From the IMG/VR virus record IMGVR_UViG_3300042504_002519, positions 13,535 through 77,534 of that record: a stretch of DNA of 64,000 bases. The stretch is one strand, 5' to 3'. The translations under genes and the position numbers were made by a program. Within the stretch, counting starts at the first letter, position 1. Every line of letters begins with the position of its first letter. This DNA is from a virus. The notes below the pieces were generated by a model. The model saw only the letters and a list, made by a program, of their open reading frames with translations, made no database searches and was not told the DNA's origin. Below, in pieces: positions 1 to 64,000 of this stretch.

Positions 1-644
1 ATCGTTACCATGCCTTCAGCCTTGGCCAGGTGCTTCCCCAGGGCCTCCAGGCCTTTGCTAGGCAATGTGACAGGGGTAAAGGCTTCAACGCCCTCCTGGG
101 CCACGGGAAACACGCTGAGGCGATGGCCATCGGTGGAAGCAACTTCCAGGCCATCGGCAGCGGGCTGCAGGTGAATGCCACAAAGGATCTGCTTACTCTC
201 GTCATCGCTAGCGGTGACTAGCGTGGACTCTAGGGCCCTGGCCAAGGTGCTAGCCTCCAGGGTAAGCTGCTGGCCTTCTGCCCGTTCAATGAGTGGGTAG
301 TCCTCCCCGGGCTGGCCGGATAGGCTGTAGCTGCCGCCTAGGGTGTTGATGGTGGCCTGGCTGGTTTCTGGATCCCAGTTAAGCGCTAGGTTTCCCTGCA
401 TCCGGCCCACCATATCGGTGAGTAGCTTGGCAGGTAGCAGGATCTCGCCCTGCACGGCAATGCTGGCGCTGGCCTTGGCGGTAATGGTCACCGCCCCCAG
501 ATCACTGCCCGTCACCGCCAGGGTGTCTCCCTCAGCTTTGAGTAGCAGGTTTGTCAGTACAGGGTTGCTGGGTCTGCTGGGTACCGCCCGGTTGGGCAGA
601 CCCAGGACAGCGGCTAGGTCTTTGGCGTCAATTGTCAGTTGCAT
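1..644 (-). CDS. dnaN: DNA polymerase III beta sliding clamp (runs off window start)
   Basis: Manual translation from ATG 644: MQLTIDAKDLAAVLGLPNRAVPSRPSNPVLTNLLL...TGSDL...LPAKLLTDMV...EDYP...ASDDESKQILCGIHL...VASTDGHRLS; DnaN motifs. Not in the ORF track because it has no stop in the window. Confidence 0.9.
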   Translation of the reverse strand, partial: MQLTIDAKDLAAVLGLPNRAVPSRPSNPVLTNLLLKAEGDTLAVTGSDLGAVTITAKASASIAVQGEILLPAKLLTDMVGRMQGNLALNWDPETSQATINTLGGSYSLSGQPGEDYPLIERAEGQQLTLEASTLARALESTLVTASDDESKQILCGIHLQPAADGLEVASTDGHRLSVFPVAQEGVEAFTPVTLPSKGLEALGKHLAKAEGMVT

Positions 645-1224
645 CTGTATTTCTCCAGTTAGTACAAAATTCGATATCTGTTCCCAAGTTGCCGCCGAAG
701 CGGTGCCAGATGAACCAGGCCGTTGTCACCGAGTCACTGCCGCTGGTGTCCGCCCGGAACCGTGGCCGGGGGTTAAAGACGATCAGCTTGGCCGGTGGGT
801 GTTCTGCCAGCCAGCGGGCCCGGTTGTCGCAGGGCTCCAGGTAACTGAGCCTCAGTAACATGGCCATGCCTACCCGGCAGTTGTCGTAGGCCAGGGGCAG
901 GATCGCCGGGGCCTGGCTGTAGGGTGGGTTGCTGATCACCCAGTCGTAGCGGGCCATGCGGGCCCAGGCGCCAGGATCGGCGGCATCCATGGTGAGTGCA
1001 GCGGGCTTGGTTTCGTCAATGTCGGCGGTATCCACCAGACGAAACAGGCCAGACTCCTTCAGTACATCGCTGATCGCCCCCTCGCCATTGCAGGGTTCCA
1101 GGACGGTGGCCTTGTTGCGCCAGGGGACAAAGCGATGGCTATTCAGCAGTGCCCAGGTGAGCAGGCTGGGGGTGGGGTAAAAGTCGAGGGGCTGGCGGGC
1201 AAGGTGCTCAGTTTGAGTGTTCAT
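628..1224 (-). CDS. Small DNA amino-methyltransferase (N6-adenine type)
   Basis: DFYPTP, VLEPCNGEGAI (SAM binding), ISNPPY (catalytic). Confidence 0.8.
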   Translation of the reverse strand: MNTQTEHLARQPLDFYPTPSLLTWALLNSHRFVPWRNKATVLEPCNGEGAISDVLKESGLFRLVDTADIDETKPAALTMDAADPGAWARMARYDWVISNPPYSQAPAILPLAYDNCRVGMAMLLRLSYLEPCDNRARWLAEHPPAKLIVFNPRPRFRADTSGSDSVTTAWFIWHRFGGNLGTDIEFCTNWRNTDATDN

Positions 1225-1277
1225 GGCTCTCTTTGTAAGTGGGTGGTGTTTTGTCAGTGGCTTAGAGTTGGGTTCTA

Positions 1278-2204
1278 TTAAGCCACGTCGAAGAGGCTTT
1301 GCTGCGCCACGTCCTCGCACTGAGCAAGGTTCTTGGTGGATGCCCGGTAATAGCTTTCTTTCAGCTCGATGCCCACATAACGCCGTCCCATCTTTAGTGC
1401 CACATGGCCGCTGCTGCCAATGCCGTTGAAGGGATCTAGGACGGTATCGCATGGGTTGGTCCATAGCTGGATGGCCCGCTCGATAACCTGCAGCTGCAGC
1501 GGGCAGATGTGCCGCTCATCGTTATTGTCTCGAGCGCTTTGGTACTGGAGTGTGTCAGATGGGTTGATGTCTGCCCACACAGGGCTAGCGTATTGCTGCC
1601 AGATGTTTACCGAGTCCCTATCTTTTTGGCCGGTACGGGCAGGAGGATTGTCGCCCACATAGTCTACCAGCGGCCCATCAACGGGCTCAGGGTTGTCGCC
1701 TGGCTTGCGCATCACCACAAGGTAATCAGGGATGCCCTGGCGGCTAAGGGCGCTGTCTTTCTTAAGTTGCTTGTGCAGCAGCCCGAGCGCCTTAGTCCGT
1801 TGCATTGCCATTACAGGGTCCTTCCAGATGACAACCTCAGAGTGGTAGATAAACCCCTCTGACTGGAAGGACCGGATGAGATCACCACGGAAGTCCCTGA
1901 TCCCGATGTAGCCATCCCTGGCTTTGCTGGTGGGTAGGTTCATGCAGTGGAACGCCACTAGTCGCCCTGGCATCAAGGTGCGGTATAGCTCTTTAATCAA
2001 GAACTGGAAATGCTCAGCGAAGTCTTGATCATCTTTGCAGTTGCCCATATCCCGATCTGAGTTGGAGTAGGTATACAAACTGGCGAATGGCGGGCTAAAC
2101 ACTGAGAAATGGATCGAGTTGTCGGGGATGCCTTTGGCGACTTCAACGCAGTCACCGTGGTAAAGCATGTAGTTGGTGCCTTGTTGCTGGTTTAGAATTT
2201 TCAT
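1278..2204 (-). CDS. Site-specific DNA methyltransferase, N4/N6 beta class
   Basis: GDCVE, FSPPF, HICPLQ, VLDPFNGIGS, GIEL. Confidence 0.9.
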   Translation of the reverse strand: MKILNQQQGTNYMLYHGDCVEVAKGIPDNSIHFSVFSPPFASLYTYSNSDRDMGNCKDDQDFAEHFQFLIKELYRTLMPGRLVAFHCMNLPTSKARDGYIGIRDFRGDLIRSFQSEGFIYHSEVVIWKDPVMAMQRTKALGLLHKQLKKDSALSRQGIPDYLVVMRKPGDNPEPVDGPLVDYVGDNPPARTGQKDRDSVNIWQQYASPVWADINPSDTLQYQSARDNNDERHICPLQLQVIERAIQLWTNPCDTVLDPFNGIGSSGHVALKMGRRYVGIELKESYYRASTKNLAQCEDVAQQSLFDVA

Positions 2205-2212
2205 GGGTTCTC

Positions 2213-3610
2213 CTAGGCGCATTGTGGGTACTTCAGCCAGTCTGGAATGAACATATCTACGGATGGCTGATAGCCCGTAGATGTTCGAGTAGTCCTGCCC
2301 AATAGCCGCATTGATTCATCCCTCATCAGTGCGGCCATGGCGTCTGCCATTTGTCGTGCTGCGTCATCCTTACGCCGAATGTTAGCGATGACGGCCCCTT
2401 CCCTTTGCTCGTAAACAATGTGAACATTGACCGAGTTATTCTGGCCAAATCGCCAGCATCGCCTAACGGCTTGGTAGTAGGCCTCATAGCTGTGGGACAT
2501 GCCCACAAAAATAATATTGCTGCAATTCTGCCAGTTCATCCCAAAGCCAGCAATTGACGGCTTGGTGACCAGGGATTTGATGGTGCCAGACTGGAACCCG
2601 ATCATCGAGATGGTCTTATGGTCGTCGCTGTCGGATCCCTTGATTTCTACAGCCCCAGGGATCATCTTGCTGAGCATTTCAGATTCATCGTTCAGGTCGC
2701 ACCATATCAACCACTGATCGTCTGGTGCTTGCTGGACTATCTCTAGGGCCTTGGCGCATCTATCCTCTAGCGACTCGCGCCGGATGTGCCGCTGGTCGCT
2801 CAGCGTATCTGCTGAATGCCAAAACAACAGCCCTTCGGGGGGCTGAATGTTAGACTCGACAGGATGATCGTGGATCACCAAGTCAGGCAGGTTAAAGCCA
2901 TCATCGGCAAAGTCAAGATCCGATGGCTTGCGAATCATCACAGCCCAACTGCAGACCCACCGCCAAAAGTCATCAACGGCATGGCCCTTGATCCGCCAGT
3001 CCGATGTTCTACCGCCGTCATGGGTGAAGAACATGGCTAGCATTTCTTCTCGTGTCATGGCCCCTACAAACTCAGCATGGTTGCCAAGCTCCATGTAGTC
3101 ATTGGGGGCAGGAGTCGCCGAACAGGCCAGCTTAAACGGAGTGCTGGCAAATGACTCAATGATCTGAGTTCGGTATTTGCCGGTGTAGCTCTTGAGGATT
3201 GAGCTTTCATCCAGCACGATGCCAGAAAACGAGTCAGCATCGAACCGATCAAGCTTTTGATAGTTGGTGATGTTGATGCCATTGGTGACATCATCCTGGG
3301 ACTGACACTGAGTCACTTCTATGTCAAATTTTGCACCTTCTCTAACTGTCTGCGTAGAGACAGCCAGCGGGGCCAGGACCAGGACAGGTGCCCCAGTGTG
3401 CTTGTGAACCTGATCGGCCCAGGCCAACTGCTGCAGGGTTTTGCCTAGGCCACAGTCAGCCCAGATGCAAAACCGGCCCTGGATAAGGGCTCGATGGACA
3501 ATTGCTCGCTGATACGGAAAGAGATGGCGGTTTAGCCCGCCAGGGTCACAGTCGATGCCGTTGGCATCGATCCATTTCCGCTTGTTGTTGATAAAGTCGT
3601 GGTAGCTCAT
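2213..3610 (-). CDS. SF2 (SNF2/DEAD-like) helicase
   Basis: DCGLGKT, LDESS, SATP, GMNWQ, QAVRRCWRFGQ. Confidence 0.9.
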   Translation of the reverse strand: MSYHDFINNKRKWIDANGIDCDPGGLNRHLFPYQRAIVHRALIQGRFCIWADCGLGKTLQQLAWADQVHKHTGAPVLVLAPLAVSTQTVREGAKFDIEVTQCQSQDDVTNGINITNYQKLDRFDADSFSGIVLDESSILKSYTGKYRTQIIESFASTPFKLACSATPAPNDYMELGNHAEFVGAMTREEMLAMFFTHDGGRTSDWRIKGHAVDDFWRWVCSWAVMIRKPSDLDFADDGFNLPDLVIHDHPVESNIQPPEGLLFWHSADTLSDQRHIRRESLEDRCAKALEIVQQAPDDQWLIWCDLNDESEMLSKMIPGAVEIKGSDSDDHKTISMIGFQSGTIKSLVTKPSIAGFGMNWQNCSNIIFVGMSHSYEAYYQAVRRCWRFGQNNSVNVHIVYEQREGAVIANIRRKDDAARQMADAMAALMRDESMRLLGRTTRTSTGYQPSVDMFIPDWLKYPQCA

Positions 3611-3747
3611 GGCTCTTTGTAAGTGGTTGGCGGCTTATGGTTGGGTTCCAATAGACAGCTTATCCCCAGAGTGACACCCTGTCAATATACTGGGAGTAGA
3701 TCGGGCAGGGATGCTACGCTATGATCAATTGGCTTAGAGTTGGGTTC

Positions 3748-4446
3748 CTATTCAAAAACCCGTTTTACTTTCCTGGCTGCGTCGCCGCAGGCTTCTTGGC
3801 ATTGGTCATTACCCCATCGATTTTCTTCGTTGATCGACTTCCTGGCTACCGCTTCAGCTAGGCTGATGGCCGCTAGCTCCACATCATCGAGCCCGTCCCT
3901 GGTATGCACCACGCCCTGGGCTTGCCGGATCTGCTTGGCCGGGGCACCCAGGATCGGCACGTTGATAGCGTCAGTACATTTGGCATAGCCAATGCCTTCA
4001 ACACCGTGTTCCTTGAGGGTATCGGTGAAGTGTCGGCGGTTCAGCTTGCCGTCTAGCCTAGCCTTGATCCAGTTGTCGGATCGGCCCTGGCGCTTGTACT
4101 TGCTGACGGCATGGGTCAGGGCCTTGTCGGGATCGGCAAGAATGCCAGCGGCCCAGGCCCGGAACTCCGCACCACGCTGGCCAGGGCATAGCATCAGGAT
4201 CTGGTAGATGCCCTCTTCAGTGGCTACCGGGGTGTCTCGCTGCCCTCGGCCTGGGAATTTGAAGTTAACGCAGAAACCGTTAACCTCAGAGTGCTTGTCC
4301 TGTATGCGTTTTAGGGTTTCTCGTGTGTGGCTTTTATCAGCCACCCCGAACGCCACCAGTACATCGTAAACACTGAACCGTCGATCTTCAGTACTGCGGA
4401 TGGTGGATCCGCTGCAATCGAACTCAAAGACTGTTAAGTTGTTCAT
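3748..4446 (-). CDS. Bro-N-like/antirepressor DNA-binding protein
   Basis: N-terminal IRSTEDRRFSVYDVL...FPGRGQRDTPVA domain shared with the next gene. Confidence 0.55.
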   Translation of the reverse strand: MNNLTVFEFDCSGSTIRSTEDRRFSVYDVLVAFGVADKSHTRETLKRIQDKHSEVNGFCVNFKFPGRGQRDTPVATEEGIYQILMLCPGQRGAEFRAWAAGILADPDKALTHAVSKYKRQGRSDNWIKARLDGKLNRRHFTDTLKEHGVEGIGYAKCTDAINVPILGAPAKQIRQAQGVVHTRDGLDDVELAAISLAEAVARKSINEENRWGNDQCQEACGDAARKVKRVFE

Positions 4447-4513
4447 GGCTTTCCTTGTAAGCAAATGGTTTCTCGCTTAGAGCTGGGTTCTTAGTCTTGC
4501 AGGACCAGTCCTA

Positions 4514-5110
4514 CTAGATCAGGTCGCGGATCTGCCGTATCACGGATCCAATGTTGAAGTCTGCTTGGTACGGATCGAACCGAACAAAGGAGCAAGCTAA
4601 CGCCGACTTGATAGCCTTTTGCCTTTGATGCTCTTTGCGGCTGTCGTAAGCTGTATGCCCGTTTTCGTCGCATTCGACAGCGATCCTGGCTTCAGCAAGA
4701 TAGAGATCGATACGGTAGCCAGCGCAGTAGAACTGGCGAATTGGGTTTTGGTCGGAGAAAGCTTCCGCAATGACTTTGATGGTTTGGACTTCAGCCCGGG
4801 GGTAAAATTTATCGCTTGTGATTTCTGCCTGCCAAGGAGCCGCTTTGCACATTTCAAGGATTCTGCGAATTGTGGCCTCATCTGCTACCGGAGTAGGCCG
4901 TTGCCCGCGCCCAGGAAATTGGTGACGTAAAACTGTGGCGGCGAGTTCGGGATGCTTGTCAATCAGGCGTTTATAGATGTTGCAGGCGTTAGCTGATTTA
5001 TCGACCACCCCGAACGTTACCAGTACGTCGTAAACGCTGAACCGTCGATCCTTGGTGCTGCGAATGGTTGATTTGTTGTAGTCATCCCCAAAAATTGTTA
5101 GGTCGTCCAT
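4514..5110 (-). CDS. Bro-N-like domain fused to a DUF559/Vsr-like PD-(D/E)xK nuclease
   Basis: Same N-terminal domain; C-terminal YRIDLY...IAVECDENGH...RF. Confidence 0.6.
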   Translation of the reverse strand: MDDLTIFGDDYNKSTIRSTKDRRFSVYDVLVTFGVVDKSANACNIYKRLIDKHPELAATVLRHQFPGRGQRPTPVADEATIRRILEMCKAAPWQAEITSDKFYPRAEVQTIKVIAEAFSDQNPIRQFYCAGYRIDLYLAEARIAVECDENGHTAYDSRKEHQRQKAIKSALACSFVRFDPYQADFNIGSVIRQIRDLI

Positions 5111-5210
5111 GGCTCTCTTTGTAAGTGGTTGGCGTGTGGTTGATAGCCAGCGGCTTTTAGTTGGGTTTTAAGGCAAAAACACAAACTTTTAGCCCTGGCC
5201 AGTGGAAGGC

Positions 5211-5450
5211 TTAGCGGGAATTGCGCCAGGCCCGCTCGACTTTGGTCAGCGTGGCCAAGTCTGTTTTGAGCACTGTGACTAACTTTGCCATATCTGCTGG
5301 TGTCATTCTGGGAACAGACAGTCCTTGCTCCCATTTTTGGACAGTGGACACGCTAACACCTAATTGTTGTGCTAGCTCCTCCTGGGTTAGTCCGGAGGCG
5401 ACTCGTAATGTTTTCATGTTTATCTCCGGTAGAGTCATCCCTATTATCAC
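5211..5450 (-). CDS. XRE-family HTH regulator (Cro/CI-like)
   Basis: LRVASGLTQEELAQQLGVSVSTVQKWEQG. Confidence 0.9.
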   Translation of the reverse strand: MIIGMTLPEINMKTLRVASGLTQEELAQQLGVSVSTVQKWEQGLSVPRMTPADMAKLVTVLKTDLATLTKVERAWRNSR

Positions 5451-5538
5451 CTAGATCCTAGGAATAGACTAACACGATCCCTTATAGGGAACGGCGAAAC
5501 TCATAAGGGAAACCTATCAAGAGGATACTAGGAACTAC

Positions 5539-5568
5539 TTGACAGATACCAAGCCCAGGCCCTACTAT
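5539..5568 (+). promoter_or_regulatory. Sigma70-type promoter for the rightward early operon
   Basis: TTGACA-N18-TACTAT, divergent from the XRE gene. Confidence 0.6.
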
Positions 5569-5692
5569 TGAAATATCGACAGCAACCCACAGCCGCTAGC
5601 TAATAGCCGGGTTCTGTCAGTCCAGAGAAAAGGGGTCCGTCGCGCCAACGACTCGCCCCTTCGTTAAATCCACTTACAAAGGATCTTCCCTA

Positions 5693-6022
5693 ATGATACG
5701 CCAAATTTCCGTAACCGTCCTGGCCGCTTCCCTTTCCTTGCTTGCCCTGCCCACCATGCCCTCCGCGACTGCTGTGGCCCTGCGTGGCGACGGCTATTGC
5801 CCACCCGAGCAATACAGCTCGGACCCCGACTGTGTCCCTCGCGGATGGCGGGGCACTGGCCGGATCGGTGACGCTGACGAAGCCTCCAGCCGGGACCGGT
5901 TCCCCGAATGCATGAACGGCGTGTGCCGCAACCGTCAGGCCAGCCTGGTAGCCACGTCCGAGGCTGACAAGCGCAACCAGTTCCCTGGCGGTCGTCCACG
6001 TCAGCCTGAGCACCTAGGCTAG
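5693..6022 (+). CDS. Secreted small protein with RGTGR motif (PatX-like)
   Basis: N-terminal signal-peptide-like stretch, RGTGR at 5849-5863, two Cys pairs. Confidence 0.5.
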   Translation: MIRQISVTVLAASLSLLALPTMPSATAVALRGDGYCPPEQYSSDPDCVPRGWRGTGRIGDADEASSRDRFPECMNGVCRNRQASLVATSEADKRNQFPGGRPRQPEHLG

Positions 6023-6091
6023 ATCCCTGGGGGCTGGCCCTTGCTGGCCCCAACCTGTTCCGCCAACCATCCACACCACTTACAGAGAACC

Positions 6092-6385
6092 ATGGAATAC
6101 ACCAGCACTATCGAACGCTACGAGCCTACAGCACTGGATCTAGTCCAGGAGTCGCCGGTGAGCGACGATCCCCAAGTCAAGCTGTACTCTGCCCAAGTTG
6201 TTTATCCCTCTGGGGAATGGCTAAACCTAGACAATATCCGGGTTATTGCTGGCCCTGGGGAGGCCTTCCTGGCTGCTGAGCTGGCTGGGATTTTTGCCGA
6301 CCAGATCCAGGGTGCCAAGGTCAACACCGTCTGGTGCCCCGCCGACGTCCGGGACCAGGTGTTTGCTGACGACGACGAGTTTTAG
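6092..6385 (+). CDS. Hypothetical acidic protein
   Basis: ORF preceded by the CCACTTACAGAGA leader. Confidence 0.6.
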   Translation: MEYTSTIERYEPTALDLVQESPVSDDPQVKLYSAQVVYPSGEWLNLDNIRVIAGPGEAFLAAELAGIFADQIQGAKVNTVWCPADVRDQVFADDDEF

Positions 6386-6433
6386 TCCACCACGATGGGG
6401 TCTTCGGGCCCCTTAGTCTTTAGGAGAACCACC

Positions 6434-6910
6434 ATGGCCGCAACCCTGTTAACCGCCACCGTCGAGACCATTGGCAAGCCTAAGACCAGCAAGTACGAAG
6501 GCAAGCCCGACTACAGGCCCGTAGCCTTCAAGCTGCCGGATGGCAGTGAGGTATGGCGCAACTACAACGTTGGATCGCCTGAACTAGCTTGGCTGCAACG
6601 TGGCCAGGCTTACCAAGTAGTCGTTGACGGCGATACTGTGACTCCGGTACAGCCGGAGCAAGCCACTAGCCAGCCACAGGCCCAGCCTAGTCAGCCTGCT
6701 ACTAGCTACCAGCCATCGCCCAGGCTAGACCAGATGGCCAAGGAAGAGAAGGCTGAAATTATCAGCTACATCACCTCCCTGGCTGGCCTCTACGCCTACG
6801 CCTACCAACAGGCCCAGGCTACGTTGACGCCCCATGGTGCACCCCTGGAGGCGATCCAGGCGGCTGCATCCACCACATTCATCCAGGCCGCAAAGCGCTT
6901 TCAACTGTGA
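6434..6910 (+). CDS. Hypothetical protein, possibly SSB-like
   Basis: AGGAG RBS; beta-rich N-terminus, Q/P linker, helical C-terminus. Confidence 0.45.
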   Translation: MAATLLTATVETIGKPKTSKYEGKPDYRPVAFKLPDGSEVWRNYNVGSPELAWLQRGQAYQVVVDGDTVTPVQPEQATSQPQAQPSQPATSYQPSPRLDQMAKEEKAEIISYITSLAGLYAYAYQQAQATLTPHGAPLEAIQAAASTTFIQAAKRFQL

Positions 6911-7092
6911 GCGCCACCATCGCCCGGCTGCGCCCCTGCCTGGCCGGGCGGCTATCCATTTTTCTGCATACACGGGCCCAGTACTTACGCCAGATCATTG
7001 CTAGGCACCCTGAGGATGGGGCTGCACAGCACGAACTGGAGCTAGTGCTAGCCCAGATCCGATACCTACCCTTTATTGAGGAACGACCATGA
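6907..7092 (+). CDS. Hypothetical protein
   Basis: Overlapping stop/start coupling on both sides. Confidence 0.5.
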   Translation: MSATIARLRPCLAGRLSIFLHTRAQYLRQIIARHPEDGAAQHELELVLAQIRYLPFIEERP

Positions 7093-7469
7093 ACTTACCC
7101 GCTGACCCTACCCGCACCGAGATCTTGGCCTACCTGCTGGCCTACTCAGCCTACTGGCGGGGTGAACTAGAGAGCGCTATGGATGCGGCCAATGTGCCGT
7201 CGAGCAGCATTAACGCCATCCAGGGCGACTTATCTGCCGCCCTGTTTGCTGAAACGACCATGAACTTACCCGCTGACCCTACCCGCTCCGAGGTGCTGGC
7301 CTACCTGCTGGCCTACTCAGCCTACTGGCGGGGTGAACTAGAGAGCGCTATGGATGCGGCCAATGTGCCGTCGAGCAGCATTAACGCCATCCAGGGCGAC
7401 TTATCTGCCGCCCTGTTTGCTGAAATGGCCAGAGTAAACCAAGCCCGTATGGAGGATGACGGCCTATGA
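7089..7469 (+). CDS. Hypothetical protein made of a 171-bp tandem duplication
   Basis: MNLPADPTR... occurs twice, ATGs at 7089 and 7260. Confidence 0.55.
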   Translation: MNLPADPTRTEILAYLLAYSAYWRGELESAMDAANVPSSSINAIQGDLSAALFAETTMNLPADPTRSEVLAYLLAYSAYWRGELESAMDAANVPSSSINAIQGDLSAALFAEMARVNQARMEDDGL

Positions 7470-7626
7470 AACGACGTAAACCCCTGGCCGACAACGTAGC
7501 TGCTGAGCTACGCCGAGAACTACGGCAGCAGCAGGCACAGCAAGGCCAGCAAGGCCAGGAACCCCAGCAAAGCCAGCAACAGGGCTGGCAGGAACAGATA
7601 CAGCAACAACTAGACGAGGTGTACTA

Positions 7627-7815
7627 ATGGCAACTTATGTTTTTACCTGGGAGAAGGCCTATGCTAGCGGAGTGCTAGAGGGCAGCTCGACTGTCCAGAT
7701 CACCAGTGGGGATATTCGCATGGGCATCACCGCTGCTCAATTGCAGATAGCCCAGCTTCACTCAGTCTCACCTAATGAAGTCCACATCCGCGATATCCAA
7801 CGGGTTAGGCTCTAG
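7627..7815 (+). CDS. Hypothetical protein
   Basis: GAGG RBS; last gene before the terminator. Confidence 0.55.
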   Translation: MATYVFTWEKAYASGVLEGSSTVQITSGDIRMGITAAQLQIAQLHSVSPNEVHIRDIQRVRL

Positions 7816-7841
7816 CTAGCGAAGCTTTTTTGCTGCCATCT

Positions 7842-7868
7842 AAACCCCGGCTATAAGCTGGGGTTTTT
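7842..7868 (+). terminator. Intrinsic terminator
   Basis: AAACCCCGGC-TATAA-GCTGGGGTTTTT. Confidence 0.75.
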
Positions 7869-7907
7869 GCTTTGGGCACTATTTAAGTAAGTGCTGGTTG
7901 TAACAAA

Positions 7908-8768
7908 ATGTTGACCACGCGACGGCTATCAGATGAAGTCCTCGAAATCCGGATCCGCTACACCGGGGAGGAAACCTATCACTTTTTGTTGGCCAGCGAC
8001 ATTCACCTGGATAACCCAAAGTGTGATCGCAAGTTATTCTTTTCTCACCTCGACAAAATGAAGGCTCTCGGTGGTAGGGCCTTATTTTTTGGTGATGTGC
8101 TATGCCTGATGCAGGGCAAGCGCGACAAGCGGGGCAGCAAGGCCAGCATTCGCCCCGAGCACCAGGGCGCCAACTACTTTGACTTGGTATTCAAGGAGTC
8201 CGCTGACATTCTGGCACCCTACGGCCAGGAGATCCTAATGATGGGCAACGGCAACCATGAGACAGCCATCATCAACCACCAGGAGATAGATCCCCTGGCT
8301 AATGTGGTACAGCAGCTGCGGGGCCGCCACGGGGCCATCACCGAGCACATGGGCTATCAGGGCTGGATCCGGTTTGTGTTTTACAAAGAACGGGGCCGAG
8401 GCGTCGAGGCTGTTCGGCGGTGCAACCTGTTCTTTCACCACGGGGCCTGGGGTGGTATTGTCACCAAGGGCACCATGGGCGGTGGCCGGTATGCCAGCAT
8501 TGCACCGGACGCGGATATTATCGTCAATGGCCACAATCACGAGCGCAGCATCGTTTCTCACCCTTGCTACCGGTTGATCGAAACCGGCAAGGTGCGGGTG
8601 ACGCCCCGATACCACGTGCAGTCTGGCACCTACAAGGAGGAGTTCGCTGGTAGCAACGGCTGGGCGGTGGAGCGGATCGTCATGCCGAAATCTCTAGGCG
8701 GCGTCTGGCTGAGGCTGACTCCCACTAAGTCCGCTGGCGTTGTGGTTTCACTGGAACCGGCTAGCTGA
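7908..8768 (+). CDS. Calcineurin-like metallophosphoesterase
   Basis: SDIH, GD, GNHE, HHG and GHNH motifs. Confidence 0.85.
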   Translation: MLTTRRLSDEVLEIRIRYTGEETYHFLLASDIHLDNPKCDRKLFFSHLDKMKALGGRALFFGDVLCLMQGKRDKRGSKASIRPEHQGANYFDLVFKESADILAPYGQEILMMGNGNHETAIINHQEIDPLANVVQQLRGRHGAITEHMGYQGWIRFVFYKERGRGVEAVRRCNLFFHHGAWGGIVTKGTMGGGRYASIAPDADIIVNGHNHERSIVSHPCYRLIETGKVRVTPRYHVQSGTYKEEFAGSNGWAVERIVMPKSLGGVWLRLTPTKSAGVVVSLEPAS

Positions 8769-8780
8769 AATCGGTTAACT

Positions 8781-8824
8781 GTGCTATAGTAAAGGACAGG
8801 AACCTTGAAAATTTGGTGGTAAGT
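8781..8824 (+). promoter_or_regulatory. Leader of array A: extended -10 plus boxA
   Basis: TGCTATAGT followed by GAACCTTGAAAA; 36/44 identical to the array B leader. Confidence 0.75.
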
Positions 8825-8826
8825 CG

Positions 8827-9330
8827 ACCCACTTTGGTGGGAGTTTTTCAAGGTCTATCGTCAGTCACCCCTGCTACCGGCTATACTGGCCTGGATCCCA
8901 CTTCGGTGGGGGTTTTTCGCACTCAGTCGGTAGCCACTCGCGGCCAGCGCCAAAGCCTACCCCACCCCAGTGGGGGTTTATCTGGGAGTTTTTCGCCACC
9001 CCTGCTACCGGATGATCGAAACCACGCTGGCCTGGATCCCACCCTGGTGGGCGTTTTTCGCTCGATAAGGGATCCCCATTTTGGTGGGGGTGTATCCGAA
9101 GACTGGCAACGATATGGCCCCACTTCGGTGGGAGTGGTTCTTTCCCCGTGGTTAGCCCCGCGCTGGTGGGGGTGGCTCTCGCTTTGTGCCCGCCCCACCC
9201 TGGTGGGAGTTCGTCCCAACTCTGGTTGTACCCCATCCTGGTGGGGGTTTATCTTGACTATGGCGACTCCCCACTGCTGTGGGAGTGTGTCAATCTGCAG
9301 TTCGCCCCCCACTCTGGTGGGAGTAAAACC
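8827..9330 (+). CRISPR. Degenerate type I-E-like array A (11 repeats plus 1 partial)
   Basis: Hairpins at 8827, 8896, 8960, 9037, 9074, 9118, 9156, 9193, 9231, 9269, 9307; periods 69/64/77, then 37-44 nt. Confidence 0.75.
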
Positions 9331-9380
9331 CAATTGTAAGCAAATTGCGGTAGACTGGATTTGTTAGATGCACCACTCCG

Positions 9381-9405
9381 ACCCCGGCCACGGCTGGGGT
9401 TTTTT
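9381..9405 (+). terminator. Intrinsic terminator closing the array A transcript
   Basis: ACCCCGGCC-AC-GGCTGGGGTTTTTT. Confidence 0.75.
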
Positions 9406-9427
9406 GTTGCCTGGGCATTCTGGATCC

Positions 9428-10051
9428 ATGGCAACCAAGAAACCCACACCAAAGCTACGATCCAAGCATGCGCCCAAGCCAGCACCTGGTGCTAGGCGGG
9501 GCAACCGGCAGGTGGTAAAAACGTCCGGCCAGCCTGCTACGCCAGCCTGCAAGGAGCGGGCTTTTGAGCTGTACTGCGAGCTGGGGCCTCAATGGGCTGA
9601 AATATCCAGGCGACTGAAGGGCGAAGGCTTTAACCGCTGTGGCAATACCACGATCAGCGGCTGGGCCAAAGCAGGCGACTGGCACGCCAGAAAGCTGGCT
9701 TTGTCGGAGTCACCAGGCGAAGCGGCAAAGGTGCCCCACAAGGCCAAAGTAGCACCGCCCCCACCGCCTGCTACGGACATAGGCAGCTACCGCACCAAAA
9801 AGACCAACCTGGAGCACGTCAGGACGGCGATTGAGCAGGTGGTGCAGTCGATCTGCGACGCACGGGCCACCAGCGACCTGCGGGCCATTGGCAGCTTGGC
9901 TACGGCGTTGGTAAAGCTGATTGAGTTGGAAGGCAAATTGAGCCCCGCCACGGCATCCGAGCTAGCAGCCAGGGCCGTAGATCTGGGCCTGGATCCAGAG
10001 CAATTTATGGCCGCATTGGCGGAGCAATGGCGGATCGCCAAGGCTGGCTAG
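9428..10051 (+). CDS. HTH protein, probable terminase small subunit (DUF1804-like)
   Basis: RAFELY...AEISRRL...TTISGWAKAGDW pattern with a helical C-terminus; preceded by the late motif. Confidence 0.5.
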   Translation: MATKKPTPKLRSKHAPKPAPGARRGNRQVVKTSGQPATPACKERAFELYCELGPQWAEISRRLKGEGFNRCGNTTISGWAKAGDWHARKLALSESPGEAAKVPHKAKVAPPPPPATDIGSYRTKKTNLEHVRTAIEQVVQSICDARATSDLRAIGSLATALVKLIELEGKLSPATASELAARAVDLGLDPEQFMAALAEQWRIAKAG

Positions 10052-10681
10052 AACCCCCACCGTGGTGGGGATAGCCTAGCAAGTGAACAACGCCCACAGG
10101 GGTGGGGATGGTTTGACGAGGGAGAGACGCCCACGGAGGTGGGGCTGCGTCTTGCAGGCAGGATCAACGCCCACCAAAGTGGGGCTGGCTGCAAGGACGA
10201 GAGACCCCCACGGTGGTGGGATGTGATGCAGTTCTAGGAAGTACTCCCACCGAAGTGGGGAGGTGTTTGCGAGGGAGCTATCCACCGCCGCTAGGGTTTC
10301 CTTAGCGAGAAACCCCCACCGAAGTGGGGAGGTGTTTGCGAGTTGCCTAGCAGCTCCCCCAGGTTGGCCTGCTCGAGGAACCCCCACCGAAGTGGGGTGT
10401 GCTTGCGAGATGGCTAGGGTGATGGCACCCGACCTAGTAAGGCCAGAGAAACCCCCACCGGAGTGGGGTGTGCTTTGCGAGGGCCCAGCTGGATACCGTG
10501 GCATCGGAGCTATCCACCGAGAAACCCCCACCGGAGTGGGGTGTGCTTTGCGAGGACCGCCAAGCAACTTTAAGCAGGTGAAACAAAATGAGGAGAAACC
10601 CCCACCGAAGTGGGGAGGTGGTTGCGAGACACGGCGCTGGCCGATAGCCAAAACCACGAAAAACCCCCACCGGAGTAGGAT
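10047..10681 (-). CRISPR. Degenerate type I-E-like array B (12 repeats)
   Basis: Long repeat CTCGCAAACACCTCCCCACTTCGGTGGGGGTTTCTC with 29-38-nt spacers (periods 65-74), then five 37-40-nt units. Confidence 0.8.
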
Positions 10682-10689
10682 CCACCGTC

Positions 10690-10733
10690 ACTTACCACCA
10701 AGTTGTCAAGGTTCCTACCTACCACTATAGCAC
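10690..10733 (-). promoter_or_regulatory. Leader of array B: extended -10 plus boxA
   Basis: Reverse complement GTGCTATAGT-N7-AGGAACCTTGACAACTTGGTGGTAAGT. Confidence 0.75.
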
Positions 10734-10782
10734 GGATCCACCAGCCTGGGCACCCTATAAAAAATTCTCTGAGGGATCCACC

Positions 10783-10935
10783 ATGAGCGAGGACATCAAA
10801 GCCCAGGTCCGGGCCATTGCCCATGAAATTGCCCGCCGCGAGGTCTTTGAACACGAGCTCCGCTTCACTTTGTCCGGTGCCCTGCTGGGCGCTGTCGCGA
10901 TGCTAGCCTGGCTGGTAGCCACGGGGCGGTTCTGA
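10783..10935 (+). CDS. Small membrane protein
   Basis: MSEDIKAQ...SGALLGAVAMLAWLVATGRF (manual translation). Confidence 0.5.
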   Translation: MSEDIKAQVRAIAHEIARREVFEHELRFTLSGALLGAVAMLAWLVATGRF

Positions 10936-11201
10936 TGGACCTCCAGGCCATGCTGGATGAGCTAGACCGGCTAGGGGCCATCCTGGACGAGCTGGCCGGG
11001 GACAAGCCACAGCCACCCGGCTGGCCGCTGGGGGCGGATGAGGTTGACTATGGCCATGACATTCTGATCCGCCTGGACCGGGAAGAACCCTGCCGGATAT
11101 GCCAGCAGTTGGCCAACTGGGGATCGCTGTTATTGGGTGAGTATGTCTGCGGCCAGGGCTGCTACGATACCTTGATCTCCCCGTCCTGGGATCCTGCATA
11201 G
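10935..11201 (+). CDS. Hypothetical protein with CxxC...CxxxC
   Basis: TGATG coupling; Cys pattern. Confidence 0.5.
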   Translation: MDLQAMLDELDRLGAILDELAGDKPQPPGWPLGADEVDYGHDILIRLDREEPCRICQQLANWGSLLLGEYVCGQGCYDTLISPSWDPA

Positions 11202-11596
11202 CCTTCCTTGGCCAGCAGGAACCGCCCATCATAGCCATCCCCCACAAAAGCCCGCACAGCTTCGTAACCGACTGGCTGGATATACCAGACATAGGCAAAG
11301 TTCTTGGCCTCAGCGGTGCCTAGCAGGGTAGCTAGCTGGGCCGCTGTCACCTGAAGCAGGCCAGCTTGGCTGCTAGCGGTATTGGTGCTGCGGGTGATGC
11401 CAGATCCTATCGACAGGCTAAGGGCTGGCGTGGTGCTGATCGGCTTGAATTTCTTATCCAACTCAAAGAATCGCACCGATATGCTGGCGTTGACATAGTT
11501 GGTGACGGTATCGGCACTGGGGCGGGTAAACTGCCAGCTAAGCCCGGCTAGGCCAGCTCCTGCCAGCACCGTCTTTCCATTGAGTGCATCAGTCAC
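11162..11596 (-). CDS. Hypothetical virion protein (end of fibre cluster)
   Basis: Beta-rich ORF overlapping the upstream stop; start uncertain. Confidence 0.5.
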   Translation of the reverse strand: MTDALNGKTVLAGAGLAGLSWQFTRPSADTVTNYVNASISVRFFELDKKFKPISTTPALSLSIGSGITRSTNTASSQAGLLQVTAAQLATLLGTAEAKNFAYVWYIQPVGYEAVRAFVGDGYDGRFLLAKEGYAGSQDGEIKVS

Positions 11597-11870
11597 AATC
11601 GCAGTCCTCCAAGGTAAGTGTGGGCGCAATGGATCCAATATTCAGCCCTGCCATGATCGCCGCTACCGCTAGGGCTGGGGCCAGGGTGGCTAGGTCCAGG
11701 CTAGGGGCTAGGCTGGCCAGCGATAGGCTAGGGTGCTGGGCCAGTAGATGCAGGGCAGGGGCGAGGCTATCCAGGTGGATGCAGGGGATGCACTGCACGA
11801 TCAGCAGGGCGATTCCAGGGTGCAGCCCGAGGGGATAGAGGGTGCCGGTTAAGCCGAGTGGGTAGAGCAT
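11589..11870 (-). CDS. Small repetitive protein
   Basis: LYPLGL twice, LAP(A/S)L three times; GGGAG RBS. Confidence 0.45.
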   Translation of the reverse strand: MLYPLGLTGTLYPLGLHPGIALLIVQCIPCIHLDSLAPALHLLAQHPSLSLASLAPSLDLATLAPALAVAAIMAGLNIGSIAPTLTLEDCDCD

Positions 11871-11933
11871 GGGGCTAGCTCCCTACCTTTTTGCTGGCGT
11901 CGGGAATATGGTTCATGGCTGAGGACAAGGGAT

Positions 11934-12734
11934 TTAGACATTAGGGGCAAAGTTTTTGTAAGGGTGATCGTTTGGAAGAGAGCCTGTTAAACCGTATTTA
12001 TGGGCGAAATAGCCTTCAACAAGCTGACGATTCGTCGTATCCCAAGCTTGACTGGATATAAGAACTTCGCCAATTTTTCCGTTGTAATTCAAGCTTGAAT
12101 CTGAATAGTTACCAAGAATCCAGTTAATCCCGCCAGTGGGTGTGGCAGCTAGGCTACCTGTAAAAGAGGTTATTAAGCTCCCCGATAAGTAAGCATCTCC
12201 AGTACTCTCAGAGGTTTTTATTAAAATAAAAAAAGTGGTTGTTCCAGCAACGGCGAAATTAGTATTCTCTGCATAGGTCCTAAAATTACCAGAGTTGTCA
12301 CCCCAATATAATCCTGCATTGGACGAAGATGAGTTAAGTTCAACCAGATGGCTCCAAGGCCCTGCTGGTTGATGAATTATTACGGGTGAATTGCTGACAA
12401 CATCTGGTTTGATCACAAATGCTTTGCTGTAGGTGTTATCAAACTGTAAAAGCGTAGTCGAGTTAGAAATAGTCAGACTATCGTTAGTTCCATCAAAATC
12501 AATAGCTGGGTTGCCATTGATTTCTGAGGCTAGATAACCCGGCCTGAGGCTTTCTGTAGATTGCGTAGCATGGCGATCATTGCCACTTTTGTCCCGCCAC
12601 TCAGATACAGAATCGCTCACCAAGGTCAGAGTGCTAGCATCATCTGCCTCTAGCCACAGCTCGTTATTGCTTAGCTGCGCTGGCGTCCATAGGTTAGTCG
12701 CCACATAGCTAGTTCGGCGTCGATGAATACTCAT
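11934..12734 (-). CDS. Putative receptor-binding protein (LamG/ConA-like)
   Basis: WLEADD...VSEWRDKSGN...FDGTND...GKIGEVLI...VEGYFAHKYGL; AT-richer core. Confidence 0.65.
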   Translation of the reverse strand: MSIHRRRTSYVATNLWTPAQLSNNELWLEADDASTLTLVSDSVSEWRDKSGNDRHATQSTESLRPGYLASEINGNPAIDFDGTNDSLTISNSTTLLQFDNTYSKAFVIKPDVVSNSPVIIHQPAGPWSHLVELNSSSSNAGLYWGDNSGNFRTYAENTNFAVAGTTTFFILIKTSESTGDAYLSGSLITSFTGSLAATPTGGINWILGNYSDSSLNYNGKIGEVLISSQAWDTTNRQLVEGYFAHKYGLTGSLPNDHPYKNFAPNV

Positions 12735-13168
12735 AGGCCAGTCGCCACCCATTCGTCGGTGTCTCGCTTACGGAGTGATGCTTCTTTGTGCTGAGCCAGG
12801 GTTGTAGATGCATTGCGCAAGGTGACGCCGCTGCCAGCAATAGTTACCGCCCCGGCACCTAGGTTGTAGACGTAGATTACAGATCCTACAGGAAAGGCGA
12901 TACTGGCATTGGTGGGAACGGTCAACGTTCTGGCTGAAGCGCTATTGAATGCCACAACCCGACCCAGATCAGCTAAGGCCAGGGTATAGTCAGCGGTCTG
13001 GGCGGTGCCCTCTCGCAACAAGATCGGAGCAAACTCCACCATTTCGGTGGTGCCCTTGACATAGAGCCGTCCGGCTGTCGGATCAAAGGCGGGTTCAGCC
13101 GCATCCCAATTAGCAGCAGTCGGCACCCCGCTGCCTTGGCGTAACAAGATTTTGTACTTGCGCGGCAT
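12731..13168 (-). CDS. Tail-fibre-associated protein
   Basis: YTLALADLG...LTVPTNASIAFPVG...GAVTI fibre motif. Confidence 0.6.
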   Translation of the reverse strand: MPRKYKILLRQGSGVPTAANWDAAEPAFDPTAGRLYVKGTTEMVEFAPILLREGTAQTADYTLALADLGRVVAFNSASARTLTVPTNASIAFPVGSVIYVYNLGAGAVTIAGSGVTLRNASTTLAQHKEASLRKRDTDEWVATGL

Positions 13169-14346
13169 TAGAATGTCCCTCCATCAATGATTGTGGCCCA
13201 GGAGATTGTATCGGTAGCGGCATCATAGGCTAGGATGCCATCAACACTGCCACCGCCATCTAGAGCGCTGATCGTGTCTACCGTATTGGCAACCAGGACA
13301 GCACCCTTGGGGATAGTAGTCAAGCCAGTGCCGCCATAAATAGCAGGAATGACTGAGCCATTCCATATACCAGTGGTGATGGTGCCAACGCTGGTCAGGC
13401 TGGAAGCCGTGACGCCAGAGCCCAGGGCGCTAGAGCTAAGGACGGATGTACCATTGATGTAAAACGCTTTGCCAGTCAGTAGGTTTAGATGTTCACTACT
13501 GGTCCAGGCGTCGGTTGCATCCACCCAGTTGAAGGTTTTGTCAGTGGTGCCCTTAAGGGTGATCCCGCCGCCATCTGCACCGGCATCCGTGGGAGAGGCC
13601 ACATCACCCAGGACAAAGTTTTTATCGTCAATGGTGACGGTCGTGCTGTTGATCGTGGTGGTGGTGCCATTGACGGTTAGATCGCCTGTGACGGTGACAT
13701 TGCTGCCAAAGGTGACGGGCTGGGTCGCCTGGGCCATCTGGTCTAATCGACTGGTCCGCACCTGGGTGTCGAAGTCGCTGATCTTAGCCGCTGTCAATGC
13801 AGGAATATCCTCCGCTACCAATGCCCTAAATGTGGGTGCTGCATTGGCCCCGGTCGTAGGTCCAGCAAACACTTGGTTGGCGGCTTGAGTAGCTAGGGCC
13901 GCCGTTAGGGTGCCGCTGGCCGTAACAGGCGATCCGGTGACGGTGAACAAGTTGGGAAGTGATAGTCCTACACTGGTGACGCTACCACCCCCGGCAGCAG
14001 ACACCACCGATTTGACGTAGGCTGTAGTGGCCAGTCGGGTAGAGTCATCGCTCGACGCCTGGGTGACGCCTGTAGCACTGTTAGTGCCGGTGCCAGAGAA
14101 AACACAGGGTCCAGAAAAGGTTTTCGTGCCAGTGACGGTCTGAGTTGTTCCCAGGGTGGTGTAGGCACCAGGGCCAGCAATGGCGTCAATCTGGCTAGCG
14201 GTCCCGTTTTCGCCGCCAGTACCTTTACCATAGTACAGAGTATTGTCAGCCTCGTTATAGGCTAGCTCAGCGTTGGCTAAGACAAGACCCTGAACCCCAA
14301 GAGCACCCGTAGAGGCGCGTCGTTTAATTCGGATGATATTAGACAT
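13168..14346 (-). CDS. Tail fibre protein
   Basis: IRIKR...ELAYNE N-terminus, GDLTVNGTTTTINST, ADGGGI, C-terminal IDGGTF. Confidence 0.75.
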   Translation of the reverse strand: MSNIIRIKRRASTGALGVQGLVLANAELAYNEADNTLYYGKGTGGENGTASQIDAIAGPGAYTTLGTTQTVTGTKTFSGPCVFSGTGTNSATGVTQASSDDSTRLATTAYVKSVVSAAGGGSVTSVGLSLPNLFTVTGSPVTASGTLTAALATQAANQVFAGPTTGANAAPTFRALVAEDIPALTAAKISDFDTQVRTSRLDQMAQATQPVTFGSNVTVTGDLTVNGTTTTINSTTVTIDDKNFVLGDVASPTDAGADGGGITLKGTTDKTFNWVDATDAWTSSEHLNLLTGKAFYINGTSVLSSSALGSGVTASSLTSVGTITTGIWNGSVIPAIYGGTGLTTIPKGAVLVANTVDTISALDGGGSVDGILAYDAATDTISWATIIDGGTF

Positions 14347-14597
14347 TAAAAATTACCTCCATCGGTAAGAGTGGCTTTGGTCGTTTGGTCAGTGATAGTC
14401 AATTGTCCATTACCCCAAATCGGCACCGATCCATTGACAGGATTGGTGGTGGTGATGACTAGGTTGGGCGGCAGCCCCAGAGCCGTTTTAAGCTGCGCCA
14501 GGGTGGCATAACCTAGACTGCTGCCGATGCTGGTGCCATCGGTAACAAGGGCATGGGTGGGGATAGCGACCTGTTGGCGTAGGGGTTTGTTACTCAT
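14346..14597 (-). CDS. Small fibre-associated protein
   Basis: Ends in DGGNF; coupled to neighbours. Confidence 0.5.
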   Translation of the reverse strand: MSNKPLRQQVAIPTHALVTDGTSIGSSLGYATLAQLKTALGLPPNLVITTTNPVNGSVPIWGNGQLTITDQTTKATLTDGGNF

Positions 14598-14599
14598 GG

Positions 14600-14989
14600 C
14601 TAGCTCCAATAGACAAGGCCGCTGAGGCCAACGACAGGGATCGCTGGATTAGCTTCACCCACCGGCACCCGATCAACAGCCGTCTGGGCAGAAATAGCAG
14701 GGTCGCCATCAGCGTCAAGCAGGTTGAACTCTTGCAGTAAAGTGCCATCCCGGTTGTATTGATAGGCTTTGCTTTGGCCGTAGTTGATTTGAAATCGCCC
14801 TGTAGTGAAAGCTTGGATCAACGACAGGCTAGTGGCTAGGCTAGCCCCAGTACTGCCTGAGTCGAGATGATCGCTGATGAGCACATCCCAGACAGCACCC
14901 GCAATAGATGCGATACTCTCGGGAGTGAGGCCCCCTTCAGTTGGCCCGAAAAAGCCATCAGTGGCTAGTCGCAAGGGATCTAGGCTCAT
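14600..14989 (-). CDS. Hypothetical virion protein
   Basis: IAGAVWD motif; coupled ORF. Confidence 0.55.
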   Translation of the reverse strand: MSLDPLRLATDGFFGPTEGGLTPESIASIAGAVWDVLISDHLDSGSTGASLATSLSLIQAFTTGRFQINYGQSKAYQYNRDGTLLQEFNLLDADGDPAISAQTAVDRVPVGEANPAIPVVGLSGLVYWS

Positions 14990-15510
14990 GGCTGCCTCGT
15001 GCTAGTGACGGTATTGCCGTCGTTTGTTTCGGCATGGACAATTTGAATGCCACCCTGGCCCAAGGTTTCGGTTACAGCCCCGGTCGTTAGGTTGCGAGTT
15101 CTGGTAACAGGGTTGGTAGTATCAAGCTGTGCCTTCCGCCATAGCTCGTTGAGCCTGGTGTTTTGCTCAGTGGTGAGGCCTGAGGCTGTGGTTAAAGTCC
15201 GGGTGACATAGGCCCAAACAGCAGCGCTAATCTCTGCTTCTGTCGGCAGTAGCTGAATAGCTGCCAGAATGGCGGCATCATCCGGCTTACTGCTAACCAC
15301 ATCAATTCCCAACAACCTTGCTCCAGCATTGGCAAACCAGCGTACCTCGCCGCCTGTATCCGGCAGCTCCACTGCAGCCCGCCAAATGCCATCGCCCAAG
15401 TGGGTGCCATTGGTCAGGTTGCCTAGGGTAGTGCCATCAAATAGGCGATATTGAATGCCCGCTGTGTAACGGGAACCCAGGCTAGCGATGCTGGTGATAG
15501 TTTGGGGCAT
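14986..15510 (-). CDS. Hypothetical virion protein
   Basis: ISAAVWAY..RTLT; N-terminus paralogous to 16747-17181. Confidence 0.55.
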   Translation of the reverse strand: MPQTITSIASLGSRYTAGIQYRLFDGTTLGNLTNGTHLGDGIWRAAVELPDTGGEVRWFANAGARLLGIDVVSSKPDDAAILAAIQLLPTEAEISAAVWAYVTRTLTTASGLTTEQNTRLNELWRKAQLDTTNPVTRTRNLTTGAVTETLGQGGIQIVHAETNDGNTVTSTRQP

Positions 15511-15809
15511 TAGGCGACTCCTATGGCAGTAATAGCGCCATCGGTGCGGGTAATGGTCTTGGTACGCACTACCGCAGGGCTGCGGGTGTAGTCAGTTTCG
15601 GTGATGCTGGTAATAGCGCCATTGGTGCGGGTGATGGCTTTGCGGTACAGCTCCGCCCCGCCATTGCTGACGTAGATGCTAATTTGCGTGATAGCGCCAT
15701 TGGTGCGGGTGATGGTTTTGTAAAACGGTTCAGGCCGCAAGGAGACCAGCGGCAAAATGTTGGTGGTTTCCAGGTTGCCCGAACTGCCGAGCTGGACTGC
15801 CTTAGTCAT
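15510..15809 (-). CDS. Repeat protein (KxITRTxGAIT three times)
   Basis: Three internal repeats. Confidence 0.55.
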   Translation of the reverse strand: MTKAVQLGSSGNLETTNILPLVSLRPEPFYKTITRTNGAITQISIYVSNGGAELYRKAITRTNGAITSITETDYTRSPAVVRTKTITRTDGAITAIGVA

Positions 15810-15813
15810 GGCG

Positions 15814-16335
15814 TTATACCACTGTCAGCGTGATTGGTGGATCATTCTCAAAGACAATTGACGTAGGTGCGATTGCATTGCCAAGCCGCTGCAAGATAAC
15901 GTTCGCGCCAGGGGTAGCAGGGGCGGTAGACGAAAATCCACCCGCAGCAGTAGCACTCAAGAACACTGGGCCAACGGTGGCACCGGTGACAGCGGTATTG
16001 CGCCCAGATAGGTACACCGTGGCATTAGCAGGAGAAGTCACCCCCGTCAGTACATAGCCAATGGCAGGGCGATTGTTGCTTGCATCCGCCTTGCGGGCTT
16101 TGACAGTACCAGTGTCGTCAAAAACGTTTACAAAGTCGCCAGCGGTTAGATTTTCGCTGGTTGGCAGAAGCACTGTTTGAAGCTCAACACCAGGTGGCAG
16201 AAAGGTGGTATCTAGCAGACCCGAGCTATTGGTAGCGATCAGCTTGTTGGCATCGCCTGCCCCAGCACTGCTGCTAGGTGCCTCAGTCAAGGTAGGGGTG
16301 CCGCTTACAACGGTTAAAAACTTTTTCGTCGTCAT
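15814..16335 (-). CDS. DUF2190-like virion decoration/fibre protein
   Basis: ENLTAGDFVNV...RKADA...AIGYV. Confidence 0.55.
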   Translation of the reverse strand: MTTKKFLTVVSGTPTLTEAPSSSAGAGDANKLIATNSSGLLDTTFLPPGVELQTVLLPTSENLTAGDFVNVFDDTGTVKARKADASNNRPAIGYVLTGVTSPANATVYLSGRNTAVTGATVGPVFLSATAAGGFSSTAPATPGANVILQRLGNAIAPTSIVFENDPPITLTVV

Positions 16336-16339
16336 GGGG

Positions 16340-16738
16340 TTAGGCTCCTAAGAATATGGGAGAAGGTGGTTGAAGGTTAATCGTCGTAGCTGAGACTGGC
16401 TGGGCCAGCACTAGCAAAAAGCCCGTGGTGGGTGGCGACTGGGTAAGCTGGCCATTGGTGCCCAGGTAAATGGGGCTGCCACGGGTCCAGTTCCACACAG
16501 CATCGCTAATTTCCCCTAGCCGGTAGGCTACGCCTTCAGCCCCTTGGCTGATCGCATAGGGCAAGATGCCAGCAACTCGGTAGGCATGGCTGGAGGTGCT
16601 GCTGTCTGCATAGGCAAACTGGCCTGCATTGTCGAGGATTACCGCCCTGATGGCCGATAGGTTGATGCTGGCGGTGGCAGTGGTGACCGCATCGCCAAGA
16701 TCGGGGAGTAGTGAAACTGGCAGGTAGACAACGCCCAT
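16340..16738 (-). CDS. DUF2190-like virion protein
   Basis: WNWT.G.PIYLG.NGQLTQ.PP. Confidence 0.55.
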   Translation of the reverse strand: MGVVYLPVSLLPDLGDAVTTATASINLSAIRAVILDNAGQFAYADSSTSSHAYRVAGILPYAISQGAEGVAYRLGEISDAVWNWTRGSPIYLGTNGQLTQSPPTTGFLLVLAQPVSATTINLQPPSPIFLGA

Positions 16739-16746
16739 AGCTCCTC

Positions 16747-17181
16747 CTATAGCACCAATGCGGTAATGTCGTCAGCCTTGGCGTTGAGTGTATCCACACT
16801 CGCCTGGCTAGCCTTGGTGTCCACGCTGGCCTGAGTCGCTAGGCCCGATAGCTGCGTGTCCATATTGGCGCTAGCCAGCCCCAGGGCGGCGCGGATACCT
16901 GCGGCCTGGTCTGCTTGGTTGGGCGCGGGTTCAATCGCTACGGCACTCAGGAACGCCCCTGCCGCTCCTGCATTGTTCAAATACCATTCCAGCGTCCCGC
17001 CATCGTCAGGGGCGCTTATACCGCCATTCACCCGGTAATAGCCAGTAGCAGAAACCTCCGCTACCCCTGTGGTGGTAAAGGCTGTGGCAATGGTCGTGCC
17101 ATCGACCGCACGGATAAGATAACCAACGCTTTGGCTAGCTCGAGTGGGGGCGACAAGGGCGGCGGGGATGACTTGGGTCAT
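16747..17181 (-). CDS. Hypothetical virion protein
   Basis: ATQASVD repeats; coupled ORF. Confidence 0.55.
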   Translation of the reverse strand: MTQVIPAALVAPTRASQSVGYLIRAVDGTTIATAFTTTGVAEVSATGYYRVNGGISAPDDGGTLEWYLNNAGAAGAFLSAVAIEPAPNQADQAAGIRAALGLASANMDTQLSGLATQASVDTKASQASVDTLNAKADDITALVL

Positions 17182-17480
17182 GGCTCATTCTCTGGCCATT
17201 GGGGCATTGGGTGGTGAACTTTAATCGCTTCCAGCAAGGCACAAAAAGCCGTAAAGGGTTGTGTCTGAAATCGCTCGGCAAGTTCAGCAAAACCAGGAAA
17301 TGCCAGGGCAGCTTGATCGGCGGCGTCTAGAGAAGGATAGTTACGTTCAAATCCTTGCTGTAACGGGCCAACAATGGGCGGCTCACCCTCAAAGGTGGCT
17401 ACTCGACGCCAGTAGCTTTGCATAGAGATAGCGCCTGAGGGAATGGCAATGTCAGCCTGAAATCTCGAAAGTTGTTCCAT
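17178..17480 (-). CDS. Hypothetical protein (fibre chaperone-like position)
   Basis: Directly follows a fibre gene. Confidence 0.45.
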   Translation of the reverse strand: MEQLSRFQADIAIPSGAISMQSYWRRVATFEGEPPIVGPLQQGFERNYPSLDAADQAALAFPGFAELAERFQTQPFTAFCALLEAIKVHHPMPQWPENEP

Positions 17481-17482
17481 AG

Positions 17483-18310
17483 TTAAGTTTTCACTTTAAT
17501 AACGTTGCCGTCTCGCCATAGGTCACCGACGGCTATTGAGGCGTCTGAAGTAGGCAAATTAGCAAAATTTATCTTTGAGCCCCCCACGTTTAGGTTTTGA
17601 GCAATACCTACCCCACCGGCTACGGTCATAGCTCCTGTAGTTGTCGAAGTACTTGAAGTGGTAGCGTAGTTAATGAAAGTTGCCGCCGTCATCCTGTAAA
17701 CGAGAGATGTTGAATCCCTGCTAAGAGGGATTAAATACCAATCTGCTGCCATTGCTACACGGTTATTAGGATCCCCTGGAGCTGCTGTAGTCAAGGCAGT
17801 AAAGATCAAAGATGCTCCCCCTCCGCTCCACTCCTCAAATCCCCTAGGGCGTGCAGCAAAAACAAATATCCAATCATCAGCTAGCACCCCGGAAGGATTT
17901 GAGATGCTTCCTCTCGCCCTTCTCCCCTCAAATCCAGTATGCGAGAAATAAAAGTCGCTGTTGTATACCTCAGCCAGAAAACTGTTAAGGGGTCTATTAC
18001 TTTGAGAAAAAAACGGCAATTCAGAGTTTAGAACAGAAATTGCAGTTGTCTGGGGATTTGCAGGGGAAACAGCGACCGACCCCAATCCGCTTAAATTGCC
18101 CCCAGTAATGGCTACCGCATTAGCATTTTGAGCCGACATAGTCCCCAGGGTAGGCGCACCGCTCAGACTGGAATAGGGAAGTAGGGATATTACCCACTTC
18201 CCTAGAGAGCTATTCCAGATTAACGGGTAGCCATTCTGGCCAACCTCAGGGTTCACCGATACGTCGGTCAGTTCCTTGAGTTGCGAGGGGGACAGATACG
18301 CTGTAGGCAC
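17483..18310 (-). CDS. Tail fibre protein
   Basis: LGTMSAQNANAVAITGG, STSTTTGAMTVAGGVGI, NLPTS...GDLWRDG; AT-richer. Confidence 0.7.
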   Translation of the reverse strand: MPTAYLSPSQLKELTDVSVNPEVGQNGYPLIWNSSLGKWVISLLPYSSLSGAPTLGTMSAQNANAVAITGGNLSGLGSVAVSPANPQTTAISVLNSELPFFSQSNRPLNSFLAEVYNSDFYFSHTGFEGRRARGSISNPSGVLADDWIFVFAARPRGFEEWSGGGASLIFTALTTAAPGDPNNRVAMAADWYLIPLSRDSTSLVYRMTAATFINYATTSSTSTTTGAMTVAGGVGIAQNLNVGGSKINFANLPTSDASIAVGDLWRDGNVIKVKT

Positions 18311-18481
18311 TACTCCAGCCCTCCATTTAGTCCAAATTTAGTCCATCCGTAACTACCCAAACTCACAACCCCCACTACACAGGGGTTCTGTGGCGTTGAA
18401 TAGTTGCGGGGAGAGCAGCTAGTACCCATGTTCGTATCTATGGCCCTACTTTTCCTGTTCACTCCTCCATAGTGTGCCCAA

Positions 18482-18778
18482 TGTGCCAGTTGCGATGTGC
18501 CAGTTAGGTTATCGCAAGAATGGATCCACTTTGCCGTAACTTGTGCCAGTTGACTGTGCCAACCAACCTATGTGCCAGTTGAGCAAGCCAAGCTAAGCCG
18601 GTTTTCGTTCTCACCATTCCCAATGTGAGACACTGTAACGAGGTTTCAAGGGTTTCAGCCTGTCTCACGCTGTCTTACGGGCTCAAAGCCACTACCAGCG
18701 GCTAGGATGGCGTAAATTCGTTATTTTTACCTTATAAAATACAAATTAGTTAAGGTAGAATGGTTTTGAACTGGCACA
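18482..18778. repeat. TGTGCCAGTT repeats plus an 11-6-11 dif-like site
   Basis: Direct copies near 18482, 18496, 18542, 18571, inverted copy at 18769; ACCTTATAAAA-TACAAA-TTAGTTAAGGT at 18729-18756. Confidence 0.65.
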
Positions 18779-18798
18779 CTTACAAAGGACGATCACCC

Positions 18799-19341
18799 AT
18801 GGCGGGACAAGCCAAAGTATTAACCCAAGATGAGATAGACACACTCCTATACCATTGCTCCAGTCCTCGGGACCGGGCCTTGATCGGGTGCATGTTATTT
18901 TGTGGCCTGCGAGTAGCCGAAGCGGTGGCCCTCAGTCCGAGTGATATAAAAGGAGGGATGCTTGTACTACCCAAAGCGAAGACCAAGGGCAAGCTAGCCA
19001 GCCGGTCCATTCCGGTGCATCCTAGCCTAATGCTGTTGCTGCAACAATACGGTCCACCCCAGGGCGAGTACCTATTCCCTGGCCGTCATGGCCGGGGCCA
19101 CCTGCACCCCGCCAGCGCCAGCCAGGTGATCCAAGACTGCCTTACCCTAGCAGGCCTCTGCGGGCTGGGCATCACCACCCATAGCTTCAGGCGCACCGCC
19201 CTGACCAAGTTGAGCAATGCCGGCGTCCCCCTGCGGGTGATCCAACAGATCAGCGGCCACAAGAGCCTAGCCAGCCTGCAGTTGTACCTGCAAGTCACAC
19301 CAGACCAGGTGGAATCGGCGGTGCTGGCAGCGTTTAGTTGA
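18799..19341 (+). CDS. Tyrosine recombinase, catalytic domain only (resolvase-like)
   Basis: GLRVAEA, HSFRRT, SGHKSL...Y catalytic residues; 180 aa. Confidence 0.9.
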   Translation: MAGQAKVLTQDEIDTLLYHCSSPRDRALIGCMLFCGLRVAEAVALSPSDIKGGMLVLPKAKTKGKLASRSIPVHPSLMLLLQQYGPPQGEYLFPGRHGRGHLHPASASQVIQDCLTLAGLCGLGITTHSFRRTALTKLSNAGVPLRVIQQISGHKSLASLQLYLQVTPDQVESAVLAAFS

Positions 19342-19397
19342 CTCCCACCATTGTGGGGCCTGCATCCCCTGGCCGAACCACTCCCACGCATGTGGGC
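19335..19397 (-). CRISPR. Two-repeat mini unit of the same hairpin family (39-nt period)
   Basis: Reverse complement GCCCACATGCGTGGGAGTGGTTCG-N15-CCCCACAATGGTGGGAGTCAAC. Confidence 0.55.
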
Positions 19398-19427
19398 ACT
19401 CTGAGGCTAGAACTTGGGGGCTGCATT

Positions 19428-19595
19428 ATGCGGATCGAACTTACCTGGCTGCTGTATGCCGCCATATTCCTGCAGGGTGCCTTATTTGCCTGGCTGTGGC
19501 AGCGCACCCGCATCATTATCCTAGAGCGGCGCTATAACCGAGTATACCGCACCTGCCTAAGACAGCGATGGGAACTACTCGACAAGCATCGCTGA
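19428..19595 (+). CDS. Small membrane protein
   Basis: One hydrophobic helix and a basic tail. Confidence 0.4.
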   Translation: MRIELTWLLYAAIFLQGALFAWLWQRTRIIILERRYNRVYRTCLRQRWELLDKHR

Positions 19596-19883
19596 TCCGT
19601 CGCCAGCTAGCTGAGGCGGTGTCCCTGCTAGAACAGCACTGGCCAGCCCTGACGGCACAGCAGGCCCAGGCGCTACAGCGCATTTTGGCGAAGCTGGGGC
19701 CACTACCGTGAGCAGGCGTAGCCCGATCTGTTGCACCACCTCGGAGCGGCTCAGGCCGAGTTCCTTGGCAACCTGATCCAGGCCTTCCCAGGCCTCGTCA
19801 GTCATGCCTAGGCTTCTTTCTTTTTTACGGTGGCCCCAGAAGGCCTTGCGGGGGCGTAGGTTGGGGTAGATGATGTCTGGCAT
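19575..19883 (-). CDS. RHH/CopG-like DNA-binding protein
   Basis: RSLGMTDEAWEGLDQVAKELGLSRSEVV. Confidence 0.7.
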   Translation of the reverse strand: MPDIIYPNLRPRKAFWGHRKKERSLGMTDEAWEGLDQVAKELGLSRSEVVQQIGLRLLTVVAPASPKCAVAPGPAVPSGLASAVLAGTPPQLAGDGSAMLVE

Positions 19884-19942
19884 AGGGGTTCTCCAATTTA
19901 CCCCTACTATACAGCATGGCCAGCGGAAAGGCTAGGGGTATA

Positions 19943-19971
19943 TTGACAAGCCGATATGGTGGGGGTATAGT
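19943..19971 (+). promoter_or_regulatory. Sigma70 promoter
   Basis: TTGACA-N17-TATAGT. Confidence 0.75.
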
Positions 19972-20006
19972 GGAATTGTTGAACCACTTACAGAGAGGAC
20001 AAAGCT

Positions 20007-20159
20007 ATGAAAATCACTAGCACTCAGAACCGGGAACTCCATATTGCTGGAACCCTCAGGGGTCTTAAGCCCCTACCCTCAAATTTTGAGGGTACTGCCG
20101 TCGTCCGTGGGGAATTGGGTTCCCTTGATTGCGAAATATTTGACAATAAAAAACGTTAG
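20007..20159 (+). CDS. 50-aa moron-like protein
   Basis: Own promoter, CCACTTAC leader, GAGG RBS and a downstream terminator. Confidence 0.5.
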   Translation: MKITSTQNRELHIAGTLRGLKPLPSNFEGTAVVRGELGSLDCEIFDNKKR

Positions 20160-20273
20160 TTGGTCACGGTACCAACTGGTGTGACGGAAAAGGGTGGTAC
20201 GTCTGGGCAATATAACTTCCCTCCACCCACCACCCCCGCAGACCCCGGCCCCATGGCTGGGGTTTTTGTTTGC

Positions 20274-20846
20274 CTATAGCTTCCACACCCACAGCAGCAA
20301 GGCCGCTAGCCCGCCACTGGTGACCAGCATGATCCATTGCACAAATAGGCCTTGCTTTGTCCACCAGGCCCAGACGGCCTCCACCCATTCCGCCCACCAT
20401 GGCCGGGCACCCCGGGGCGCATCGCCGGTTATTTCAGTGTGGTGGTCATGGCCATGGTCCTGCTTGACTGGCTCAGTCATTAGCTTTGTCCCGCTAGTGT
20501 CGTCATCATCGTGGGATACCCGGTAGATCAGCCCGCCTAGCCAGAGCACATCATGCTCCATCAGGTCTAGCCATAGGCCAGGCTTTAGGGCCCTGCTATT
20601 GATATAGGTGCCATTGGTGCTAAATCCATCCTTCAGCTCCCACAGCCACACCCGTTCCCCCGCCTGGGTAACATCGGTGGCCCGTAGTTCGGCGTGTCGC
20701 TTCGAGAGTCGTGAGTCTATAATGTGAATATCGCATTGTGGATCCCGGCCAATACTCCACAGTCCAGCGGGGGGCGGCCAGGAACCATCCAGCACCCAGT
20801 AGGGGTGTTGGCCATCGACTGGGTGTAGGCAAAGTTTGCGGGTCAT
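20274..20846 (-). CDS. FHA-domain protein with C-terminal membrane anchor
   Basis: IGRDPQCDI...LSKRHA...STNGTYIN (FHA signature); terminal transmembrane helix. Confidence 0.85.
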   Translation of the reverse strand: MTRKLCLHPVDGQHPYWVLDGSWPPPAGLWSIGRDPQCDIHIIDSRLSKRHAELRATDVTQAGERVWLWELKDGFSTNGTYINSRALKPGLWLDLMEHDVLWLGGLIYRVSHDDDDTSGTKLMTEPVKQDHGHDHHTEITGDAPRGARPWWAEWVEAVWAWWTKQGLFVQWIMLVTSGGLAALLLWVWKL

Positions 20847-20931
20847 GGCTATAGAATGCCCAGCCCACCCAGCCTGGGGAATGCTGAGAATGTTGTCAGT
20901 CCCTACCCGGCCTAGGCCGGGTTTCCTGCCA

Positions 20932-22260
20932 ATGGCCACCCTCGGCGCACTAGAGCTAAGAGCAGAATGGAAGAAATGGTTAGTCGCTAGCTATGCTGCG
21001 GTGCCGACCGACTCGGTGGACCTCGACAAGCTAGCCAGGAACCTGCTGCCCTGGGCCCAGCCATTGCTAGAGCCACGCCGGTATAAATGCCTATGGGGTG
21101 GCCGTGGCTCGGGTAAGTCCACCGCTGCGGCTGATGCGTTGCTGATCGAAGGGGCCCGGCGTAAGTGTCGGGTGCTATGCGCTAGGGAATTTCAGAATAG
21201 CTTGGCTGAGTCGGTGCATCAGCTATTGTGTGATCGCATCGAGGCGCTTGGCTTGCAGGACTGTTACCGCATCCTAGATAGCGAGATCCGGGGCCCCCGG
21301 GGTACTCAATTTTTCTTTAAGGGCCTACGCCATAATGTGCGATCCCTCAAGTCCATTGCAGGTATTACCCATGTCTGGGTGGAGGAGGCCCAGACCATCA
21401 GCCAGGAGTCTTGGGACATCCTAACGCCAACGGTACGGGCTTCGGGCTCTGAGATCTGGGTAACCTTCAACCCAGAGCAGGAGTCAGATACTATCTACCA
21501 ACGCTTTGTCGTCAATGCTGAGGCCAGCGACTATGTTTGTCGGGTGAACTGGGACCAGAACCCTTACTTCACCCCAGAGCTAGAGGATGAGCGCCAGCGG
21601 ATGCTGCGCACCGACCCAGACCGTTATGACAACATATGGGAAGGCAACCCGATCCGGTTCAGCAAGGCCCAGGTATTCCATGGCAAGTGGGTGGTGGATG
21701 AATTTGAGCCTGGCGATGACTGGCAGGGGCCACACTTTGGCGCTGACTGGGGGTTTGGGCCAGATCCAACAGCGGCGATCAAGTGTTGGATCCATGAACG
21801 CCAGCTTTATATTGAACGCGAAAGCTATGCCTATGACCTGGCGCTGGATGAAATTGCTACCATCTGGAAGGTTGACGTTCCAGGCATTGCTACCTATCCA
21901 GTGCGGGCTGACAACTCCAGACCGGAGACCATCAAGCATGTCCGGGGCAAGGGCATCGCTGGCCTGATAGCGGCTGACAAATGGCCCAATAGCATCAAAG
22001 ACGGCATCGAATACCTACGCAGCTTCGACAAGATCATCATTCACCCACGCTGCAAAAACCTTAAATTTGAGGCGATGAACTATAAGCGCAAGGTGGACCC
22101 CCATACCCAGGATGTACTACCCATCATCATTGACAAGCACCAGCACCTATGGGACTCATTGCGCTATGCTTTGGATCCATTAATCCAGAACCGATCCACG
22201 CCGTTTGAGTACCGCACCGCCAAGTCGAAGCGGGTGGCCAGCCCCAAGCTAGGGTACTAG
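20932..22260 (+). CDS. terL: Terminase large subunit, PBSX family
   Basis: GGRGSGKS, WVEEAQ, TFNP, GADWGF, HLWDSLRYA. Confidence 0.95.
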   Translation: MATLGALELRAEWKKWLVASYAAVPTDSVDLDKLARNLLPWAQPLLEPRRYKCLWGGRGSGKSTAAADALLIEGARRKCRVLCAREFQNSLAESVHQLLCDRIEALGLQDCYRILDSEIRGPRGTQFFFKGLRHNVRSLKSIAGITHVWVEEAQTISQESWDILTPTVRASGSEIWVTFNPEQESDTIYQRFVVNAEASDYVCRVNWDQNPYFTPELEDERQRMLRTDPDRYDNIWEGNPIRFSKAQVFHGKWVVDEFEPGDDWQGPHFGADWGFGPDPTAAIKCWIHERQLYIERESYAYDLALDEIATIWKVDVPGIATYPVRADNSRPETIKHVRGKGIAGLIAADKWPNSIKDGIEYLRSFDKIIIHPRCKNLKFEAMNYKRKVDPHTQDVLPIIIDKHQHLWDSLRYALDPLIQNRSTPFEYRTAKSKRVASPKLGY

Positions 22261-22291
22261 GGCACCCTAGGGATAGCACTATGGAACCACC

Positions 22292-23998
22292 ATGGCCCTT
22301 CGCAAAAACTATCTAACCTCCAACCTGGTCCGGTTCGTTGATGATCCGTACCTATTCGCCTATGGCCGGTCCAATATTCTGGATCCAGGTGAGTTTGACG
22401 ATGTTATCAGAGATGAGTCGAGCCGGGCCTACCAGGCGGCCAATCGGTTCTACTACGAGCTTAAGATCTACGAAGAACTAGAGCGCGATGCCCATGTATT
22501 TGCTGTCCTTGAGTCCAGAAAGCTGGATGTGGTGCAACGGGAATGGATGATCGAACCTGCTAGCCAGAGCGCCAAGGACAAGCGCAATGCCCAGATGGTA
22601 GAGGCCATGCTGCGCAACCTGGCCACCACCACGCCAGATGCAGAGAAGGACCAGGCGATCATCAGCACTGGCACTGGCTTTGACCAGGCCTGCCATGGCT
22701 TGCTCGATAGCCTGATGTATGGCGTCTCAATGGCTGAAATTATGTGGGATGGGGGCAAGGAGATCTACCCCCAAGACCTGCGCACCCGGCACCCGCGACG
22801 CTTTGGCTTCACCCTGACCGAAGACGGCTGGGTGCCACGCCTACGCACCCGCACCAATATGGCCATTGGTGAACCGATCCCGCCTCGTAAGTTTATCTTT
22901 CACCACCACCAGCTGCACTATGGCCCCTATGGTAGGGGGCTAGGCCATCGCCTATTCTGGCCAGTATTTTTTAAGCGCCAGGACATCAAATTCTGGCTAG
23001 TCTTTGTCGAAAAGTTTGCCTCGCCCACCACCATCGCTAAGTTCCCGGTTGGGGCCAGTGATGCTGAAAAAGATGCGGTGATGACTGCCATCCAGAGCAT
23101 TGCCTCAGAGACCGGCGTTGGCTTGCCCGAAGGCTATGAGCTGGACCTGCTAGAGGCCTCTCGCAGTAGTTCCGCCGATAGCTATGAAAAGCTTGCCAAT
23201 TGGTGTGATGCGCAGATTAGCAAGGCCGTACTAGGCCAGACAGGCACCACCGACCAATCGACGGGGGGCGGCAGCCGGGCCAGGGATGAGGTGGCCGCTA
23301 GCGTTAGCCTGAAGCGCACCAAGGCCGATGCCGACCTACTGGCCGGGGCGATCACCAATAGCTTGATCAAGTGGATTATTCGCCTTAATGCCGGGCCTGA
23401 TGCAGCGGTGCCCCGGCTATGGTGGAAGTTCCCCGAGCTGGAGGTACAGGAAGACCTCAATGCCAGGGTGCAGCGGGATAGGACGCTCTACGATATGGGT
23501 TTTGTGGTCACCCGCGACTATGTGATCAAGACCTATGGCGTCGAACTGCAGGACGAAAAGCCAGAAGGCCCTACCGCTGAATCCCAGCTAGATGCCTTGT
23601 TCGGTGGTGGTGAGGCGCCAGCCCCGACTGAGCCTACGCCAGCCCCAGAGGCAGAAGCACCCCCAACGCCAGAGCAGGCCCAGCAGGTGGAAGAGGCCAG
23701 CCAGGAGGCGACTGACGAAGAGGCGCCAGAGGACTTAGCTGAACCCGACGATAGGCGCGACTCATCCGATGACTATGCCGATCAAGCCATCGTCGAAATG
23801 CAGCCCATCCTAGCCGACTGGAGTCGGTTGATCAATGAAGCGGTGGATCAGTCCAATAGCTTCGAGGAGTTAGAGCAACGCTTACTACAACTGCAGGCGG
23901 ATACTAGCCAGTTTGCCGAGATCCTGGGGGCTAGCATGGCCGCTGCTGAGGCCGCTGGCCGGTACGAGGTGATCGAAGAGGGTGAGCGGGATGTCTAA
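22292..23998 (+). CDS. Portal protein (Mu gp29/DUF935)
   Basis: PYGRGL..LFWPVFFK...W..FVEKF..P, ISKAVLGQT. Confidence 0.9.
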   Translation: MALRKNYLTSNLVRFVDDPYLFAYGRSNILDPGEFDDVIRDESSRAYQAANRFYYELKIYEELERDAHVFAVLESRKLDVVQREWMIEPASQSAKDKRNAQMVEAMLRNLATTTPDAEKDQAIISTGTGFDQACHGLLDSLMYGVSMAEIMWDGGKEIYPQDLRTRHPRRFGFTLTEDGWVPRLRTRTNMAIGEPIPPRKFIFHHHQLHYGPYGRGLGHRLFWPVFFKRQDIKFWLVFVEKFASPTTIAKFPVGASDAEKDAVMTAIQSIASETGVGLPEGYELDLLEASRSSSADSYEKLANWCDAQISKAVLGQTGTTDQSTGGGSRARDEVAASVSLKRTKADADLLAGAITNSLIKWIIRLNAGPDAAVPRLWWKFPELEVQEDLNARVQRDRTLYDMGFVVTRDYVIKTYGVELQDEKPEGPTAESQLDALFGGGEAPAPTEPTPAPEAEAPPTPEQAQQVEEASQEATDEEAPEDLAEPDDRRDSSDDYADQAIVEMQPILADWSRLINEAVDQSNSFEELEQRLLQLQADTSQFAEILGASMAAAEAAGRYEVIEEGERDV

Positions 23999-24770
23999 AC
24001 CGACCTATCGACGGCTACCCTTTCGCAAGGCCCTGGACTGGCTGAAAGCCAAGCTACCGATCCCGACAGAGCGATGGGATACGCTGGTCGATGGTGCCCA
24101 GGACTGGGCTTTTACCATCGCCGGGGTGACCCATGGTCAGCTATTGCAGGAAGCACTGGACCTGGTAACCAAGGCGGTAGACGATGGGCAGCTATACCGC
24201 GACTTTAAGCAACAATTTGCAGAAACCTTTGTCAAGCGTGGCTTTAGCCCACTCAATGACTGGCGGATGCGCCTGATCTTGCTGCAAAATATGCGCAATG
24301 CCTATGGGGCGGGGCGCTACCAGCAGCAGCATGACCCCGAAACGGTCCTACGCCGTCCTTACCTGGTCTACCGCCATGATGACCCTATCACCCCCAGGCC
24401 GCACCATGTCGCGCTAGATGGCTTTGTAGCCAGAGCAGATGATCCGATCTGGAATACGTTGCACCCGCCCAATGGGTTCGGCTGTCGGTGCCGCACCTTT
24501 AGCCTAAATGAACGTCAGCTACGCCAGGAAGGGATAAGCCTATCGGATCCATTGCCGACCATGACTGTCAAGGACAAGCGTACTGGCCAGCAGTTCACCG
24601 CCCCAGTCGTCAAGGTAGGCGATAGGACGGTGCCAGTGATTGAGCCTGGGTTTAACTTTGCCCCAGGTAGCACCCAGGACCGGGCCAGGGCCATCCAAGA
24701 CACCGTCAGCCGGATGCACCCAGGGCTAAGGGAACGAGTGATGGGGATGATCAGGCGGAGGGATGGTTAG
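23991..24770 (+). CDS. Minor head protein (Mu gpF/SPP1 gp7)
   Basis: AFTIAG, RPHH, HPPNGFGCRC. Confidence 0.9.
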   Translation: MSKPTYRRLPFRKALDWLKAKLPIPTERWDTLVDGAQDWAFTIAGVTHGQLLQEALDLVTKAVDDGQLYRDFKQQFAETFVKRGFSPLNDWRMRLILLQNMRNAYGAGRYQQQHDPETVLRRPYLVYRHDDPITPRPHHVALDGFVARADDPIWNTLHPPNGFGCRCRTFSLNERQLRQEGISLSDPLPTMTVKDKRTGQQFTAPVVKVGDRTVPVIEPGFNFAPGSTQDRARAIQDTVSRMHPGLRERVMGMIRRRDG

Positions 24771-26023
24771 TAGCTATCTCTGAGGCTATCGAAGTTAGGC
24801 TCTCGCCCTTGCTGAATAGACTTGAGGTTGTCATCGAAGGTCCGCAGTTGAGCGATCTTGCGGATCCGTTCTTGGTTGCGGCTATCAGCAGAGCGACGCT
24901 CCCCTTCGACCATATTCTTTCTCATGTAGGAGATGGTCTCACGGGCAGACTTGACGGAGGGATACTCAAACCCGTCAGAATCGGTAAATGTATCGTCGTC
25001 TTTCTTACCCTTCATGCGATTCAGATCCGCATCATAGTCTCTGATCATCTTCTTGGCTTCACTGTTTATGCCTCGCTCAGGCCCAAGCTCTTTCAGCCCC
25101 CTTTGGATCCGATCCCGCTCTTGCCGTAGCTGGCTTACAGTTACATTGCGCCCTTCATAGATGAACTTAGCTGGACCTCGCTGTAATGACGCGATTTCAG
25201 CCTCTTTCCGCTTGATTTCAGCTTGATCGTCTTTATAGAGCTGCTTCGCGTCTCGATCCATCCTCTTTTGCAAGGATTGATAGTGAGCAATGGCTTCCTT
25301 GGGTGAGTCCCATTTCTCCTGCGGGCTAATCAGGTCTGATACGGGCCGATCCGCTGGACCGCCCTTGATCCGAGCGATGTAATCGTCCATCCTGGCCTTT
25401 TCCTGGGCATACTCCTTAGCAGAGGTATCTGTCCTCGACAGGATGCCGTCGATCTCGCTAGTGAGCTGGCTAACCCGTTTCTTAGCGATTTCACCCGCTC
25501 CAGCTTTAAGCTTCTTCAGGTCAGCGGGATCTGCCTTGCTCAGTGCATCGGCAGCTTTTTTCTGGCTAGGGTTGAGCTTGCCACCGCCTACTATGCAATT
25601 CCGCCCCTTAGCGATGCAGCTACCGCCACAAAGCTTTCCTTTGGTGCAATTCTTGGTCTTTCCACTACCCTTGGATCCACCTTTGCCCCTAGCAAAGTCC
25701 ACCGCATACCATACCCGCTCAGACATTGACGCCGCTTGTCTGTTGGGGTCTTCGTTGTAGCTAATTTCGCCATTGCGGTAGGTGGCAATATAGGCCTCGG
25801 GTGGCTGCGCACCAGTGACACCAGTAAAGCGAATGGTCCACCCATTGGCCGGGGTGCCAATGTCGATGTCATCGATGCTGGTCATCCGTTGCTCGCCTTC
25901 ATCGAAGAAGCTACGCACCAATAACATAGCCGCTTGTACCGTCTTCCTCGCCCCATCAGGCTTACGTTCCGCAAAGTCTGCAACAAAGTGCGGATAACCT
26001 TGCATGTCGTAGATGATAGGCAT
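24767..26023 (-). CDS. Cys4-motif protein with charged helical C-terminus
   Basis: DFA...CTKGKLCGGSCIAKGRNC. Confidence 0.65.
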   Translation of the reverse strand: MPIIYDMQGYPHFVADFAERKPDGARKTVQAAMLLVRSFFDEGEQRMTSIDDIDIGTPANGWTIRFTGVTGAQPPEAYIATYRNGEISYNEDPNRQAASMSERVWYAVDFARGKGGSKGSGKTKNCTKGKLCGGSCIAKGRNCIVGGGKLNPSQKKAADALSKADPADLKKLKAGAGEIAKKRVSQLTSEIDGILSRTDTSAKEYAQEKARMDDYIARIKGGPADRPVSDLISPQEKWDSPKEAIAHYQSLQKRMDRDAKQLYKDDQAEIKRKEAEIASLQRGPAKFIYEGRNVTVSQLRQERDRIQRGLKELGPERGINSEAKKMIRDYDADLNRMKGKKDDDTFTDSDGFEYPSVKSARETISYMRKNMVEGERRSADSRNQERIRKIAQLRTFDDNLKSIQQGREPNFDSLRDSY

Positions 26024-26049
26024 GGCAGCGAATAGAATGGCGTCGCTTT

Positions 26050-26250
26050 TAGTGTGCCCAGCCATGGATCCATCACCCTGGGCAACCTAGATCCAGCGCT
26101 ATGGATCCATGATGAGTCAGTTTCAGGTCAGTGCCGATGATAGCCAGGTCCAGGCGATGCTGGCCCGGGCGGCGCGTCGGCTAAACAAAACGACGCTCCC
26201 CTTCGACCATGTTCTTTCTCATGTAGGAGATGGTCTCACGGGCAGACTTG
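26050..26250 (+). pseudogene. Chimeric duplication: promoter and 5' end of the gpG-like gene joined to a 60-bp copy of 24894-24953
   Basis: 26050-26188 resembles 27096-27234; 26191-26250 matches 24894-24953 with one mismatch. Confidence 0.75.
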
Positions 26251-26254
26251 CAGG

Positions 26255-27073
26255 CTATAGGTTGAAGAACACTTTAGTCCTGTGTACCGATCCATCTGGT
26301 GAAACCCGAATCGCGGTAGCGTAGAGCCCTCTATCCCCCCTTTTGGTCTTAGCGCTGTTTCTGGCCAAGTCCATTATCTTGGCTCTGTCCTGACTTGACG
26401 CTACTCTGTAGATAGATGTCATCAGGTCAGGATTCTCAAATATAAAGTGATCATTGCCATCCTTCTTTGCATACTGGTGGGCCGCTTTTAGCGCAAGACC
26501 CTGGAAGTATGGATCTTTTTTGTATGCGGCAATATCGCCAGGTTTAGATGTGGCGGTGATCGACAGCTTTTCTTCATCCTCTGTGTCAGTCGGCTTTAGC
26601 CCCCGACTAGACTGAGGTTTAGAGCTTTTCCCTTTTGCAGGTGCACCCCCCGAGCTAACCCCCTCTTGCTTGGCCACCCATTCTGAAGCTGTTTTGAACT
26701 GCCCCTGCAATGGGTTGCGACAGTTGCGGTTCTGACTGATGCAGGTATAGCCACAGGCATAGCCTTTCTTGCAAGCCTTCACCTGTTTGGTATTGCCAGC
26801 CAGCTTTAGCCTAGCAAAGTCCAAGGCATCCTCCATGAAGTCTGCCCCATCTTCATCAGGCAGGTCACCAGGGTTGACTGGCGCATAGTCGATCAACCCT
26901 GGCTTAATGGTGTATCTGAATGGTACACCATTACCCAGGAAAGTACCTCGGGCCTCTCCACCGGTAACGGTGACACTCTCCACAGATAGACTACCTCGAG
27001 TGAAGGTTGATCGGATGATCAGCTGAACAATAGCCTTAATCTGCTCTGGTGTCGGGTTCTTGGGTAGCTTCAT
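26255..27073 (-). CDS. Cys4-motif protein
   Basis: DFA...CKKGYACGYTCISQNRNC; N-domain paralogous to 37944-38183. Confidence 0.65.
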   Translation of the reverse strand: MKLPKNPTPEQIKAIVQLIIRSTFTRGSLSVESVTVTGGEARGTFLGNGVPFRYTIKPGLIDYAPVNPGDLPDEDGADFMEDALDFARLKLAGNTKQVKACKKGYACGYTCISQNRNCRNPLQGQFKTASEWVAKQEGVSSGGAPAKGKSSKPQSSRGLKPTDTEDEEKLSITATSKPGDIAAYKKDPYFQGLALKAAHQYAKKDGNDHFIFENPDLMTSIYRVASSQDRAKIMDLARNSAKTKRGDRGLYATAIRVSPDGSVHRTKVFFNL

Positions 27074-27157
27074 GGGGGTTCTTTAGCGCTATCCCTAGTG
27101 TGCCCACCCATGGATCCATCACCCTGGGCACCCTGGATCCAGCATGACGGATCCACC

Positions 27158-27664
27158 ATGAGTCAGTTTCAGGTTAGTGCCGATGACAGCCAGGTGCAGG
27201 CGATGCTGGCCCGAGCGGCGCGTCGGCTAAACAACATGAGGCCCTTGTATGACGACATTGGGGCCTACATGGAGCGGGATACAGACCAACGCTTCCAGCG
27301 ACAACAGGCCCCGGATGGTACGCCATGGCGTGACCTATCGCCTAATACCTGGGCGGCCAAGCGTAACCGCAAAATATTGAACGAGACTGGCCAGATGCGT
27401 GACTCGCTGGCCTATGAAGCGACTGGCACTGAGGTGATCATCGGCTTTGCTGACAAGAAAGCCCGCTGGCATCAGTTCGGCACCCGGCCCTATACCATTG
27501 TTCCTAAAAATGCCAGGATGCTGGCCTTCATGACCGCTGGCGGCCCTGCCTTCGCTAGGCAGGTAAACCATCCAGGCATTCCAGCTAGGCCAATGCTAGG
27601 CATCAGCCGGGCCAATGTGGAGGAAATTGGCAGCATCGTCGGCGATCACATTGGCAAGCCATAG
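27158..27664 (+). CDS. Virion morphogenesis protein (Mu gpG-like)
   Basis: RF..Q.APDG.PW, IL.ETGQMRDSL, HQFG, IPARPMLG. Confidence 0.85.
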   Translation: MSQFQVSADDSQVQAMLARAARRLNNMRPLYDDIGAYMERDTDQRFQRQQAPDGTPWRDLSPNTWAAKRNRKILNETGQMRDSLAYEATGTEVIIGFADKKARWHQFGTRPYTIVPKNARMLAFMTAGGPAFARQVNHPGIPARPMLGISRANVEEIGSIVGDHIGKP

Positions 27665-27712
27665 CTGGATCCATGGCTGGGCACACTTAAGACAGTTACC
27701 CAACCCTCAGCC

Positions 27713-29095
27713 ATGGTAGAAATTGAAATCCTTCGCAAGGGCCAGGCGGTCAGCTCCAACGGCACCGAAGTAGACCTGAACGATGAACTATTGGATCAGG
27801 TGGTCGAGTCCTACAACCCGACCAACTTCAAGGCACCCCTGATCGTCTCCCACAATACTGGCGGCCAGGACGATGCTAGCCTGGCCGAGTCGGAGCTAGC
27901 CTATGGCTTTCCGGTGGCCCTAAAGCGAGTTGGGGACCGGGTACGAGCTGTCTTTGATAAGGTATCGCCTCAATTTGTGCAATGGAACCGGGATGGACGG
28001 CTGCTAGGCATTTCCCCCAGCCTGTACCCACCCACCGCCCCAGCTAACCCTACCCCTGGCCGCTGGAGCCTACGCCACATTGCTGGCCTAGGTGCTTCAC
28101 CGCCTGCCATCAAGGGCCTATCGCCGCTGGCCCTGTCTGAACTGACCGATGACCTCGACAATTGGGTACTCGACTTGAACGAATTTAGCCAGCCCGCTGA
28201 TGATGCCGTCTCGGTCGCCTTCGACCTAGGCGAAAACAGCCTAGAAAGTGCAGCCACCACCATCATGGAGCTGGCCAGCCAGATGCAGTCGGACCCAGAG
28301 GAAGGCTACATCCCTGATAGCCCTGAAGGTGAGGCGGTGCAGCTGATCCTCAGCGTTGCCCAGCAGATGAAGGGCAGCGTCCCTGATGTCGCCGAAGACT
28401 ATGACACCATCGTAGCGGCGGCTAGGACTGTCCTCGACGTAGCAGCCAAGGTGGCAGGCTATGGCGAAGTAGAAGAGCCTGAGGACGAGGACGACTACGA
28501 GTCCGAAGACTATGAATATGGCGGTCGGTGCAAAAAGTATCCAGGCTGTGGCTGCGTCGATGGCTGCGCGATGAAGAAAAATATGCAGTTCATGATGGCC
28601 AAGGTGCATGGATCCAAGATGAATTTTGGGGCTGGGCACAATAAGAACAAAGCCTATTACAACTACGAAGAACCCCTACCGATCTCTGAAGGTGACACCA
28701 TGTCTGATGCTGAACGCGACGAATTAGAGCTGCTTCGGGCCGAGCGAGAAGCCCTACAGCAAGAAGTTAGGGCCGCCCGGATCGAGTCTCTGGTCTCGTT
28801 CTGTGAAGCCTACCGGGACCGGTTCACTCCGGCCATGACTAGCCCCGTCTCGGTGGACTTCGGCGAAGAGTCCCACGAAATGGACGCGGTGGACTTCATG
28901 GCCAGCCTGAATGGCGCCCAACTGGCCTGGTTCAAAGAAATGGTTAAGTCCATGCCGCCCCAGGTGGACTTCGAGGAAATTGCCACTGATGACAAAGATC
29001 CGGGCTATGGCGATGATCTGTCCTTCGAGGAACAGTTACAGTCCGCCCGCCAAGCTCTGCAAAAATCGTTTAACACTGCCGGGGGGCTCGAATAA
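27713..29095 (+). CDS. Prohead protease/scaffold (Mu gpI-like)
   Basis: APLIVSH, SPSLY, LRHIAGLGASPPAIKGL; acidic C-terminus. Confidence 0.8.
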   Translation: MVEIEILRKGQAVSSNGTEVDLNDELLDQVVESYNPTNFKAPLIVSHNTGGQDDASLAESELAYGFPVALKRVGDRVRAVFDKVSPQFVQWNRDGRLLGISPSLYPPTAPANPTPGRWSLRHIAGLGASPPAIKGLSPLALSELTDDLDNWVLDLNEFSQPADDAVSVAFDLGENSLESAATTIMELASQMQSDPEEGYIPDSPEGEAVQLILSVAQQMKGSVPDVAEDYDTIVAAARTVLDVAAKVAGYGEVEEPEDEDDYESEDYEYGGRCKKYPGCGCVDGCAMKKNMQFMMAKVHGSKMNFGAGHNKNKAYYNYEEPLPISEGDTMSDAERDELELLRAEREALQQEVRAARIESLVSFCEAYRDRFTPAMTSPVSVDFGEESHEMDAVDFMASLNGAQLAWFKEMVKSMPPQVDFEEIATDDKDPGYGDDLSFEEQLQSARQALQKSFNTAGGLE

Positions 29096-29640
29096 TGCCG
29101 ATTCTCAACTATGCCAACATCACTGATGGCGATCTAATCTACGAAGGGCAGATCGTCTATACCGAGGATACGATCATCCGTACCGGCTACAACGCCGAAG
29201 CAAGTGCCATCATTCCCTTTGGCCGAGCTGTTGCCAAGGGTGCAGCTACCACCGGGGCCAGCAGCGACCGGATCGACCTGGTCAACCTGGTCGATGGCAA
29301 CTCTATCATCGTCGGCATCGCCGTTTCGACTGACGCCATTCAAAAGGTAACCGGCACCCCCGGCACCGATGAGGCGGTCTCTGTCGTCTCTGGCGTGATG
29401 GGCTGGCCCGTTGACTATCCTGTGTCCTACCTGGTGCGGGGTGTCATCGGCGTCAGGGTAAGTGATACCGATACCGTCAAGCCTGGCGACGCTGTCTATG
29501 CCGTCCATACCGCCTCCAGCGGTGTGCTGGTGGGCACCTTCCGCAGTGACAGCACCAACGCCATCCAAATTACCAACGCTCGTTGGCTAGGCTATGGCGG
29601 TCAGAATGACATCGTTCCTCTCTCTATTAACTTGGCCTAG
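29095..29640 (+). CDS. Head decoration protein
   Basis: IPFGRAV...GIAV; lies just before the major capsid gene. Confidence 0.7.
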   Translation: MPILNYANITDGDLIYEGQIVYTEDTIIRTGYNAEASAIIPFGRAVAKGAATTGASSDRIDLVNLVDGNSIIVGIAVSTDAIQKVTGTPGTDEAVSVVSGVMGWPVDYPVSYLVRGVIGVRVSDTDTVKPGDAVYAVHTASSGVLVGTFRSDSTNAIQITNARWLGYGGQNDIVPLSINLA

Positions 29641-29651
29641 GAGGTTTTTCA

Positions 29652-30596
29652 ATGGCAACTGGCGGAACTCAGCTATATCGCTATCTTCAACAACGCTTGC
29701 CTGACATGATCACCAAGCGTTATGAGGATCTTCCTTATGATGCGGGGCTGCGGGTTGCCTCTGATGTAAACCTGCAAGCTGGTGCGCAAGAGATCGTAGC
29801 CGAAGTGCTCGACAAGGTGGGCGATGCCCAGGTTGTTGGCGATGGCACCTTCGACTTTCCTATCGTTGACCTCAACCTAAGCGAAGATCGCTATAAGGTG
29901 CTGATGGTCGGATCTGCTATGTCCTGGACGTTCCAACAAGAACGGGCCATGACCTTTGCAGGCAACCTGACCCAGATGAATGCCCAGCGGGAGTCAACCG
30001 TTACCCGTTCTATTGCAGAGCGTCGTAACAAGATTGCCGCCTATGGCGAATCTCGGCTAGGCATTACTGGCTTTTTGAATAATGCGTCGGTCACCCTGGT
30101 TAATAGCACCTTCGACTTCCACAACGCCAATACCACCCCTGACGATATGTACCAGTTCTTCCTAACCCAGGTGGAACTGTTTGATACCGGCAGCAACAAC
30201 GTCATGACGCCCACCCATGCCACCGTTAGTACTAAGCTGTACTACCGGCTATCAAAACGGCTTGGTGACACCCAGGTGACGGTCAAGGACTTCATCGAGC
30301 AGATGCTATCCAGCGAAGGAACCCCCTTCAAGATCCATAAGGACAAATGGAGCAATAGCAGCCTGCTGGAGGTCAATGGCGTTCAGGCCGGTGGTGTCAA
30401 TAAGGATCGGATCACGCTGTTCACCATCAGCCGGGATATGGCTAGCCGTATGGTTGAGCCAACCGCGATGATGCCCATGGACTATGTGAGCGTCAAGAAT
30501 GGGCGGAAAGTATTTCCGTTCTACTCCTGCGTGACACCAGTGATGTTCCATCAGATCCCTGGCTTCCGCTATATCGACGTTCCTAAGGCTGTTTAG
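29652..30596 (+). CDS. Major capsid protein (DUF2184-like)
   Basis: 314 aa; NKIAAYGE..GITGFLN; position. Confidence 0.8.
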   Translation: MATGGTQLYRYLQQRLPDMITKRYEDLPYDAGLRVASDVNLQAGAQEIVAEVLDKVGDAQVVGDGTFDFPIVDLNLSEDRYKVLMVGSAMSWTFQQERAMTFAGNLTQMNAQRESTVTRSIAERRNKIAAYGESRLGITGFLNNASVTLVNSTFDFHNANTTPDDMYQFFLTQVELFDTGSNNVMTPTHATVSTKLYYRLSKRLGDTQVTVKDFIEQMLSSEGTPFKIHKDKWSNSSLLEVNGVQAGGVNKDRITLFTISRDMASRMVEPTAMMPMDYVSVKNGRKVFPFYSCVTPVMFHQIPGFRYIDVPKAV

Positions 30597-30606
30597 ATAA
30601 TTCCTG

Positions 30607-31011
30607 GTGACTGACATGACAACCTGCGTTGTTTACAAACCAACGGCTTGTTTTCCGCCCAAGGGTGTAGCGAGTGAAGTATTCTTTGACTCGCTATGCC
30701 TAAAGGCTGGGGCCAAAAACTACCTAACTGACGATGAACTAGAACGGCTGATCAGCCATGACGACTACCCTCGCTATGAAGCATGGGGAGCCATCGAGGT
30801 GATCCAGCCAGAGCAGGAAGCGCCAGAGCTAGCCCCGGCCCCAGGCAAGCCTACCTACCCGGCTAACTTGTCTGGCATCTCGGTAGAAAAGGCAGAAGAC
30901 ATTGTCAATGGCTGTGATGATGTGGTTGTCCTGCGGGCCTGGTTTGACGCCGAAACCCGCAAAACGTTGCGTGAAATCCTGACCCGTCGAATCGAGGAGA
31001 TTCTTGAATAA
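30607..31011 (+). CDS. Hypothetical head-associated protein
   Basis: Follows the capsid gene; ETRKTL...RRIEE tail. Confidence 0.55.
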   Translation: MTDMTTCVVYKPTACFPPKGVASEVFFDSLCLKAGAKNYLTDDELERLISHDDYPRYEAWGAIEVIQPEQEAPELAPAPGKPTYPANLSGISVEKAEDIVNGCDDVVVLRAWFDAETRKTLREILTRRIEEILE

Positions 31012-31427
31012 TGGCCCAACAGCGTATCGTCGCCAGCCTAGAGCAGGCGTACTTTGAAGTAGACCTATCGCTTGCCACCAATGCCCTCTGCGTTGATCAA
31101 GCATTCTTTATTGCCCAGCTACCTTGTAAGGTAGTGGGAATCAGCTATATCCATGCCACGGCTGGCACCGATGAAGGTGCAGTCAATGTGCAGGTAACCA
31201 AAGATACGGGCACTGATGCCCCTGGTGCTGGCACCAACCTACTGACCAATAACACCAATGCTGGGTTTAACTGCAAAGGCACTATCAATGTGCTGCAGAC
31301 CGGCGCTTTAGTCACCGCCGAAGCAACCCGCACCCTGGCCGCTGGTGAGCGGCTATCGGTAGACTTTGCTGGCACCCTGACGGCCCTGGCTGGCGTCACC
31401 CTGTCGGTACGGCTGCAGTACGTCTGA
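31011..31427 (+). CDS. Hypothetical virion protein
   Basis: Beta-rich coupled ORF. Confidence 0.55.
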   Translation: MAQQRIVASLEQAYFEVDLSLATNALCVDQAFFIAQLPCKVVGISYIHATAGTDEGAVNVQVTKDTGTDAPGAGTNLLTNNTNAGFNCKGTINVLQTGALVTAEATRTLAAGERLSVDFAGTLTALAGVTLSVRLQYV

Positions 31428-31454
31428 TAAGTTTCTCCTCTGTGGTTCTCCCTC

Positions 31455-31480
31455 GCCCCCGGCATTGCTGGGGGTTTTTT
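31455..31480 (+). terminator. Intrinsic terminator
   Basis: GCCCCCGGCA-T-TGCTGGGGGTTTTTT. Confidence 0.75.
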
Positions 31481-31481
31481 C

Positions 31482-32789
31482 TTACCGGTTAAAGCGCACT
31501 TCTACCACCTCATTGCCTTGAATGATCACCCGATCTACCAGCTCAGCATAGAGCTGTCGGCGCTCGGGCGCTTCCAAGGCGCTCCAGTCCATCGTGGCTG
31601 CATCAATGGCCTGTTGCTGTAGCCGCTGGCTGCTGGCTAGCACCTGACCCTGGCTGCTACGCCTGGCCAAGATCTCTGCCTCGATAGCGGCCATCTCTTC
31701 AGCAATGGCGGAGCGGTGCGCTAGGGGCCTCAGGGCGGCTAATTCTTGCTCTAGGGCAGCAATGGTAGGGTCAAAGGCTGTGTCGGACTCCAGGCCATAG
31801 GCGATGGCCTCAGCATGGTCGATCAATGCCTCCTGGATAGCGGCTTCGATCATGTCCTGGCGACAAGCGCGGGTATGGGGGCAATCGCGCTCAGGAAAGT
31901 CGGTCCTAACAGCACAGGTGAAATACCGATGGCTGCGCCCAACAAAGGTACGGCAACGGGTGCCACAGACACAGGAAACAATCGGCGGCACCGGGTACAC
32001 CCGCCCCTGGTTGTTGCCACGTAGCTGACGGTTTAAGCCAATCAGGTAGTCGATGCGCTGATACTCTTCCTCGCTGATCAATGCTTGGTGGGTGTTATAG
32101 CGCCATTCGCCTGTCCTAGCGTAGTGCAAGTGGCCACGCAGCGCAGCGCTACGCAGCCAGGCCCGCCATCCGCCTCGGGTCTTATAAAGCCCATGGCGTT
32201 CTCCCATGTGGTTCAGTAGCTTGGTCAAATTGCCATGCTCTAGGTAGAACTCTATCGCTTCTCTGGCCTTCGCCCAGTCTGGCCCGGGCTCATAGCGGCT
32301 ACCGTCTGGGGATCGTTGGTAGCCAAAGGGCGCCGGGCCACCCATCGGCCTACCCTGGCGCCGCATTTGCACCGTAGCCCGCTGTAGGCGCTCTGATAGC
32401 TCTACTGAGTAGTAGTGGGCCATCAACGACTTTACGCCGGTCGTAAGCAGTCCTGACGCGGTCTGGAGCGTAATCTCCTGGCCGGTGGTTAGTTCCTTGA
32501 CGATGGCGCCAGCGGCCTCTAGCTGGGCAAGGCTTTCCATCGCCCAGACGGTATCTCTTGCCCAACGGGTCCATTCCACCACCCAGACGGTTACCTGGTG
32601 CCGTTGCTGGCGTAGTTCTAAGGCCCTGTCCACCATGCGTAGGAACTCGGGCCGGTCCCGACGGCGCCCTGACACATTCTCAGTAAATAGCTCGTCAAAC
32701 TCGAGCTGCTGCTGGAATTGTTGGATCTGCAGTGTCAGGCTTTGCTCTTCTGTCGATACCCGCCCGTAGCACAGTTGATAATGCGCCAT
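31482..32789 (-). CDS. Large serine recombinase/integrase (XisF-like)
   Basis: YGRVSTEEQ, SGRRRDRPEF, TRWAR, PFGY, Zn-ribbon cysteines, coiled coil. Confidence 0.9.
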   Translation of the reverse strand: MAHYQLCYGRVSTEEQSLTLQIQQFQQQLEFDELFTENVSGRRRDRPEFLRMVDRALELRQQRHQVTVWVVEWTRWARDTVWAMESLAQLEAAGAIVKELTTGQEITLQTASGLLTTGVKSLMAHYYSVELSERLQRATVQMRRQGRPMGGPAPFGYQRSPDGSRYEPGPDWAKAREAIEFYLEHGNLTKLLNHMGERHGLYKTRGGWRAWLRSAALRGHLHYARTGEWRYNTHQALISEEEYQRIDYLIGLNRQLRGNNQGRVYPVPPIVSCVCGTRCRTFVGRSHRYFTCAVRTDFPERDCPHTRACRQDMIEAAIQEALIDHAEAIAYGLESDTAFDPTIAALEQELAALRPLAHRSAIAEEMAAIEAEILARRSSQGQVLASSQRLQQQAIDAATMDWSALEAPERRQLYAELVDRVIIQGNEVVEVRFNR

Positions 32790-32914
32790 AGCAACAACCC
32801 TCCTAGCCCTAGCGTACTACGCTGGCCTCGAGCGACTGTGCCATAGCAAGAGCCTTGAGGAAGTCTTACCATGGCGCTACCGGGCATCCTAAGGCCAGTG
32901 ATGGAGCTAGGCAG

Positions 32915-33187
32915 ATGGTTGAATGGCATGGCGAACGGTTCGATGACTACAACACGCCAAAACGTACACCCAACCATCCTACCCATAGCCATGCTGTACT
33001 GGTCCGCCATGATGGCGTGATCCGGCTAGTGCGCTTTGGGGCCCAGGGCGCTAAGGGTTCACCCAAGAAAAAGGGCGAGTCAGCGGCATGGAAGGCCCGT
33101 CGCCTAGCCTGGTATGCCAGGCATCGCCAGAACATTGCCAGAGGCCCGCTGTCGCCTGCCTGGTGGGCCGCTAAGGTGAAATGGTAG
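32915..33187 (+). CDS. Small basic phage protein
   Basis: KRTPNHPT.SH.V...RFG.QG...SPAWWA.KVKW. Confidence 0.6.
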   Translation: MVEWHGERFDDYNTPKRTPNHPTHSHAVLVRHDGVIRLVRFGAQGAKGSPKKKGESAAWKARRLAWYARHRQNIARGPLSPAWWAAKVKW

Positions 33188-33680
33188 CCGCTATGGTGCC
33201 ATCTTCGCTAACCACCAGGGGGATGTCATTATCAATGGCTAGCTGGTTCAGGTCGTCGATCTGCTCTTCGCTCAAGCTATAGGCCTGGTGGTTCCATAGC
33301 GCTATCAAGGGCTCAGGATCACCCATGGCGCCACCATTGCGCAAAGTTTGCAGTCGGCCTACCAGGGCGGGGAATAGTGGGTTAGTGGCCAGGATAGCTA
33401 GGATGTCGATGTCAGCCACCAGGCTATCGGCCATAGCGCCCCAGTTGGGCATCACCGGCGGGGGTGGGGGCGGGGGTGGCTCCTGCCAGGTGTTGGTAGC
33501 GCTGTCCCAGTAGGCCGTATCGCTGGGGCGTTCCGGCTTTAGCTGGACGGCAGTGCCGTCGTAGTAAAGATCATCGCGGTTAGCGTCGGGTCCTTCGACT
33601 AAGGTGCAGCCAGTTGGGGGTGTGACAGACGCATCATTGCTAGTGCCAGCGATCTCATTGCCAGCGATCCAATAGTACAT
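33171..33680 (-). CDS. Tail fibre assembly-like protein
   Basis: RPS...WD...W motif; follows the fibre gene. Confidence 0.55.
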   Translation of the reverse strand: MYYWIAGNEIAGTSNDASVTPPTGCTLVEGPDANRDDLYYDGTAVQLKPERPSDTAYWDSATNTWQEPPPPPPPPVMPNWGAMADSLVADIDILAILATNPLFPALVGRLQTLRNGGAMGDPEPLIALWNHQAYSLSEEQIDDLNQLAIDNDIPLVVSEDGTIAATISP

Positions 33681-33682
33681 AG

Positions 33683-35059
33683 TTAAGCCACCGGTTTGAT
33701 AGTACGGGTCACGATCTGGCCACTCTCCGCTGCATCGAATGGCGTCCTAGCGTTGCCACCCCGGCCAGCAAAAGACGCGCCGCTGGAGCCTGGGTACGGA
33801 TCAGCGCCGCCTACAGTCGCCCCATTGGATCCTGCGCTTCCATTGACGGTGCCTGGCGTGATAGTTGGCGCAATGAAAACGGCCCATCCGCCGCCCCCGG
33901 CCCTGCCCCCTAGTACACCCGCCGTCACGCTAGCACCACGCTGGCCAGCCGCCCCATCCCCGCCCCTGACATTGATGACGCCTGCATTGGAGATAGAAAT
34001 TAATGAGGATAGGTGGACGATGCCGCCACTGCCGCCAGCGCCAGGCCCGATGCGAAGCCAGGCATTGTTAATGGTTCCTATTGCCGCATTGCCCCCATTG
34101 GCATTGATAATGCCAGCAGCGCCGATGGCGATGGGTCCAGACGCCTCGATAAACAACCCAGCCCCGCCAGCCCCGCCAGCCCCGCCGGTAATAGTAACGC
34201 TTTGTGAAGTGCCTTGAAGGTTGAAGTTAGGCCCACCGCCAGAGCTGCCATAGGGCTGAGCCTCCCACGAATAAACCTGGCCTCGATTGGCGCCGATTCC
34301 TAGCCCTGTCAAGTCATCTCGGTAACCATCGCCGCTGCCAAGAAAGCCTCCTTCGCCATTATTAGGGCCACCCCTGAGAAATACAGATCCGGTGAGCGTT
34401 CCATTGATAGTCACCGCACCTGAGCAATAGATGCGGGTTAGGCCACTACTTAGGGTAACAGTGTGGCCACTATTGACGGTGAAGCTACTAAAGTAGTACA
34501 CCTCTCGATCTAAGGTAATATTGGTCAACCCGCTTGGGTTAGTGCCAGACACCACACCAGTGGCAAAGCTACCATCGCCACCATTGCCGCCGATTAGTTT
34601 AATCGACTCCTGAATAGGCTTTACCTCGAATCGTGGCCTCCGGTCGATTACGGCACTAACGACCGTCGATGTGGTCACCACGCTGGCCAGGACGACACCT
34701 ATCAATGGCACACTGGTACTAGCCGCAACAGCGCCACTATCATTGACAAATACCCAGTTGGTTGTACTAGCTGTGAGGCCAACGCTGCCCGCCGCAATGG
34801 CTTGCCGTGCGCCAGTCGCTAGCGTAACGACGCCAGCGGCATAGTCGGCATTGAGGCCAGTGCCAGCCGTCACCTTCAACTCATCCCTAAAAGCCTGCCA
34901 CTCTGGCAATATCTGGCCAGCGGTGGTACTGAGGTCGGCATTGGTGATCTTAGCGATCTCGCCATCATCGTCAGGCGTATCGACAAAAACCGGGTTGTTG
35001 ATGGCATTTAGGAAGGCAGAGGTAACAACCGTCCCATTTGCAAAAGTAGTCTTAGCCAT
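33683..35059 (-). CDS. Glycine-rich tail fibre
   Basis: KTTF.NGT.VT..FLN N-terminus; GAGGAGG and GGSGG repeats. Confidence 0.75.
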   Translation of the reverse strand: MAKTTFANGTVVTSAFLNAINNPVFVDTPDDDGEIAKITNADLSTTAGQILPEWQAFRDELKVTAGTGLNADYAAGVVTLATGARQAIAAGSVGLTASTTNWVFVNDSGAVAASTSVPLIGVVLASVVTTSTVVSAVIDRRPRFEVKPIQESIKLIGGNGGDGSFATGVVSGTNPSGLTNITLDREVYYFSSFTVNSGHTVTLSSGLTRIYCSGAVTINGTLTGSVFLRGGPNNGEGGFLGSGDGYRDDLTGLGIGANRGQVYSWEAQPYGSSGGGPNFNLQGTSQSVTITGGAGGAGGAGLFIEASGPIAIGAAGIINANGGNAAIGTINNAWLRIGPGAGGSGGIVHLSSLISISNAGVINVRGGDGAAGQRGASVTAGVLGGRAGGGGWAVFIAPTITPGTVNGSAGSNGATVGGADPYPGSSGASFAGRGGNARTPFDAAESGQIVTRTIKPVA

Positions 35060-35067
35060 AGTTCTCC

Positions 35068-35751
35068 TTAGGCGATACGTTGCCAGAATGTTGCATCAGT
35101 CGGCAGGTTGCCTGCGCTCGGGTTAGCGTTGATATAGACATAGCTGCGACTATCGACGGTATAAAAGACCGCGTCATTGTATTGATAGGTGGTGCCAGCC
35201 GCCCAGTTACCTTGCCAGACTGGCCCGCCCCGCAATGCAGCGGCATAGGTGCTATCACTGGCCAGCAAGGCCGCCACCCTGCGTACTGCTGTATCTAGTA
35301 CATCGGTTGTTAGGCCAGTCGGCACCAATTCACTCCAGTTGACGGTATTGACATTGGGCACGATGGCCCGAAAGTCGCTGATCGTCTCCTCGGTGATCGT
35401 CGAATTGCGGGTTAGCTCCTCCGAGTCGCTGCTATGCAACTCGCCGGTGTAATATTTGTTGTCGGTGTGCAGATGAACCGGCCCATCATAGGGTTCGCCG
35501 TTCAAGAAGAAATAGTTGAATGTCGTTGTCTCAGTAAATAGCTCAAAGCGATAGGTAGTATTACTGGTGGCTGACTCTGGAATGGTGATGCTAAGCGCCC
35601 CGCTGGTGATGGTGAAGGTTTTGGGCTGCTCAGTATAGGTGGTATGGGGGTTGGTGCTAGTCACGTTGATCGGGCTATCGAGGGTCACCCGTAGCTTAGC
35701 GGTGAGGGTATCACCGCCAGAATTGCGCAAAGTAGCCTGGATGATCGTCAT
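35068..35751 (-). CDS. Tail/baseplate-associated protein
   Basis: C-terminal W.G.W..GTTY...D.V carbohydrate-binding-like motif. Confidence 0.55.
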   Translation of the reverse strand: MTIIQATLRNSGGDTLTAKLRVTLDSPINVTSTNPHTTYTEQPKTFTITSGALSITIPESATSNTTYRFELFTETTTFNYFFLNGEPYDGPVHLHTDNKYYTGELHSSDSEELTRNSTITEETISDFRAIVPNVNTVNWSELVPTGLTTDVLDTAVRRVAALLASDSTYAAALRGGPVWQGNWAAGTTYQYNDAVFYTVDSRSYVYINANPSAGNLPTDATFWQRIA

Positions 35752-35765
35752 GCCTATAGGGTGCC

Positions 35766-36371
35766 CTAGCTAAAAATTGGCGTGTCAAAGACCGGATCCC
35801 CGGCAACCGAAAAGCCTGCGTAGAATTGTTGGTAGCAAACCTGGCTGGTGACATAGACCGGGCTATAAAGCTGGTTCAGCCGTTCTAATAATGCCCACTG
35901 GGATCCATTGCGGGCATAGATTAGCTTCACCCTTAGGAAATATTCAAACCCGCTATCACTGCCTAGGGTATCGCCAGCGGCGCTATAGCCAGCCAGGAAG
36001 TCGCCTAGAACATAAACCCGCATCTCTAGCCCAAATAGGGCGATGATCCACTCTAGCAAGGCCCTGGAGCCCTTCTCCGGCCACACTCGGCTAAAGGCTT
36101 CAGTGATCAACGTGCGCTTCACCGATACTGGCCACTCCGTATCCCAGTAGGCGCCGGTATAGCCCGATAGCTGGGCTAGCCAGTCCAGGTTAGCCGCATT
36201 AGCCGTGGCTGGGTTCAGGTGGGTGGCGTAAAAGTTCTGTGCCAGCCCTCGGCTATTGGCTAGCAGTTCATCCCAGGGCAACGTCAGCCAGTCGGCAGCA
36301 TCATTGCCTTGGTACTGCTGCGACTCCTCTGGCAGTCGTCCATAGATCGGTCGGTTAGTCGCCCAGCCCAT
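35766..36371 (-). CDS. Baseplate wedge/tail protein I
   Basis: LNP.TA...LDWLAQ..G...KGS. Confidence 0.75.
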   Translation of the reverse strand: MGWATNRPIYGRLPEESQQYQGNDAADWLTLPWDELLANSRGLAQNFYATHLNPATANAANLDWLAQLSGYTGAYWDTEWPVSVKRTLITEAFSRVWPEKGSRALLEWIIALFGLEMRVYVLGDFLAGYSAAGDTLGSDSGFEYFLRVKLIYARNGSQWALLERLNQLYSPVYVTSQVCYQQFYAGFSVAGDPVFDTPIFS

Positions 36372-37546
36372 TAGTCCGGATCCCCCTGGCCGTAGCTATA
36401 GCTGAACAGGTTAGCGCCATCGACTAGCTCCACCACCAGGTCAATTAGGCTGCCAGCTGAATACCGATAGGGTAAAGCTAGGTTAGTGGCTAGCTGGCTT
36501 TGGCCCACAATGCCCATAATCACTGACTGCACCGATTCCACGCCAGACAACCGCACCAGGTATTCAAGTTCCTTCACCAGGATGGTTTCTCCTAGCTCCA
36601 GGTTGCCAGGCGTTAGGTAGGCATCAAGCCTGGCATGAATGTCATCCGCTAGCGTCTCTGGGTTTTGGCCGCTGGGCAGCTTCGCTACCACCCGTACCGT
36701 CACATCCTGCACATCCACATTCGACGCATAGACCGCAATGGTGACATGGCTCTTGGCGGCTAGTGCGGCTTGGACGTCGGCCAGCTGGGCGGTACTGAGC
36801 AGTTCACCGCCAGGGTTCAAGCAAAATACATGAACACTTCCAGCCCTGGTGGTTACTTTGTCAGCGGCCAGGTTGCCGATGGCCTTGGCGACCGATCCAT
36901 TACCCAGTAGGGCCCGGGTTTCTTCCTGGTAGTCGTCCGCACTGACCAGGCCACGCCGACGAATTGCGGCAAAGGCCCGAGCCTTGGTTTGGTCCACCGT
37001 CTCGCCATCGGTGCCACCGGTTGCCGCTTCAGTATTGGTGACAGAACCAAGGAATGATAGGGGCTGGCTAAGCCGGGTGATCGTATAGGCGCCCACATTG
37101 TAAGTACTACCCACCGCTGTCGCTGTTGCCGCCACGGTGCCTGCGATGTTGCCAGGGCTGATCACCAAGCTGGCGTTGGTGGTAAAGGAAAGGCCTCCGG
37201 TAGTCGATACTTCATAGCCCGCTGGCACCGTATAGCTGGTGCTAAGGACAGCGGTCAGGGTAAAGGTAAGGGTAACCGAGGCGCTGGTGCCTAGGATCTG
37301 CTGGATGCCTGCAATTTGTAGGTAGGCAATAGCCATCGCCTCTGGCAATTGGTTCAGGTAGTACAATAGCTCAGCGCCAGCAAAGGCCTGCCCTTCGATC
37401 AAGGCCCGGGCTGGCGAACTAGGCGCAAAGCTATTGATCGCCCCACCACTAGCCACAAATACTCGATCCAAGGCATACTCGACTAGCGTCGCCTCCGTCC
37501 TTGGATCCAGGCTAGGGATGACCAGGGGTGTTATCTGTGTTGCCAT
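36371..37546 (-). CDS. Baseplate J protein
   Basis: LDPR, VTNTEAATGGTDGET, VSADDY. Confidence 0.9.
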   Translation of the reverse strand: MATQITPLVIPSLDPRTEATLVEYALDRVFVASGGAINSFAPSSPARALIEGQAFAGAELLYYLNQLPEAMAIAYLQIAGIQQILGTSASVTLTFTLTAVLSTSYTVPAGYEVSTTGGLSFTTNASLVISPGNIAGTVAATATAVGSTYNVGAYTITRLSQPLSFLGSVTNTEAATGGTDGETVDQTKARAFAAIRRRGLVSADDYQEETRALLGNGSVAKAIGNLAADKVTTRAGSVHVFCLNPGGELLSTAQLADVQAALAAKSHVTIAVYASNVDVQDVTVRVVAKLPSGQNPETLADDIHARLDAYLTPGNLELGETILVKELEYLVRLSGVESVQSVIMGIVGQSQLATNLALPYRYSAGSLIDLVVELVDGANLFSYSYGQGDPD

Positions 37547-37896
37547 TAGATCACCAGTCGATATTGGATAGCAGGCTGGGGCAGGCTAGCTAGCTGCCAG
37601 TTGATCGTCAGCAGGTAGCTGCCATCTTCATTAACCTGGCCCAGCACCTCGAAGGTAGCGTCTGTGATCTGTAGCTCCAGCGCTTGCCGGATCCGCTCCG
37701 CCACTACGCTAGGGTTAGGATGGGCCTCAAAGGCAAGGTTGCTGGTGCCATACTGGGGGCGCATGATACGCTCAAATGGCCTGGTTTCCAACACAGACAA
37801 GATGCTGTCTCGCACCAGATCAGCATCAGTCGCCGTCGCTAGGCCACCATCAACGATCCGTAACGGGTAGGCAAGGTCTCTGAGGATTGCAGTCAT
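37546..37896 (-). CDS. Baseplate wedge gp25/GPW
   Basis: LETRPFERIMRPQYG. Confidence 0.85.
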   Translation of the reverse strand: MTAILRDLAYPLRIVDGGLATATDADLVRDSILSVLETRPFERIMRPQYGTSNLAFEAHPNPSVVAERIRQALELQITDATFEVLGQVNEDGSYLLTINWQLASLPQPAIQYRLVI

Positions 37897-37943
37897 GGTT
37901 ATAGTGTGCCCTGGGCATCCTGGATCCAGCATTATGGTGACCC

Positions 37944-38183
37944 ATGCTTATCCCCATCGGCCAGCCCATCGACTTTCGCGCCAAACTACCCGCCAATCCG
38001 ACCCGGGCCCAGCTGCGCAGCGTCGCCCAGATGATCATTGCCGCCAACTTTCCTGGCCCTGTGCAGGTGGAGGGTGTTCAGGTGTCTGGCGGCAAGGCTT
38101 CTGGTGAATTTATGGGCGATGGAGAGCGCTACAGCTACGAAATTACCGATGGAGCCCTCACCTACGACCCTATTGACCGCTAG
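37944..38183 (+). CDS. Stand-alone copy of the N-domain of 26255-27073
   Basis: KLPANPT...V.GG.A.G.F.G.G...Y.I..G...Y.P shared. Confidence 0.65.
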   Translation: MLIPIGQPIDFRAKLPANPTRAQLRSVAQMIIAANFPGPVQVEGVQVSGGKASGEFMGDGERYSYEITDGALTYDPIDR

Positions 38184-38817
38184 AGACCAGCGGATGGCCA
38201 GCGCTATCGACTGCGCCGACGACAGCTACCTCTTTGCTGCCGATCTTTACCTTACCGGTGCAGGTGAGGGTGATATTGCCGCTAGCGTCGATGACGATCT
38301 TGCCGCCATCCCCTTCAATGGTTAGCACCTGGGCGCTGACGATGGTGATGTCATCCCCGGCCTCCACCTCGATAGCCTCGCCAGCTGTCACCGTCCACCC
38401 GGCTCCCACATTCCAGACGATGCCCTTGTCTACCTCCAGGGTGCTATCACCAGGGATGCGCCGCCAGTCATCATTCAATGGATCCGCCTTGGCGTAGGGT
38501 GGGTTCACCGAATTAACCATGACGCCGTCATAGACTGGATCATGGGGGTTGCCATCAAAGTTTTGCAGCGTCAAGGCCATGCCTACCCTGGGGACGGGTG
38601 GATCCCAGTATGGACAGGGTAGAGAGCGCATGGCATAGTCATGGCTGGTGAGGGCCGCCTTATCGGCGGTGGTGGTCCGCACCCGACGCAAGGCCAGCGG
38701 GTCATCAACGTCAGTCGTCGTCGCAAACAGGGCGGAGTCTTTGCGGCCCTCCAGGTCACCGGCTAACGAGTGCAGCTTATCCAGCCCGGCCAGGGCGGCT
38801 AATAATGGGCTATCCAT
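38170..38817 (-). CDS. Baseplate spike (gpV-like)
   Basis: DP..L.RVR, P.VG, DG.PH.P, beta-helix repeats. Confidence 0.75.
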   Translation of the reverse strand: MDSPLLAALAGLDKLHSLAGDLEGRKDSALFATTTDVDDPLALRRVRTTTADKAALTSHDYAMRSLPCPYWDPPVPRVGMALTLQNFDGNPHDPVYDGVMVNSVNPPYAKADPLNDDWRRIPGDSTLEVDKGIVWNVGAGWTVTAGEAIEVEAGDDITIVSAQVLTIEGDGGKIVIDASGNITLTCTGKVKIGSKEVAVVGAVDSAGHPLVSSGQ

Positions 38818-41165
38818 CAGTATTTCATCCCAGAACGCTTACTACCACCAATGCCCGTATAAACTACCCCTAGCTCAGAGGGTGGCACGACCTTGCCGCC
38901 AGGGGGGATGCCGCCACTTCTAAATTCAAAGTGCAGGTGAGCCCCAAACGAACGCCCCGTATTGCCAACGGTGCCGGTTGTCGAGCCTTGCTTAACGGTC
39001 TGTCCTTCTCTGACGTAGGTGAGGGTCAGGTGGGCCACCAGGGAATAAATGCCGCCCCCATGGCGGATGACGATGTAGTTTCCCCACCCACCACCACAAC
39101 TTTGATTGCCAACCCGGCATCCACGGACCACCCGGACAACAACACCATCAGCAGGGGCGATGACCGGGGTATTGGTTGGCGCAGCGATGTCGATGCCATT
39201 ATGGTTGCGGCCAGCCCAGGCCCGGTAACCAATGCCTTCGCCAAAGGTACCACTGCGGATCGGGCAGATGAACCCACCCGGCTTTAGGTCCGCCTGACTG
39301 GCGGTGCCATCCTCCATCAGGGCAGTGCCATCCATGCCACCCCCGATGCCACCAGCGCCGCCTGCTGTCGCCTGGGGTGGGCGTTGCCGTTGGGGGCTAT
39401 ACAGTTCAACGTCTGTCGTAAATGGGCTGCCTACCTGCCAGCTATGGCTGACCGATCCGACTCGCCATTCCCTCGCAAAGACAGTCGGCACGATCTCGCT
39501 GTCAATGGACACGATAGAACCTGGGGCTAGGATCAACGACTCCGGGCTAGTGAATAGGCTGGCCCGCGACTCATAGCCCTTCACCCGTCTGCTTTCGTCC
39601 TTGATCACCTCCGCCTCCGCCCGGCCGTCCGCCAGGTCGATAGCGCCTACCTTCTGGGTGGGTAGGCCCGTCTCGGTGCCATCCAGGACGGTGCCAGTCA
39701 CCGGGGGCTTAGCCGCACCGGTCACCGCTGACTCAGGGGGCTTACTGGCGGTACTGGTGGCCGTAGAGTCTTCCTTGGTGATCGCCTCCGGTTGGCCCGT
39801 ATCCCGGTTTAGGGTCGTCTTTTGCTCAGCGGCATTGACCGCTGGGGTGCTGGCTGGGGCATTGCTATTGACCGGCATATCTTTGGTGGCCCTATCGCCA
39901 AAGGCTAGCCCGCCTGGCTTCAGATAGTCCTTGGTGATCACAAAGCCAGTAAAGTTGGGCCGTAATGGGGTCAGCTTAAGGGTACTGCCACGGTCAGTCA
40001 CCCGATAGCCAATGGCCTGGGCTTCCCTTAGCAATAGTTCATAGTCGGTGATGCCGGTCTGGTCCAGGTGCTGGTAGGTGGGCCCGTTGCCTTCCATCTC
40101 CAAGGTTAGGCCATAGCGCTGACATACCTTAGTGGCCAGATCCCTTAGTGTCAGGTTGCTATAGGCTGTATTCAGCTTGCGTCGGGTCATCAGCCAGCGG
40201 ATCGACTGGCCTTCAAATACTGTCTGATCAACACCACGCCCGGTCGTACTGGTGCCAGTGTGGATGAAGTGATACTCCACCGTCTGGGATGGGCTGAAGC
40301 CCAGGCTAACGATGATCTCCTGGCCTTTCTGGCTAACCTCGGCGGCAGCCTCCTGGGCCTTATCCTGTACTGGCGTTGTACTGGTCGCCGTTGCGGCGCT
40401 GCTGGCCGCCGGGGCCTGGGTGGGAGCGGCTGAGCCACCGCCTCGATACTTGGCTAGGGCCTTCTCCCATACCTCTCGCATTTTGGACAAGCTTTTCTCC
40501 GGCTGGTCATAGCCTGCCCCTGGAAAGCTAGCCCATTCCTGCCTGCACTTGGTGACCGCTGCATCAAAGCGCCCGGCCCGTACATCCTGAAGGGCCCCCC
40601 GACCACGGATCAGCTTAATAGCACCCCGGTCCTGGCTGGCTGGAGTAAAGTCCGGCATATTCAGGCCATCCCAGGTCTTTTTTAGAAACTGATACCGGCC
40701 AGCAGCGTCAGAGCATAGGGTGCGGCTAGCGTTGCAATTGATCTGGGCTGGGTGGCGCTCGAAGCCATCAAATAGCTTGCCGGTGAACATGGTGCGGTAG
40801 CCATTGGGGCCACTGGTGCCCTCCGCCCAGGCGATTACATCCAAAAATGCTTTTTCTTCTGCCGTCAGCTCCCCCGCCGTCACCGATGACTCACCCCCAC
40901 TGGCCACGGTGCCCCCAGGGGTAGCAGGCGTCTGTTGTGGGTCTTCGAGTAGGTCGCTAGGTACTTCGATGCCACCAGCGGTAAAGCTCATCTCAAAGAA
41001 GGCAGCGGCTATCTTGAGGCCTGGATCGCTTACCTCGAAGCGACAATTGCTAGCCCGCTTGTCTTCGCCCAGGCTAATGGCTACATAGCGCAGCTTGCCA
41101 TCACCTGTCTGGAATAGGCGATCACCGATCTTTACTTTGGCAAAGGGGGCAAGCAGTCGAACCAT
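38817..41165 (-). CDS. Baseplate hub (gpD-like) with lambda-type lysozyme and M23 peptidase domains
   Basis: AEGT...AAGRYQF...TW...EWASFPG; QTGITDYELL; HNGIDIA...HLHFE. Confidence 0.85.
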   Translation of the reverse strand: MVRLLAPFAKVKIGDRLFQTGDGKLRYVAISLGEDKRASNCRFEVSDPGLKIAAAFFEMSFTAGGIEVPSDLLEDPQQTPATPGGTVASGGESSVTAGELTAEEKAFLDVIAWAEGTSGPNGYRTMFTGKLFDGFERHPAQINCNASRTLCSDAAGRYQFLKKTWDGLNMPDFTPASQDRGAIKLIRGRGALQDVRAGRFDAAVTKCRQEWASFPGAGYDQPEKSLSKMREVWEKALAKYRGGGSAAPTQAPAASSAATATSTTPVQDKAQEAAAEVSQKGQEIIVSLGFSPSQTVEYHFIHTGTSTTGRGVDQTVFEGQSIRWLMTRRKLNTAYSNLTLRDLATKVCQRYGLTLEMEGNGPTYQHLDQTGITDYELLLREAQAIGYRVTDRGSTLKLTPLRPNFTGFVITKDYLKPGGLAFGDRATKDMPVNSNAPASTPAVNAAEQKTTLNRDTGQPEAITKEDSTATSTASKPPESAVTGAAKPPVTGTVLDGTETGLPTQKVGAIDLADGRAEAEVIKDESRRVKGYESRASLFTSPESLILAPGSIVSIDSEIVPTVFAREWRVGSVSHSWQVGSPFTTDVELYSPQRQRPPQATAGGAGGIGGGMDGTALMEDGTASQADLKPGGFICPIRSGTFGEGIGYRAWAGRNHNGIDIAAPTNTPVIAPADGVVVRVVRGCRVGNQSCGGGWGNYIVIRHGGGIYSLVAHLTLTYVREGQTVKQGSTTGTVGNTGRSFGAHLHFEFRSGGIPPGGKVVPPSELGVVYTGIGGSKRSGMKY

Positions 41166-41195
41166 GGCAGGCTAGCGTTTCCTTTAGGTTGCCCA

Positions 41196-41642
41196 TCACA
41201 CCTTCCTGGCCTCCTGCAGGCTATCAGTCCCCTGGGTGGGGCTTTTATCCAGCAGCCAGTCTACCAGCTGGGCCCGGCCCGACTCGATGGCCTGGACGCC
41301 TTGATCTAGTAGCTGGTTCAGGGGCCCTTCGATGTCGCCCACGATGCCATTAATGTCTGCCGCCTGGCGGATCACTTCAGGGATGTAGCTTTGCAGCTGG
41401 GCGGTAGCGCTGGCGATGGTGGCACTGACGCCAGTGCGGATCGACTGTAGGGCCGGTTCCAGCGTAGTGGCTAGCTCCTCCTGGCTGGGCACTAGCAAGG
41501 CCAACTGGGGCGATAGGGTCGCCAATGGGTTGAGGCCACCATTCTGATCGGCAATGTCCCTAAACCGAGACGGATCCCCTAGCACCCGACTGGCAAAGCT
41601 AGCCAAGTCCTCGCCTGGCAATGGCTCGATCAATGCTGGCAT
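41196..41642 (-). CDS. Tail protein X/LysM-like
   Basis: GEDL...A...LGDP..F..IA..N. Confidence 0.6.
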   Translation of the reverse strand: MPALIEPLPGEDLASFASRVLGDPSRFRDIADQNGGLNPLATLSPQLALLVPSQEELATTLEPALQSIRTGVSATIASATAQLQSYIPEVIRQAADINGIVGDIEGPLNQLLDQGVQAIESGRAQLVDWLLDKSPTQGTDSLQEARKV

Positions 41643-41812
41643 GACTTGCCCCGCCTGCGCTCTGGATCCCAGATGATCGTACAGTCCTTGAGTGCGTAGT
41701 TATACCACGCGCCATCCGGGCCATGGATGATCAGCCGCTGTCCCTGGATCTGGGCAAGGCCCCGTACAGCCGTGCCATCGGTCTTGGTGACAATTGCCTG
41801 TCTTGGTACCAT

Positions 41813-42565
41813 TTAGTTCACCCCTGGATAGGTCCATCGAGCCCGGTAGCCCCGGCCATCAATATGCACAAACCCCTGGCCCCGGGCTAGCCCGCCTCGA
41901 CTAGCCCACCATGGATCCAAACGATTATACACATTCACCAACGATACACCAGGGATGTGAAAGTCCACGGCATCGCCAACCATATGCCGACTCTGGCTGG
42001 CACCGCCTATCCTGCGGTTAGTCACCGGATCCCGATACCAGGAGTTAACCACGACTGGTGCGCCGCCGAATAGGCCACGAACATTCTGCATCACCTCAGC
42101 GATCTTGATAATTTTGTAGACCACATCCGGGTTAGCAGGTTGCCGGTAGCTGCCAGCGCTATCGACATGGAGCGCTTCACCCCAGGTAAAGCTCTGGCTT
42201 TTTAGGCCAATTGAGTCGGTGCTGTAGTAGTTGCCATTGAACCCTGGCAGGACGATGCCATAGCCTTTGGCGGTATCGCTGGGGGTATCCTTGGGGTCAT
42301 TATCCACGCCATGGCCCTGGGGATCCATGCAATGCTGGGCGTAGACCCACCAGGTATTTTTGCGGGATGGGTGCAGGGTGGCCAGGTTGAAGCCTGTGGC
42401 ATCGACGGTGAAGCAAATGTGGCCATGCTCATGGCGATAGGCAAGGATCGGTAGCACCGTACCCCGGATTACCTTGGCTACATCCTCAATGGGAAAGCTG
42501 GCCGCTGGCTCATGGCTAGGCTTCAGGTAGGTATCGACGGTAATGGTGATGGTGGGGCGTTCCAT
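41813..42565 (-). CDS. Endolysin, peptidase M15A
   Basis: SWYR...N..IGGA..SRH..GDAVD...FVHID. Confidence 0.85.
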   Translation of the reverse strand: MERPTITITVDTYLKPSHEPAASFPIEDVAKVIRGTVLPILAYRHEHGHICFTVDATGFNLATLHPSRKNTWWVYAQHCMDPQGHGVDNDPKDTPSDTAKGYGIVLPGFNGNYYSTDSIGLKSQSFTWGEALHVDSAGSYRQPANPDVVYKIIKIAEVMQNVRGLFGGAPVVVNSWYRDPVTNRRIGGASQSRHMVGDAVDFHIPGVSLVNVYNRLDPWWASRGGLARGQGFVHIDGRGYRARWTYPGVN

Positions 42566-42854
42566 AGCATCTCCTGGGTGATATAGCCTCGTCGGCCACT
42601 ACCAGAACGCCTGCGGCCTGCATCCTGGATCCAAACGGCAGCAATGACGATAGTTAGTAGCAGGGCGATAGTACGCATGGCTGGACCGGGCTAGCTAGCT
42701 ATAGGGTGCCCAGCCGGTTGACAGCCACTAGCCTACGGTTTATAGTTGGGTTGTGCCCTGCACACGAACTCCTAACTCTCTGCCCTCAGCACCTTGGGAA
42801 AATGCTGGGGGTTTTTTATTGACTGGGCACCCTAGGGTTAGCGCTAGGCAGCCT

Positions 42855-43913
42855 ATGCTAATCAAAATTGACAACCCTATCCTTGGCTTCATAGACTTTA
42901 AGTCGGCCAAAGGTGGCAGCAAAAAGTGCGTTAAGGGCAAAGTGTGTGGCCTCACCTGCATCGCTAAAAGCCGGGTGTGTCGGATCGAGCTGAAAGGGGC
43001 CAATAAGGCAGCCAGCAAATGGCTGGTCAGCCAAAATACTTCGACAGATGACGGCCCACCAACAATGAAAGGCCGCATCGAACGAGGCATCGAGCTATAT
43101 CGGGAAGAGTTGAAGGCGATTGATCTGGCCATGGCTGAACAACAATCAGCCCGGGCCAACGCATGGGTTCTATACGATCAGGCAGTAGCAGAAATTAAAG
43201 CCTTTCGGGCGCAGAACCCGGATCTGCCGATCCCGCGACCACTCCTCAGCAGCCTAGCCAATGCGTCGAAAGAACAACAACGGCTTGATCGTATTGCCAA
43301 CAACTCTGAAGTGGACAAAGCCTTCGGTGCATTGCGAGGCAAGATGCTCGCCAACGGTGATATTGCCGCGGCGACAGATAAGGTTGGCCGCATATCAATA
43401 GATGCTGACCTTCCCGCCGTCAAGATCAGCAACCAAAGCGTGGAGGATGAGCTCAAGGATCTGCATAGAATTAGCAGCAACCGTGTCGAGCGACTAAACA
43501 AAGTATGGCAGGATCCAGACCGCGAACGGGCCTACGCCGACGATGAAGGCATTATCAATGTAGGCAAGGTAGACGATCTAGTTAATCCTCGAGCACTATG
43601 GCATGAGTTCGGCCATCACATAGAGTTTGAGGATGACAACGTCAAGGCGGCGGCTAACGACTTCATTCAGCAACGCCGAGATGGGTCTCCGCCGCAGAGG
43701 CTAAACGAGCTAGCTCCAGGATCGAACTACAACGACGACGAAATGGCCTATCCTGGCCGATTCATCGATCCTTATATGGGCAAGGTGTATGATGATGGAG
43801 GCACCGAGGTGATTTCCATGGGGCTCGAAGGATTCCGATCCGTTGAAGCCATGCGGAAGCTATACAGAGACGATCCAGAACTCTTTACCTTCATGCTGGG
43901 AGTGTTGTCATGA
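42855..43913 (+). CDS. Cys4-motif protein with C-terminal HExxH zincin-like domain
   Basis: DFK...CVKGKVCGLTCIAKSRVC; WHEFGHHIE; Y.GKVY...TEVISMG. Confidence 0.7.
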   Translation: MLIKIDNPILGFIDFKSAKGGSKKCVKGKVCGLTCIAKSRVCRIELKGANKAASKWLVSQNTSTDDGPPTMKGRIERGIELYREELKAIDLAMAEQQSARANAWVLYDQAVAEIKAFRAQNPDLPIPRPLLSSLANASKEQQRLDRIANNSEVDKAFGALRGKMLANGDIAAATDKVGRISIDADLPAVKISNQSVEDELKDLHRISSNRVERLNKVWQDPDRERAYADDEGIINVGKVDDLVNPRALWHEFGHHIEFEDDNVKAAANDFIQQRRDGSPPQRLNELAPGSNYNDDEMAYPGRFIDPYMGKVYDDGGTEVISMGLEGFRSVEAMRKLYRDDPELFTFMLGVLS

Positions 43914-44197
43914 ACTGGCGCTATCGACTCGACATTTACGATGTAGTAGTTTCGCTGGAAGCTGTTAGCCCCAACACGCCTGCTCTAGTCGCCTACGAGG
44001 GGGACGCGGATGGCATCGATGTCGTCAAATGGAACCTGAGCAATGCCTATGGGGCCTTTGGCCATAGCTTTGACCCCGAGTCAACCACCGCCACCGACCT
44101 CGACTATGCCCTATTCAGCACATTTCCCGGCGATGTCACCCGACTGACGGCTGCACCATCCTATGATCCAGGCATCCCCCAGGGTGCCGTCACCTAG
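43910..44197 (+). CDS. Small acidic partner (immunity-like)
   Basis: ATGA overlap with the zincin gene; YGAFGH motif. Confidence 0.5.
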   Translation: MNWRYRLDIYDVVVSLEAVSPNTPALVAYEGDADGIDVVKWNLSNAYGAFGHSFDPESTTATDLDYALFSTFPGDVTRLTAAPSYDPGIPQGAVT

Positions 44198-45009
44198 CGC
44201 TTCGGAATATTCGTTATACCTGGCGTCCTGAAGGCTTGCCCATCCCAGCGGCCAACGATACCCACCAGGTTGCGGGTCCCATCGTACATCCGCACATCAC
44301 CTGAGTCTGGATCCGTCGATAGGAAGTACTGGCCAGACTGGATCAAGGCCGTCACCCTCGGGATATAGAGCCCCGACTGGGCCTGGAGGTGTGCCTTACC
44401 CCTGGCACTACCCTCAGCCCGTTGTCGCTCCGTCAGGGGCAGCCTAGGCCGTCCATCGGTGTTAGGGGTAGGCGTAGCTGTCGTTGCCTGCTGACCCCGG
44501 TCTATGGCGCTGCTAGGCACCTCTAGCAGCTCGATGTCAACCTGCACCCTAGCCGACTGGCCACCCGCCAGCCAGCCCACCTCGGTCACCGATAGGCTAG
44601 TCAGCACACAGGGCGCTAGGACCACCCGCTGAGCCATCACCAGCGACAAGACAGGTGGGTTATAGGTTTGCTCGCTCAGCTTCGCCTCAGTCAGCGCAGA
44701 GAGGCCATCCACCAGGGGCTGGACTGTCTTACCCAGCCACCATGCATCGAGCAACACCCCAGGCAGGCGTAGGCTACGGCCAGAGGTGTACTGGTACTGC
44801 TGGATCGGGGTCTTGGTGGCATAGGTAGCCCCTTCGGCATAGGTGGCCCGGCGCTCCCAGGTGATCTGGGTTGGGTTATAAAGAAAGTTCCATAGCCTAG
44901 CGGTCTGGGCATTGGCGGCGCTGGCATATTCGAGTAGGAAGCATTCCACCTGAGTGCCATGGGTATGTTCGCCCCCTGGCAGCCCGTCCATTACATTTTG
45001 GTTCCACAT
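44194..45009 (-). CDS. Tail tube initiator/CIS tube-like protein
   Basis: FLYNP..I...R.A.Y, PPVL...PCVLTSL. Confidence 0.7.
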   Translation of the reverse strand: MWNQNVMDGLPGGEHTHGTQVECFLLEYASAANAQTARLWNFLYNPTQITWERRATYAEGATYATKTPIQQYQYTSGRSLRLPGVLLDAWWLGKTVQPLVDGLSALTEAKLSEQTYNPPVLSLVMAQRVVLAPCVLTSLSVTEVGWLAGGQSARVQVDIELLEVPSSAIDRGQQATTATPTPNTDGRPRLPLTERQRAEGSARGKAHLQAQSGLYIPRVTALIQSGQYFLSTDPDSGDVRMYDGTRNLVGIVGRWDGQAFRTPGITNIPKR

Positions 45010-45017
45010 AGCGCCCC

Positions 45018-47258
45018 CTAGGCCAGGCTAGCCTGCTGATGTTCACTTAGCCAGATCTCGAAATATCGCAGCACGTCCATGGCATGGGCTTCGGCAGTGC
45101 CAGCACCCAGGTTAATGGTGGGGTTAAAGTTGTAGTTGGTCTGGCCGCCACCGCCCATCGCTGCGCCTGCAGCAAATACCCTGGCCTGGTCTGGGCGCAG
45201 GATAAATTCACTGCTATTGGCGATAACTGGCTTAGCGCCTGGCGGAGCGCTGGCCTGCTCCTGGCCGATAGCACCCAGCAAGCCACCAAAGGCAACCGGC
45301 AACTGCCCCCCGGCCCGGCTAATAGAGGCAAAAGCTTCCGCCCCTGGAAGGTTACTAGCCGTAGAACCCACCGTTGAGGTGGCGGGCTGGGCATCGCCAC
45401 CCATGCCAGGGATCATATTCAGGACTTTATTTTTGATGGCAGTAAACAACTTGCTAATCGCGTCAGTGACGGTTGTGTGAGCGTTAACCAAGAAGTTTTC
45501 AACCCGGGTAATAACACCCATCAGCCCGTTGGCTAGGCCATCACGAATCTTTTGGAACCATTCGATAGCCGTAGCAGAGACCGTATCCCAGTTCTTGGCG
45601 ATCAAGAAAGCCAGAGCCGCAATGCCAGCGGCAACCGCCAGGATAACCAACAATGGCAAACCGATCAAGGCACCCAGGACCGCCGAGATCAGTCCGGCAA
45701 AGGCCATCGTCAATGCGCTGATCAATGCACCGACTAGGACAGTGCTGGCCCAGACGGTAAAGATGGCTAGCCCTATGAGCAAGACAGCTTTCCAGTCCAG
45801 GTTAGATAGGGCTGCACCAATGCCAGACAAAATGACCATGGCCATACGGCCCACCGCCACCAGCAAAGCACCCAGATCAACTTTTTCTAGGAACCGCCCA
45901 ATCTGATTGATAAGTGCTGCCAAGATACGCCCCACCTGGCCACCTAGACCGCTCATGTCCAGCCCGGCCAGGGCGGTGGTGAGGCCATTGAAAATGCTGG
46001 CCAGTAGTTCACCGATAGGGGCCTGTTCCAGGAAATTAGCCGCGCCAGACAATAGCCGACCCAGGCCACCGGTAGCATCGGCCAAAATGTTCCCTAGAAA
46101 TCCAGCCACATTCTCGCGGATAGTCCCCAAGTTGCTGAGTACCACATCCCGTAGGTTAGCCCCATTCTCGATCAAGGCTGCAAAGTTAAATACAAAGTCA
46201 CTAACCGCCTGGATGCCGGTATTGATGCGGTTAAAGGCACCCTGCAAGGCCTTCATCGGGTCCATGGTGTTGAGCCCCAGCACCGTCCCGAGGGCAGCAA
46301 TAGGCCCCTTGGTGCCAAATAGGCCCTCCTCCCCGATCAATGACTTGATTACCTCGTTGTAGGCACTGAAGGCGCTCTGGGTGCCCTTCATCTGGTCGTC
46401 CAGGTCACGCATTACCCCAAAGATGCCGCCACTAGGGTCAAACAACACTGACTTAAAGCCCTGGATCAAGCCATCAACCGACTCGCCAGCCTGTTTCTTG
46501 AAGTCTTCGGTGATAAATTTCTTGCCAACTTCCTCGATCAGCTTCACCCGGGCTTTGACATCCAGATCTCGCAGCGTGGCAACACCTAATTCCTGCAGGC
46601 GCTTTTCAATTTCGTTGAGAATAACCGGGTTCTGCTCGAAGAATGCGATAGTGCGCAGCTCCCCCGTTCCAGCCCCGCTCAGCGCCTTGGTCAGCCCCAG
46701 CGATGTATTGCCGATCATTTTGGTGCTAGCTGCTGTTAATGCACCATACGATTCGGAAATACTTGCCACCGTATTTTCAAAGCCTTGTAGGTCCACTTCG
46801 CCATCAACGCCCTTGAAGGCCTCCAGCACATTGTCCTGGATGGTCGTTGCCAGGTTCTTATACTCCTGGGTGGCTCCAGGCAGAGTGGCGGCTGACTTAG
46901 CCAGGCGATTGTTAAGGTTTTCGATGACCGATACAGCCTCTTCATAGCTTTTGCCGGTCAGGCTGGCAAAGGTGGTGGCAGCATTGATCTGCTCTAGCTG
47001 TAGCTGATTGGCCTGGTTGATCGCCCCGGTGATGCTCTGGGCCGCCTCCTGGGCCTTGCCAATGGCAAAGTTAAAGCCCTGGGTCAGCAAGTTAGCCTTA
47101 AAGACTGCCCCAGTCAATGACTCGCTGACGCCCCTATTAACCTGCTGGCTGACGCCATCGAAGGTGCCACGGATCTGCTGACCAAGGCGCTTGATCGGCC
47201 CACTGGCAAAGTCCTGGGCGCTGATCTTGATAAACAGGTTGGATATCAGCCCTTGCAT
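45018..47258 (-). CDS. Tape measure protein
   Basis: Long Ala/Gly/Leu-rich helical protein with hydrophobic segments, after the chaperone gene. Confidence 0.8.
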   Translation of the reverse strand: MQGLISNLFIKISAQDFASGPIKRLGQQIRGTFDGVSQQVNRGVSESLTGAVFKANLLTQGFNFAIGKAQEAAQSITGAINQANQLQLEQINAATTFASLTGKSYEEAVSVIENLNNRLAKSAATLPGATQEYKNLATTIQDNVLEAFKGVDGEVDLQGFENTVASISESYGALTAASTKMIGNTSLGLTKALSGAGTGELRTIAFFEQNPVILNEIEKRLQELGVATLRDLDVKARVKLIEEVGKKFITEDFKKQAGESVDGLIQGFKSVLFDPSGGIFGVMRDLDDQMKGTQSAFSAYNEVIKSLIGEEGLFGTKGPIAALGTVLGLNTMDPMKALQGAFNRINTGIQAVSDFVFNFAALIENGANLRDVVLSNLGTIRENVAGFLGNILADATGGLGRLLSGAANFLEQAPIGELLASIFNGLTTALAGLDMSGLGGQVGRILAALINQIGRFLEKVDLGALLVAVGRMAMVILSGIGAALSNLDWKAVLLIGLAIFTVWASTVLVGALISALTMAFAGLISAVLGALIGLPLLVILAVAAGIAALAFLIAKNWDTVSATAIEWFQKIRDGLANGLMGVITRVENFLVNAHTTVTDAISKLFTAIKNKVLNMIPGMGGDAQPATSTVGSTASNLPGAEAFASISRAGGQLPVAFGGLLGAIGQEQASAPPGAKPVIANSSEFILRPDQARVFAAGAAMGGGGQTNYNFNPTINLGAGTAEAHAMDVLRYFEIWLSEHQQASLA

Positions 47259-47718
47259 CACCTACGCCTCATGGATCGGTTCTCCGCCTCAACTGCTGCA
47301 TTGTGGATGGCGATAGCCCGATACAGCCGCAGGATAGGCATTTCCTCATACATTGGCAGGCTGGCAAAGCTACGGCCACTCAGGTGGTAGACCGTCTCTA
47401 GGAATCGGTCGTCGTCGTAGTCGAGGACGCTTGCAAAAAAGGGGCCATCGCCTCTGATATCAAGGCAAAGTCGCCAATGCTTAGCTCTTCTAGCTGCACC
47501 AGGTTGATGTCACTTTGCTCGCCATAGCGAATGCAACAGCGGGCGGCCAGGCGTAGGGCTAGCTCCACCTCATCGTCGAGGGGTATGTTCTCCTGCCGCA
47601 TGGTGCGCCGGATGCCACGGATGTCGCCCACCGTTGGCCCACGGAACCCGATCACCTTGCCATTAGATAGCGTTACCTGTCCGGCCCCGTCGTCGTCAGT
47701 CAGTCGTTGTAGTTTCAT
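47258..47718 (-). CDS. Tail assembly chaperone G (47398-47718) and -1 frameshift product GT (to 47258)
   Basis: Slippery C CCT TTT TTG at 47434-47443; the -1 frame stays open to a TGA overlapping the tape measure ATG. Confidence 0.75.
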
Positions 47719-48167
47719 CAGCCACGGCTCCAGTCATTGGCCCGACCAGCCAGGGTAAGCATGGATACGTCCTGGCTTTTCTTATCCGACTCGATCAAGG
47801 TGAACCGGGTCGGCATGAAGCCATAGACAATAAAGGGAGCGCCAATGCTAACTGGATCTGGGGCGTACTCAACCGGCTGGATGGTCAGCGTATAGCCACG
47901 GGCATTAACGTCGTTGCCGCGCCGTAGCCTAAAATTTTTCCACAGGGTAATGATTTCGTCATCCGTCTCGGGCTCATAGGCCTTGGTCAGCCCGATCTCG
48001 GCAATAGAGCGGGGCCCTAGGAGCGGGTAGATGCGATTGCTGAAACCATCGGAATATTCCGAAGTCTGGGTACTGTCATCAATACCCGAAAATGTCTCAA
48101 AATAACAGGTCAAGTCCTGCATTGTTACCAAGAACTGGTTCTTGGCAATAGGATTAATTCGTGGCAT
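47718..48167 (-). CDS. Tail tube protein
   Basis: 149 aa after the sheath gene; F..FSG...I.LTK. Confidence 0.75.
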   Translation of the reverse strand: MPRINPIAKNQFLVTMQDLTCYFETFSGIDDSTQTSEYSDGFSNRIYPLLGPRSIAEIGLTKAYEPETDDEIITLWKNFRLRRGNDVNARGYTLTIQPVEYAPDPVSIGAPFIVYGFMPTRFTLIESDKKSQDVSMLTLAGRANDWSRG

Positions 48168-48206
48168 GGCAGTACGTCAGGGTTACTGCTCTTAGTGTGC
48201 CCAGGC

Positions 48207-49700
48207 CTAGCTAGTCCGTTCTACGACCTGATCAATCGCCACCCGAATGACGCCAACGAAGATGCGCTCAGCGGTCGGGCTAGGGGCCACATAGCTATCA
48301 ATGCGGATGATGCCATCCTCCAGGTCCAGGGCTGGGTTATTGGTCCGGTCGCAAATGTTTAGAAAGGCATCAGCAGGCGTTGCGCCAAAGAAAGCACCGC
48401 CACTCCAGAACCGATAGGCCACCAGGTCAGCGGTCTCTTTGATGCGGTTGAACAATACGCCCTGGCCGTCGATCACCGAGAATAGGATCTTGCCATTGGT
48501 CAGCGCTGTGTATAGCGTCCGGGCATAGACATTGAGGATGACCCGGGTATTGATAAACCGATAGTAGGGGCTAACGCTACGGGTTCTAGCCCCATAGACA
48601 ACGATGCCAAGGCCCTTCAGGTTTTTCACCACATTGATCTGGTTGGCATTGAGGTCAGCGTGTTCGCTACGGCTTAGTTTGACCAGCACATCCGCCACCC
48701 CCCGCAGGGGGAACTGGGGGCCTGCTGGAGGTTGGTTGAAGCCTTGGCTAGCATAACGGCGCAGGGCAACGGTAGCAGCAGCCAGGGCAGGGCTGATGTC
48801 GTCATTGTCGGTATCCTTTAGCCAAGGGCAATAGTAGGCTAGATGGCCCCGGTCGCTGGCATAGAGCATCCCTTCGGTCTTAAATTCAGCCTTGGTATCA
48901 TTGCTGCTGGGCGGGCCACTATCAGCAAGGGCCATCCAGTCATAGTTTTCGCTGGCCGCTTTGGCCTCTAAGGTATTGGCGATCTGGGTGCGCTCAAACT
49001 GTCGGGTGAGGCTATAGAATGCCTCCGGGCATACCAGGAAGCCTTGCTCATCATCTTCGTCAAAGCTATTTTCGATGGCGTAGATGTAGTCCCAATAGTT
49101 AGCTGTCGCCGGTGCCGCCACAGCCGCCACCGTCAGGTTAGCGGTTGTTGCTACAGCGGTAAAGGCCGTAGCGGTGGGGTTCTTTTGACGAATGTAGAAC
49201 TGGCTATTGGCAAAGACGCTGGCCCCGGCATCGTTGATCTCGTATTCAGCCTCGACGGCGGTATTGATAGCGGTGGTGCCATTGATGGCGGTCACCAGGC
49301 CGGTGATGATGGTGGTCGCGGTCGGGGCGGGGCTAGCGGGGGCGGTGTAGGTAACCGCAGTGCCATTGATGGTGACGGTGAACGCCCCAGCGGTAGTATT
49401 GGTGATGGTGACGGTAGTGACAGGGGCGATGGCCGCCTTGACGTAGTAGAACTGCCCATTGGGCACATTGCGAAAGAAAAAGGCAAGGTTATTTAGGTTG
49501 ACGGCACTCGAGCTGGTAAAGACATTCTCGAAGTCGTCAACACTGATCACCTGGGTGGGAGTATTGGCGGTGCCACCGGTGGCGGTGCCAACATAGTAGA
49601 CCCGGTTGAAGGGGGCGATAGTCGCTGGAATAGGCCCCTCAGCGTTTTCGTAGACGTAGACGCCTGGAGCGGTTTGGGTAGCAGCGTTGAGGGCAACCAT
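48207..49700 (-). CDS. Tail sheath protein
   Basis: APGVYV, YCPWL, PPAG, IN, YGART, P.PTAERI. Confidence 0.9.
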   Translation of the reverse strand: MVALNAATQTAPGVYVYENAEGPIPATIAPFNRVYYVGTATGGTANTPTQVISVDDFENVFTSSSAVNLNNLAFFFRNVPNGQFYYVKAAIAPVTTVTITNTTAGAFTVTINGTAVTYTAPASPAPTATTIITGLVTAINGTTAINTAVEAEYEINDAGASVFANSQFYIRQKNPTATAFTAVATTANLTVAAVAAPATANYWDYIYAIENSFDEDDEQGFLVCPEAFYSLTRQFERTQIANTLEAKAASENYDWMALADSGPPSSNDTKAEFKTEGMLYASDRGHLAYYCPWLKDTDNDDISPALAAATVALRRYASQGFNQPPAGPQFPLRGVADVLVKLSRSEHADLNANQINVVKNLKGLGIVVYGARTRSVSPYYRFINTRVILNVYARTLYTALTNGKILFSVIDGQGVLFNRIKETADLVAYRFWSGGAFFGATPADAFLNICDRTNNPALDLEDGIIRIDSYVAPSPTAERIFVGVIRVAIDQVVERTS

Positions 49701-49748
49701 AGCAGCTTGGGATAGACTGCTTTTAGTGTGCCCAGCCATGGATCCAGG

Positions 49749-50381
49749 CTAGGGAACCGGATAGTCTAGCTCCTGGTCAAGGACGTTATCATCCAGGTCG
49801 CCTGCCTTGGCCCGACGCAGGCCCACCTTGATTTCTTCCAGCGGGAATGGCTGGCCGGGGACCGGTATCGATGGATCCACCAGGCCAACATCGGCCAGGT
49901 GCTGCACGATGTCGGAGTAGACCAGCACTGACAGACTCCAGGTTTGGTTGTAGGTGTAGATACCCTCAGATAGGCCGGTGAAGGACTCTGATACCAGCGC
50001 CATGGGTTCAAAGTTGACGATGCGGTTAAGCCCCTCCAGCTCGCCAGTATAGGCCGGGCTATAGCCACTCAGGGCCAGCCAGCAACGGTCTAGCACCAAG
50101 TAGACGCCGCTATGGGTGGATAGGTTAATAAATTCTGCCTGCAGGCCCCATTCGATGGTCATCCGCTGGCTGAAGTCGCGGCGGATGGAGTCAATGATCT
50201 CGGGTGGGTCAAAGCGCCGTCGTTGCATCGAAAAAAATATCTGGCTGCGATAGGGCGCCAGCTCAAATTCGACCGGGGAGGCCGGAAATGCTTGCACATC
50301 GACGCCAATAGGTTCCATCGCCAGCCGTAGCCGGTGGATGATGCCTGACTCCAGGGTATGCAGCAACGAGGTAAGGGGCAT
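49749..50381 (-). CDS. Tail terminator (Mu gp37-like)
   Basis: Lies between gp36 and sheath; L.GY.P motif. Confidence 0.6.
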   Translation of the reverse strand: MPLTSLLHTLESGIIHRLRLAMEPIGVDVQAFPASPVEFELAPYRSQIFFSMQRRRFDPPEIIDSIRRDFSQRMTIEWGLQAEFINLSTHSGVYLVLDRCWLALSGYSPAYTGELEGLNRIVNFEPMALVSESFTGLSEGIYTYNQTWSLSVLVYSDIVQHLADVGLVDPSIPVPGQPFPLEEIKVGLRRAKAGDLDDNVLDQELDYPVP

Positions 50382-50830
50382 TAGAAGCTTTTCATCCCGT
50401 CATAGGTAAAGACCCGACCGGTGCCGTTGACCACAAAGGGTCGGTTGCCACGGCCCTCGGTCATTGTCACCTCGTCAGTCACCGTCAGGCCCAGGCTAAC
50501 TTTGCCCGCAGCAGCCTCCCTTAGCCACTTGAGTGCATCTTCATAGCGCAGCCGATAGTCTTCAGGGGGGCGGTTCTTGGTGAGGGTATAACGGGCAATG
50601 TCGAGGCAGATGCGCTTTAGCCGCCTAGGTGGATCGTCCCGCAGGCCAGCGACGTTGTAGCGTTCCTGCAGGTAGCTATCGATCTCATCCGACGCATCCT
50701 CCAGCGCTTCGGTCATCCGGTCATTGTCTGGGTTATTGACGGTGGGCGCGTCAATGTTGGCGGTACGCCGGGCCTCGACGGTGCCAAAAGCCTCGATAAA
50801 GTCATCGACAGTGGCATAGGGATCAGCCAT
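50381..50830 (-). CDS. Head-tail adaptor (Mu gp36/DUF1320)
   Basis: YAT..D...DAS.EIDSYL..RY...DIARY.L...RYEDA..WL. Confidence 0.9.
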   Translation of the reverse strand: MADPYATVDDFIEAFGTVEARRTANIDAPTVNNPDNDRMTEALEDASDEIDSYLQERYNVAGLRDDPPRRLKRICLDIARYTLTKNRPPEDYRLRYEDALKWLREAAAGKVSLGLTVTDEVTMTEGRGNRPFVVNGTGRVFTYDGMKSF

Positions 50831-51453
50831 CGCTAGGTTCCTCCGGCTGGCTAGGCTGCTCTGACTTGTCCAGGTGGATCGCTAGCTGCTTAGCTAGGCT
50901 ATCACTGAGGCTGATCGTATCCCCAGACTGGTATAGCTGGCCATCGTGCAGGATGGATCCATGGGTGACGGTATATTTTTTCATAGCAACTGGCCTAGTG
51001 GGTAGCTATCCTGAGTGTGCCCTAGTGATACAACTCCATCAGGCCACGGACAGCCACCACGACCCAGGCGGCGCTTATCACCGAGGCCCAGGCGGTGGAT
51101 ACCCACGAGCGATGCCGGCGGCGGATAGCGACTCGGGTGGCCCCGGCAAACAGGAGGCAGGCTGTCATGGCAGCCAGGCCCAGGACGATATAGACAATAG
51201 CCATAGCAGATCCCCAATGTTTTGTTTAGGGTGCCCAGGCAACAAAAAACCCCGGACTGGCCGGGGTGGGGGTGGGTGGAGTCGGGCTACTCCGCTTCGG
51301 CCAGTAGCTGGTCCCGCATCTGGGTCAGCCGTAAGATCATGGCATCCTGGTCAAAGTCCTGGCCACTTTTCAGCAAGGCTGACATGGCCTCCAGCTCGGC
51401 AATCATCTCCTCAGTCATGGGGTCCTCCGGGTAACTGGCCCTAGCCTAGCAGA

Positions 51454-51912
51454 TCAGACCCTGGCCGCCCAGTGCCTAGCTAGCAGGTCGTCTGCGGTCC
51501 TGGCTAGGCTGATCCGGGCACCGTCGTTGATGCACTCAGAGATAGCGCCAATGTGGTGGATCGCCATCTTCGAGTAGTACTTCAGCGCCCCAGTCAGACA
51601 GGACATCCACAGCGGTAGCTTCTCCCAAGTGGGATGCTGCGAGTGATAGAACTGACTAAACCCGCTGATCGGTTGCTGCAACGATTCCCGGCACTGGGCT
51701 AGGCTACTGCCTTGCTGGCTGGCCAGAACCACCAGGGCCTCCATGCAGGCCACATACCGGCTAGCCATGGTATCAACAGGCTCACCGCTGACTAGGCCAT
51801 CGTTCACCAGCTGGATGGCGCGTTGCAAGTCGCCCAGTGGATCAGCACTGGCTGGCCGGATAGCTAGGATGGCAGGCTCTAGGTCAGCAAGGCGGGCAAG
51901 GGTCTTAGTCAT
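51454..51912 (-). CDS. Hypothetical protein
   Basis: 152-aa ORF. Confidence 0.5.
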   Translation of the reverse strand: MTKTLARLADLEPAILAIRPASADPLGDLQRAIQLVNDGLVSGEPVDTMASRYVACMEALVVLASQQGSSLAQCRESLQQPISGFSQFYHSQHPTWEKLPLWMSCLTGALKYYSKMAIHHIGAISECINDGARISLARTADDLLARHWAARV

Positions 51913-51996
51913 GGGTGGATCCGGTAAACGTCCCCACTAGCCTAGCAGAAACCCGAACAAAAGCCTATGGCCGGAAGGAAAAAGCCTAAAGCAGGG

Positions 51997-52025
51997 TTGA
52001 CAGCTCGATATGCAGGGGGTATATT
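51997..52025 (+). promoter_or_regulatory. Sigma70 promoter
   Basis: TTGACA-N17-TATATT. Confidence 0.75.
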
Positions 52026-52058
52026 GAAGGTATCGAACCACTTACCGAGGACCGACCC

Positions 52059-52253
52059 ATGCCCAAGTTCATTTCCATCCAAGACGGCGCTTACCTGCTC
52101 AACCTGTCCCACATTGTTAGCATCGAGGTGAACATAGACGATAACGGTGTTATTACCGACTATGAAGTATTTACCAATGACGGCAATAACAGCTACAGCG
52201 TAGACGACCCCGGCGAGATGGCCAAGCTGATGGCCCTGATCGAGGTAGCCTAG
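52059..52253 (+). CDS. 64-aa acidic moron-like protein
   Basis: Own promoter, CCACTTAC leader, GAGG RBS, terminator near 52274-52298. Confidence 0.6.
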   Translation: MPKFISIQDGAYLLNLSHIVSIEVNIDDNGVITDYEVFTNDGNNSYSVDDPGEMAKLMALIEVA

Positions 52254-52498
52254 CCCACCCACCACCACCCGCAGACCCCCGGCCTAGCTGGGGGTTTTGC
52301 TTTGGGCCAGCCCTGGCCAGCCACGACAAAGCCCGCCAGGTGGCCAGCGGGCTGGGATGGGGGAGTGGTGCATAAAAAAGACGGCCTAACGACCGTCCGT
52401 TTTCTAAAAGCGAAATTACTACCAAAGCCCGGGCACCACCCCAGACCAAGAACCAACATGCTAACACCGGCTGCAGAATGTGTCAACAGGCTAGCGGC

Positions 52499-54130
52499 TT
52501 ATAGTTGGGTGTCAAGCGAAAGACCCGGCTGATAGGGCTGGGAGCGTTCTTCCATGTTTATCTGATGCTGCCATGCCCCATGGAAGTCCTTAAACATTTG
52601 CATTTCGTCAGCCGCAAACTTATCAGGCCCTTTGCTGTGCTTCCTTCGATGGGTCTCTTTGCTGAGAAGTGCGCAATTCCTGATTGTCCCGTCTGACCTA
52701 TCTTTAAGCTCTAAATTAAAATGGTCAAATTCACAATCCTTGGTTGAATGGCCAGTCCTAGGGTCTACTATCAAAACACCATTAAAAATATCCCTGCCAT
52801 CTGGGTGTATCTTAAGGAAGATACGCGCAGCTTCACGTTTGACTGAGTCCCGAAAAGGCTCACGTTCAGCATTTAGCTTGTTAAACACGGTATTCATTTG
52901 ATGCCCGACGGTAACAAGCGTTTCCCTGACCTCCCCGACACCCTCCTCTGTCCTAGCAGCAGATGGCAGGACAACCTTTAGCAACACGTTATGGTACTCC
53001 TCCTGTTTTTTAGCGTTTTCTCTCTGCATCTCACAAAGTTCTTCAAACTTTTCATCAACATATTCTCTATATGCAGCAAAGCTAATGTCGCTGTTTGTCA
53101 GGCCAGCGAATCGCTGATCACGGGCCATCCTGGCAGCGTCTTCAGCCACATGCTCTACTGCTGCGGGGGTGGCCTCCTTAGACATCATGTCTTCCTGATT
53201 AAGGGCCTTGGCCTCTGGAGTCTGCGACTGCCTAGCCAGCCATATCACGCCAGCGGGGCTAATTAAGATGAAATGTGGAGACCGCTCGGGTGCGGCTTTT
53301 TCGTTTATCCCCTCTAACCCCCCTTCACTACCGAACTCTGAGTTCGGTAGTGAAGGGGGGTTAAGATGGTTAGGAGGGTAGCATTGTTTGTAGGCGCTCA
53401 GCCTGTCTCCCGTCAGCTTCTCTGACAAAACCGACTGCTCAAGGGGAAATTGCTGTAAATGTTTTTGAATGTTCCTTTCTTCCATGCCCAGGAAAGCTGC
53501 CACCTGCCTGACAGTGAGCCACTGCCGATCTTCAAAGTCAACCCATTCAAATCGGCAATACATTTTGCCAGCAAGGCTTTCGCAATTTCGCTTAAATTCT
53601 CGCTGATCAGGATTTTTGAACCGCTCCAAAAACAAACGGTCCTGCCGGTTAAGTGCAGCTTCTCTGGTTAGATCAGATAAATCACCTGCTCTCGGCGCTA
53701 ACGCACCAGGACTCGGTTCGACTAGCTCAGCATCAATAACTTCAACAGGCACAATCAAGCTGCGTTTTGGCGGTGGATCTCCAGGATGCACAGCATAAAC
53801 ATAGGTAACAGGTCTGCCAATCTTTAGCTTTACAGACTCTTCCCTTATTTTTCCGTTGTCCAAAAGATATTGCCTACGCGACTTGTAGTAAGGTCGCAGA
53901 TATTTCGTATTGCGGACCTTATCTCGCAAGTCATTTAAGGCAATGCCATTAGCAGCTAAACTTAGGATCTTTTCGTCAACAACAGCGTAGACCTCTTCTA
54001 GCGTTCTTTCGACAGGCCCGCTTTTAACCGCTGGCGTCTCCACGGAAAACGACTGCCCTAGCTCAATCCTAGGTTTGAGCTCATCAAAATCAAACAATCT
54101 GATCTGACTGTCGTCGGGAGTACTACGCAT
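52499..54130 (-). CDS. ORF6N/antirepressor-like domain, coiled coil and C-terminal HNH-like nuclease
   Basis: LTVRQVAAFLG...I...GVIWLA; EFDH...NCALL...H..KH; AT-richer than flanks. Confidence 0.55.
   Translation of the reverse strand: MRSTPDDSQIRLFDFDELKPRIELGQSFSVETPAVKSGPVERTLEEVYAVVDEKILSLAANGIALNDLRDKVRNTKYLRPYYKSRRQYLLDNGKIREESVKLKIGRPVTYVYAVHPGDPPPKRSLIVPVEVIDAELVEPSPGALAPRAGDLSDLTREAALNRQDRLFLERFKNPDQREFKRNCESLAGKMYCRFEWVDFEDRQWLTVRQVAAFLGMEERNIQKHLQQFPLEQSVLSEKLTGDRLSAYKQCYPPNHLNPPSLPNSEFGSEGGLEGINEKAAPERSPHFILISPAGVIWLARQSQTPEAKALNQEDMMSKEATPAAVEHVAEDAARMARDQRFAGLTNSDISFAAYREYVDEKFEELCEMQRENAKKQEEYHNVLLKVVLPSAARTEEGVGEVRETLVTVGHQMNTVFNKLNAEREPFRDSVKREAARIFLKIHPDGRDIFNGVLIVDPRTGHSTKDCEFDHFNLELKDRSDGTIRNCALLSKETHRRKHSKGPDKFAADEMQMFKDFHGAWQHQINMEERSQPYQPGLSLDTQL
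53315..53363. repeat. Perfect 24-bp inverted repeat with 1-nt spacer inside a CDS
   Basis: TAACCCCCCTTCACTACCGAACTC-T-GAGTTCGGTAGTGAAGGGGGGTTA. Confidence 0.9.
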
Positions 54131-54205
54131 AACCGAGGGGTTTTGTCAACCAGCAAAATTACTCTAGCATATAATTCCCAAGCAATAAGCCATAGGTTTA
54201 CATTC

Positions 54206-54380
54206 GGGTTTTTCCCCCACCCCGTGGGGCCTGTCAAAAGCTACCGATCCACCCCCACCACAGCGGGGCCATCAACCCTGTAAGAGCCACCCCCACCTAG
54301 TGGGGCACAGGAGCTAAACCGATCAACTCCCACCGTAGTGGGCCAAAGAGTCGCATAGATCCACCCCCACACCCGTGGGG
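54206..54380 (-). CRISPR. Array C: 5 hairpin repeats, 37-38-nt period
   Basis: Hairpins at 54215, 54253, 54291, 54328, 54365; handles GTGGATCT, GTTGATCG, GTGGCTCT, GTGGATCG. Confidence 0.65.
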
Positions 54381-54386
54381 CCTGGC

Positions 54387-55734
54387 CTACGCCGCGTCCT
54401 GATGCTCTTCCTCCTCCATTACCACCACCACGGGATCAAGCACCTGCCGGGCCAGGGCCTGCATGGCTGGCGGGGCGTCCGGCTGGGCTAGCACCAGGGC
54501 GGCTAGCTCCTTGGCCGCAGCCTGGGCGGCTTTGGTGCGGGCAATGCCCTTGCGAAAAATGGCTTTCGACTGTGCAGTTAGTTGCATGGTTCCTCCTCAT
54601 CAGTGCATCGCATCAATTCCCAATCAGGGCATCTGGTGTTGGACGGTGGCCCATCGGGGTGAATCGGGCAAGGCCGGAAAGGGTTCTCATAGCCGCCGTA
54701 AAAATGGCAGCAAATGCAAATGACCGGCGGCGGCACCCGTTGCCCAATGGCCGGGATCTCCTCAATCATGGCTACTTCCCTCCCAAGCTAAAGGGCGAGG
54801 TCCGCCGATCTTCAGCCAGTATCCGCAGGCTCAAGGCCAACGATACCCCAGGCTCTGACCTGGGCATCAGCGCGGCCATGGCTTGCAGGTTCTCCGGGCT
54901 GGCTTGCTCTAGCAGGTTGCCATCGGCTACCTCCACCAGCTTGCTTGTTTCTTCGGGGTTGGCGGTGCAATAGGCCGCCAGTTGTCGGGCAAGGTTCATG
55001 GCCGTGGCTCCTGATCAGGGCAGTTGTCATTGGTCGGTGGGCCGTAGGGCCGTACTGCACAGGGCAGGTAAAACCGGCTGCGGACGTTGTGGTACTGGCA
55101 GCCCAGGCAAACGGTTGGCCCCAGGGGTAGGCCCGGCACCGTGGCAGGCATGGCCAGGGCCCTGGCCGACTGGCGGTGGCGTTGCAGGCGACGCAATAGG
55201 CCGATCAAGCGGTTAACTTCATTCATGGAAGCTTCCCCCATGCTGACTTGACCTGATCAGCCAAGAAAGCTCGCTGACCTACTTCGAGCCGTTTCAGGCC
55301 TTTGCAGATCTCCTGCAGCTCCCTGAAGTTGGCCTCAGTAAAAGCCAGGCCATCGACCACCCGTTCAAAGGTGTTGACCTCAAGCTGCTTCTCAAGCGAC
55401 AACGAATCCATCACACCGCCACCTCCTGCAGGACCTGGCTAGGCCAGTAGGCTGGCACATAACCAGCTTGGGACTCGAACACCAGCCGCCCGGTATAGGG
55501 CAGTTCGTAAAACACCGTGTACTCCTGCAGCGGCCAGGGCCAGGGCTTGCCGGGGGGCACCAGCATATCGCCCCACTTGCGCCACAGCCAGACAGCGGCA
55601 GCAGCAGCCGGATCAGGCTCTTCGCTGAAGTCGGGGATCGTGCATTCAAAGGTTTCAGACATTCCAGGCTGGGTGGCAACTTGCACCCGCACGGGTAGGT
55701 AGGGTAGTGGCATGGTTAATCTCCACAAAAACAA
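54387..55734 (-). other. Run of six small coupled ORFs, two of them paralogous Cys/His (DUF6464-like) proteins
   Basis: CxxC...PC.(I/V).P.GPP...CPD in 54578-54769 and 54996-55241. Confidence 0.55.
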
Positions 55735-56564
55735 GATTGTCGATTGTCGTCAAAAACGTCTAACACTGGCTGGCGCAGGATTTCGGCCAATGGACGGGTG
55801 CCAAAACTAGCCCCAACCCGCTCTTCCTGTGCTAGCCACCATTGCAAGTTTTCGGGTTCTAACACGGCTTGACGTTGGAGCTGTACCGCTGTGTGGTGGA
55901 AGCAAAAGCGACAGTTGCTAATTTCAGGGAACACCCAGCCTTTGCGGTTCCAAAATTGGCGGATAGTGTTGTGGCTGATCCTGTCGTCGTACAGAGGAAA
56001 CTGGGGCACTCGCCATTCGACGGTGGTATACTGCCAGCGCTTATCAGGCGTTAGCCCACAAGCCACTGGCGCTTTTACCTTGTCGTTGTCGCAGTTCCAG
56101 CCTTCTACCCGGCGGGGTTCATCCCACCTAAAGCCAATATTCATCAGCAGTGGATCGCCGTCCCACCAAAACCGCCATACATGCCAAAAGATCGGCATGA
56201 TCTTTTGCTGAATAGTGCAGAACCGCAACTGCTTATTAGGTAGCATCGGGCCACCTGAACGGTAGTTAGGTAGATCGGTTTGTTGCGAAACAAACCGATC
56301 TAGGCTGTATTCTGCCGCCACCCATTGGATCGGCTTGCCTAGCTCTTGCTCTAGCCTTAGGACATTGGCCAAAGTCTGGTCAGCTTCATGGGTAGCAATA
56401 AAGCCAGGAATCCTAGCCTGAGCCTCCCGCAGCAGGCCAGAATCCTTAGGTGCTGATGGCGCGTGATCAGTCAGGACTACTGCAAAAATGTAGTAGTCCG
56501 TTGGGTAGTGAAACGCCATATAAGCGCTTGTCTTGCCGCCGCTGACTGATGTAACGCTTTTCAT
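55716..56564 (-). CDS. PAPS-reductase/PP-loop family protein
   Basis: SVSGGKTS, RFCT..K, IGFR.DE.RR, NC.FCF, terminal SCFCGD. Confidence 0.75.
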   Translation of the reverse strand: MKSVTSVSGGKTSAYMAFHYPTDYYIFAVVLTDHAPSAPKDSGLLREAQARIPGFIATHEADQTLANVLRLEQELGKPIQWVAAEYSLDRFVSQQTDLPNYRSGGPMLPNKQLRFCTIQQKIMPIFWHVWRFWWDGDPLLMNIGFRWDEPRRVEGWNCDNDKVKAPVACGLTPDKRWQYTTVEWRVPQFPLYDDRISHNTIRQFWNRKGWVFPEISNCRFCFHHTAVQLQRQAVLEPENLQWWLAQEERVGASFGTRPLAEILRQPVLDVFDDNRQSCFCGD

Positions 56565-57922
56565 CAGTACTCCTCAAAGGTTGCATCGGAAAACCGCTGG
56601 TATTGCGGTTCGAAAAGAAGCTTCACGGTGCCGGTCGGGCCATTGCGGTTCTTGGTGACAATCACCTCGGCAATGCCCTTGTCTACGGACTCCGGGTCGT
56701 AGTACTCATCCCGGTACAGCATCATGATCAAGTCAGCGTCCTGCTCAATGGAGCCAGACTCGCGCAAATCGCTCATCAGGGGCCGCTTGTTGGTCCTGGA
56801 CTCGACGCCCCGGCTAAGCTGGCTAAGCACCAGCACCGGGCAGTCCAGCTCCCTGGCCAGCATCTTGAGGCTGCGGGTAAGGTGGCCTAGCTCCATGGCC
56901 CGGTTGCCACTGGCCTGGCCATCGGCCATCAACTGGAGGTAGTCGATCATGACTAGCCCCAGTGCACCATGGCGACGCTTTTGGCGGCGGCACTGACTGC
57001 GGATGTAGCTAAAGCTAGGCAAAGGGTTGTCGTCAATCCAAATCGGCCGATCCGCCAGGTTGGCAACGGTGCCAGCCAGGGTGGCCATTTGCTGAGCTGT
57101 AACCAATCCCTTTTTCATCAGGCCTGTTTCAATGCTTGCCTCTGCCGAGAATAACCTGTATCCAAGCTGCTGTCTACCCATCTCTAGCGAAAAGACGCAG
57201 GCTGTTAGTTGGGTTTTAACAGCCAAAAAATTAGCCAGGTTGAGGCTGAAGGCGGTCTTACCCATTGCAGGGCGGCCAGCGGCAATGATCAAGTCCCCGG
57301 GCATGAGCCCACCGTTTAGCATGACGTCCAACTGGGAGAAGCCGGTTTGATAGCCTGGCAGTTCCCGGCTCTCTAGCCTGGCCTCGACTTCGGTGTACAC
57401 CTCGGCAGCGACTTCGGCCATGGGCACCAGGCCACCGGTGGACTCCTGCAGCATCAGAGCCGATAGCTCAGCTTCTGCCCGCTCTAGCAAGGCATCCAGC
57501 GGCACTTTCTCGTGCTGTAGCTGCACCATCAGCTGGCCCAGCTTGCCTAGCCGACGCCGGGTCCAGGTTTCCATGACCTGCTGGCAGTGCAGATCGACTG
57601 CCGCACCACTGACGACGCTATCCAGGAAGCTGGCCAGGCCTGCCCGGCCACCGACCCTCTCCAACTGCTTGGCATCCAGCGCCATGGCCACCTGCAGCAT
57701 ATCGCAGGGGATGCCCCGGGCTAGCAGGCTAAGGCAGGTTTCGTACAACAGGCGGTGGGAGTCCAGGTAAAAGGCTTTAGGCGATAGCAGGTCCGAGACC
57801 TCTTCCAGCAGGTCCGGCTGGTAGAGCAAGGCACCCAGGATGGCGCGCTCTGCCTCGATGGCCTGGGGCGGCAATAGGCCATCCTCGCCCACAGGCACGG
57901 GTACTTTGACTTGAGCAATCAT
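56564..57922 (-). CDS. dnaB: Replicative DNA helicase
   Basis: GRPAMGKT, FSLEM, IDYLQL, LSQLSR, SDLRESGSIEQDAD, KNRNG. Confidence 0.97.
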   Translation of the reverse strand: MIAQVKVPVPVGEDGLLPPQAIEAERAILGALLYQPDLLEEVSDLLSPKAFYLDSHRLLYETCLSLLARGIPCDMLQVAMALDAKQLERVGGRAGLASFLDSVVSGAAVDLHCQQVMETWTRRRLGKLGQLMVQLQHEKVPLDALLERAEAELSALMLQESTGGLVPMAEVAAEVYTEVEARLESRELPGYQTGFSQLDVMLNGGLMPGDLIIAAGRPAMGKTAFSLNLANFLAVKTQLTACVFSLEMGRQQLGYRLFSAEASIETGLMKKGLVTAQQMATLAGTVANLADRPIWIDDNPLPSFSYIRSQCRRQKRRHGALGLVMIDYLQLMADGQASGNRAMELGHLTRSLKMLARELDCPVLVLSQLSRGVESRTNKRPLMSDLRESGSIEQDADLIMMLYRDEYYDPESVDKGIAEVIVTKNRNGPTGTVKLLFEPQYQRFSDATFEEY

Positions 57923-58839
57923 GCGTGTTCCCTCTGTTGGTGTTGGTTCATCTCCCGACGCACCCGCTCGTCATAGCTTTCCGTGGCCAGCTTAGCCTTT
58001 GGCCTGGCTGGCTGCAGGCTGGCTTGGTACTCAGCCCAGAGATATTCCAGTTTATCCCATTTGCCATCTCGCTCCAAGTTTGACACATGGTACATCGCCT
58101 TCGTCTTAGGGTTCATCTGCCCGTCAACAACAATGTGCTTGCCAGCAACCATGAACTCGCAGAACTTTGGCAAGATCTTGCCCCACCCATTCTCCCGCCA
58201 CGGCCTGGGCGCAAACTGGGCCGCGAATGGATCAGGCTTGGATGGATCCACTGCGGCCACCGGCGCGGCGGCGGGCGGCGCAACAGTTCTTTCCGGATCC
58301 AGCTTGCTGGTTTTCACTTTTTTTTCATTTTTGACAGGCGCAATAAAAAAAAGATCTTTGGATAGATCATCTGGATCTGTTCTTACTGGATAGATCGTCT
58401 GCAGATTCTGCACCCCCTCCCCTGCAGATTCTGCAGGCCCCCCCTGCATATTCTGCAGTACCCCCTGCATATTCTGCAGGCCCCCCCCTGCATATTCTGC
58501 AGTGGGGCGGGGTAATTTTGGGTCTGGTTCTGGATCCAGATCATTGGTTTGGATGGCACCAAAGTCGATGAATTGATCGCTTGAGGTTCGGCCGCCATCA
58601 GCCCTGAACCGATCAGTTAGCTGCAGGATGCCTTTAGCCTTGAGGCTATCCCGGGTTTGGTAGATCACTCGCTGACAAAGGCTAGTCATCCTGGCCTGGG
58701 TTTCCACTGACGGCCAGCACCGCCCGTCAGCGCCGATAAAGCTATTCAGGCAAAGTAGTAACAGCTTTTCGTTGCGGCTAAGGCTGGACTCCCAGATGAT
58801 TTGCTCGCGTTGATAAGCAGGGAGGAAAGTTGCGCCCAT
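57919..58839 (-). CDS. Replication initiator (N-terminal winged helix)
   Basis: CWPSVET.A....L..R.I......L...G.L; internal iterons; upstream of dnaB. Confidence 0.8.
   Translation of the reverse strand: MGATFLPAYQREQIIWESSLSRNEKLLLLCLNSFIGADGRCWPSVETQARMTSLCQRVIYQTRDSLKAKGILQLTDRFRADGGRTSSDQFIDFGAIQTNDLDPEPDPKLPRPTAEYAGGGLQNMQGVLQNMQGGPAESAGEGVQNLQTIYPVRTDPDDLSKDLFFIAPVKNEKKVKTSKLDPERTVAPPAAAPVAAVDPSKPDPFAAQFAPRPWRENGWGKILPKFCEFMVAGKHIVVDGQMNPKTKAMYHVSNLERDGKWDKLEYLWAEYQASLQPARPKAKLATESYDERVRREMNQHQQREHA
58399..58502. repeat. Origin iterons inside the initiator gene
   Basis: CTGCA(G/T)ATTCTGCA five times at about 22-bp spacing, next to A/T tracts. Confidence 0.8.
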
Positions 58840-58889
58840 AGGAACTCCTTGGGTTGAGGGTGGATAGGGGAAGGGAACACAAGACAGGG

Positions 58890-59324
58890 TTAGGCCAGGT
58901 AATAGGCTGAGTTTTTCCTGACAAACATGGGGCTGTGGATGGCAACCGCCCGGCCATAGAGGCCCAGCTGTAGCCCAATCTGATAGCGCACCACATAGCG
59001 CTTGCCTTTCATGAGCGCCACGATCTGCCGCTCGTAGTCGGCAAAGCATTCTGGCTCCATGGCCTGGGCTAGCCATTCGCTGGCCTGCATGGCTACCTGG
59101 CGCTTAATGGCCTTAACCTCTGGCGGGGTAGTATTCTCTGGATCATGGGCCACTGGATCCAGGCGTTCGCCAGCCACTAGCCGGGCATAGCGCAGGGCAC
59201 TAGCCGGGTCGTAGGTCAGCATGGACTCAAACACAAGTAGACGCCCCTTCAAGTTGAGGGCACGCCAGTGCTGTGGCTGCAACTGACGGACCACGGAGGG
59301 AGCGGTTAAGGTAGCGCTCCTCAT
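58890..59324 (-). CDS. Hypothetical protein
   Basis: Coupled ORF. Confidence 0.55.
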   Translation of the reverse strand: MRSATLTAPSVVRQLQPQHWRALNLKGRLLVFESMLTYDPASALRYARLVAGERLDPVAHDPENTTPPEVKAIKRQVAMQASEWLAQAMEPECFADYERQIVALMKGKRYVVRYQIGLQLGLYGRAVAIHSPMFVRKNSAYYLA

Positions 59325-60223
59325 TCACCCTCCTTAAGCGACTGGAGGGTATTGACCGCCTCCAAAGCAGCCTGTAGCCGCTGCCGGGCCTGGTCTACCT
59401 CTAGCTCAGCCAGTTCAGCCTGCTCCTGGGCAACTTCGACAGCCTTGGCGGCTGCTTCTGCCTTTAGGCTGCTGGCTTCTAGTTGGGTTTCTAGGACCGC
59501 TAGAATGCCCTCTAGGGTGCTTTGATCGTCCTGCTGGGGTGTTTGTACCTGTGCCGGTGCCGAGGCTGCTAGCTGGGCCTCTAGCGCCCTGATCCGATCC
59601 TGGTACTCCTCGATGGCGGTTTCCAGCTTAGCGACTTCCTCCACCAGGCTGAGATCTTCCTCGGTGGGCCCGTCGTCCAGGTGGTGGCCATTGCCATTGC
59701 CGTTGGTGGCGCTGGTGACTTCCTCGACGATGTCACTAAGCTCGCTGGCAACCTCTTCGATGCGCCTCTCCCGCTCACTCGCACCATCGGCAAAGGCTGC
59801 TTCGATGTGTTCGCGGAAGTGGGCCCCCCGGCCAGATGGGGCAAACCAAGCCTCGTGGATCTTTTCACCAGTTATCTCAGCCACCCGCCTGGACAAGGCC
59901 CGCCAGGCCACGTCAGGCTTGCCCTCCAGGCCCATGTCGAAGGCCACTTGTCGGGCTACCTGAATCCTGCGGCTTTCTAGGGTGTATCTGCGCTTCTGTT
60001 CAGGCGCCAGAATGCTGGTATCTAGCACCCAGCCCCTCTCAGTTTCGGCGATTCCCAGGTCCTCGGCCAGGCGCTGCAGCTCGGCCTGCACTTGGTTCAC
60101 ATCAGACTCGTTGAGCCCAAGGACTGCCCTGGTGATGCTCAGTGCTGTCTGGGGCCCGAATCTTTTGATCCGAGCTTGAATGGTCTCGCCCATGCGGACG
60201 AGGTCTGATATCTGCTTCTCCAT
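59321..60223 (-). CDS. Coiled-coil protein
   Basis: E/Q/A-rich heptads. Confidence 0.65.
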   Translation of the reverse strand: MEKQISDLVRMGETIQARIKRFGPQTALSITRAVLGLNESDVNQVQAELQRLAEDLGIAETERGWVLDTSILAPEQKRRYTLESRRIQVARQVAFDMGLEGKPDVAWRALSRRVAEITGEKIHEAWFAPSGRGAHFREHIEAAFADGASERERRIEEVASELSDIVEEVTSATNGNGNGHHLDDGPTEEDLSLVEEVAKLETAIEEYQDRIRALEAQLAASAPAQVQTPQQDDQSTLEGILAVLETQLEASSLKAEAAAKAVEVAQEQAELAELEVDQARQRLQAALEAVNTLQSLKEGE

Positions 60224-60258
60224 CGTTGTTCCTTGCTAAAAGTGGACAATAAAAAACC

Positions 60259-60420
60259 CTAGGCCGCTTGGACTGGGTTGCGCTCCATGTATTCGGACAA
60301 GGCCTGCTCGGCAACTTGCTTCAAAGAAGCCTCTTGACTAGAGGCATAAACCTTGAGCCGCTTGTGCAGATCACGGTCAATGACGACCTGCACCCACGTC
60401 CGATCTTGTTTCGTCGCCAT
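60259..60420 (-). CDS. RHH (ParG/Arc-like) protein, 53 aa
   Basis: Manual translation MATKQDRTWVQVVIDRDLHKRLKVYASSQEASLKQVAEQALSEYM. Confidence 0.65.
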   Translation of the reverse strand: MATKQDRTWVQVVIDRDLHKRLKVYASSQEASLKQVAEQALSEYMERNPVQAA

Positions 60421-60638
60421 GGTTCTAATTCTCTAGACGGCAACCCAATTATAAGTCAGCAGCTATAAACTGGCAACCGTTTTTTTAGGGTGCCCGCTTT
60501 GATATGCGCCTGTATCGGCTAGCGCATGGCGACAAACGCTGTGGCTTTTGCTACTAGAAGGGTTCTGGCTGTCTACGGTTGCCTGCTTTAAGTTGGGTGC
60601 TAAGCTAGGGGTGTGAACCCTAGAGAGGAAAAAACAAA

Positions 60639-60983
60639 ATGCCAGTTAGAATAAGTTGGGGAGAGGATGCAAGCCCGCATAATTTTGCGGATTGCTTGGT
60701 TGCTATTCGTAGCAACTATGGATGCACAAACTGGATCGAGTTTTGCCACAGGCTGGAAGAGGACACCGGTGTCATCATCGGCATTGGCACCCTGCAGCAC
60801 CTATCCCCTCGCTATGGCCGCTCCGGGGCCCCGGCGATGGAGGTGTTGTGGGCACTAGAAAGCGCTGGCGTGCTGCGGCTAGGCAATGGCCAGCCGGTGA
60901 CAGCAGCAGCGTTGTTCGACATCTACTTCGGTAAAGCCGATGCCAACGGCAACCCGATCAGGCTTAACAGCGGCAAAGGTTGA
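60639..60983 (+). CDS. Putative HTH repressor
   Basis: Divergent from the replication operon; degenerate XRE-like spacing. Confidence 0.4.
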   Translation: MPVRISWGEDASPHNFADCLVAIRSNYGCTNWIEFCHRLEEDTGVIIGIGTLQHLSPRYGRSGAPAMEVLWALESAGVLRLGNGQPVTAAALFDIYFGKADANGNPIRLNSGKG

Positions 60984-61236
60984 GGCTATCTGCCATGAGT
61001 GGCTGCAGGTCATTCACCTGAATGCCGCCTAGGCTCCACTCTTCTGAGCAGATAAGCCAGATCGAACGCAATGACTTGAACACAGCCTCATTGGCCTGAG
61101 TGCAAGTCAAAACCAGGATCCAAACGCCTGGACAATCAGGGTGCAGCTCCAATTTATAACCAGTAATACCGACTTCTCGATATAGCGCAATGCAACTGTC
61201 AAGCCGCTCCAACGCTTGATCCATCCGTGTGCTCAT
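60964..61236 (-). CDS. Hypothetical protein
   Basis: ORF with an upstream ACTTACA motif. Confidence 0.45.
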   Translation of the reverse strand: MSTRMDQALERLDSCIALYREVGITGYKLELHPDCPGVWILVLTCTQANEAVFKSLRSIWLICSEEWSLGGIQVNDLQPLMADSLNLCRC

Positions 61237-61349
61237 TTCCAGGACTGACTGTAAGTTTGTTAATAGTCCAAACTCCTATACCCAATATCCGCATTAGAAC
61301 GGCGGTACTGATTAAAACTTTATACCACGTACTATTTTTGACGTAAACC

Positions 61350-61538
61350 CTAGGGCTGGGCTTCACGTTTCCTGGCCCGCTGGAGTAGTTCGTGAAACTC
61401 TGCTGAGCGGTGGTGTTCTTCTAAAATGAACCGCATCAGGCTAGCTGGAGGAACGCCCAACCATTCGGCGACCTCTTCATATTCTCGACAGGCCCGCCAG
61501 CTTAGGGTGATGGTGGTCTGGTTTCTTGTGTCGGCCAT
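61350..61538 (-). CDS. RHH-like small regulator
   Basis: TTITLS...YEEVAEWLGVPPASLMRFIL. Confidence 0.5.
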   Translation of the reverse strand: MADTRNQTTITLSWRACREYEEVAEWLGVPPASLMRFILEEHHRSAEFHELLQRARKREAQP

Positions 61539-61643
61539 AGAAAGCTACAAATTATAACAACTGTCACAGCCTACCACCAGTCCCCGCAAAAGCGCCAAAT
61601 AAATGACACAAAAATGGCTAGGCTGTGCTATGGTGGATCCTAC

Positions 61644-61696
61644 GTCGAACATTGTCGAACGTCCTGTAATGTTCGACAATGTTCGACAATGTTCGA
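61644..61696. promoter_or_regulatory. Operator-like AATGTTCGAC repeats
   Basis: Two inverted and three direct tandem copies between divergent genes. Confidence 0.65.
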
Positions 61697-61727
61697 TGAG
61701 ACCGTCCCGAAAGGTTGATTTCTCGTT

Positions 61728-61985
61728 ATGGAGCATCCTGACAGCCAGATCGACGCCTTAATGTCGGAGCATCATTTCCGGTCATTAGTCAGTTCATTGG
61801 CTAGCCGCCAGGTTAGCCGTAGCCGACTGTATGAACTGCGTAAAGAATTGGCTTTGAAACATGAGGCTTTTACTCCGCAGTACGCCAGAGTACTGGCTTA
61901 CTATGCTCAGTTGCGAGGCTCCAGGCGAACAAAGGAATCAGCCCGCCAACTTACAATCCAATTTGCAAAGGACCACAACCTATGA
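61728..61985 (+). CDS. Hypothetical DNA-binding protein
   Basis: VSRSRLYELRKEL HTH-like stretch. Confidence 0.45.
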   Translation: MEHPDSQIDALMSEHHFRSLVSSLASRQVSRSRLYELRKELALKHEAFTPQYARVLAYYAQLRGSRRTKESARQLTIQFAKDHNL

Positions 61986-62407
61986 ACCTCTCCGATCAAC
62001 TCGAAAACGAACAGTCCCAGTCCACCGGCACCCCCGAGGGTGCTGCGCCGCTAGCCGCTGGCCATGAGCTGGCCATGGCTGTGGCTAACCAGATGCAGTC
62101 AGACGCCCTGGCCCTGGCCAGCCTGGCCGAGCAGTACAGCTCCACTAAGGAGCGCCTGGCTGATCAGCTTGCGCCTCTGCTTAAAGACGCCCTTAGCGGC
62201 CAAGGCTTGATGGGTGCTGTTATGGCCCGACTGGCCAATGTCCAGCCCATAACGATCAACACCACCATTGAACCTATCGACATCAGCAGCCTTTTGCCCA
62301 AGCGCACTGATCCTGGTTTAGTAGAAAAATTCCTGGCGTTTTCTGCCGGGATCCAGCCTCCTGCCCTACGCTTGCCCGCTGCCTACGGTGGCACTGACGA
62401 GGACTAG
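61982..62407 (+). CDS. Hypothetical protein
   Basis: Coupled ORF. Confidence 0.55.
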   Translation: MNLSDQLENEQSQSTGTPEGAAPLAAGHELAMAVANQMQSDALALASLAEQYSSTKERLADQLAPLLKDALSGQGLMGAVMARLANVQPITINTTIEPIDISSLLPKRTDPGLVEKFLAFSAGIQPPALRLPAAYGGTDED

Positions 62408-62414
62408 GGCCAAG

Positions 62415-62498
62415 CCCCACGCTAGTGGGGGTGGATCTGATGGCCTTTTTGCCGTTTTAGCCGCGTTCCCAAGACCCCACCATTGTGGGGGTGAGCGG
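62415..62498 (+). CRISPR. Repeat-spacer-repeat mini-array D (60-nt period)
   Basis: CCCCACGCTAGTGGGGGTGGATCT-spacer-CCCCACCATTGTGGGGGTGAGCGG. Confidence 0.65.
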
Positions 62499-62523
62499 TA
62501 CGACTCCGCTCCTTTTGCTAGCC

Positions 62524-62688
62524 ATGCACCATGACCACGCCGACGGCCTTCTCGCCATCTTAGCCACCGCCATTTTTGTGGTGGGGCTTTTTGTTGGCTT
62601 TAGCCTGGGTGCCGACCTGTGCCAGCAAAAAGCCAATGGCCCGCTGCTATGGCGGCAATTGTCCACCTTCATCCTTGGAGAACCTTGA
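62524..62688 (+). CDS. Small membrane protein
   Basis: MHHDHADGLLAILATAIFVVGLFVGFSLG. Confidence 0.5.
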   Translation: MHHDHADGLLAILATAIFVVGLFVGFSLGADLCQQKANGPLLWRQLSTFILGEP

Positions 62689-62690
62689 CA

Positions 62691-63098
62691 ATGGATCCAC
62701 TTACAAAGCCTAGATGCCAGGACATGGTATCGACTCCCGCCCCCCAGGACGCCAATTACCTGCTATGGGGCCCGCAAGAATACCCGCTGGAGGCTGGCCT
62801 CAGCCCCCGGGAATCCTGGTTTGAGTTAGATGCTGCGGGCGTCTGCGACATTCGTGGGTTGACCCAGCAGGGCCAGGCGATCCCCGTTGATCAGTCGCTG
62901 GTGACTACTGAACCTGTACCCGTGGCTGAGCCGGTTGCTGCGGTGGCCGAGCCCGCTGGCCCGCCCTGGCTGTTCCTGGCCGTGCTAGCTGTCCTGGTGG
63001 CCATGGTGGCTGGCAGTGTGACGATGGATCGCCGCCGCCGGGCCACCGATCCCACGCCCAAGCCCGAGAACCCTTACGCTGGAGGGCTGGATCAATGA
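62691..63098 (+). CDS. Membrane protein (start uncertain)
   Basis: C-terminal transmembrane helix followed by RRRR. Confidence 0.55.
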   Translation: MDPLTKPRCQDMVSTPAPQDANYLLWGPQEYPLEAGLSPRESWFELDAAGVCDIRGLTQQGQAIPVDQSLVTTEPVPVAEPVAAVAEPAGPPWLFLAVLAVLVAMVAGSVTMDRRRRATDPTPKPENPYAGGLDQ

Positions 63099-63586
63099 AT
63101 ATCGAAGAACTGATCCTACCCATTGGCGGCTTGGCTCTGGTGGGATTCACCCTGTTCTCGGGTGGCACCGAGCAGGGAGCTGCCATCCTTCAGGACGGTA
63201 AGGCCGTGAAGGAGCAACGCCGGGAAGCGGCCAAAGAACAGGTGCAAGCCCTGAGCACCCAAGACCACCTGAGCCAGATGGCTGACGTTGCCGCCCAGCG
63301 CTACCAGCAGGGCTGCACATTCCACTACGTCCTGGCTGACTTCCAGCGCCCCGAGACGTTGGCCACCGGGGCCAAGGACATCACCCCGCAGACTATTTCT
63401 GAGGGCATGATGCCGATCAACTGGCAGGGCCGTACCTACAGCCGTGGCCAGGTGGTATGCGATACCAGTGGCAACACTGGCGTGATCGACGGCGATGGCA
63501 GAGTTCAAGAGTACGCCTTTAACGGCAACCTGGACATCAGCCAGTACAACCAAGCATGGTTGGCCCGCCATGGAGGTGGCCGATGA
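63095..63586 (+). CDS. Membrane-anchored protein
   Basis: N-terminal transmembrane helix; RYQQGC...VVCD..GNTGVI. Confidence 0.6.
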   Translation: MNIEELILPIGGLALVGFTLFSGGTEQGAAILQDGKAVKEQRREAAKEQVQALSTQDHLSQMADVAAQRYQQGCTFHYVLADFQRPETLATGAKDITPQTISEGMMPINWQGRTYSRGQVVCDTSGNTGVIDGDGRVQEYAFNGNLDISQYNQAWLARHGGGR

Positions 63587-64000
63587 AGTACCTGTTTCTG
63601 GTGTTGGCTGGAGCGATCTTCGTTAACAGCCTCAAGGCCTATAACGCCGTTGGCCAGGCCACTTTTGGCGGTCGCCTGGGTGGCTTGATCGCCATCGTGG
63701 TATTCCTGCTTGTCCAGGGCTTCGAGCTGAAGCCCATTTTCCTCACCAACGGCGGCGCTGGCATTTTCCCGACGCTGAATAAGTTGGTGGGCGGCAAGGT
63801 GCCTAGCTTTGCCCTGGCGGATCCAGAGGAGCTGCTAGATGCCACCCTCTGGGCCACCCTCGGCTATGCGGTGGACTTTATCGCAGGCCTATTGGTGTGG
63901 CCGCCAGTATCCAGTTATAAGCTGGTGGCCATGGGTGGGGTGACATTTGCTGACATTCGCTGGGCTGCTGTTGGCAGCATCCTGGCCTGTGTCTTTGGGA
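63583..64000 (+). CDS. Polytopic membrane protein (runs off window end)
   Basis: ATGA overlap; MKYLFLVLAGAIFVNS...; several hydrophobic helices. Confidence 0.6.
   Translation, partial: MKYLFLVLAGAIFVNSLKAYNAVGQATFGGRLGGLIAIVVFLLVQGFELKPIFLTNGGAGIFPTLNKLVGGKVPSFALADPEELLDATLWATLGYAVDFIAGLLVWPPVSSYKLVAMGGVTFADIRWAAVGSILACVFG

Follow-up and report, generated by a model that had tools for sequence, protein, structure and literature searches.

A mosaic family of small, probably exported cyanophage proteins with an optional [WY]RG[ST]GR hexapeptide

In the well-studied bacterial patterning system of HetR, PatS, PatX and HetN, RG(S/T)GR peptides act as the diffusible inhibitors, and our search of the literature found no published description of a virus-encoded carrier of such a peptide. 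A stretch of viral DNA of 64,000 nucleotides (hereafter the window; bases 13535-77534 of the 77.5-kb IMG/VR virus record IMGVR_UViG_3300042504_002519) contains a small gene whose product includes the string VPRGWRGTGR. An original prediction, made from the letters of the window, proposed that this gene encodes a PatX/PatS-like secreted peptide by which a phage mimics a developmental signal of its host, or which passes between cells as a signal about lysis versus lysogeny. The locus raises the question of whether the motif is a selected feature of a genuine phage protein or a chance string and, if it is selected, whether HetR is its likely target.

The gene, its predicted product and its control region

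The open reading frame at 5693-6022 starts with ATG and encodes a protein of 109 aa, which reads MIRQISVTVLAASLSLLALPTMPSATAVALRGDGYC...VPRGWRGTGRIGD... and carries VPRGWRGTGR at residues 48-57, with WRGTGR at residues 52-57. The GC content of its codon positions shows the pattern of the secure genes of this phage. Two antisense ORFs covering the same region (5664-6074 and 5690-6013) were dropped, as their identity across loci is lower and their codon-position GC does not fit. At the N-terminus of the 109-aa protein, a single basic residue is followed by a hydrophobic stretch of 15 residues, the hydropathy scan gave a mean Kyte-Doolittle value of 2.2 for an N-terminal window of 12 residues, and small-x-small sites (ATA, AVA) are located 1-3 residues ahead of the invariant GDG core. 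When 47 family members were scanned for hydropathy and small-x-small sites, the same layout was present in every full-length member. Thus, the ORF, its signal-peptide-like N-terminus and its motif are as originally described, the N-terminal layout holds family-wide, and the gene product is probably a small, exported protein, judging from its sequence.

Searches of Pfam, PHROG and NCBIfam with the 109-aa protein returned zero matches, and atlas look-ups with this protein and with the sigma factor of the phage were uninformative. An AlphaFold2 model based on an alignment of 30 sequences had a mean pLDDT of 55 and a pTM of 0.14, secondary structure was absent, and pLDDT fell below 50 over residues 54-62, i.e., in the region of the motif. 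This low-confidence model, built on a shallow alignment, would fit a flexible precursor.

The coordinates of the features at this locus, and of two further regions of the window which are discussed below, are compiled in Table 1. In group A, the lineage to which the window's phage belongs, a promoter diverges from an XRE-type regulator gene, and the gene is the first ORF downstream of that promoter, in agreement with the original prediction. The regulator matched HTH_3 (PF01381, 4.6e-12) and HTH_31 (PF13560, 1.4e-12) in Pfam, and copies with 59-61% identity occupy the same place in three related phage records (L002, L003, L008). Direct (5445-5464/5515-5534) and inverted (5447-5461/5528-5542) repeats were found between regulator gene and promoter. 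This segment (5451-5538) varies between the window and eight relatives, but promoter and leader do not; both promoter hexamers are identical in nine aligned relatives.

Table 1. Features of the locus and of two phage modules in the window.
Feature	Position	Strand	Remarks
XRE-type helix-turn-helix regulator	5211..5450	-	79 aa; divergent from the 5693-6022 gene
Divergent control region, XRE side of promoter	5451..5538	.	imperfect repeats, may be operators
Sigma-70-like promoter TTGACA-18-TACTAT	5539..5568	+	predicted; 10/12 consensus positions
5′ leader	5576..5692	+	~115 nt; nearly invariant in 9 aligned loci
Gene for predicted exported-protein precursor	5693..6022	+	109 aa
Predicted signal-peptide-like N-terminus	5693..5779	+	aa 1 to ~27-29; likely cleavage after ATA/AVA
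Invariant loop GDGxCPx6DPDC	5786..5833	+	aa 32-47, C36 and C47; invariant columns in 30 sequences
Hexapeptide WRGTGR	5846..5863	+	aa 52-57; optional module of the family
C-terminal tail DKRNQFPGGRPRQPEHLG	5966..6019	+	aa 92-109; conserved
GC-rich 9-bp hairpin without U-run	6030..6051	+	directly past the stop codon
Next gene of the rightward transcript	6092..6385	+	97 aa; preceded by the leader box
Tail-fibre region	14600..18310	-	84-96% aa and 84-90% nt identity to G005
Contractile-tail and baseplate module	33683..49739	-	matches cyanophages

The leader is better conserved than the gene downstream of it. It ends with a box, CCACTTACAAAG (5670-5681), located 11 nt ahead of the ATG; the window has eight copies of this leader box against an expectation of 0.68, all of them 4-12 nt upstream of a start codon. 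Sites of the box CCACTTACARAG are at window positions 1231, 3615, 5117, 5670, 6076, 19984, 52038 and 62697, often downstream of TTGACA-N17/18-TATAnT promoters, and the combination of promoter and leader box was also seen on a phage-like contig (G001:C4). Two hairpins are predicted in the leader (about 5578-5618 and 5630-5661), its fold has a free energy of -34.1 kcal/mol (z of -2.55; 2 of 200 shuffled sequences were as good), and a credible match to 5576-5692 was absent from Rfam. The leader may be a cis-acting RNA, e.g., an antitermination or processing element.

Copies of the next gene of the transcript (6092-6385) are 67-70% identical and syntenic in the same three related phage records; Pfam and PHROG matches were absent for this neighbor as well as for 6434-6907. 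In an ORF of 126 aa further downstream (7089-7469), a unit of about 57 aa is repeated in tandem almost perfectly (MNLPADPTR.E.LAYLLAYSAYWRGELESAMDAANVPSSSINAIQGDLSAALFAE, twice).

A mosaic family and its optional hexapeptide

Homologs of the 109-aa protein were collected by a word-index search, which gave 22 homologous clusters, by an HMM search of 1.84 billion representative proteins, which gave 13 members of 65-123 aa, and by scans of viral and metagenome sequences, which gave 16 further loci. The family consists of approximately 30 clusters, all of 65-124 aa, which derive only from lake metagenomes and viral contigs; a homolog in a host genome was not found. Its alignment shows a constant order of modules, namely the signal-peptide-like N-terminus, the invariant loop GDGxCPx6DPDC, which is of disulfide type, a middle cassette, a SRDxFPxC…C module and a tail. 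The middle cassette is either [WY]RG[ST]GR with an acidic linker or a short xL[SN]KS stretch, and the SRDxFPxC…C module exists in at least three versions within the family. The usual tail is DKRNQFP..RPRQPxHLG, in which P98 is invariant and R94, Q96, P102, Q104, H107, L108 and G109 are conserved to at least 90% in the family alignment; in some members it is swapped for another (…GGGSGPALPAPRAV). Since each module has alternative forms, the family is strongly mosaic. What all members share is GDGxCPx6DPDC and the Cys pairs, and not the motif. Diverged alleles were found to co-occur in the same lake samples, in runs represented as short contigs whose depth is uninterpretable. We describe the family as small, phage-only and heavily mosaic.

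Two phage lineages contain the family: group A and a second lineage, group B (L004-L007, G004, G005). Comparing window 1-12000 with four group-B sequences (L004-L007), the family gene is the only gene common to all of them. The group-B copy has a predicted promoter of its own (TTGACC…TATACT) and an equivalent 3′ hairpin, here followed by a T-run and predicted to act as a terminator; its gene context is unrelated to that of group A, and a regulator is absent beside it. Morons have an autonomous promoter and terminator, are dispensable for the phage cycle and occur in unrelated phage backgrounds, and the promoter and terminator of the group-B copy argue for a moron-like cassette which has moved between lineages. 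The best explanation of these findings is that the ORF together with its 3′ hairpin forms a mobile, recombining cassette of temperate lake cyanophages, shared by at least two of their lineages.

When the 64-kb window is translated in all six frames, the pentapeptide RGTGR (nt 5849-5863) is the sole RG[ST]GR, with approximately 1.1 occurrences expected by chance; the expectation for a protein with the composition of the 109-aa product is 0.0015. One isolated RG[ST]GR is unremarkable, and it is the conservation of the motif which beats chance. The pentapeptide emerged from the screening of very many windows, which leaves a real chance of coincidence. In the family, [WY]RG[ST]GR is present in 20 and absent from 10 of the 30 cluster representatives (90% clusters), and 34 of 47 distinct sequences have the hexapeptide, leaving 13 without. 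Although the pairwise identity of the 20 carriers goes down to 28%, with 15 positions invariant in all of them, R53, G54, G56 and R57 are four of these 15; position 55 is always S or T and position 52 always W or Y. In the family alignment, the hexapeptide is retained with either of two junctions ahead of it (CVPRG-W or CAREGAQ-W/Y) and with many different linkers after it. Further, in the shortest forms of the protein the indel is exactly the hexapeptide (AQ-WRGTGR-EQAS vs. AQ-QLNKS). Its retention across junctions and linkers, together with this indel, argues that the motif is a selected optional module rather than a chance string. On the other hand, the hexapeptide is missing from a third of the cluster representatives, from the syntenic copies in L002, L003 and L008 and from several group-A metagenome contigs, and it therefore does not constitute the family's core function. 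The conservation among homologs on which the original prediction depended was therefore recovered in part, namely as an invariant motif, varying between S and T only and placed after an aromatic residue, in the 20 carriers, but not across the family as a whole.

The virus and its host

Metagenomes of lake water from at least 24 studies contain the analyzed stretch. The record has genes for a terminase, a Mu-like portal and a contractile tail, and for recombinases of the large serine and the tyrosine type. The tail sheath (48207-49739) matched 23 of 50,697 phage records, 15 of which are cyanophages. Its best match was Leptolyngbya phage Lbo402-yong5 (42% identity, E of 4e-67), followed by Nostoc, Dolichospermum and Anabaena phages and the S-TIM5 group, and 12 ORFs of the tail and baseplate module match Lbo402-yong5 at 27-42% amino acid identity. 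The tail-fibre region has its counterpart in the group-B genome G005, which contains 174 GCGATCGC (HIP1) sites in 92.5 kb; group-B genomes have 143-174 such sites each (approximately 1,880 per Mb, observed/expected about 83). This density is in the range for cyanobacteria outside the picocyanobacteria (Elhai, 2015; PMC4390886). Because its tail module resembles that of Lbo402-yong5 and its tail fibres are common with the HIP1-rich group B, we conclude from these matches that the record is a cyanophage; the gene is thus phage-encoded, as had been proposed. The close similarity of the fibres further indicates that modules were exchanged recently between groups A and B, cyanophage lineages which are otherwise unrelated, and since these host-recognition genes are shared, the two groups most likely meet in the same host.

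Several other observations were made on these genomes. The serine recombinase (31482-32789) is 72-73% identical between group A and G004/G005, and a phosphoesterase (7908-8768) is 89% identical to that of G004. Type I-E-like cas6e, cas7e and cas5e genes (TIGR01907, TIGR01869, TIGR01868), repeat arrays with a CCCAC…GTGGG hairpin and a tyrosine recombinase are found on L017 (record bases 1-13600) and at window positions 8800-9340. A SigF-like sigma factor of 196 aa is truncated and misses region 4. The Cys motif K.C.KG..CG..CI…R.C recurs in three otherwise different proteins (24767-26065, 26255-27073, 42753-43913) and may represent a shared module for zinc binding or anchoring.

The palindrome content of the two lineages differs. 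CGATCG was absent from the lineage of the window's phage, with 0 sites in about 137 kb (window, L017, L002, L003 and L008) vs. approximately 42 expected, and GAATTC, ACGCGT, ACATGT, TACGTA and TTTAAA are also absent from it. This lineage has iterated palindromes of its own, TGGATCCA (28 sites, observed/expected 25) and CTGGCCAG (26 sites, observed/expected 14). The pattern is reversed in the sister lineage (G004, G005), which is HIP1-rich and in which GGATCC is almost absent; Lbo402-yong5 likewise has 0 CGATCG in 49 kb. As a distribution of sites, this looks like restriction avoidance against methylation-linked palindromes.

In a species-genome collection (185,579 genomes), the sole match was a 2.8-kb contig binned in a ‘Limisphaerales’ MAG (G001; L001, L009-L016), which holds several small phage contigs. 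Over 900 kb, this MAG contains only 29 HIP1 sites, more than half of which (16) fall on a single phage-like contig of 7 kb, and the capsid protein gave zero matches in 301 genomes of the MAG's phylum. Limisphaerales was consequently rejected as host: the MAG overall is not HIP1-rich, and the contig is read as a binning contaminant. With small cyanophage contigs in a Limisphaerales bin, inferring the host from the bin would be wrong. Matches of terminase, portal and endolysin among phage records were widespread or Mu-like and contained no pointer to a host, the serine recombinase gave nothing useful among plasmids, and the group-B capsid had zero matches among phages. Weak hints of a cyanobacterial host come from Cas7e, whose best plasmid match is from Acaryochloris (33.5%, marginally above Streptomyces), and from the sigma factor, which scored highest against PRK07408 (SigF). 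Xu et al. (Table S3; PMC12756182) list HetR for high-GC thin filamentous forms such as Prochlorothrix and Halomicronema, and no HetR for Synechococcus elongatus, Cyanobium or Pseudanabaena biceps. HIP1-rich cyanobacteria of about 55% GC include unicellular forms lacking hetR, e.g., Synechococcus elongatus. Neither HetR nor a PatP-like peptidase was found on the phage records.

Readings of the hexapeptide and comparison with known systems

The explanation we prefer is that motif-bearing alleles act in a PatX-like manner, to which we assign a probability of roughly one in three, most of its weight resting on the identity of the host. A motif-bearing allele would deliver an exported, largely unstructured small protein to the host periplasm, where host proteases (PatP-type or others) would release the RG[ST]GR peptide. 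After uptake, the peptide would bind the hood domain of HetR, like PatX-6 (HRGTGR), and HetR-dependent differentiation or fragmentation would be damped in the infected filament and in neighboring cells. In this chain, we infer export, processing, uptake, HetR as the target and a filamentous, hetR-bearing host. The invariance of the hexapeptide in 20 of 20 carriers, at pairwise identities down to 28%, counts for PatX-like action; what variation there is, between S and T at position 3 and between aromatic residues at -1, matches the natural RG(S/T)GR definition and the format of PatX-6. The signal-peptide-like N-terminus, which parallels the Sec signal of PatX, the low-confidence model devoid of secondary structure and the cyanophage nature of the carrier also speak for it. 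Several points count against it. The motif is internal, so that release would take two cleavages; homology to PatX is lacking and a third of the family is motif-less; the phages carry neither a PatP-like peptidase nor HetR; and hetR-less forms exist among the HIP1-rich cyanobacteria of about 55% GC. Further, mosaic alleles which co-occur resemble an arms-race gene rather than the carrier of a ligand for a fixed host target. The fuller claim, that the optional module is a convergent, non-homologous hexapeptide of PatX-6 type by which an infected cell or a lysogen would inhibit HetR in itself and in its neighbors, is a tentative one.

The main rival is a periplasmic exclusion-type moron which would serve in phage-phage or phage-host conflict, by superinfection exclusion or receptor masking, with a loop target other than HetR. 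The protein would then bind a component of the envelope, and [WY]RG[ST]GR would be one of several interchangeable binding loops. Exclusion genes of temperate phages typically sit beside the regulator, and the group-A gene directly adjoins the XRE regulator, while the group-B copy is a stand-alone transcription unit with promoter, hairpin and T-run. The signal peptide, the core, the middle and the tail each come in more than one version, alleles share lake samples, the motif is dispensable in a third of the members, and the cassette passed between two lineages which also swap tail fibres, all of which speaks for a moron. However, known exclusion proteins in Pfam, NCBIfam and PHROG have no similarity to the family, a structure-free, low-confidence AlphaFold2 model would be unusual for a receptor-masking protein, and the occurrence of exactly the HetR-inhibitor pentapeptide as an optional loop, with an S/T change only, is left unexplained. 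We rate this rival only slightly below PatX-like action. Some other role in the periplasm or thylakoid lumen, e.g., metal binding or envelope modification via the Cys loop with RG[ST]GR as a structural or processing element, would agree with the fact that GDGxCPx6DPDC and the Cys pairs rather than the motif are universal, and the atlas neighbors (weak, 0.77) are small secreted Cys proteins. We consider such a role improbable, as positive evidence for it is lacking and the AlphaFold2 model contains no confident fold.

The lysis-lysogeny part of the original prediction fared worst. An arbitrium-like peptide exchanged between phages, either the RG[ST]GR hexapeptide or the C-terminal RPRQPxHLG, would be cut from the exported precursor and taken up again, and a regulator of the phage would then sense it and set lysis vs. 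lysogeny. The gene is indeed the first behind a promoter divergent from the XRE regulator, its product combines a signal-peptide-like N-terminus with a short conserved C-terminal tail, and its alleles differ where the versions of XRE and operator differ. An arbitrium-type receptor was not seen among the neighbors, though; a candidate of AimR type is absent nearby, the sole HTH protein being the 79-aa XRE regulator. The group-B gene is located elsewhere with a regulator absent beside it, and some members have the tail swapped for an unrelated one. To our knowledge, there are no arbitrium-like systems in Gram-negative hosts. We hold this explanation to be very improbable.

Should PatX-like action of the motif-bearing alleles be true, this would be a virus hijacking a bacterial morphogen through the shared periplasm of a filamentous host. 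If the protein acts on HetR, alleles with and without the hexapeptide at one locus would be natural paired controls, and they would offer a handle on the role of HetR in non-heterocystous filamentous cyanobacteria. If it does not act on HetR, the gene is still a clear case of a fast-shuffling, predicted-exported moron crossing two cyanophage lineages.

Among the known systems to which the locus can be compared, exclusion proteins differ from the phage protein in that it has no similarity to known ones and neither a membrane anchor nor a lipobox. Its gene nevertheless resembles morons and superinfection-exclusion genes by its own promoter and terminator in group B, its place beside the regulator in group A, its horizontal movement between phage lineages and its rapid diversification. 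With AimP it has in common that it is a phage-encoded, small, predicted-secreted precursor adjoining a lysis-lysogeny control region, and the hexapeptide would be a possible active unit. AimP of the Bacillus SPbeta-like phages has about 40 aa, a C-terminal active peptide and the receptor AimR; in contrast, no receptor was seen here, and the hosts are Gram-negative cyanobacteria. HetN and PatS of heterocyst-forming cyanobacteria both carry the same pentapeptide, which in HetN is internal (PMC7761841), as it is in the phage protein. Neither of the two is homologous to the phage protein, and HetN is dehydrogenase-like. According to Xu et al., synthesis and cleavage of both PatS and HetN probably take place in the cytoplasm (PMC12756182).

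PatX is Asl2332 of Nostoc/Anabaena PCC 7120 (NF047413; Elhai and Khudyakov, 2018; Xu et al., 2025, PMC12756182), a small Sec-exported precursor for which export is required (PMC12756182). PatX occurs in filamentous cyanobacteria which contain hetR, and its gene is commonly linked to hetR. The peptidase responsible for its maturation is PatP, a periplasmic enzyme widespread in cyanobacteria, and the hexapeptide PatX-6 (HRGTGR) binds HetR with a Kd of 88 nM and blocks its DNA binding (PMC12756182). NF047413 gave zero matches at E<=10 against 22 family members, and zero again, at the same threshold, in a six-frame search of five phage records. The phage precursor is longer (109 aa vs. about 50-80 aa), and its motif is internal with 52 residues after it, whereas the PatX motif lies near the C-terminus. 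The phage family has an invariant Cys loop and four cysteines, which PatX does not; its gene is viral, is not beside hetR, and misses the motif in a third of the family. The likeness to PatX consists in a small precursor whose N-terminus, in the phage protein, is predicted to be a Sec-type signal, a proline-containing, apparently unstructured body, and RG(S/T)GR after a ring-bearing residue (H in PatX, W/Y in the phage protein); the phage protein, too, would need export and proteolysis for activity. Thus, of the proposed PatX/PatS-like peptide, the PatX-6-shaped hexapeptide stands, while the NF047413 search and the internal position of the motif set it apart from PatX; overall, the observation behind the original prediction is confirmed and its interpretation partly supported. 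If the phage protein works like PatX, its sequence would point to convergence, not gene capture.

Follow-up and report, generated by a model that had tools for sequence, protein, structure and literature searches.

We interpret the CRISPR arrays and cas genes of a lake-water phage as a phage-encoded, type I-E-derived system without Cas1, Cas2 or Cas3, with guides, some of them taken from foreign alleles, that would exclude related phages (probability about 0.6). Exclusion of related phages is the most likely role of this system, which probably serves competition between them. The phage record spans 77.5 kb and carries at least four CRISPR arrays and its own cas genes; the window, that is, the whole stretch of 64,000 nucleotides that was analysed, includes arrays C and D (Table 1). 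Judged from its sequence, the segment at 8828-9341 is a genuine, transcribable type I-E-like CRISPR array.

Array C and its surroundings illustrate a build that is common to the phage. Four arrays and five related contigs carry unique spacers between copies of a 36-nt repeat with the consensus CTCGCAAAsCACmyCCCCACTyCGGTGGGGGTTTCTC. Like I-E repeats, this unit has a 5-7-bp hairpin and, behind it, a tail of about 8 nt; the repeats of array C are more degenerate than the consensus. Long repeat-only runs follow every array, and one leader type is common to the four arrays, a likeness judged by eye from L102 8370-8429, the reverse complement of L102 2879-2935, and the minus strand of the window at 10681-10760. 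A consensus promoter scan did not call the promoter-like box of the leader at 8769..8827, and Rfam returned neither CRISPR-DR nor any other family, with one sub-threshold NsiR1 match on the terminator. An RNA-library contig (run X22) covers 9133-9371 exactly, which is a weak hint, as contigs cannot show RNA ends and DNA carry-over is possible.

Table 1. Features of the window around arrays C and D.
Feature	Position	Strand	Remarks
Metallophosphoesterase-like gene	7908..8768	+	286 aa, GNHE and GHNHE motifs; resident version of the spacer 1/3 source gene
Site mirrored by spacers 1 and 3	8544..8585	+	RSIVSHPCYRLIET; directly 3' of GHNHE motif
Array leader	8769..8827	+	extended -10-like box TGTGCTATAGT (8780-8790) and block GGAACCTTGAAAATTTGGTGGTAAGT; common to other arrays' leaders
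Array C	8828-9341	+	repeats with spacers, then repeat-only tail
Repeat 1	8828..8849	+	hairpin CCCAC-TTTG-GTGGG, handle AGTTTTTC
Spacer 1	8850..8883	+	leader end; RSIVSHPCYRL coded at 8851-8883
Repeat 2	8884..8920	+	CTGGCCTGGAT-CCCACTTCGGTGGG-GGTTTTTCGC
Spacer 2	8921..8948	+	common to sister phage L002 (27/28); no source found
Repeat 3 and 3' half-repeat (TGGGAGTTTTTCGC)	8949..8996	+	composite, rearranged unit
Spacer 3	8997..9023	+	HPCYRMIET; 27-29 nt; in rearranged unit
Repeat 4	9024..9061	+	89% identity with repeat 2
Distal tail	9062..9341	+	seven degenerate hairpin units, 37-44-nt spacing (repeat + ~13 nt)
227-aa ORF	9368..10051	+	between arrays C and D; site 9926-9961 mirrored by L002 spacer
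Intrinsic-terminator-like hairpin	9380..9408	+	9 pairs, T run; predicted to close the array transcript
Array D with leader	10048..10760	-	built in two tiers like array C; strong variation of spacers from one lake sample to another
3' end of 158-aa ORF	11160..11197	-	adjoins array D leader

The gene mirrored by spacers 1 and 3 matches phrog_7339 'DNA repair exonuclease' (E 3.8e-16), had no match in a Pfam search and has 237 relatives in IMG/VR. Conservation at the mirrored site is 0.83 compared with a gene mean of 0.69 (80 relatives). The resident gene reads CGC AGC ATC GTT TCT CAC CCT TGC TAC CGG TTG at 8544-8576, and spacer 1 reads AGG TCT ATC GTC AGT CAC CCC TGC TAC CGG CTA at 8851-8883. As an earlier note on this DNA had claimed, both translate into RSIVSHPCYRL while agreeing at 22 of 33 nucleotides, and all differences (11/11) are synonymous, including two serine switches (AGC/TCT and TCT/AGT). 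The peptide was kept in 0 of 2,000,000 random sets of 11 substitutions. In a scan of the genome and 92 related loci, spacer 1 reached a protein-level score of 57, the maximum for shuffled spacers being 43; its nucleotide match of 22/33 alone is not significant and was reached by 13% of shuffles. The other overlap that had been reported, 25/27 between 8997-9023 and 8559-8585 for spacer 3, was recovered by a repeat search, and no shuffle reached it in the nucleotide scan. The mirrored site is indeed close to the array, 243-284 nt upstream of the first repeat.

Only spacers 1 and 3 have an in-genome source among 21 spacer-sized segments of the genome. The other spacers (those of G000, G003, G004, L002 and related loci, and four more from metagenomes) showed no source above shuffled controls, and about 65 of about 70 spacers are without an identified target, near or far. 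A tape-measure match (EQANLGELLG versus EQAPIGELLA) was rejected: its BLOSUM62 sum, calculated by hand, is ~33 and falls within the null range of the scan, and it is not the best match.

To which alleles the two spacers are closest differs between them. Spacer 3 matches the alleles of sister phages L001 and L002 at 26/27 positions and the resident gene at 25/27. Spacer 1 has 8-12 mismatches to every close allele and its best match, 28/33 (5 mismatches), is to the distant alleles L080, L091 and L092, natural alleles in which the codons AGG, TCT, AGT and CTA co-occur. Near-perfect matches in sister phages had been expected; they were observed for spacer 3, with one mismatch in two sisters, and not for spacer 1, with at least five. 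Searches of IMG/VR and of the JGI metagenome contigs returned no identical allele for either of the two spacers. A degenerate pattern scan for spacer 1 returned the L080-type allele only (3 viral contigs and 1 metagenome contig), and the spacer-3 pattern with Met had no match in the protospacer scan. Its synonymous-only divergence shows that spacer 1 stems from another lineage. Taken at the level of alleles, these comparisons show that spacers 1 and 3 are of foreign coding origin, from alleles other than the resident one.

The idea that the resident allele was recoded to escape its guides fails for spacer 1, and what is left of it is a single synonymous T at 8564, a possible escape from spacer 3 that is not seen in L001 and L002. 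In two out of three runs, array and 8564-T allele have equal depth and so seem to be linked, which is a hint only. At the resident site, 2/14 codons differ from L001, compared with 58/286 in the rest of the gene, and the site is no more diverged from L001 and L002 than the remainder of the gene; the predicted local peak of synonymous divergence was not found at the target site. On this evidence the outlier is spacer 1, not the resident gene. A common PAM had likewise been anticipated, and no consensus emerged from the 5' flanks, which are GAG, GAG, TCT and GGC/GCT (GAG at two of the four protospacers).

The proximity of guide and target is not restricted to array C. Two further, independent cases show a leader-side spacer copied from a diverged allele of a gene flanking the array. 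The leader-end spacer of array D in L002 mirrors 9926-9961, with 28/36 to G000 and 22/36 to its own allele, and a new spacer, seen in an array D variant from a lake metagenome, mirrors 11160..11197 at 32/38 positions (AGSQDGEIKVL-stop versus AGSQDGEIKVS-stop). Overall, the targets belong to three independent loci that lie on both sides of arrays C and D, 0.25-0.9 kb away from them, and the resident alleles mismatch the guides at all three. Spacers matching genes beside the array in related viruses were previously reported for virus-borne mini-arrays, where the proximity was left unexplained (2019, PMC6858448).

Moreover, the spacers turn over. The unit holding spacer 1 is a 68-69-nt presence/absence polymorphism: it is missing from the sister phages L002 and L001, among them one of 95% identity, and contigs from lake runs X1 and X2 skip it. 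Relatives have their trailer spacers in common, with unique ones at the leader end. Between the repeats of array D, lake contigs contain other sequences of 28-38 nt; a BLAST search with array D of five whole records of relatives yielded repeat matches only. These patterns show a turnover polarised to the leader end, which is CRISPR-like. Close relatives and lake populations also differ in whether they carry the array at all, and G004 has neither the phosphoesterase gene nor array C.

The cas set of the phage comprises a short Cas8e, a PD-(D/E)xK-like protein, Cas6e, Cas7e and a short Cas5e. The genes for the short Cas8e, Cas6e, Cas7e and Cas5e are at 3291-7277 of the genome, with arrays A and B on either side; the cas genes lie outside the window, 13-18 kb upstream of array C. 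Cas6e matches PF08798 (E 1e-26), Cas7e matches PF09344 (E 2e-66) and the 155-aa Cas5e was recognised by PADLOC (E 1e-40). The short Cas8e (272 aa) aligns with residues 3-279 of Thermus thermophilus Cse1 (hhalign 96%, E 3e-9), and PF09481 is present in its homologues. The effector operon is headed by a 214-aa protein, possibly a stand-alone PD-(D/E)xK nuclease. This protein has a D..EVK motif, a Pfam SfsA RE-domain match of 20.8 bits, under the 22.8-bit cut-off, and weak Atlas neighbours that belong mostly to the PD-(D/E)xK clan (0.80-0.86); its AF2 model is unusable (pLDDT 44) and gives only an alpha-beta-beta-beta-alpha-beta order.

No Cas3 was detected with the HD domain family PF18019 in G000, G003 and the complete G004, a search that did detect the control genomes; no Cas1 was found with PF01867 in the same three genomes, and no Cas2 with PF09707 in G000. 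The Cas11 family PF09485 had no match, and hhalign and BLASTP comparisons with T. thermophilus Cse2 were negative for the 214-aa protein and a 183-aa protein; for the former, the hhalign probability was 0.2% in a single comparison, which a very divergent Cas11 could escape. BLAST searches, run with the region and with the cas locus plus arrays, had no match among GenBank phages, and against plasmids BLAST returned cas7e and cas6e homology only, with no protospacers. A cellular array with the phage repeat was found in none of 185,579 species genomes, and the hairpin-plus-handle pattern gave nine single hits. The earlier note had proposed that the guides use host Cascade. This has to be abandoned: the effector genes are encoded by the phage and no cellular array with this repeat was found. 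Unlike Cas-less arrays that lean on host Cas proteins, the system would need the host only for adaptation.

We infer processing, loading and interference, the acquisition route and the reason for the proximity as follows. Spacers 1 and 3, which occupy spacer slots of the array and are taken to be true spacers, would have been captured from phosphoesterase alleles of other phages met in the same cells, with spacers probably gained in trans by host Cas1-Cas2. The conserved leader promoter would drive transcription of the array, Cas6e would cleave at the hairpin base, and the phage Cascade would bring the guides to matching alleles of co-infecting relatives, where the target would be blocked by Cascade or cut by the associated putative nuclease, so that related phages are excluded. 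The resident allele would be spared, as it differs from spacer 1 at 11 positions and from spacer 3 at 2 or more. The probable reason why the proximity persists is that the phages recombine freely and that self-targeting recombinants are avoided only where guide and insensitive allele are tightly linked; such a linked pair would act as poison and antidote.

A further proposal, which we consider tentative and rather unlikely, is that the arrays, together with the insensitive alleles beside them, are natural cassettes of an RNA-guided poison-antidote or drive type. A phage-encoded, Cas3-less Cascade and its own putative nuclease would attack the alleles of the neighbouring locus in co-infecting relatives, and array and flanks would spread by recombinational repair or because recombinants with guide and antidote parted would die. 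If true, such cassettes would explain the frequent targeting by virus-borne spacers next to their own array. Homing in the strict sense, as the earlier note had suggested, is more doubtful. Here the guides would cut the allele of the neighbouring locus in relatives, and repair would copy the insensitive allele and the linked array, which would spread like a homing endonuclease gene. The short distances to the targets at three independent loci on both array sides, the mismatches of the guides to the resident alleles, the variable presence of the array in close relatives and lakes (including the absence of both gene and array C from G004) and the putative nuclease within the cas operon all fit homing. 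However, genome comparison revealed no obvious co-conversion tracts, the flanks having an unremarkable identity of 80-92% to relatives, most spacers (~65/70) are without an identified target, and selection on linkage alone could explain the proximity.

It is improbable that the array serves self-regulation, with spacer 3 and short distal guides directing the Cas3-less Cascade to the phage's own DNA as a repressor that tunes the phosphoesterase gene or the read-through into the array. The system is indeed without Cas3, spacer 3 is near-identical to the resident site (25/27), and the last guide, the final 12 nt of the tail (CCAATTGTAAGC, 9330-9341), has an exact match in the promoter region that separates cas8e from the nuclease-cas operon. 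For CRISPR-cas loci, regulatory RNAs that resemble repeats and stand alone have been documented (10.1101/2023.03.03.530964). In contrast, spacer 1 cannot pair with the resident gene, as its 11 mismatches include the first bases, and a synonymous-only divergence points to an origin in another lineage and not to a design for partial pairing. The units are missing in close relatives, and the guide is in coding-strand sense inside the ORF. In CRISPRi with Cascade, a guide in this sense within an ORF has the weaker orientation for a transcription roadblock.

Improbable, too, is that the segments are functionless scars, either recombination remnants or decayed partial duplications of the neighbouring gene between expanding hairpin repeats. 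Such an origin would suit the position of spacer 3 in a composite unit with a half-repeat, the repeat handle consensus GTTTCTC that the gene reads directly before the start of the spacer 3 homology, the degenerate repeats of array C and the lack of an exact target in IMG/VR or JGI metagenome contigs. A decaying local copy would, however, not hold every difference synonymous, as the simulations indicate (0/2,000,000); spacer 1 occupies a slot of 33 nt, its behaviour at the leader end is that of a single repeat-spacer unit of 68-69 nt, and two other strains show the pattern again, at the leader end of a different array. Scarcely credible is a decoy RNA (RNA anti-CRISPR) in which the arrays, and especially the long repeat-only runs behind every one of them, titrate host type I-E Cas6e or Cascade with incidental spacers, given that the phage encodes the matching Cas6e, Cas7e, Cas5e and Cas8e, that no cellular array with this repeat was found in the 185,579 species genomes, and that the gain of foreign-allele spacers at the leader end is left unexplained.

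The reading we prefer, exclusion of related phages, has a parallel in the virus-borne mini-arrays of SPV1 and SPV2 of Sulfolobales (Medvedeva et al. 2019, PMC6858448); phage mini-arrays are attributed to Faure et al. 2019, as cited in PMC6858448. The SPV1 and SPV2 arrays are also carried by the virus and preceded by a leader, their spacers match related viruses, the orthologous locus of the carrier is mutated, and spacers turn over between strains. They differ in that the effector complex is here virus-encoded as well, that 3-6 spacers and a long repeat-only tail replace 1-2 spacers, that the known matches are diverged alleles with 1-5 mismatches at best instead of 100% matches, and that the carrier is a tailed bacterial phage from lakes.

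With canonical type I-E (E. coli, Thermus thermophilus) the system shares Cas6e, Cas7e, Cas5e, the N-terminal domain of Cas8e, a leader and a repeat with hairpin and ~8-nt tail. Unlike the canonical type, it has no detected Cas3, Cas1, Cas2 or Cas11, a half-length Cas8e (272 aa versus ~500), a short Cas5e (155 aa), a repeat of 36 nt and not 29, spacers of 26-41 nt and not 32-33, and the gene order cas6-cas7-cas5. Type I-E2 has Cas5-HNH, and I-E3 a PD-(D/E)xK nuclease fused to Cas11 (PMC12669027, PMC10910872). As in these, another nuclease apparently replaces Cas3 on an I-E backbone, here the putative PD-(D/E)xK-type protein heading the effector operon; however, Cas5 is here without an HNH domain, the 214-aa protein is without a detectable Cas11 part (at the hhalign probability given above), and the locus belongs to a phage, where four arrays serve it.

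Free-standing homing endonucleases of T-even phages are similarly nuclease-linked elements beside the site attacked in relatives, with an insensitive resident allele, whereas recognition would here be RNA-guided and reprogrammable, and cleavage and co-conversion are hypothetical. The type IV-A3 CRISPR-Cas of plasmids, with in-trans spacer acquisition, is another mobile class 1 system without adaptation module or Cas3 that acts against competing elements (10.1101/2023.06.23.546257); it is a type IV system with DinG on a plasmid, compared with the I-E derivative on a phage here.

The phage clade provides a compact natural case for testing guide-target proximity, be it by linkage selection, biased acquisition or true homing. 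It offers an effector that the phage itself encodes, with neither Cas3 nor an adaptation module, four arrays whose spacers turn over actively in lakes (records dated 2020-2025) and three separate leader-side spacers that are copies of flanking genes in diverged allelic form. The known phage-borne CRISPR systems are thereby joined by a streamlined I-E derivative in which Cas8e has half its usual size and the PD-(D/E)xK nuclease may stand alone. HIP1 octamers, none of which occurs in G000, are present in L003.

Segment 8851–8883 of the third array (array C, spacer 1) and site 8544–8576 of the metallophosphoesterase-like gene just upstream both encode RSIVSHPCYRL. The two share 22 of 33 nt and all 11 differences are synonymous, including two serine switches between AGC- and TCT-type codons. 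The peptide was kept in none of 2,000,000 simulated random sets of 11 substitutions, and a six-frame BLOSUM scan of spacer 1 scored 57, compared with at most 43 for shuffled spacers. The nucleotide match alone is not significant, as 22/33 is attained by 13% of shuffles. A repeat search also paired 8997–9023 (spacer 3) with 8559–8585 of the gene at 25/27 nt. Re-reading thus confirmed what the earlier note had seen in the sequence, and its interpretation is partly supported. The genome contains 21 spacer-sized segments, and for no others among them does it hold the source itself.

The parent record (G000), a 77,534-bp IMG/VR virus, encodes a large terminase subunit, Mu-type portal, baseplate J, M23 tail peptidase, DnaB and integrases. 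It contains 63 copies of the hairpin CCCAC-N4-GTGGG plus trailing GGTTTCTC, mostly within four large arrays, each running from a conserved leader containing TGTGCTATAGT and GGAACCTTGACAACTTGGTGGTAAGT through 3–6 repeat-spacer units to a degenerate repeat-only tail. A unit comprises a 36-nt repeat, which forms a tetraloop-capped hairpin of 5–7 bp with a ~8-nt tail, and a unique spacer of 26–41 nt. In the tails that end every array (window 9062–9341 and 10048–10245; genome 2210–2660), spacing is 37–45 nt and stems are preserved, while loops and ~13-nt linkers vary.

Arrays, cas-locus genes and terminator-like hairpin of the phage
Feature	Position	Strand	Evidence
Large array	genome 2210–2878	-	hairpin and handle pattern
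Large array	genome 8430–8831	+	hairpin and handle pattern
Array C (the finding)	genome 22362–22856 = window 8828–9322	+	hairpin and handle pattern
Large array (array D)	genome 23590–24149	-	hairpin and handle pattern
Strong terminator-like hairpin, array C end	window 9380–9408
Cas6e	cas locus	+	PF08798, E 1e-26
Cas7e	cas locus	+	PF09344, E 2e-66
Cas5e, short	cas locus	+	PADLOC Cas5e, E 1e-40
Cas8e, short, 272 aa	cas locus	-	homologues (40–55% identity) carry PF09481
214-aa PD-(D/E)xK-like protein	cas locus, first in operon	+	D..EVK motif; sub-threshold SfsA restriction-endonuclease-domain hit
183-aa gene	cas locus	+	Rho_N/SAP-like end

The cas locus (L102, genome 3291–8010) lies between the first two arrays, 5.5–10.2 kb before window base 1. 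These arrays are divergent, and solitary repeats follow cas6e and cas5e. The profile of the short Cas8e aligned with Thermus thermophilus Cse1 (residues 3–279; hhalign 96%, E 3e-9), and its reading frame is backed by substitution phase against a relative. Homologues of the 214-aa protein are confined to this phage clade and most of its ESM Atlas neighbours belong to the PD-(D/E)xK clan; its AlphaFold model was too poor for use. No Cas1, Cas2, Cas3 HD domain or Cse2 was found in the record, nor Cas1 or Cas3-HD in the relatives G003 and G004, the latter complete (74,186 bp, direct terminal repeats). Moreover, none of 185,579 species representative genomes holds a cellular array with this hairpin and handle. 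The effector is therefore a phage-encoded, Cas3-less I-E derivative, which replaces the host Cascade invoked earlier. The nearest described rare variants are I-E2 and I-E3 (PMC12669027, PMC10910872), and the phage effector shows the defining fusion of neither.

If the resident allele had been recoded to escape spacer 1, as was proposed, synonymous divergence should peak at the site. Resident and sister phage L001 differ at 2 of 14 codons there and at 58 of 286 over the whole gene. The site is thus not unusually diverged, spacer 1 is the outlier, and recoding of the resident allele is not supported for this spacer. All 80 phosphoesterase relatives retrieved encode the peptide. Spacer 1 has 8–12 mismatches to every close allele; its nearest allele, present in three distant contigs, has five, all at third codon positions, and shares the unusual codons AGG, TCT, AGT and CTA. 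The near-perfect hits expected in sister phages were thus obtained for spacer 3 (one mismatch to the L001 and L002 alleles, two to the resident allele) and not for spacer 1 (at least five). No allele identical to either was found in IMG/VR or JGI metagenome contigs.

The resident T at 8564 (CCT for CCC) is synonymous, a minority allele in lake metagenome contigs, and absent from L001 and L002; it is present in G000, which bears spacer 3, and the more distant L003, L006 and L007 also read CCT. This one detail is consistent with a possible escape from spacer 3. A half-repeat precedes spacer 3 in what is a rearranged unit, and GTTTCTC, the handle consensus, immediately precedes the start of its homology in the gene, so that the unit could stem from recombination.

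Guide-target proximity recurs in two further independent cases. In L002, the array next to this one has a leader-end spacer that encodes LENKLSPATAAE, where the adjacent 227-aa ORF reads LEGKLSPATASE; its identity is 22/36 to the allele of L002 itself and 28/36 to the G000 allele (window 9926–9961), with mostly synonymous differences. In lake run X3, an array D variant carries a 38-nt spacer matching window 11160–11197, the 3'-terminal stretch of a 158-aa ORF adjoining the array D leader, at 32/38 (shuffled maximum 26; AGSQDGEIKVL* against AGSQDGEIKVS*). Only 4 of ~70 distinct spacers examined have an identifiable source, at three loci in total, all within ~1 kb of arrays C and D.

The variation in these arrays is like that of living CRISPR loci: relatives at 80–95% nucleotide identity have the same repeats and mostly different spacers, trailer-end spacers being shared and leader-end spacers unique. 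L002 (phosphoesterase 95% identical) shares the leader, spacer 2 and the distal tail with G000 and lacks the leader-end spacer-1 unit and the spacer-3 block; L001 (96%) shares only the distal tail. When contigs were compared across lake-water metagenomes from several studies, some were identical to 8737–8957, including spacer 1, and coexisted with others that lacked exactly 68–69 nt, the spacer-1 unit. One lake variant lacks the entire array, array depth is ~1/10 of gene depth, and array D contigs hold alternative 28–38-nt sequences between the same repeats.

Most likely, the guides serve to exclude related phages, for which they would be loaded on the Cascade that the phage encodes. A host adaptation module would supply new spacers in trans, and selection against self-targeting recombinants would maintain tight guide-allele linkage. 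Homing or drive, as the earlier note proposed, would be compatible with the recurring proximity and is a less likely reading, and self-regulation, scars or decoys are less likely still. The core phenomenon is of a known kind: the spacers of virus-borne mini-arrays are directed at closely related viruses, and the orthologous locus of the carrier itself is mutated (Medvedeva et al., PMC6858448); the same paper cites phage mini-array spacers targeting adjacent genes of related viruses. The present system differs in encoding its own effector, a Cas3-less I-E derivative with what may be a stand-alone nuclease, in array number and two-tier build, and in spacers from strongly diverged alleles.

Compared with window 7908–9322, G004 (13139–13731, L086) has neither the phosphoesterase gene nor array C in the interval from the 62-aa to the 227-aa ORF, and in the 65–89% relatives the gene has different neighbours; it is thus a cassette mobile among lake phages. 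HIP1 octamers (GCGATCGC) are a cyanobacterial hallmark. Several occur at 5094–5201 of L003, an 89%-identical relative without arrays, and none in G000, suggesting that their hosts may differ.

Array D spacers 10274–10306 and 10482–10518 (-) share 13 nt, GGTGGATAGCTCC, at the end of one and the start of the other, and were cut from one common source site; spacers 1 and 3, and two L085 spacers (22 nt shared), overlap similarly. Six short tail guides match elsewhere in the genome exactly over 11–13 nt (~2 expected by chance). The 12 nt after the last array C handle, CCAATTGTAAGC (window 9330–9341), have their sole other exact copy at genome 4143–4154. There they immediately follow a TACTAT box, within the 69 bp of promoter region that separate cas8e from the nuclease-cas operon, and may reflect crRNA-like autoregulation. 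A 126-aa ORF (window 7089–7469) contains a tandem duplication of a ~55-aa segment (MNLPADPTR...LSAALFAE, twice). Finally, the spacer of a two-repeat mini-array (62439–62462) has its best genomic match 100 nt downstream (62541–62564, 18/24, reached by 6% of shuffles) and could be a further guide that lies next to the site it targets.

Follow-up and report, generated by a model that had tools for sequence, protein, structure and literature searches.

A cyanobacterial-type boxA motif behind a predicted extended -10 promoter in the leaders of all four CRISPR arrays of an uncultured lake phage

The locus lies in a 77.5-kb viral record of an uncultured lake phage (IMG/VR record IMGVR_UViG_3300042504_002519). 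The window, a stretch of 64,000 nucleotides inside this record, was analysed, and the coordinates below are those of the window. The phage carries four CRISPR arrays with leaders of the kind described here, and it encodes a type I-E-derived cas6e-cas7e-cas5e set that is located 14 kb away from the two arrays named A and B. These two arrays converge on a single gene. The features of this region, together with one more distant copy of the leader motif, are as follows.

8781..8790 (+): extended -10 box of array A, GTGCTATAGT, that is TGn followed by TATAGT; a conserved -35 is absent
8800..8811 (+): GAACCTTGAAAA, the boxA-like element in the leader of array A, identical to cyanobacterial ITS boxA; predicted to cover about +3 to +16 of the transcript
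8813..8824 (+): G/U-rich linker TTGGTGGTAAGT of array A, from boxA to the first repeat
8828..9329 (+): CRISPR array A, 11 units of CCCAC-N4-GTGGG with an 8-nt RGTNNNTC; three long leader-proximal spacers, then short ones of 14-21 nt
9380..9407 (+): intrinsic terminator ending array A, a 9-bp stem (9380-9401) with T6, about 20 nt upstream of the start codon (ATG) of the gene that follows
9428..10051 (+): 207-aa gene between the arrays; putative Myb/SANT-like domain of three helices near the N terminus (residues ~35-92), C-terminal half helical
10048..10679 (-): CRISPR array B, 12 units; six long spacers between full 36-nt repeats (CTCGCAAAGCACAC plus the core), then five short units
10690..10733 (-): leader B, with GTGCTATAGT at 10733-10724, boxA GAACCTTGACAA at 10714-10703 and linker TTGGTGGTAAGT at 10701-10690
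62680..62691 (+): third GAACCTTGACAA, at a coding junction, with no leader

The spacers of the arrays fall into two tiers: the proximal ones are ~27-43 nt long and the distal ones only 14-21 nt. The distal units of array A are common to the related records G001 and G003, and the leader-proximal spacers differ. Two repeat flavours (..AAGCACAC and ..AACACCTC) are intermixed within arrays. The geometry of the repeat, a hairpin plus 8 nt, fits Cas6e and type I-E, and the cognate genes were identified in the genome as Cas6e (PF08798 at 1e-26), Cas7e (PF09344 at 2e-66) and Cas5e (TIGR01868 at 4e-31). The hairpin repeat, the 8-nt 3' handle and these three genes are thus the type I-E traits that are present. 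The spacers do not have the uniform ~32 nt of type I-E, and neither the Cas3 core (TIGR01587) nor Cas1 (PF01867) of the Cas1-Cas2 pair was found in G000-G003 (one record with terminal repeats; the records may be incomplete). When 114 spacers were compared by local BLAST with the six related records, only a few matches resulted, all of them imperfect. A few spacers are similar to genes of related phages, a sign that they may be aimed at competitors. No exact match in IMG/VR was found for two spacers at the leader end of array B, no Rfam family matched anywhere in the window, and blastn found no match to 8700-10800 among GenBank phages.

Array A ends at a terminator, as had been read from the sequence alone; the stem and T6 at 9380-9407 are kept in G001-G003 with compensatory changes in the stem. 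For array B no comparable terminator was found. Its final unit and the TAG stop of gene 9428-10051 overlap, and the sole terminator-like site beyond it is a weak one at 9547-9527 (-), inside that gene, so the earlier description of an array running at the gene with no obvious terminator holds. The stretch 7700-11300 holds 19 terminator-like sites, mostly the repeats themselves; shuffled sequence gives 3.6 +/- 2.3.

The bracketed gene is found only in this phage group (7 clusters), and no Pfam or PHROG family matched it. A phmmer comparison with Myb was weak (E 0.47). In the structural model residues 39-92 form three helices (pLDDT 80-90). Their best domain matches are Myb R2R3, with rmsd 2.0 over 50 residues (Z 6.7), and c-Myb R2, with rmsd 1.6 over 49 residues (Z 6.3), both being within the range of common helical arrangements. 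A Foldseek search of the model against the PDB returned nothing meaningful. The comparison weakly suggests a Myb-like three-helix domain; the label 'HTH', previously attached to this gene, corresponds to a moderate fold match.

The leaders of arrays A and B are clearly alike. Aligned with the reverse complement of 10690-10733, positions 8781-8824 (+) agree at 36 of 44 letters (inverted repeat I3: 44 nt, 82%), and both leaders are laid out with equal spacing as GTGCTATAGT, 9 nt, GAACCTTGA(A/C)AA, 1 nt, TTGGTGGTAAGT. The sequence-only reading had claimed both the likeness and the spacing, and both were confirmed. The first element has the form of a sigma-70 extended -10 box: TGCTATAGT or TGCTATACT agrees with TATAAT at 5 of 6 positions and TGn stands directly before it. 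The whole 77.5-kb genome contains only 6 sites of the form TGnTATAnT, and 4 of these are at array heads. The cassette is present at all four arrays of the phage. The leaders of arrays A and B are real paralogous promoter-plus-boxA cassettes heading true CRISPR arrays. Folding of the leader RNAs was in no case better than that of shuffles (z -1.3 to +1.2), which is neutral for the boxA reading.

The window has exactly three copies of GAACCTTGAMAA (8800 +, 10703 - and 62680 +), where 0.22 copies are expected even with one mismatch allowed, and a fourth copy, outside the window in the same genome, heads another array. The copy at 62680-62691 had also been noticed earlier. The string is real, but it does not belong to a leader: a small membrane-protein ORF ends within it (TGA stop), the ATG of the next ORF follows 2 nt later, and there is neither a -10 box nor a following array. 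The site is kept in G001; in G002 it is replaced by GAGCC---ATAA, which is 3 nt shorter and keeps the ...GEP* end of the protein.

Loss of the motif in relatives had been named as one result that would speak against the leaders. This was checked in 24 distinct leaders, and the motif is kept. The leaders come from ten metagenome contigs and six contigs of related viruses, and the retrieval pattern prescribed no more than a -10 box and a first repeat. GTG(C/G)TATA(G/C)T, with its two variable positions, is present in 24/24. A boxA-like [GA][AGC]A[CT][CAT]TTGA[AC]AA[CT]TT follows 7-9 nt after the -10 box, also in 24/24, and its core A(C/T)NTTGAMAA is nearly invariant. In every leader it is found on the sense strand of the array, between the promoter and the first repeat (the start site being predicted). 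The canonical 12-mer itself is present in only 2/24; forms of the motif in the leaders include GAACCUUGAAAA, GAACCUUGACAA, GGACAUUGACAA and GCACAUUGACAA, and some, such as GGACATTGACAA and GCACATTGACAA, depart from the canonical word at three positions. Pairwise identity averages 95% in the -10 box, 85% in boxA and 66% in the spacer between them. The distance from boxA to the first repeat varies from 15 to 28 nt, with many indels. The relatives are close (about 87-91% identical over aligned flanking stretches), and the sequence upstream is unrelated between arrays at different genome positions. The direction of the arrays is established by the agreement of four features, namely the strand of boxA, the terminator of array A, the turnover of proximal spacers and the hairpin-plus-8-nt geometry that fits Cas6e, whose gene is present with cas7e and cas5e.

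The motif was attributed to the cyanobacterial rrn boxA in the sequence-only reading, and this attribution is now supported by two sources. GAACCTTGAAAA is the boxA of the cyanobacterial 16S-23S ITS (PMC8461337); the phage matches it at 12/12 positions in 8800-8811 and at 11/12 in 10703-10714. In addition, 121/151 Cyanobacteriota genomes contain the 12-mer, far more than contain the reversed control. The A and C variants both occur in several copies behind promoter-plus-hairpin contexts in cyanobacterial genomes, and one such genomic context precedes a cluster of 4 tRNAs. No rRNA match was found within 3 kb downstream of the multi-copy contexts, and their status as rrn leaders therefore rests on the literature. 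The positions that never vary among the phage leaders are C4, U6, U7, A9, A11 and A12, which we take to be those common to the boxA of E. coli and of cyanobacteria.

A cyanobacterial host is plausible. A scan for the repeat in 185,579 species genomes gave only scattered single chance matches and revealed neither an array with the repeat nor a prophage. Among 401 Cyanobacteriota genomes, 3 have a Cas7e (at most 42% identical) and 27 a portal protein (at most 44% identical), with no close prophage. Among known phages the portal is Mu-like; its top matches are Ralstonia and Pseudomonas phages and a few Nodularia or 'cyanophage' records, which does not discriminate between hosts. The best genome, G076, was rejected as the host: its cas locus is surrounded by DNA of 68% G+C and has no boxA-like word.

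Rho is the main target of the E. coli rrn antitermination complex, and protection from Rho is how boxA antitermination of CRISPR arrays has been explained. In a sample of 101 genomes of the phylum, only 23 have a Rho (TIGR00767) score above the cut-off and 78 do not. The anti-Rho rationale may thus not apply here. The Rho-positive genomes of this sample show little enrichment of the motif (hand count). That boxA antitermination protects CRISPR transcripts, as was stated earlier, agrees with a published mechanism (Stringer et al. 2020, as cited in PMC7862264 and PMC13753749): a boxA ahead of CRISPR arrays is reported to raise the expression of distal spacers, an effect also seen on a synthetic array (PMC7862264). 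The part of that claim that concerns Rho is probably not transferable to a phylum that is mostly Rho-less. Read-through of the terminator-like repeats would be a likelier role for boxA than protection from Rho. Such action against hairpin terminators exceeds what is established.

Contigs of RNA libraries were considered as a sign of array transcription. Logan contigs of freshwater metatranscriptomes (three runs, two studies) cover 8670-10673 within 7000-12000, with almost empty flanks. The runs were chosen by this same stretch, and the empty flanks are therefore only a weak hint. One exact contig of 239 nt lies at 9133-9371 and stops just before the terminator of array A. These contigs, which show neither strand nor transcript ends, weakly suggest that the arrays are transcribed.

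Taken together, the leaders probably combine an extended -10 promoter with a candidate boxA that would load Nus factors near the 5' end of the pre-crRNA, at about +4, and so allow read-through of the array. A sigma-70-type extended -10 box (TGCTATAsT, no -35) would start the pre-crRNA about 6-8 nt downstream, with predicted starts near 8796-8798 (+) and 10718-10716 (-). The first ~16 nt of the RNA would carry a boxA that matches the cyanobacterial rrn form fully or nearly so, beginning ~3-5 nt from the predicted 5' end, followed by the G/U-rich linker and a 5'-shortened first repeat. The boxA RNA may then load host NusB-S10, with NusA/NusG, and make RNA polymerase processive. Such a polymerase could pass the 7-13 repeats, each a G+C-rich tetraloop hairpin with a U-rich 8-nt handle and so similar to an intrinsic terminator, and the phage Cas6e would cut the transcript into crRNAs.

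It is unlikely that the block after the promoter is instead a DNA signal, such as a leader element for integration by Cas1-Cas2 acting in trans or an operator (for example of the Myb-like protein), with an incidental likeness to boxA. The turnover of proximal spacers next to shared distal ones does imply some integration or recombination at the leader end, a site where a foreign integrase docks would be reasonable to conserve given that no Cas1 is encoded in G000-G003, and the block adjoins the start site, where operators often sit. Yet an exact 12/12 match to boxA within a leader of ~30 nt has a chance of the order of 1e-6, and the invariant positions are presumably the very ones that the two boxA forms share. 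The part closest to the leader-repeat junction, which integrases read, is the most length-variable one, type I-E is rare in the phylum (as the Cas7e search indicates), and the intermixed repeat flavours are more in line with recombination than with the first repeat being copied. Recent common descent is a still weaker candidate. The four leaders are clearly paralogous and the relatives are all close, so the leaders could be young duplicates in which a functionless boxA-like word was merely kept; against this, the -10 box and the core are fixed in 24 sequences in which the spacer between them is only 66% identical and the linker has indels, and the arrays at different genome positions share no sequence upstream.

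Two further explanations are very improbable. Read on the complement, TTGTCA and TATAGC at a distance of 15-17 nt could form a divergent promoter firing away from the array, and at leader B these elements are in fact 17 nt apart on the opposite strand and point toward gene 10783-10935. This reading was rejected: a gene lies in that direction at only 1/4 leaders, the others being antisense to upstream genes or terminators, the putative -10 ends in C and not in the critical T, and leaders with the A variant would have TTTTCA as their -35. The boxA RNAs could alternatively be decoys, short transcripts from four strong promoters that titrate NusB-S10 off the host rRNA operons during infection. Four copies per genome at the extreme 5' end of abundant processed RNAs would suit such a function, and phages are known for taking over host transcription, but the motif invariably comes with an array, for which a decoy would have no need, and cleavage by Cas6e would leave a leader fragment of only ~50 nt.

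A wider joint reading is doubtful and is offered as speculation. In a Rho-less cyanobacterial host, a boxA-modified polymerase might pass the repeats and partly also the terminator at 9380-9407, which would make one operon of array A and the Myb-like gene, with array B exerting antisense control; antitermination independent of Rho would then serve conflict between phages. The array-gene module appears to lie at a spot targeted by the spacers of rival phages.

A cyanobacterial form of boxA thus heads every array of a phage type I-E-like system, and the likely host clade is mostly Rho-less. If this boxA is functional, it offers a simple test of Nus-factor antitermination where Rho is absent, and the phage would be plugging its own CRISPR weaponry into the rRNA transcription machinery of its host. 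The cassette of ~45 nt (extended -10 plus boxA) is also a compact candidate for driving multiplex guide arrays in cyanobacteria.

The closest known counterparts are the boxA-bearing CRISPR leaders of Salmonella type I-E and other systems (Stringer et al., eLife 2020, as cited in PMC7862264 and PMC13753749). In both cases the rrn boxA of the clade is placed on the sense strand between promoter and first repeat, and the presumed purpose, full-length transcription of a long untranslated RNA, is shared. The present leaders differ in that they are phage-borne, at four arrays per genome; their boxA is of cyanobacterial type and only a few nt from the predicted 5' end; and the likely host clade is mostly Rho-less, so that the threat would be the terminator-like repeats. 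The cyanobacterial rrn leader and the boxB-boxA of the 16S-23S spacer have the identical 12-mer (GAACCTTGAAAA), the C variant is also found in genomes, and one multi-copy host context (L088) has a TGCTATAA-type -10 box. The phage leader differs from these in lacking the boxB hairpin that host-type contexts show and the GGGTTC box ~11 nt downstream, and in being about 45 nt in all, followed by CRISPR repeats and not by rRNA. Arrays in phages are themselves known: Vibrio phage ICP1 encodes a type I-F system (PMC6452262), and cyanophage vB_AphaS-CL131 carries arrays (PMC6293099). The lake phage likewise bears arrays, together with effector genes. Unlike these two, the present system is type I-E-derived, with Cas3 and Cas1 not found in G000-G003, and its arrays are two-tiered (long, then very short spacers), two of them being convergent and bracketing a gene. 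A boxA-led CRISPR leader is a known trick, and the phage-borne case with a boxA of cyanobacterial type is a new example of it.

Each of the two CRISPR arrays that bracket the gene at window 9428-10051 (+) is preceded by a leader, and these leaders are identical at 36 of 44 positions without gaps (8781-8824 against the reverse complement of 10690-10733, in a reading of 7800-11800). The repeat finder recovered the same pair (I3: 44 nt, 82%), which bears out the near-identity and equal spacing claimed in the sequence-only reading. Common to both is the layout GTGCTATAGT, 9 nt, GAACCTTGA(A/C)AA, 1 nt, TTGGTGGTAAGT. Within the window, GAACCTTGAMAA has three copies, at 8800 (+), 10703 (-) and 62680 (+), where 0.22 would be expected even with one mismatch. 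TGnTATAnT has only 6 sites in the whole 77.5-kb genome, and 4 of them are array heads. Upstream of the -10 box nothing is common among arrays at different genome positions.

The repeat, CCCAC-N4-GTGGG followed by RGTNNNTC, is present in about 60 copies in the genome, most of them within four oriented clusters that are all headed by the same cassette. A set of cas genes matching type I-E families lies upstream of the window, between the first two clusters, at L005:3291-7277 (coordinates of the whole 77.5-kb IMG/VR record, in which the window takes up 13535-77534).

Repeat clusters, cas genes and stray repeat cores (genome: positions in the whole virus record)
genome 2923, - strand: start of a repeat cluster headed by the cassette
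genome 8378, + strand: start of a repeat cluster headed by the cassette
genome 22315, + strand: start of the array A cluster, headed by the cassette
genome 24267, - strand: start of the array B cluster, headed by the cassette
between the first two clusters: Cas6e (PF08798, 1e-26)
between the first two clusters: Cas7e (PF09344, 2e-66; TIGR01869)
between the first two clusters: Cas5e, short (TIGR01868, 4e-31)
adjoining the cas genes: 220-aa ORF; D...EVK motif; weak match, under the threshold, to an SfsA restriction-endonuclease-like domain
adjoining the cas genes: 366-aa ORF, divergent, no family
window 19344-19396, 54254-54379 and 62416-62489: stray repeat cores
genome 1028-1102, 5515-5565, 7285-7376 and 12374: stray repeat cores

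Clustered, oriented repeats under a common cassette, together with type I-E cas genes, identify these as genuine CRISPR arrays, belonging to a reduced type I-E-like system that the phage carries. Neither Cas1 nor the Cas3 core turned up in the phage record or in those of three relatives, among them a record with terminal repeats. Leader-proximal units consist of a 36-nt repeat (CTCGCAAAGCACAC + core) with spacers of roughly 27-43 nt, and distal units of the 22-23-nt core alone with spacers of 14-21 nt. The core is also found between genes, single or paired and far from any leader; such stray copies could serve mRNAs as sites of Cas6e processing or as terminators. The ORF at L005:7459-8010, which lies between cas5e and the second array, has a C-terminal Rho_N/SAP-like motif (PF07498, just under the cut-off).

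Four independent features agree on array polarity. The sense strand carries both promoter and boxA; array A is followed by a terminator (9380-9401, a 9-bp stem and T6), as had been claimed, which is kept in the related viral records G001-G003 with compensatory stem changes; spacers near the leader differ among relatives while distal units are common to them; and the hairpin with its 8-nt handle agrees with Cas6e processing. For array B the terminator scan found only a weak hairpin at 9547-9527, in keeping with the earlier remark that it has no obvious terminator. Since its last unit also overlaps the TAG of gene 9428-10051, its transcripts would enter that gene antisense. Only about 20 nt separate the T-run of the array A terminator from the ATG of the gene, which is expressed either by read-through from array A or from an unrecognised promoter of its own.

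Five related records (G001-G005) came from pattern scans of IMG/VR. The convergent array pair around the same gene is also present in G001 and G003; G002 kept array B and lost array A save two distal units. The metagenome scan pattern left boxA free, being anchored on the first repeat and the -10 box alone, so the test of boxA is not circular. Together with the viral records it gave 27 leaders, 24 of them distinct, and conservation of the motif in relatives, proposed earlier as a check, was found throughout: all 24 read GTG(C/G)TATA(G/C)T, 7-9 nt, then [GA][AGC]A[CT][CAT]TTGA[AC]AA[CT]TT. The 12-mer variants were GAACCTTGACAA (six leaders), GGACATTGACAA (four), GCACATTGACAA and GGACATTGAAAA (three each), GAACCTTGAAAA and GAACTTTGAAAA (two each) and four that were seen once each. 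Pairwise identity averages 95% in the -10 box, 85% in the 12-mer and 66% in the short spacer between them; the linker from boxA to the first repeat measures 15 to 28 nt. This uneven conservation speaks for selection acting on the -10 box and, as a second element, on the boxA-like core.

In array A, boxA (8800-8811) can pair with 8844-8855, the first-repeat handle and the 5 nt with which spacer 1 opens (UUUUCAAGGU), shutting the first repeat inside a long hairpin (MFE -17.8 kcal/mol, z -1.3). The pairing is absent from the other leaders and is probably due to chance.

As a boxA, GAACCTTGAAAA fits cyanobacterial ITS annotation in general, and the invariant positions of the phage 12-mer are presumably those common to the E. 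coli rrn boxA and the cyanobacterial one. In a Thermoleptolyngbya taxonomic paper (PMC8461337) the same word is given as boxA, an invariant 16S-23S spacer domain. With A or C at position 10, the 12-mer was present in 121 of 151 sampled genomes of the phylum Cyanobacteriota, with up to 22 copies in large genomes against 0-5 for the reversed control. Paper and genome counts both uphold the earlier identification of the leader 12-mer as the cyanobacterial rrn boxA. Several genomes have both variants in multi-copy contexts where a -10-like box and then a short hairpin precede the 12-mer; one such context lies about 75 nt upstream of four tRNA genes. Several cyanobacterial genomes (G020, G035 and G123; loci L073-L096) contain 5-22 copies of the unit with GAACCTTGA(A/C)AA, followed by a few hundred conserved, apparently non-coding bases. 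No rRNA or Rfam match was found within 3 kb downstream of the multi-copy units.

The third copy in the window (62680-62691, +), noted in the sequence-only reading, was rejected as a leader: the string is there, but it lies at a coding junction. It was taken as a coding coincidence: the TGA that closes a small hydrophobic ORF (ending ...ILGEP) falls within it, the next ORF begins 2 nt on, no -10 box stands at the distance seen in leaders, and no array follows. The word is kept in G001 and replaced in G002 by GAGCC---ATAA, which preserves the protein end and not the motif.

The E. coli rrn complex is known mainly for its action against Rho and pausing. Before CRISPR arrays, the role described for boxA in passages of PMC7862264 and PMC13753749 (citing Stringer et al. 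2020) is to block Rho on long untranslated RNA. Rho was above the family cut-off in only 23 of 101 sampled genomes of the phylum. By hand count, the motif occurs about 208 times (control 50) in the 20 largest Rho-less genomes, and about 20 times (control 10) in the 17 Rho-bearing genomes common to both samples; it is thus a mark of those members of the phylum that lack Rho. For a host among them, something other than Rho would endanger transcription of the arrays. In the repeats themselves a G+C-rich tetraloop hairpin precedes GUUUUUC or GUUUCUC, and the terminator scan counted 19 sites of this type in 3.6 kb against 3.6 +/- 2.3 in shuffles. Given terminator-like repeats and a mostly Rho-less phylum, we infer that Nus factors loaded at boxA would let polymerase read through the repeats.

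Retention of the leader motif by descent alone is contradicted by the uneven conservation within leaders. Part of the leader may act at the DNA level, as an operator or a signal for integration, but such a role leaves the exact boxA unexplained. A divergent promoter on the complement strand agrees with only one of the four leaders, and there is no support for boxA RNAs acting as a Nus-factor decoy.

The leader and array stretch was found in many lake-water metagenomes and partly in six RNA libraries. Four RNA runs, chosen by this very stretch, were mapped on 7000-12000 as assembled contigs: in three (two freshwater studies) cover was limited to 8670-10673 and one 87-nt piece (11162-11248), and in the fourth (marsh) flanking genes were covered as well. 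An exact 239-nt contig (9133-9371) ends just upstream of the array A terminator, and an exact 122-nt piece of a 139-nt contig (10022-10143) spans the end of the bracketed gene and array B. Contigs of relatives' variant arrays are present too, at the highest depth seen. These contigs record presence in RNA libraries, without start, strand or level information.

The bracketed gene matched no Pfam or PHROG family, and its homologues form only seven clusters, all of this phage group. An AlphaFold model (shallow alignment) has three confident helices at residues 39-92, whose best structural alignments are to Myb/SANT domains (6kks with Z 6.7 and rmsd 2.0 over 50 residues; 1mbg with Z 6.3 and rmsd 1.6 over 49), and phmmer matched Myb at E 0.47. 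A predicted HTH product is therefore reasonable but not proven. Resemblance to this gene, at window 9661-9683 and 9925-9951, is seen in the first spacer of G003 array B (24/27) and the eighth spacer of the G005 array (21/23). Array A has two spacers (8850-8895 and 8983-9036) that resemble an exonuclease-like gene just upstream (window 8559-8585); their match to the alleles of relatives (26/27) is slightly closer than that to the phage's own allele (25/27).

Elsewhere in the window, a 171-bp tandem duplication (7082-7425; 2.0 copies, 97% identical) doubles a 57-residue protein segment of ORF 7089-7469, and a 22-23-nt unit (CTGCAGATTCTGCAG + C-run, with a short palindrome) is repeated 4.7 times at 58399-58503, possibly an iteron or operator cluster. 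The whole genome has 80 copies of GGATCC, where base composition predicts 23 and a Markov model 61; often they read TGGATCCA and adjoin start codons and the edges of arrays. It has no copy of GCGATCGC, the HIP1 word of cyanobacteria. The portal protein (window 22292-23998) is of the Mu-like type, sharing 34-40% identity with the portals of RcapMu, JBD67 and Ralstonia phages, and a tyrosine integrase is also encoded (L005:8873-9847).

A CRISPR leader with boxA, the antitermination signal borrowed from rrn, is of a kind already known. What is new is that the carrier is a phage encoding a reduced type I-E effector of its own, that the boxA is of cyanobacterial type, that the cassette is both extremely compact and repeated at four arrays, and that the host clade is probably Rho-less.
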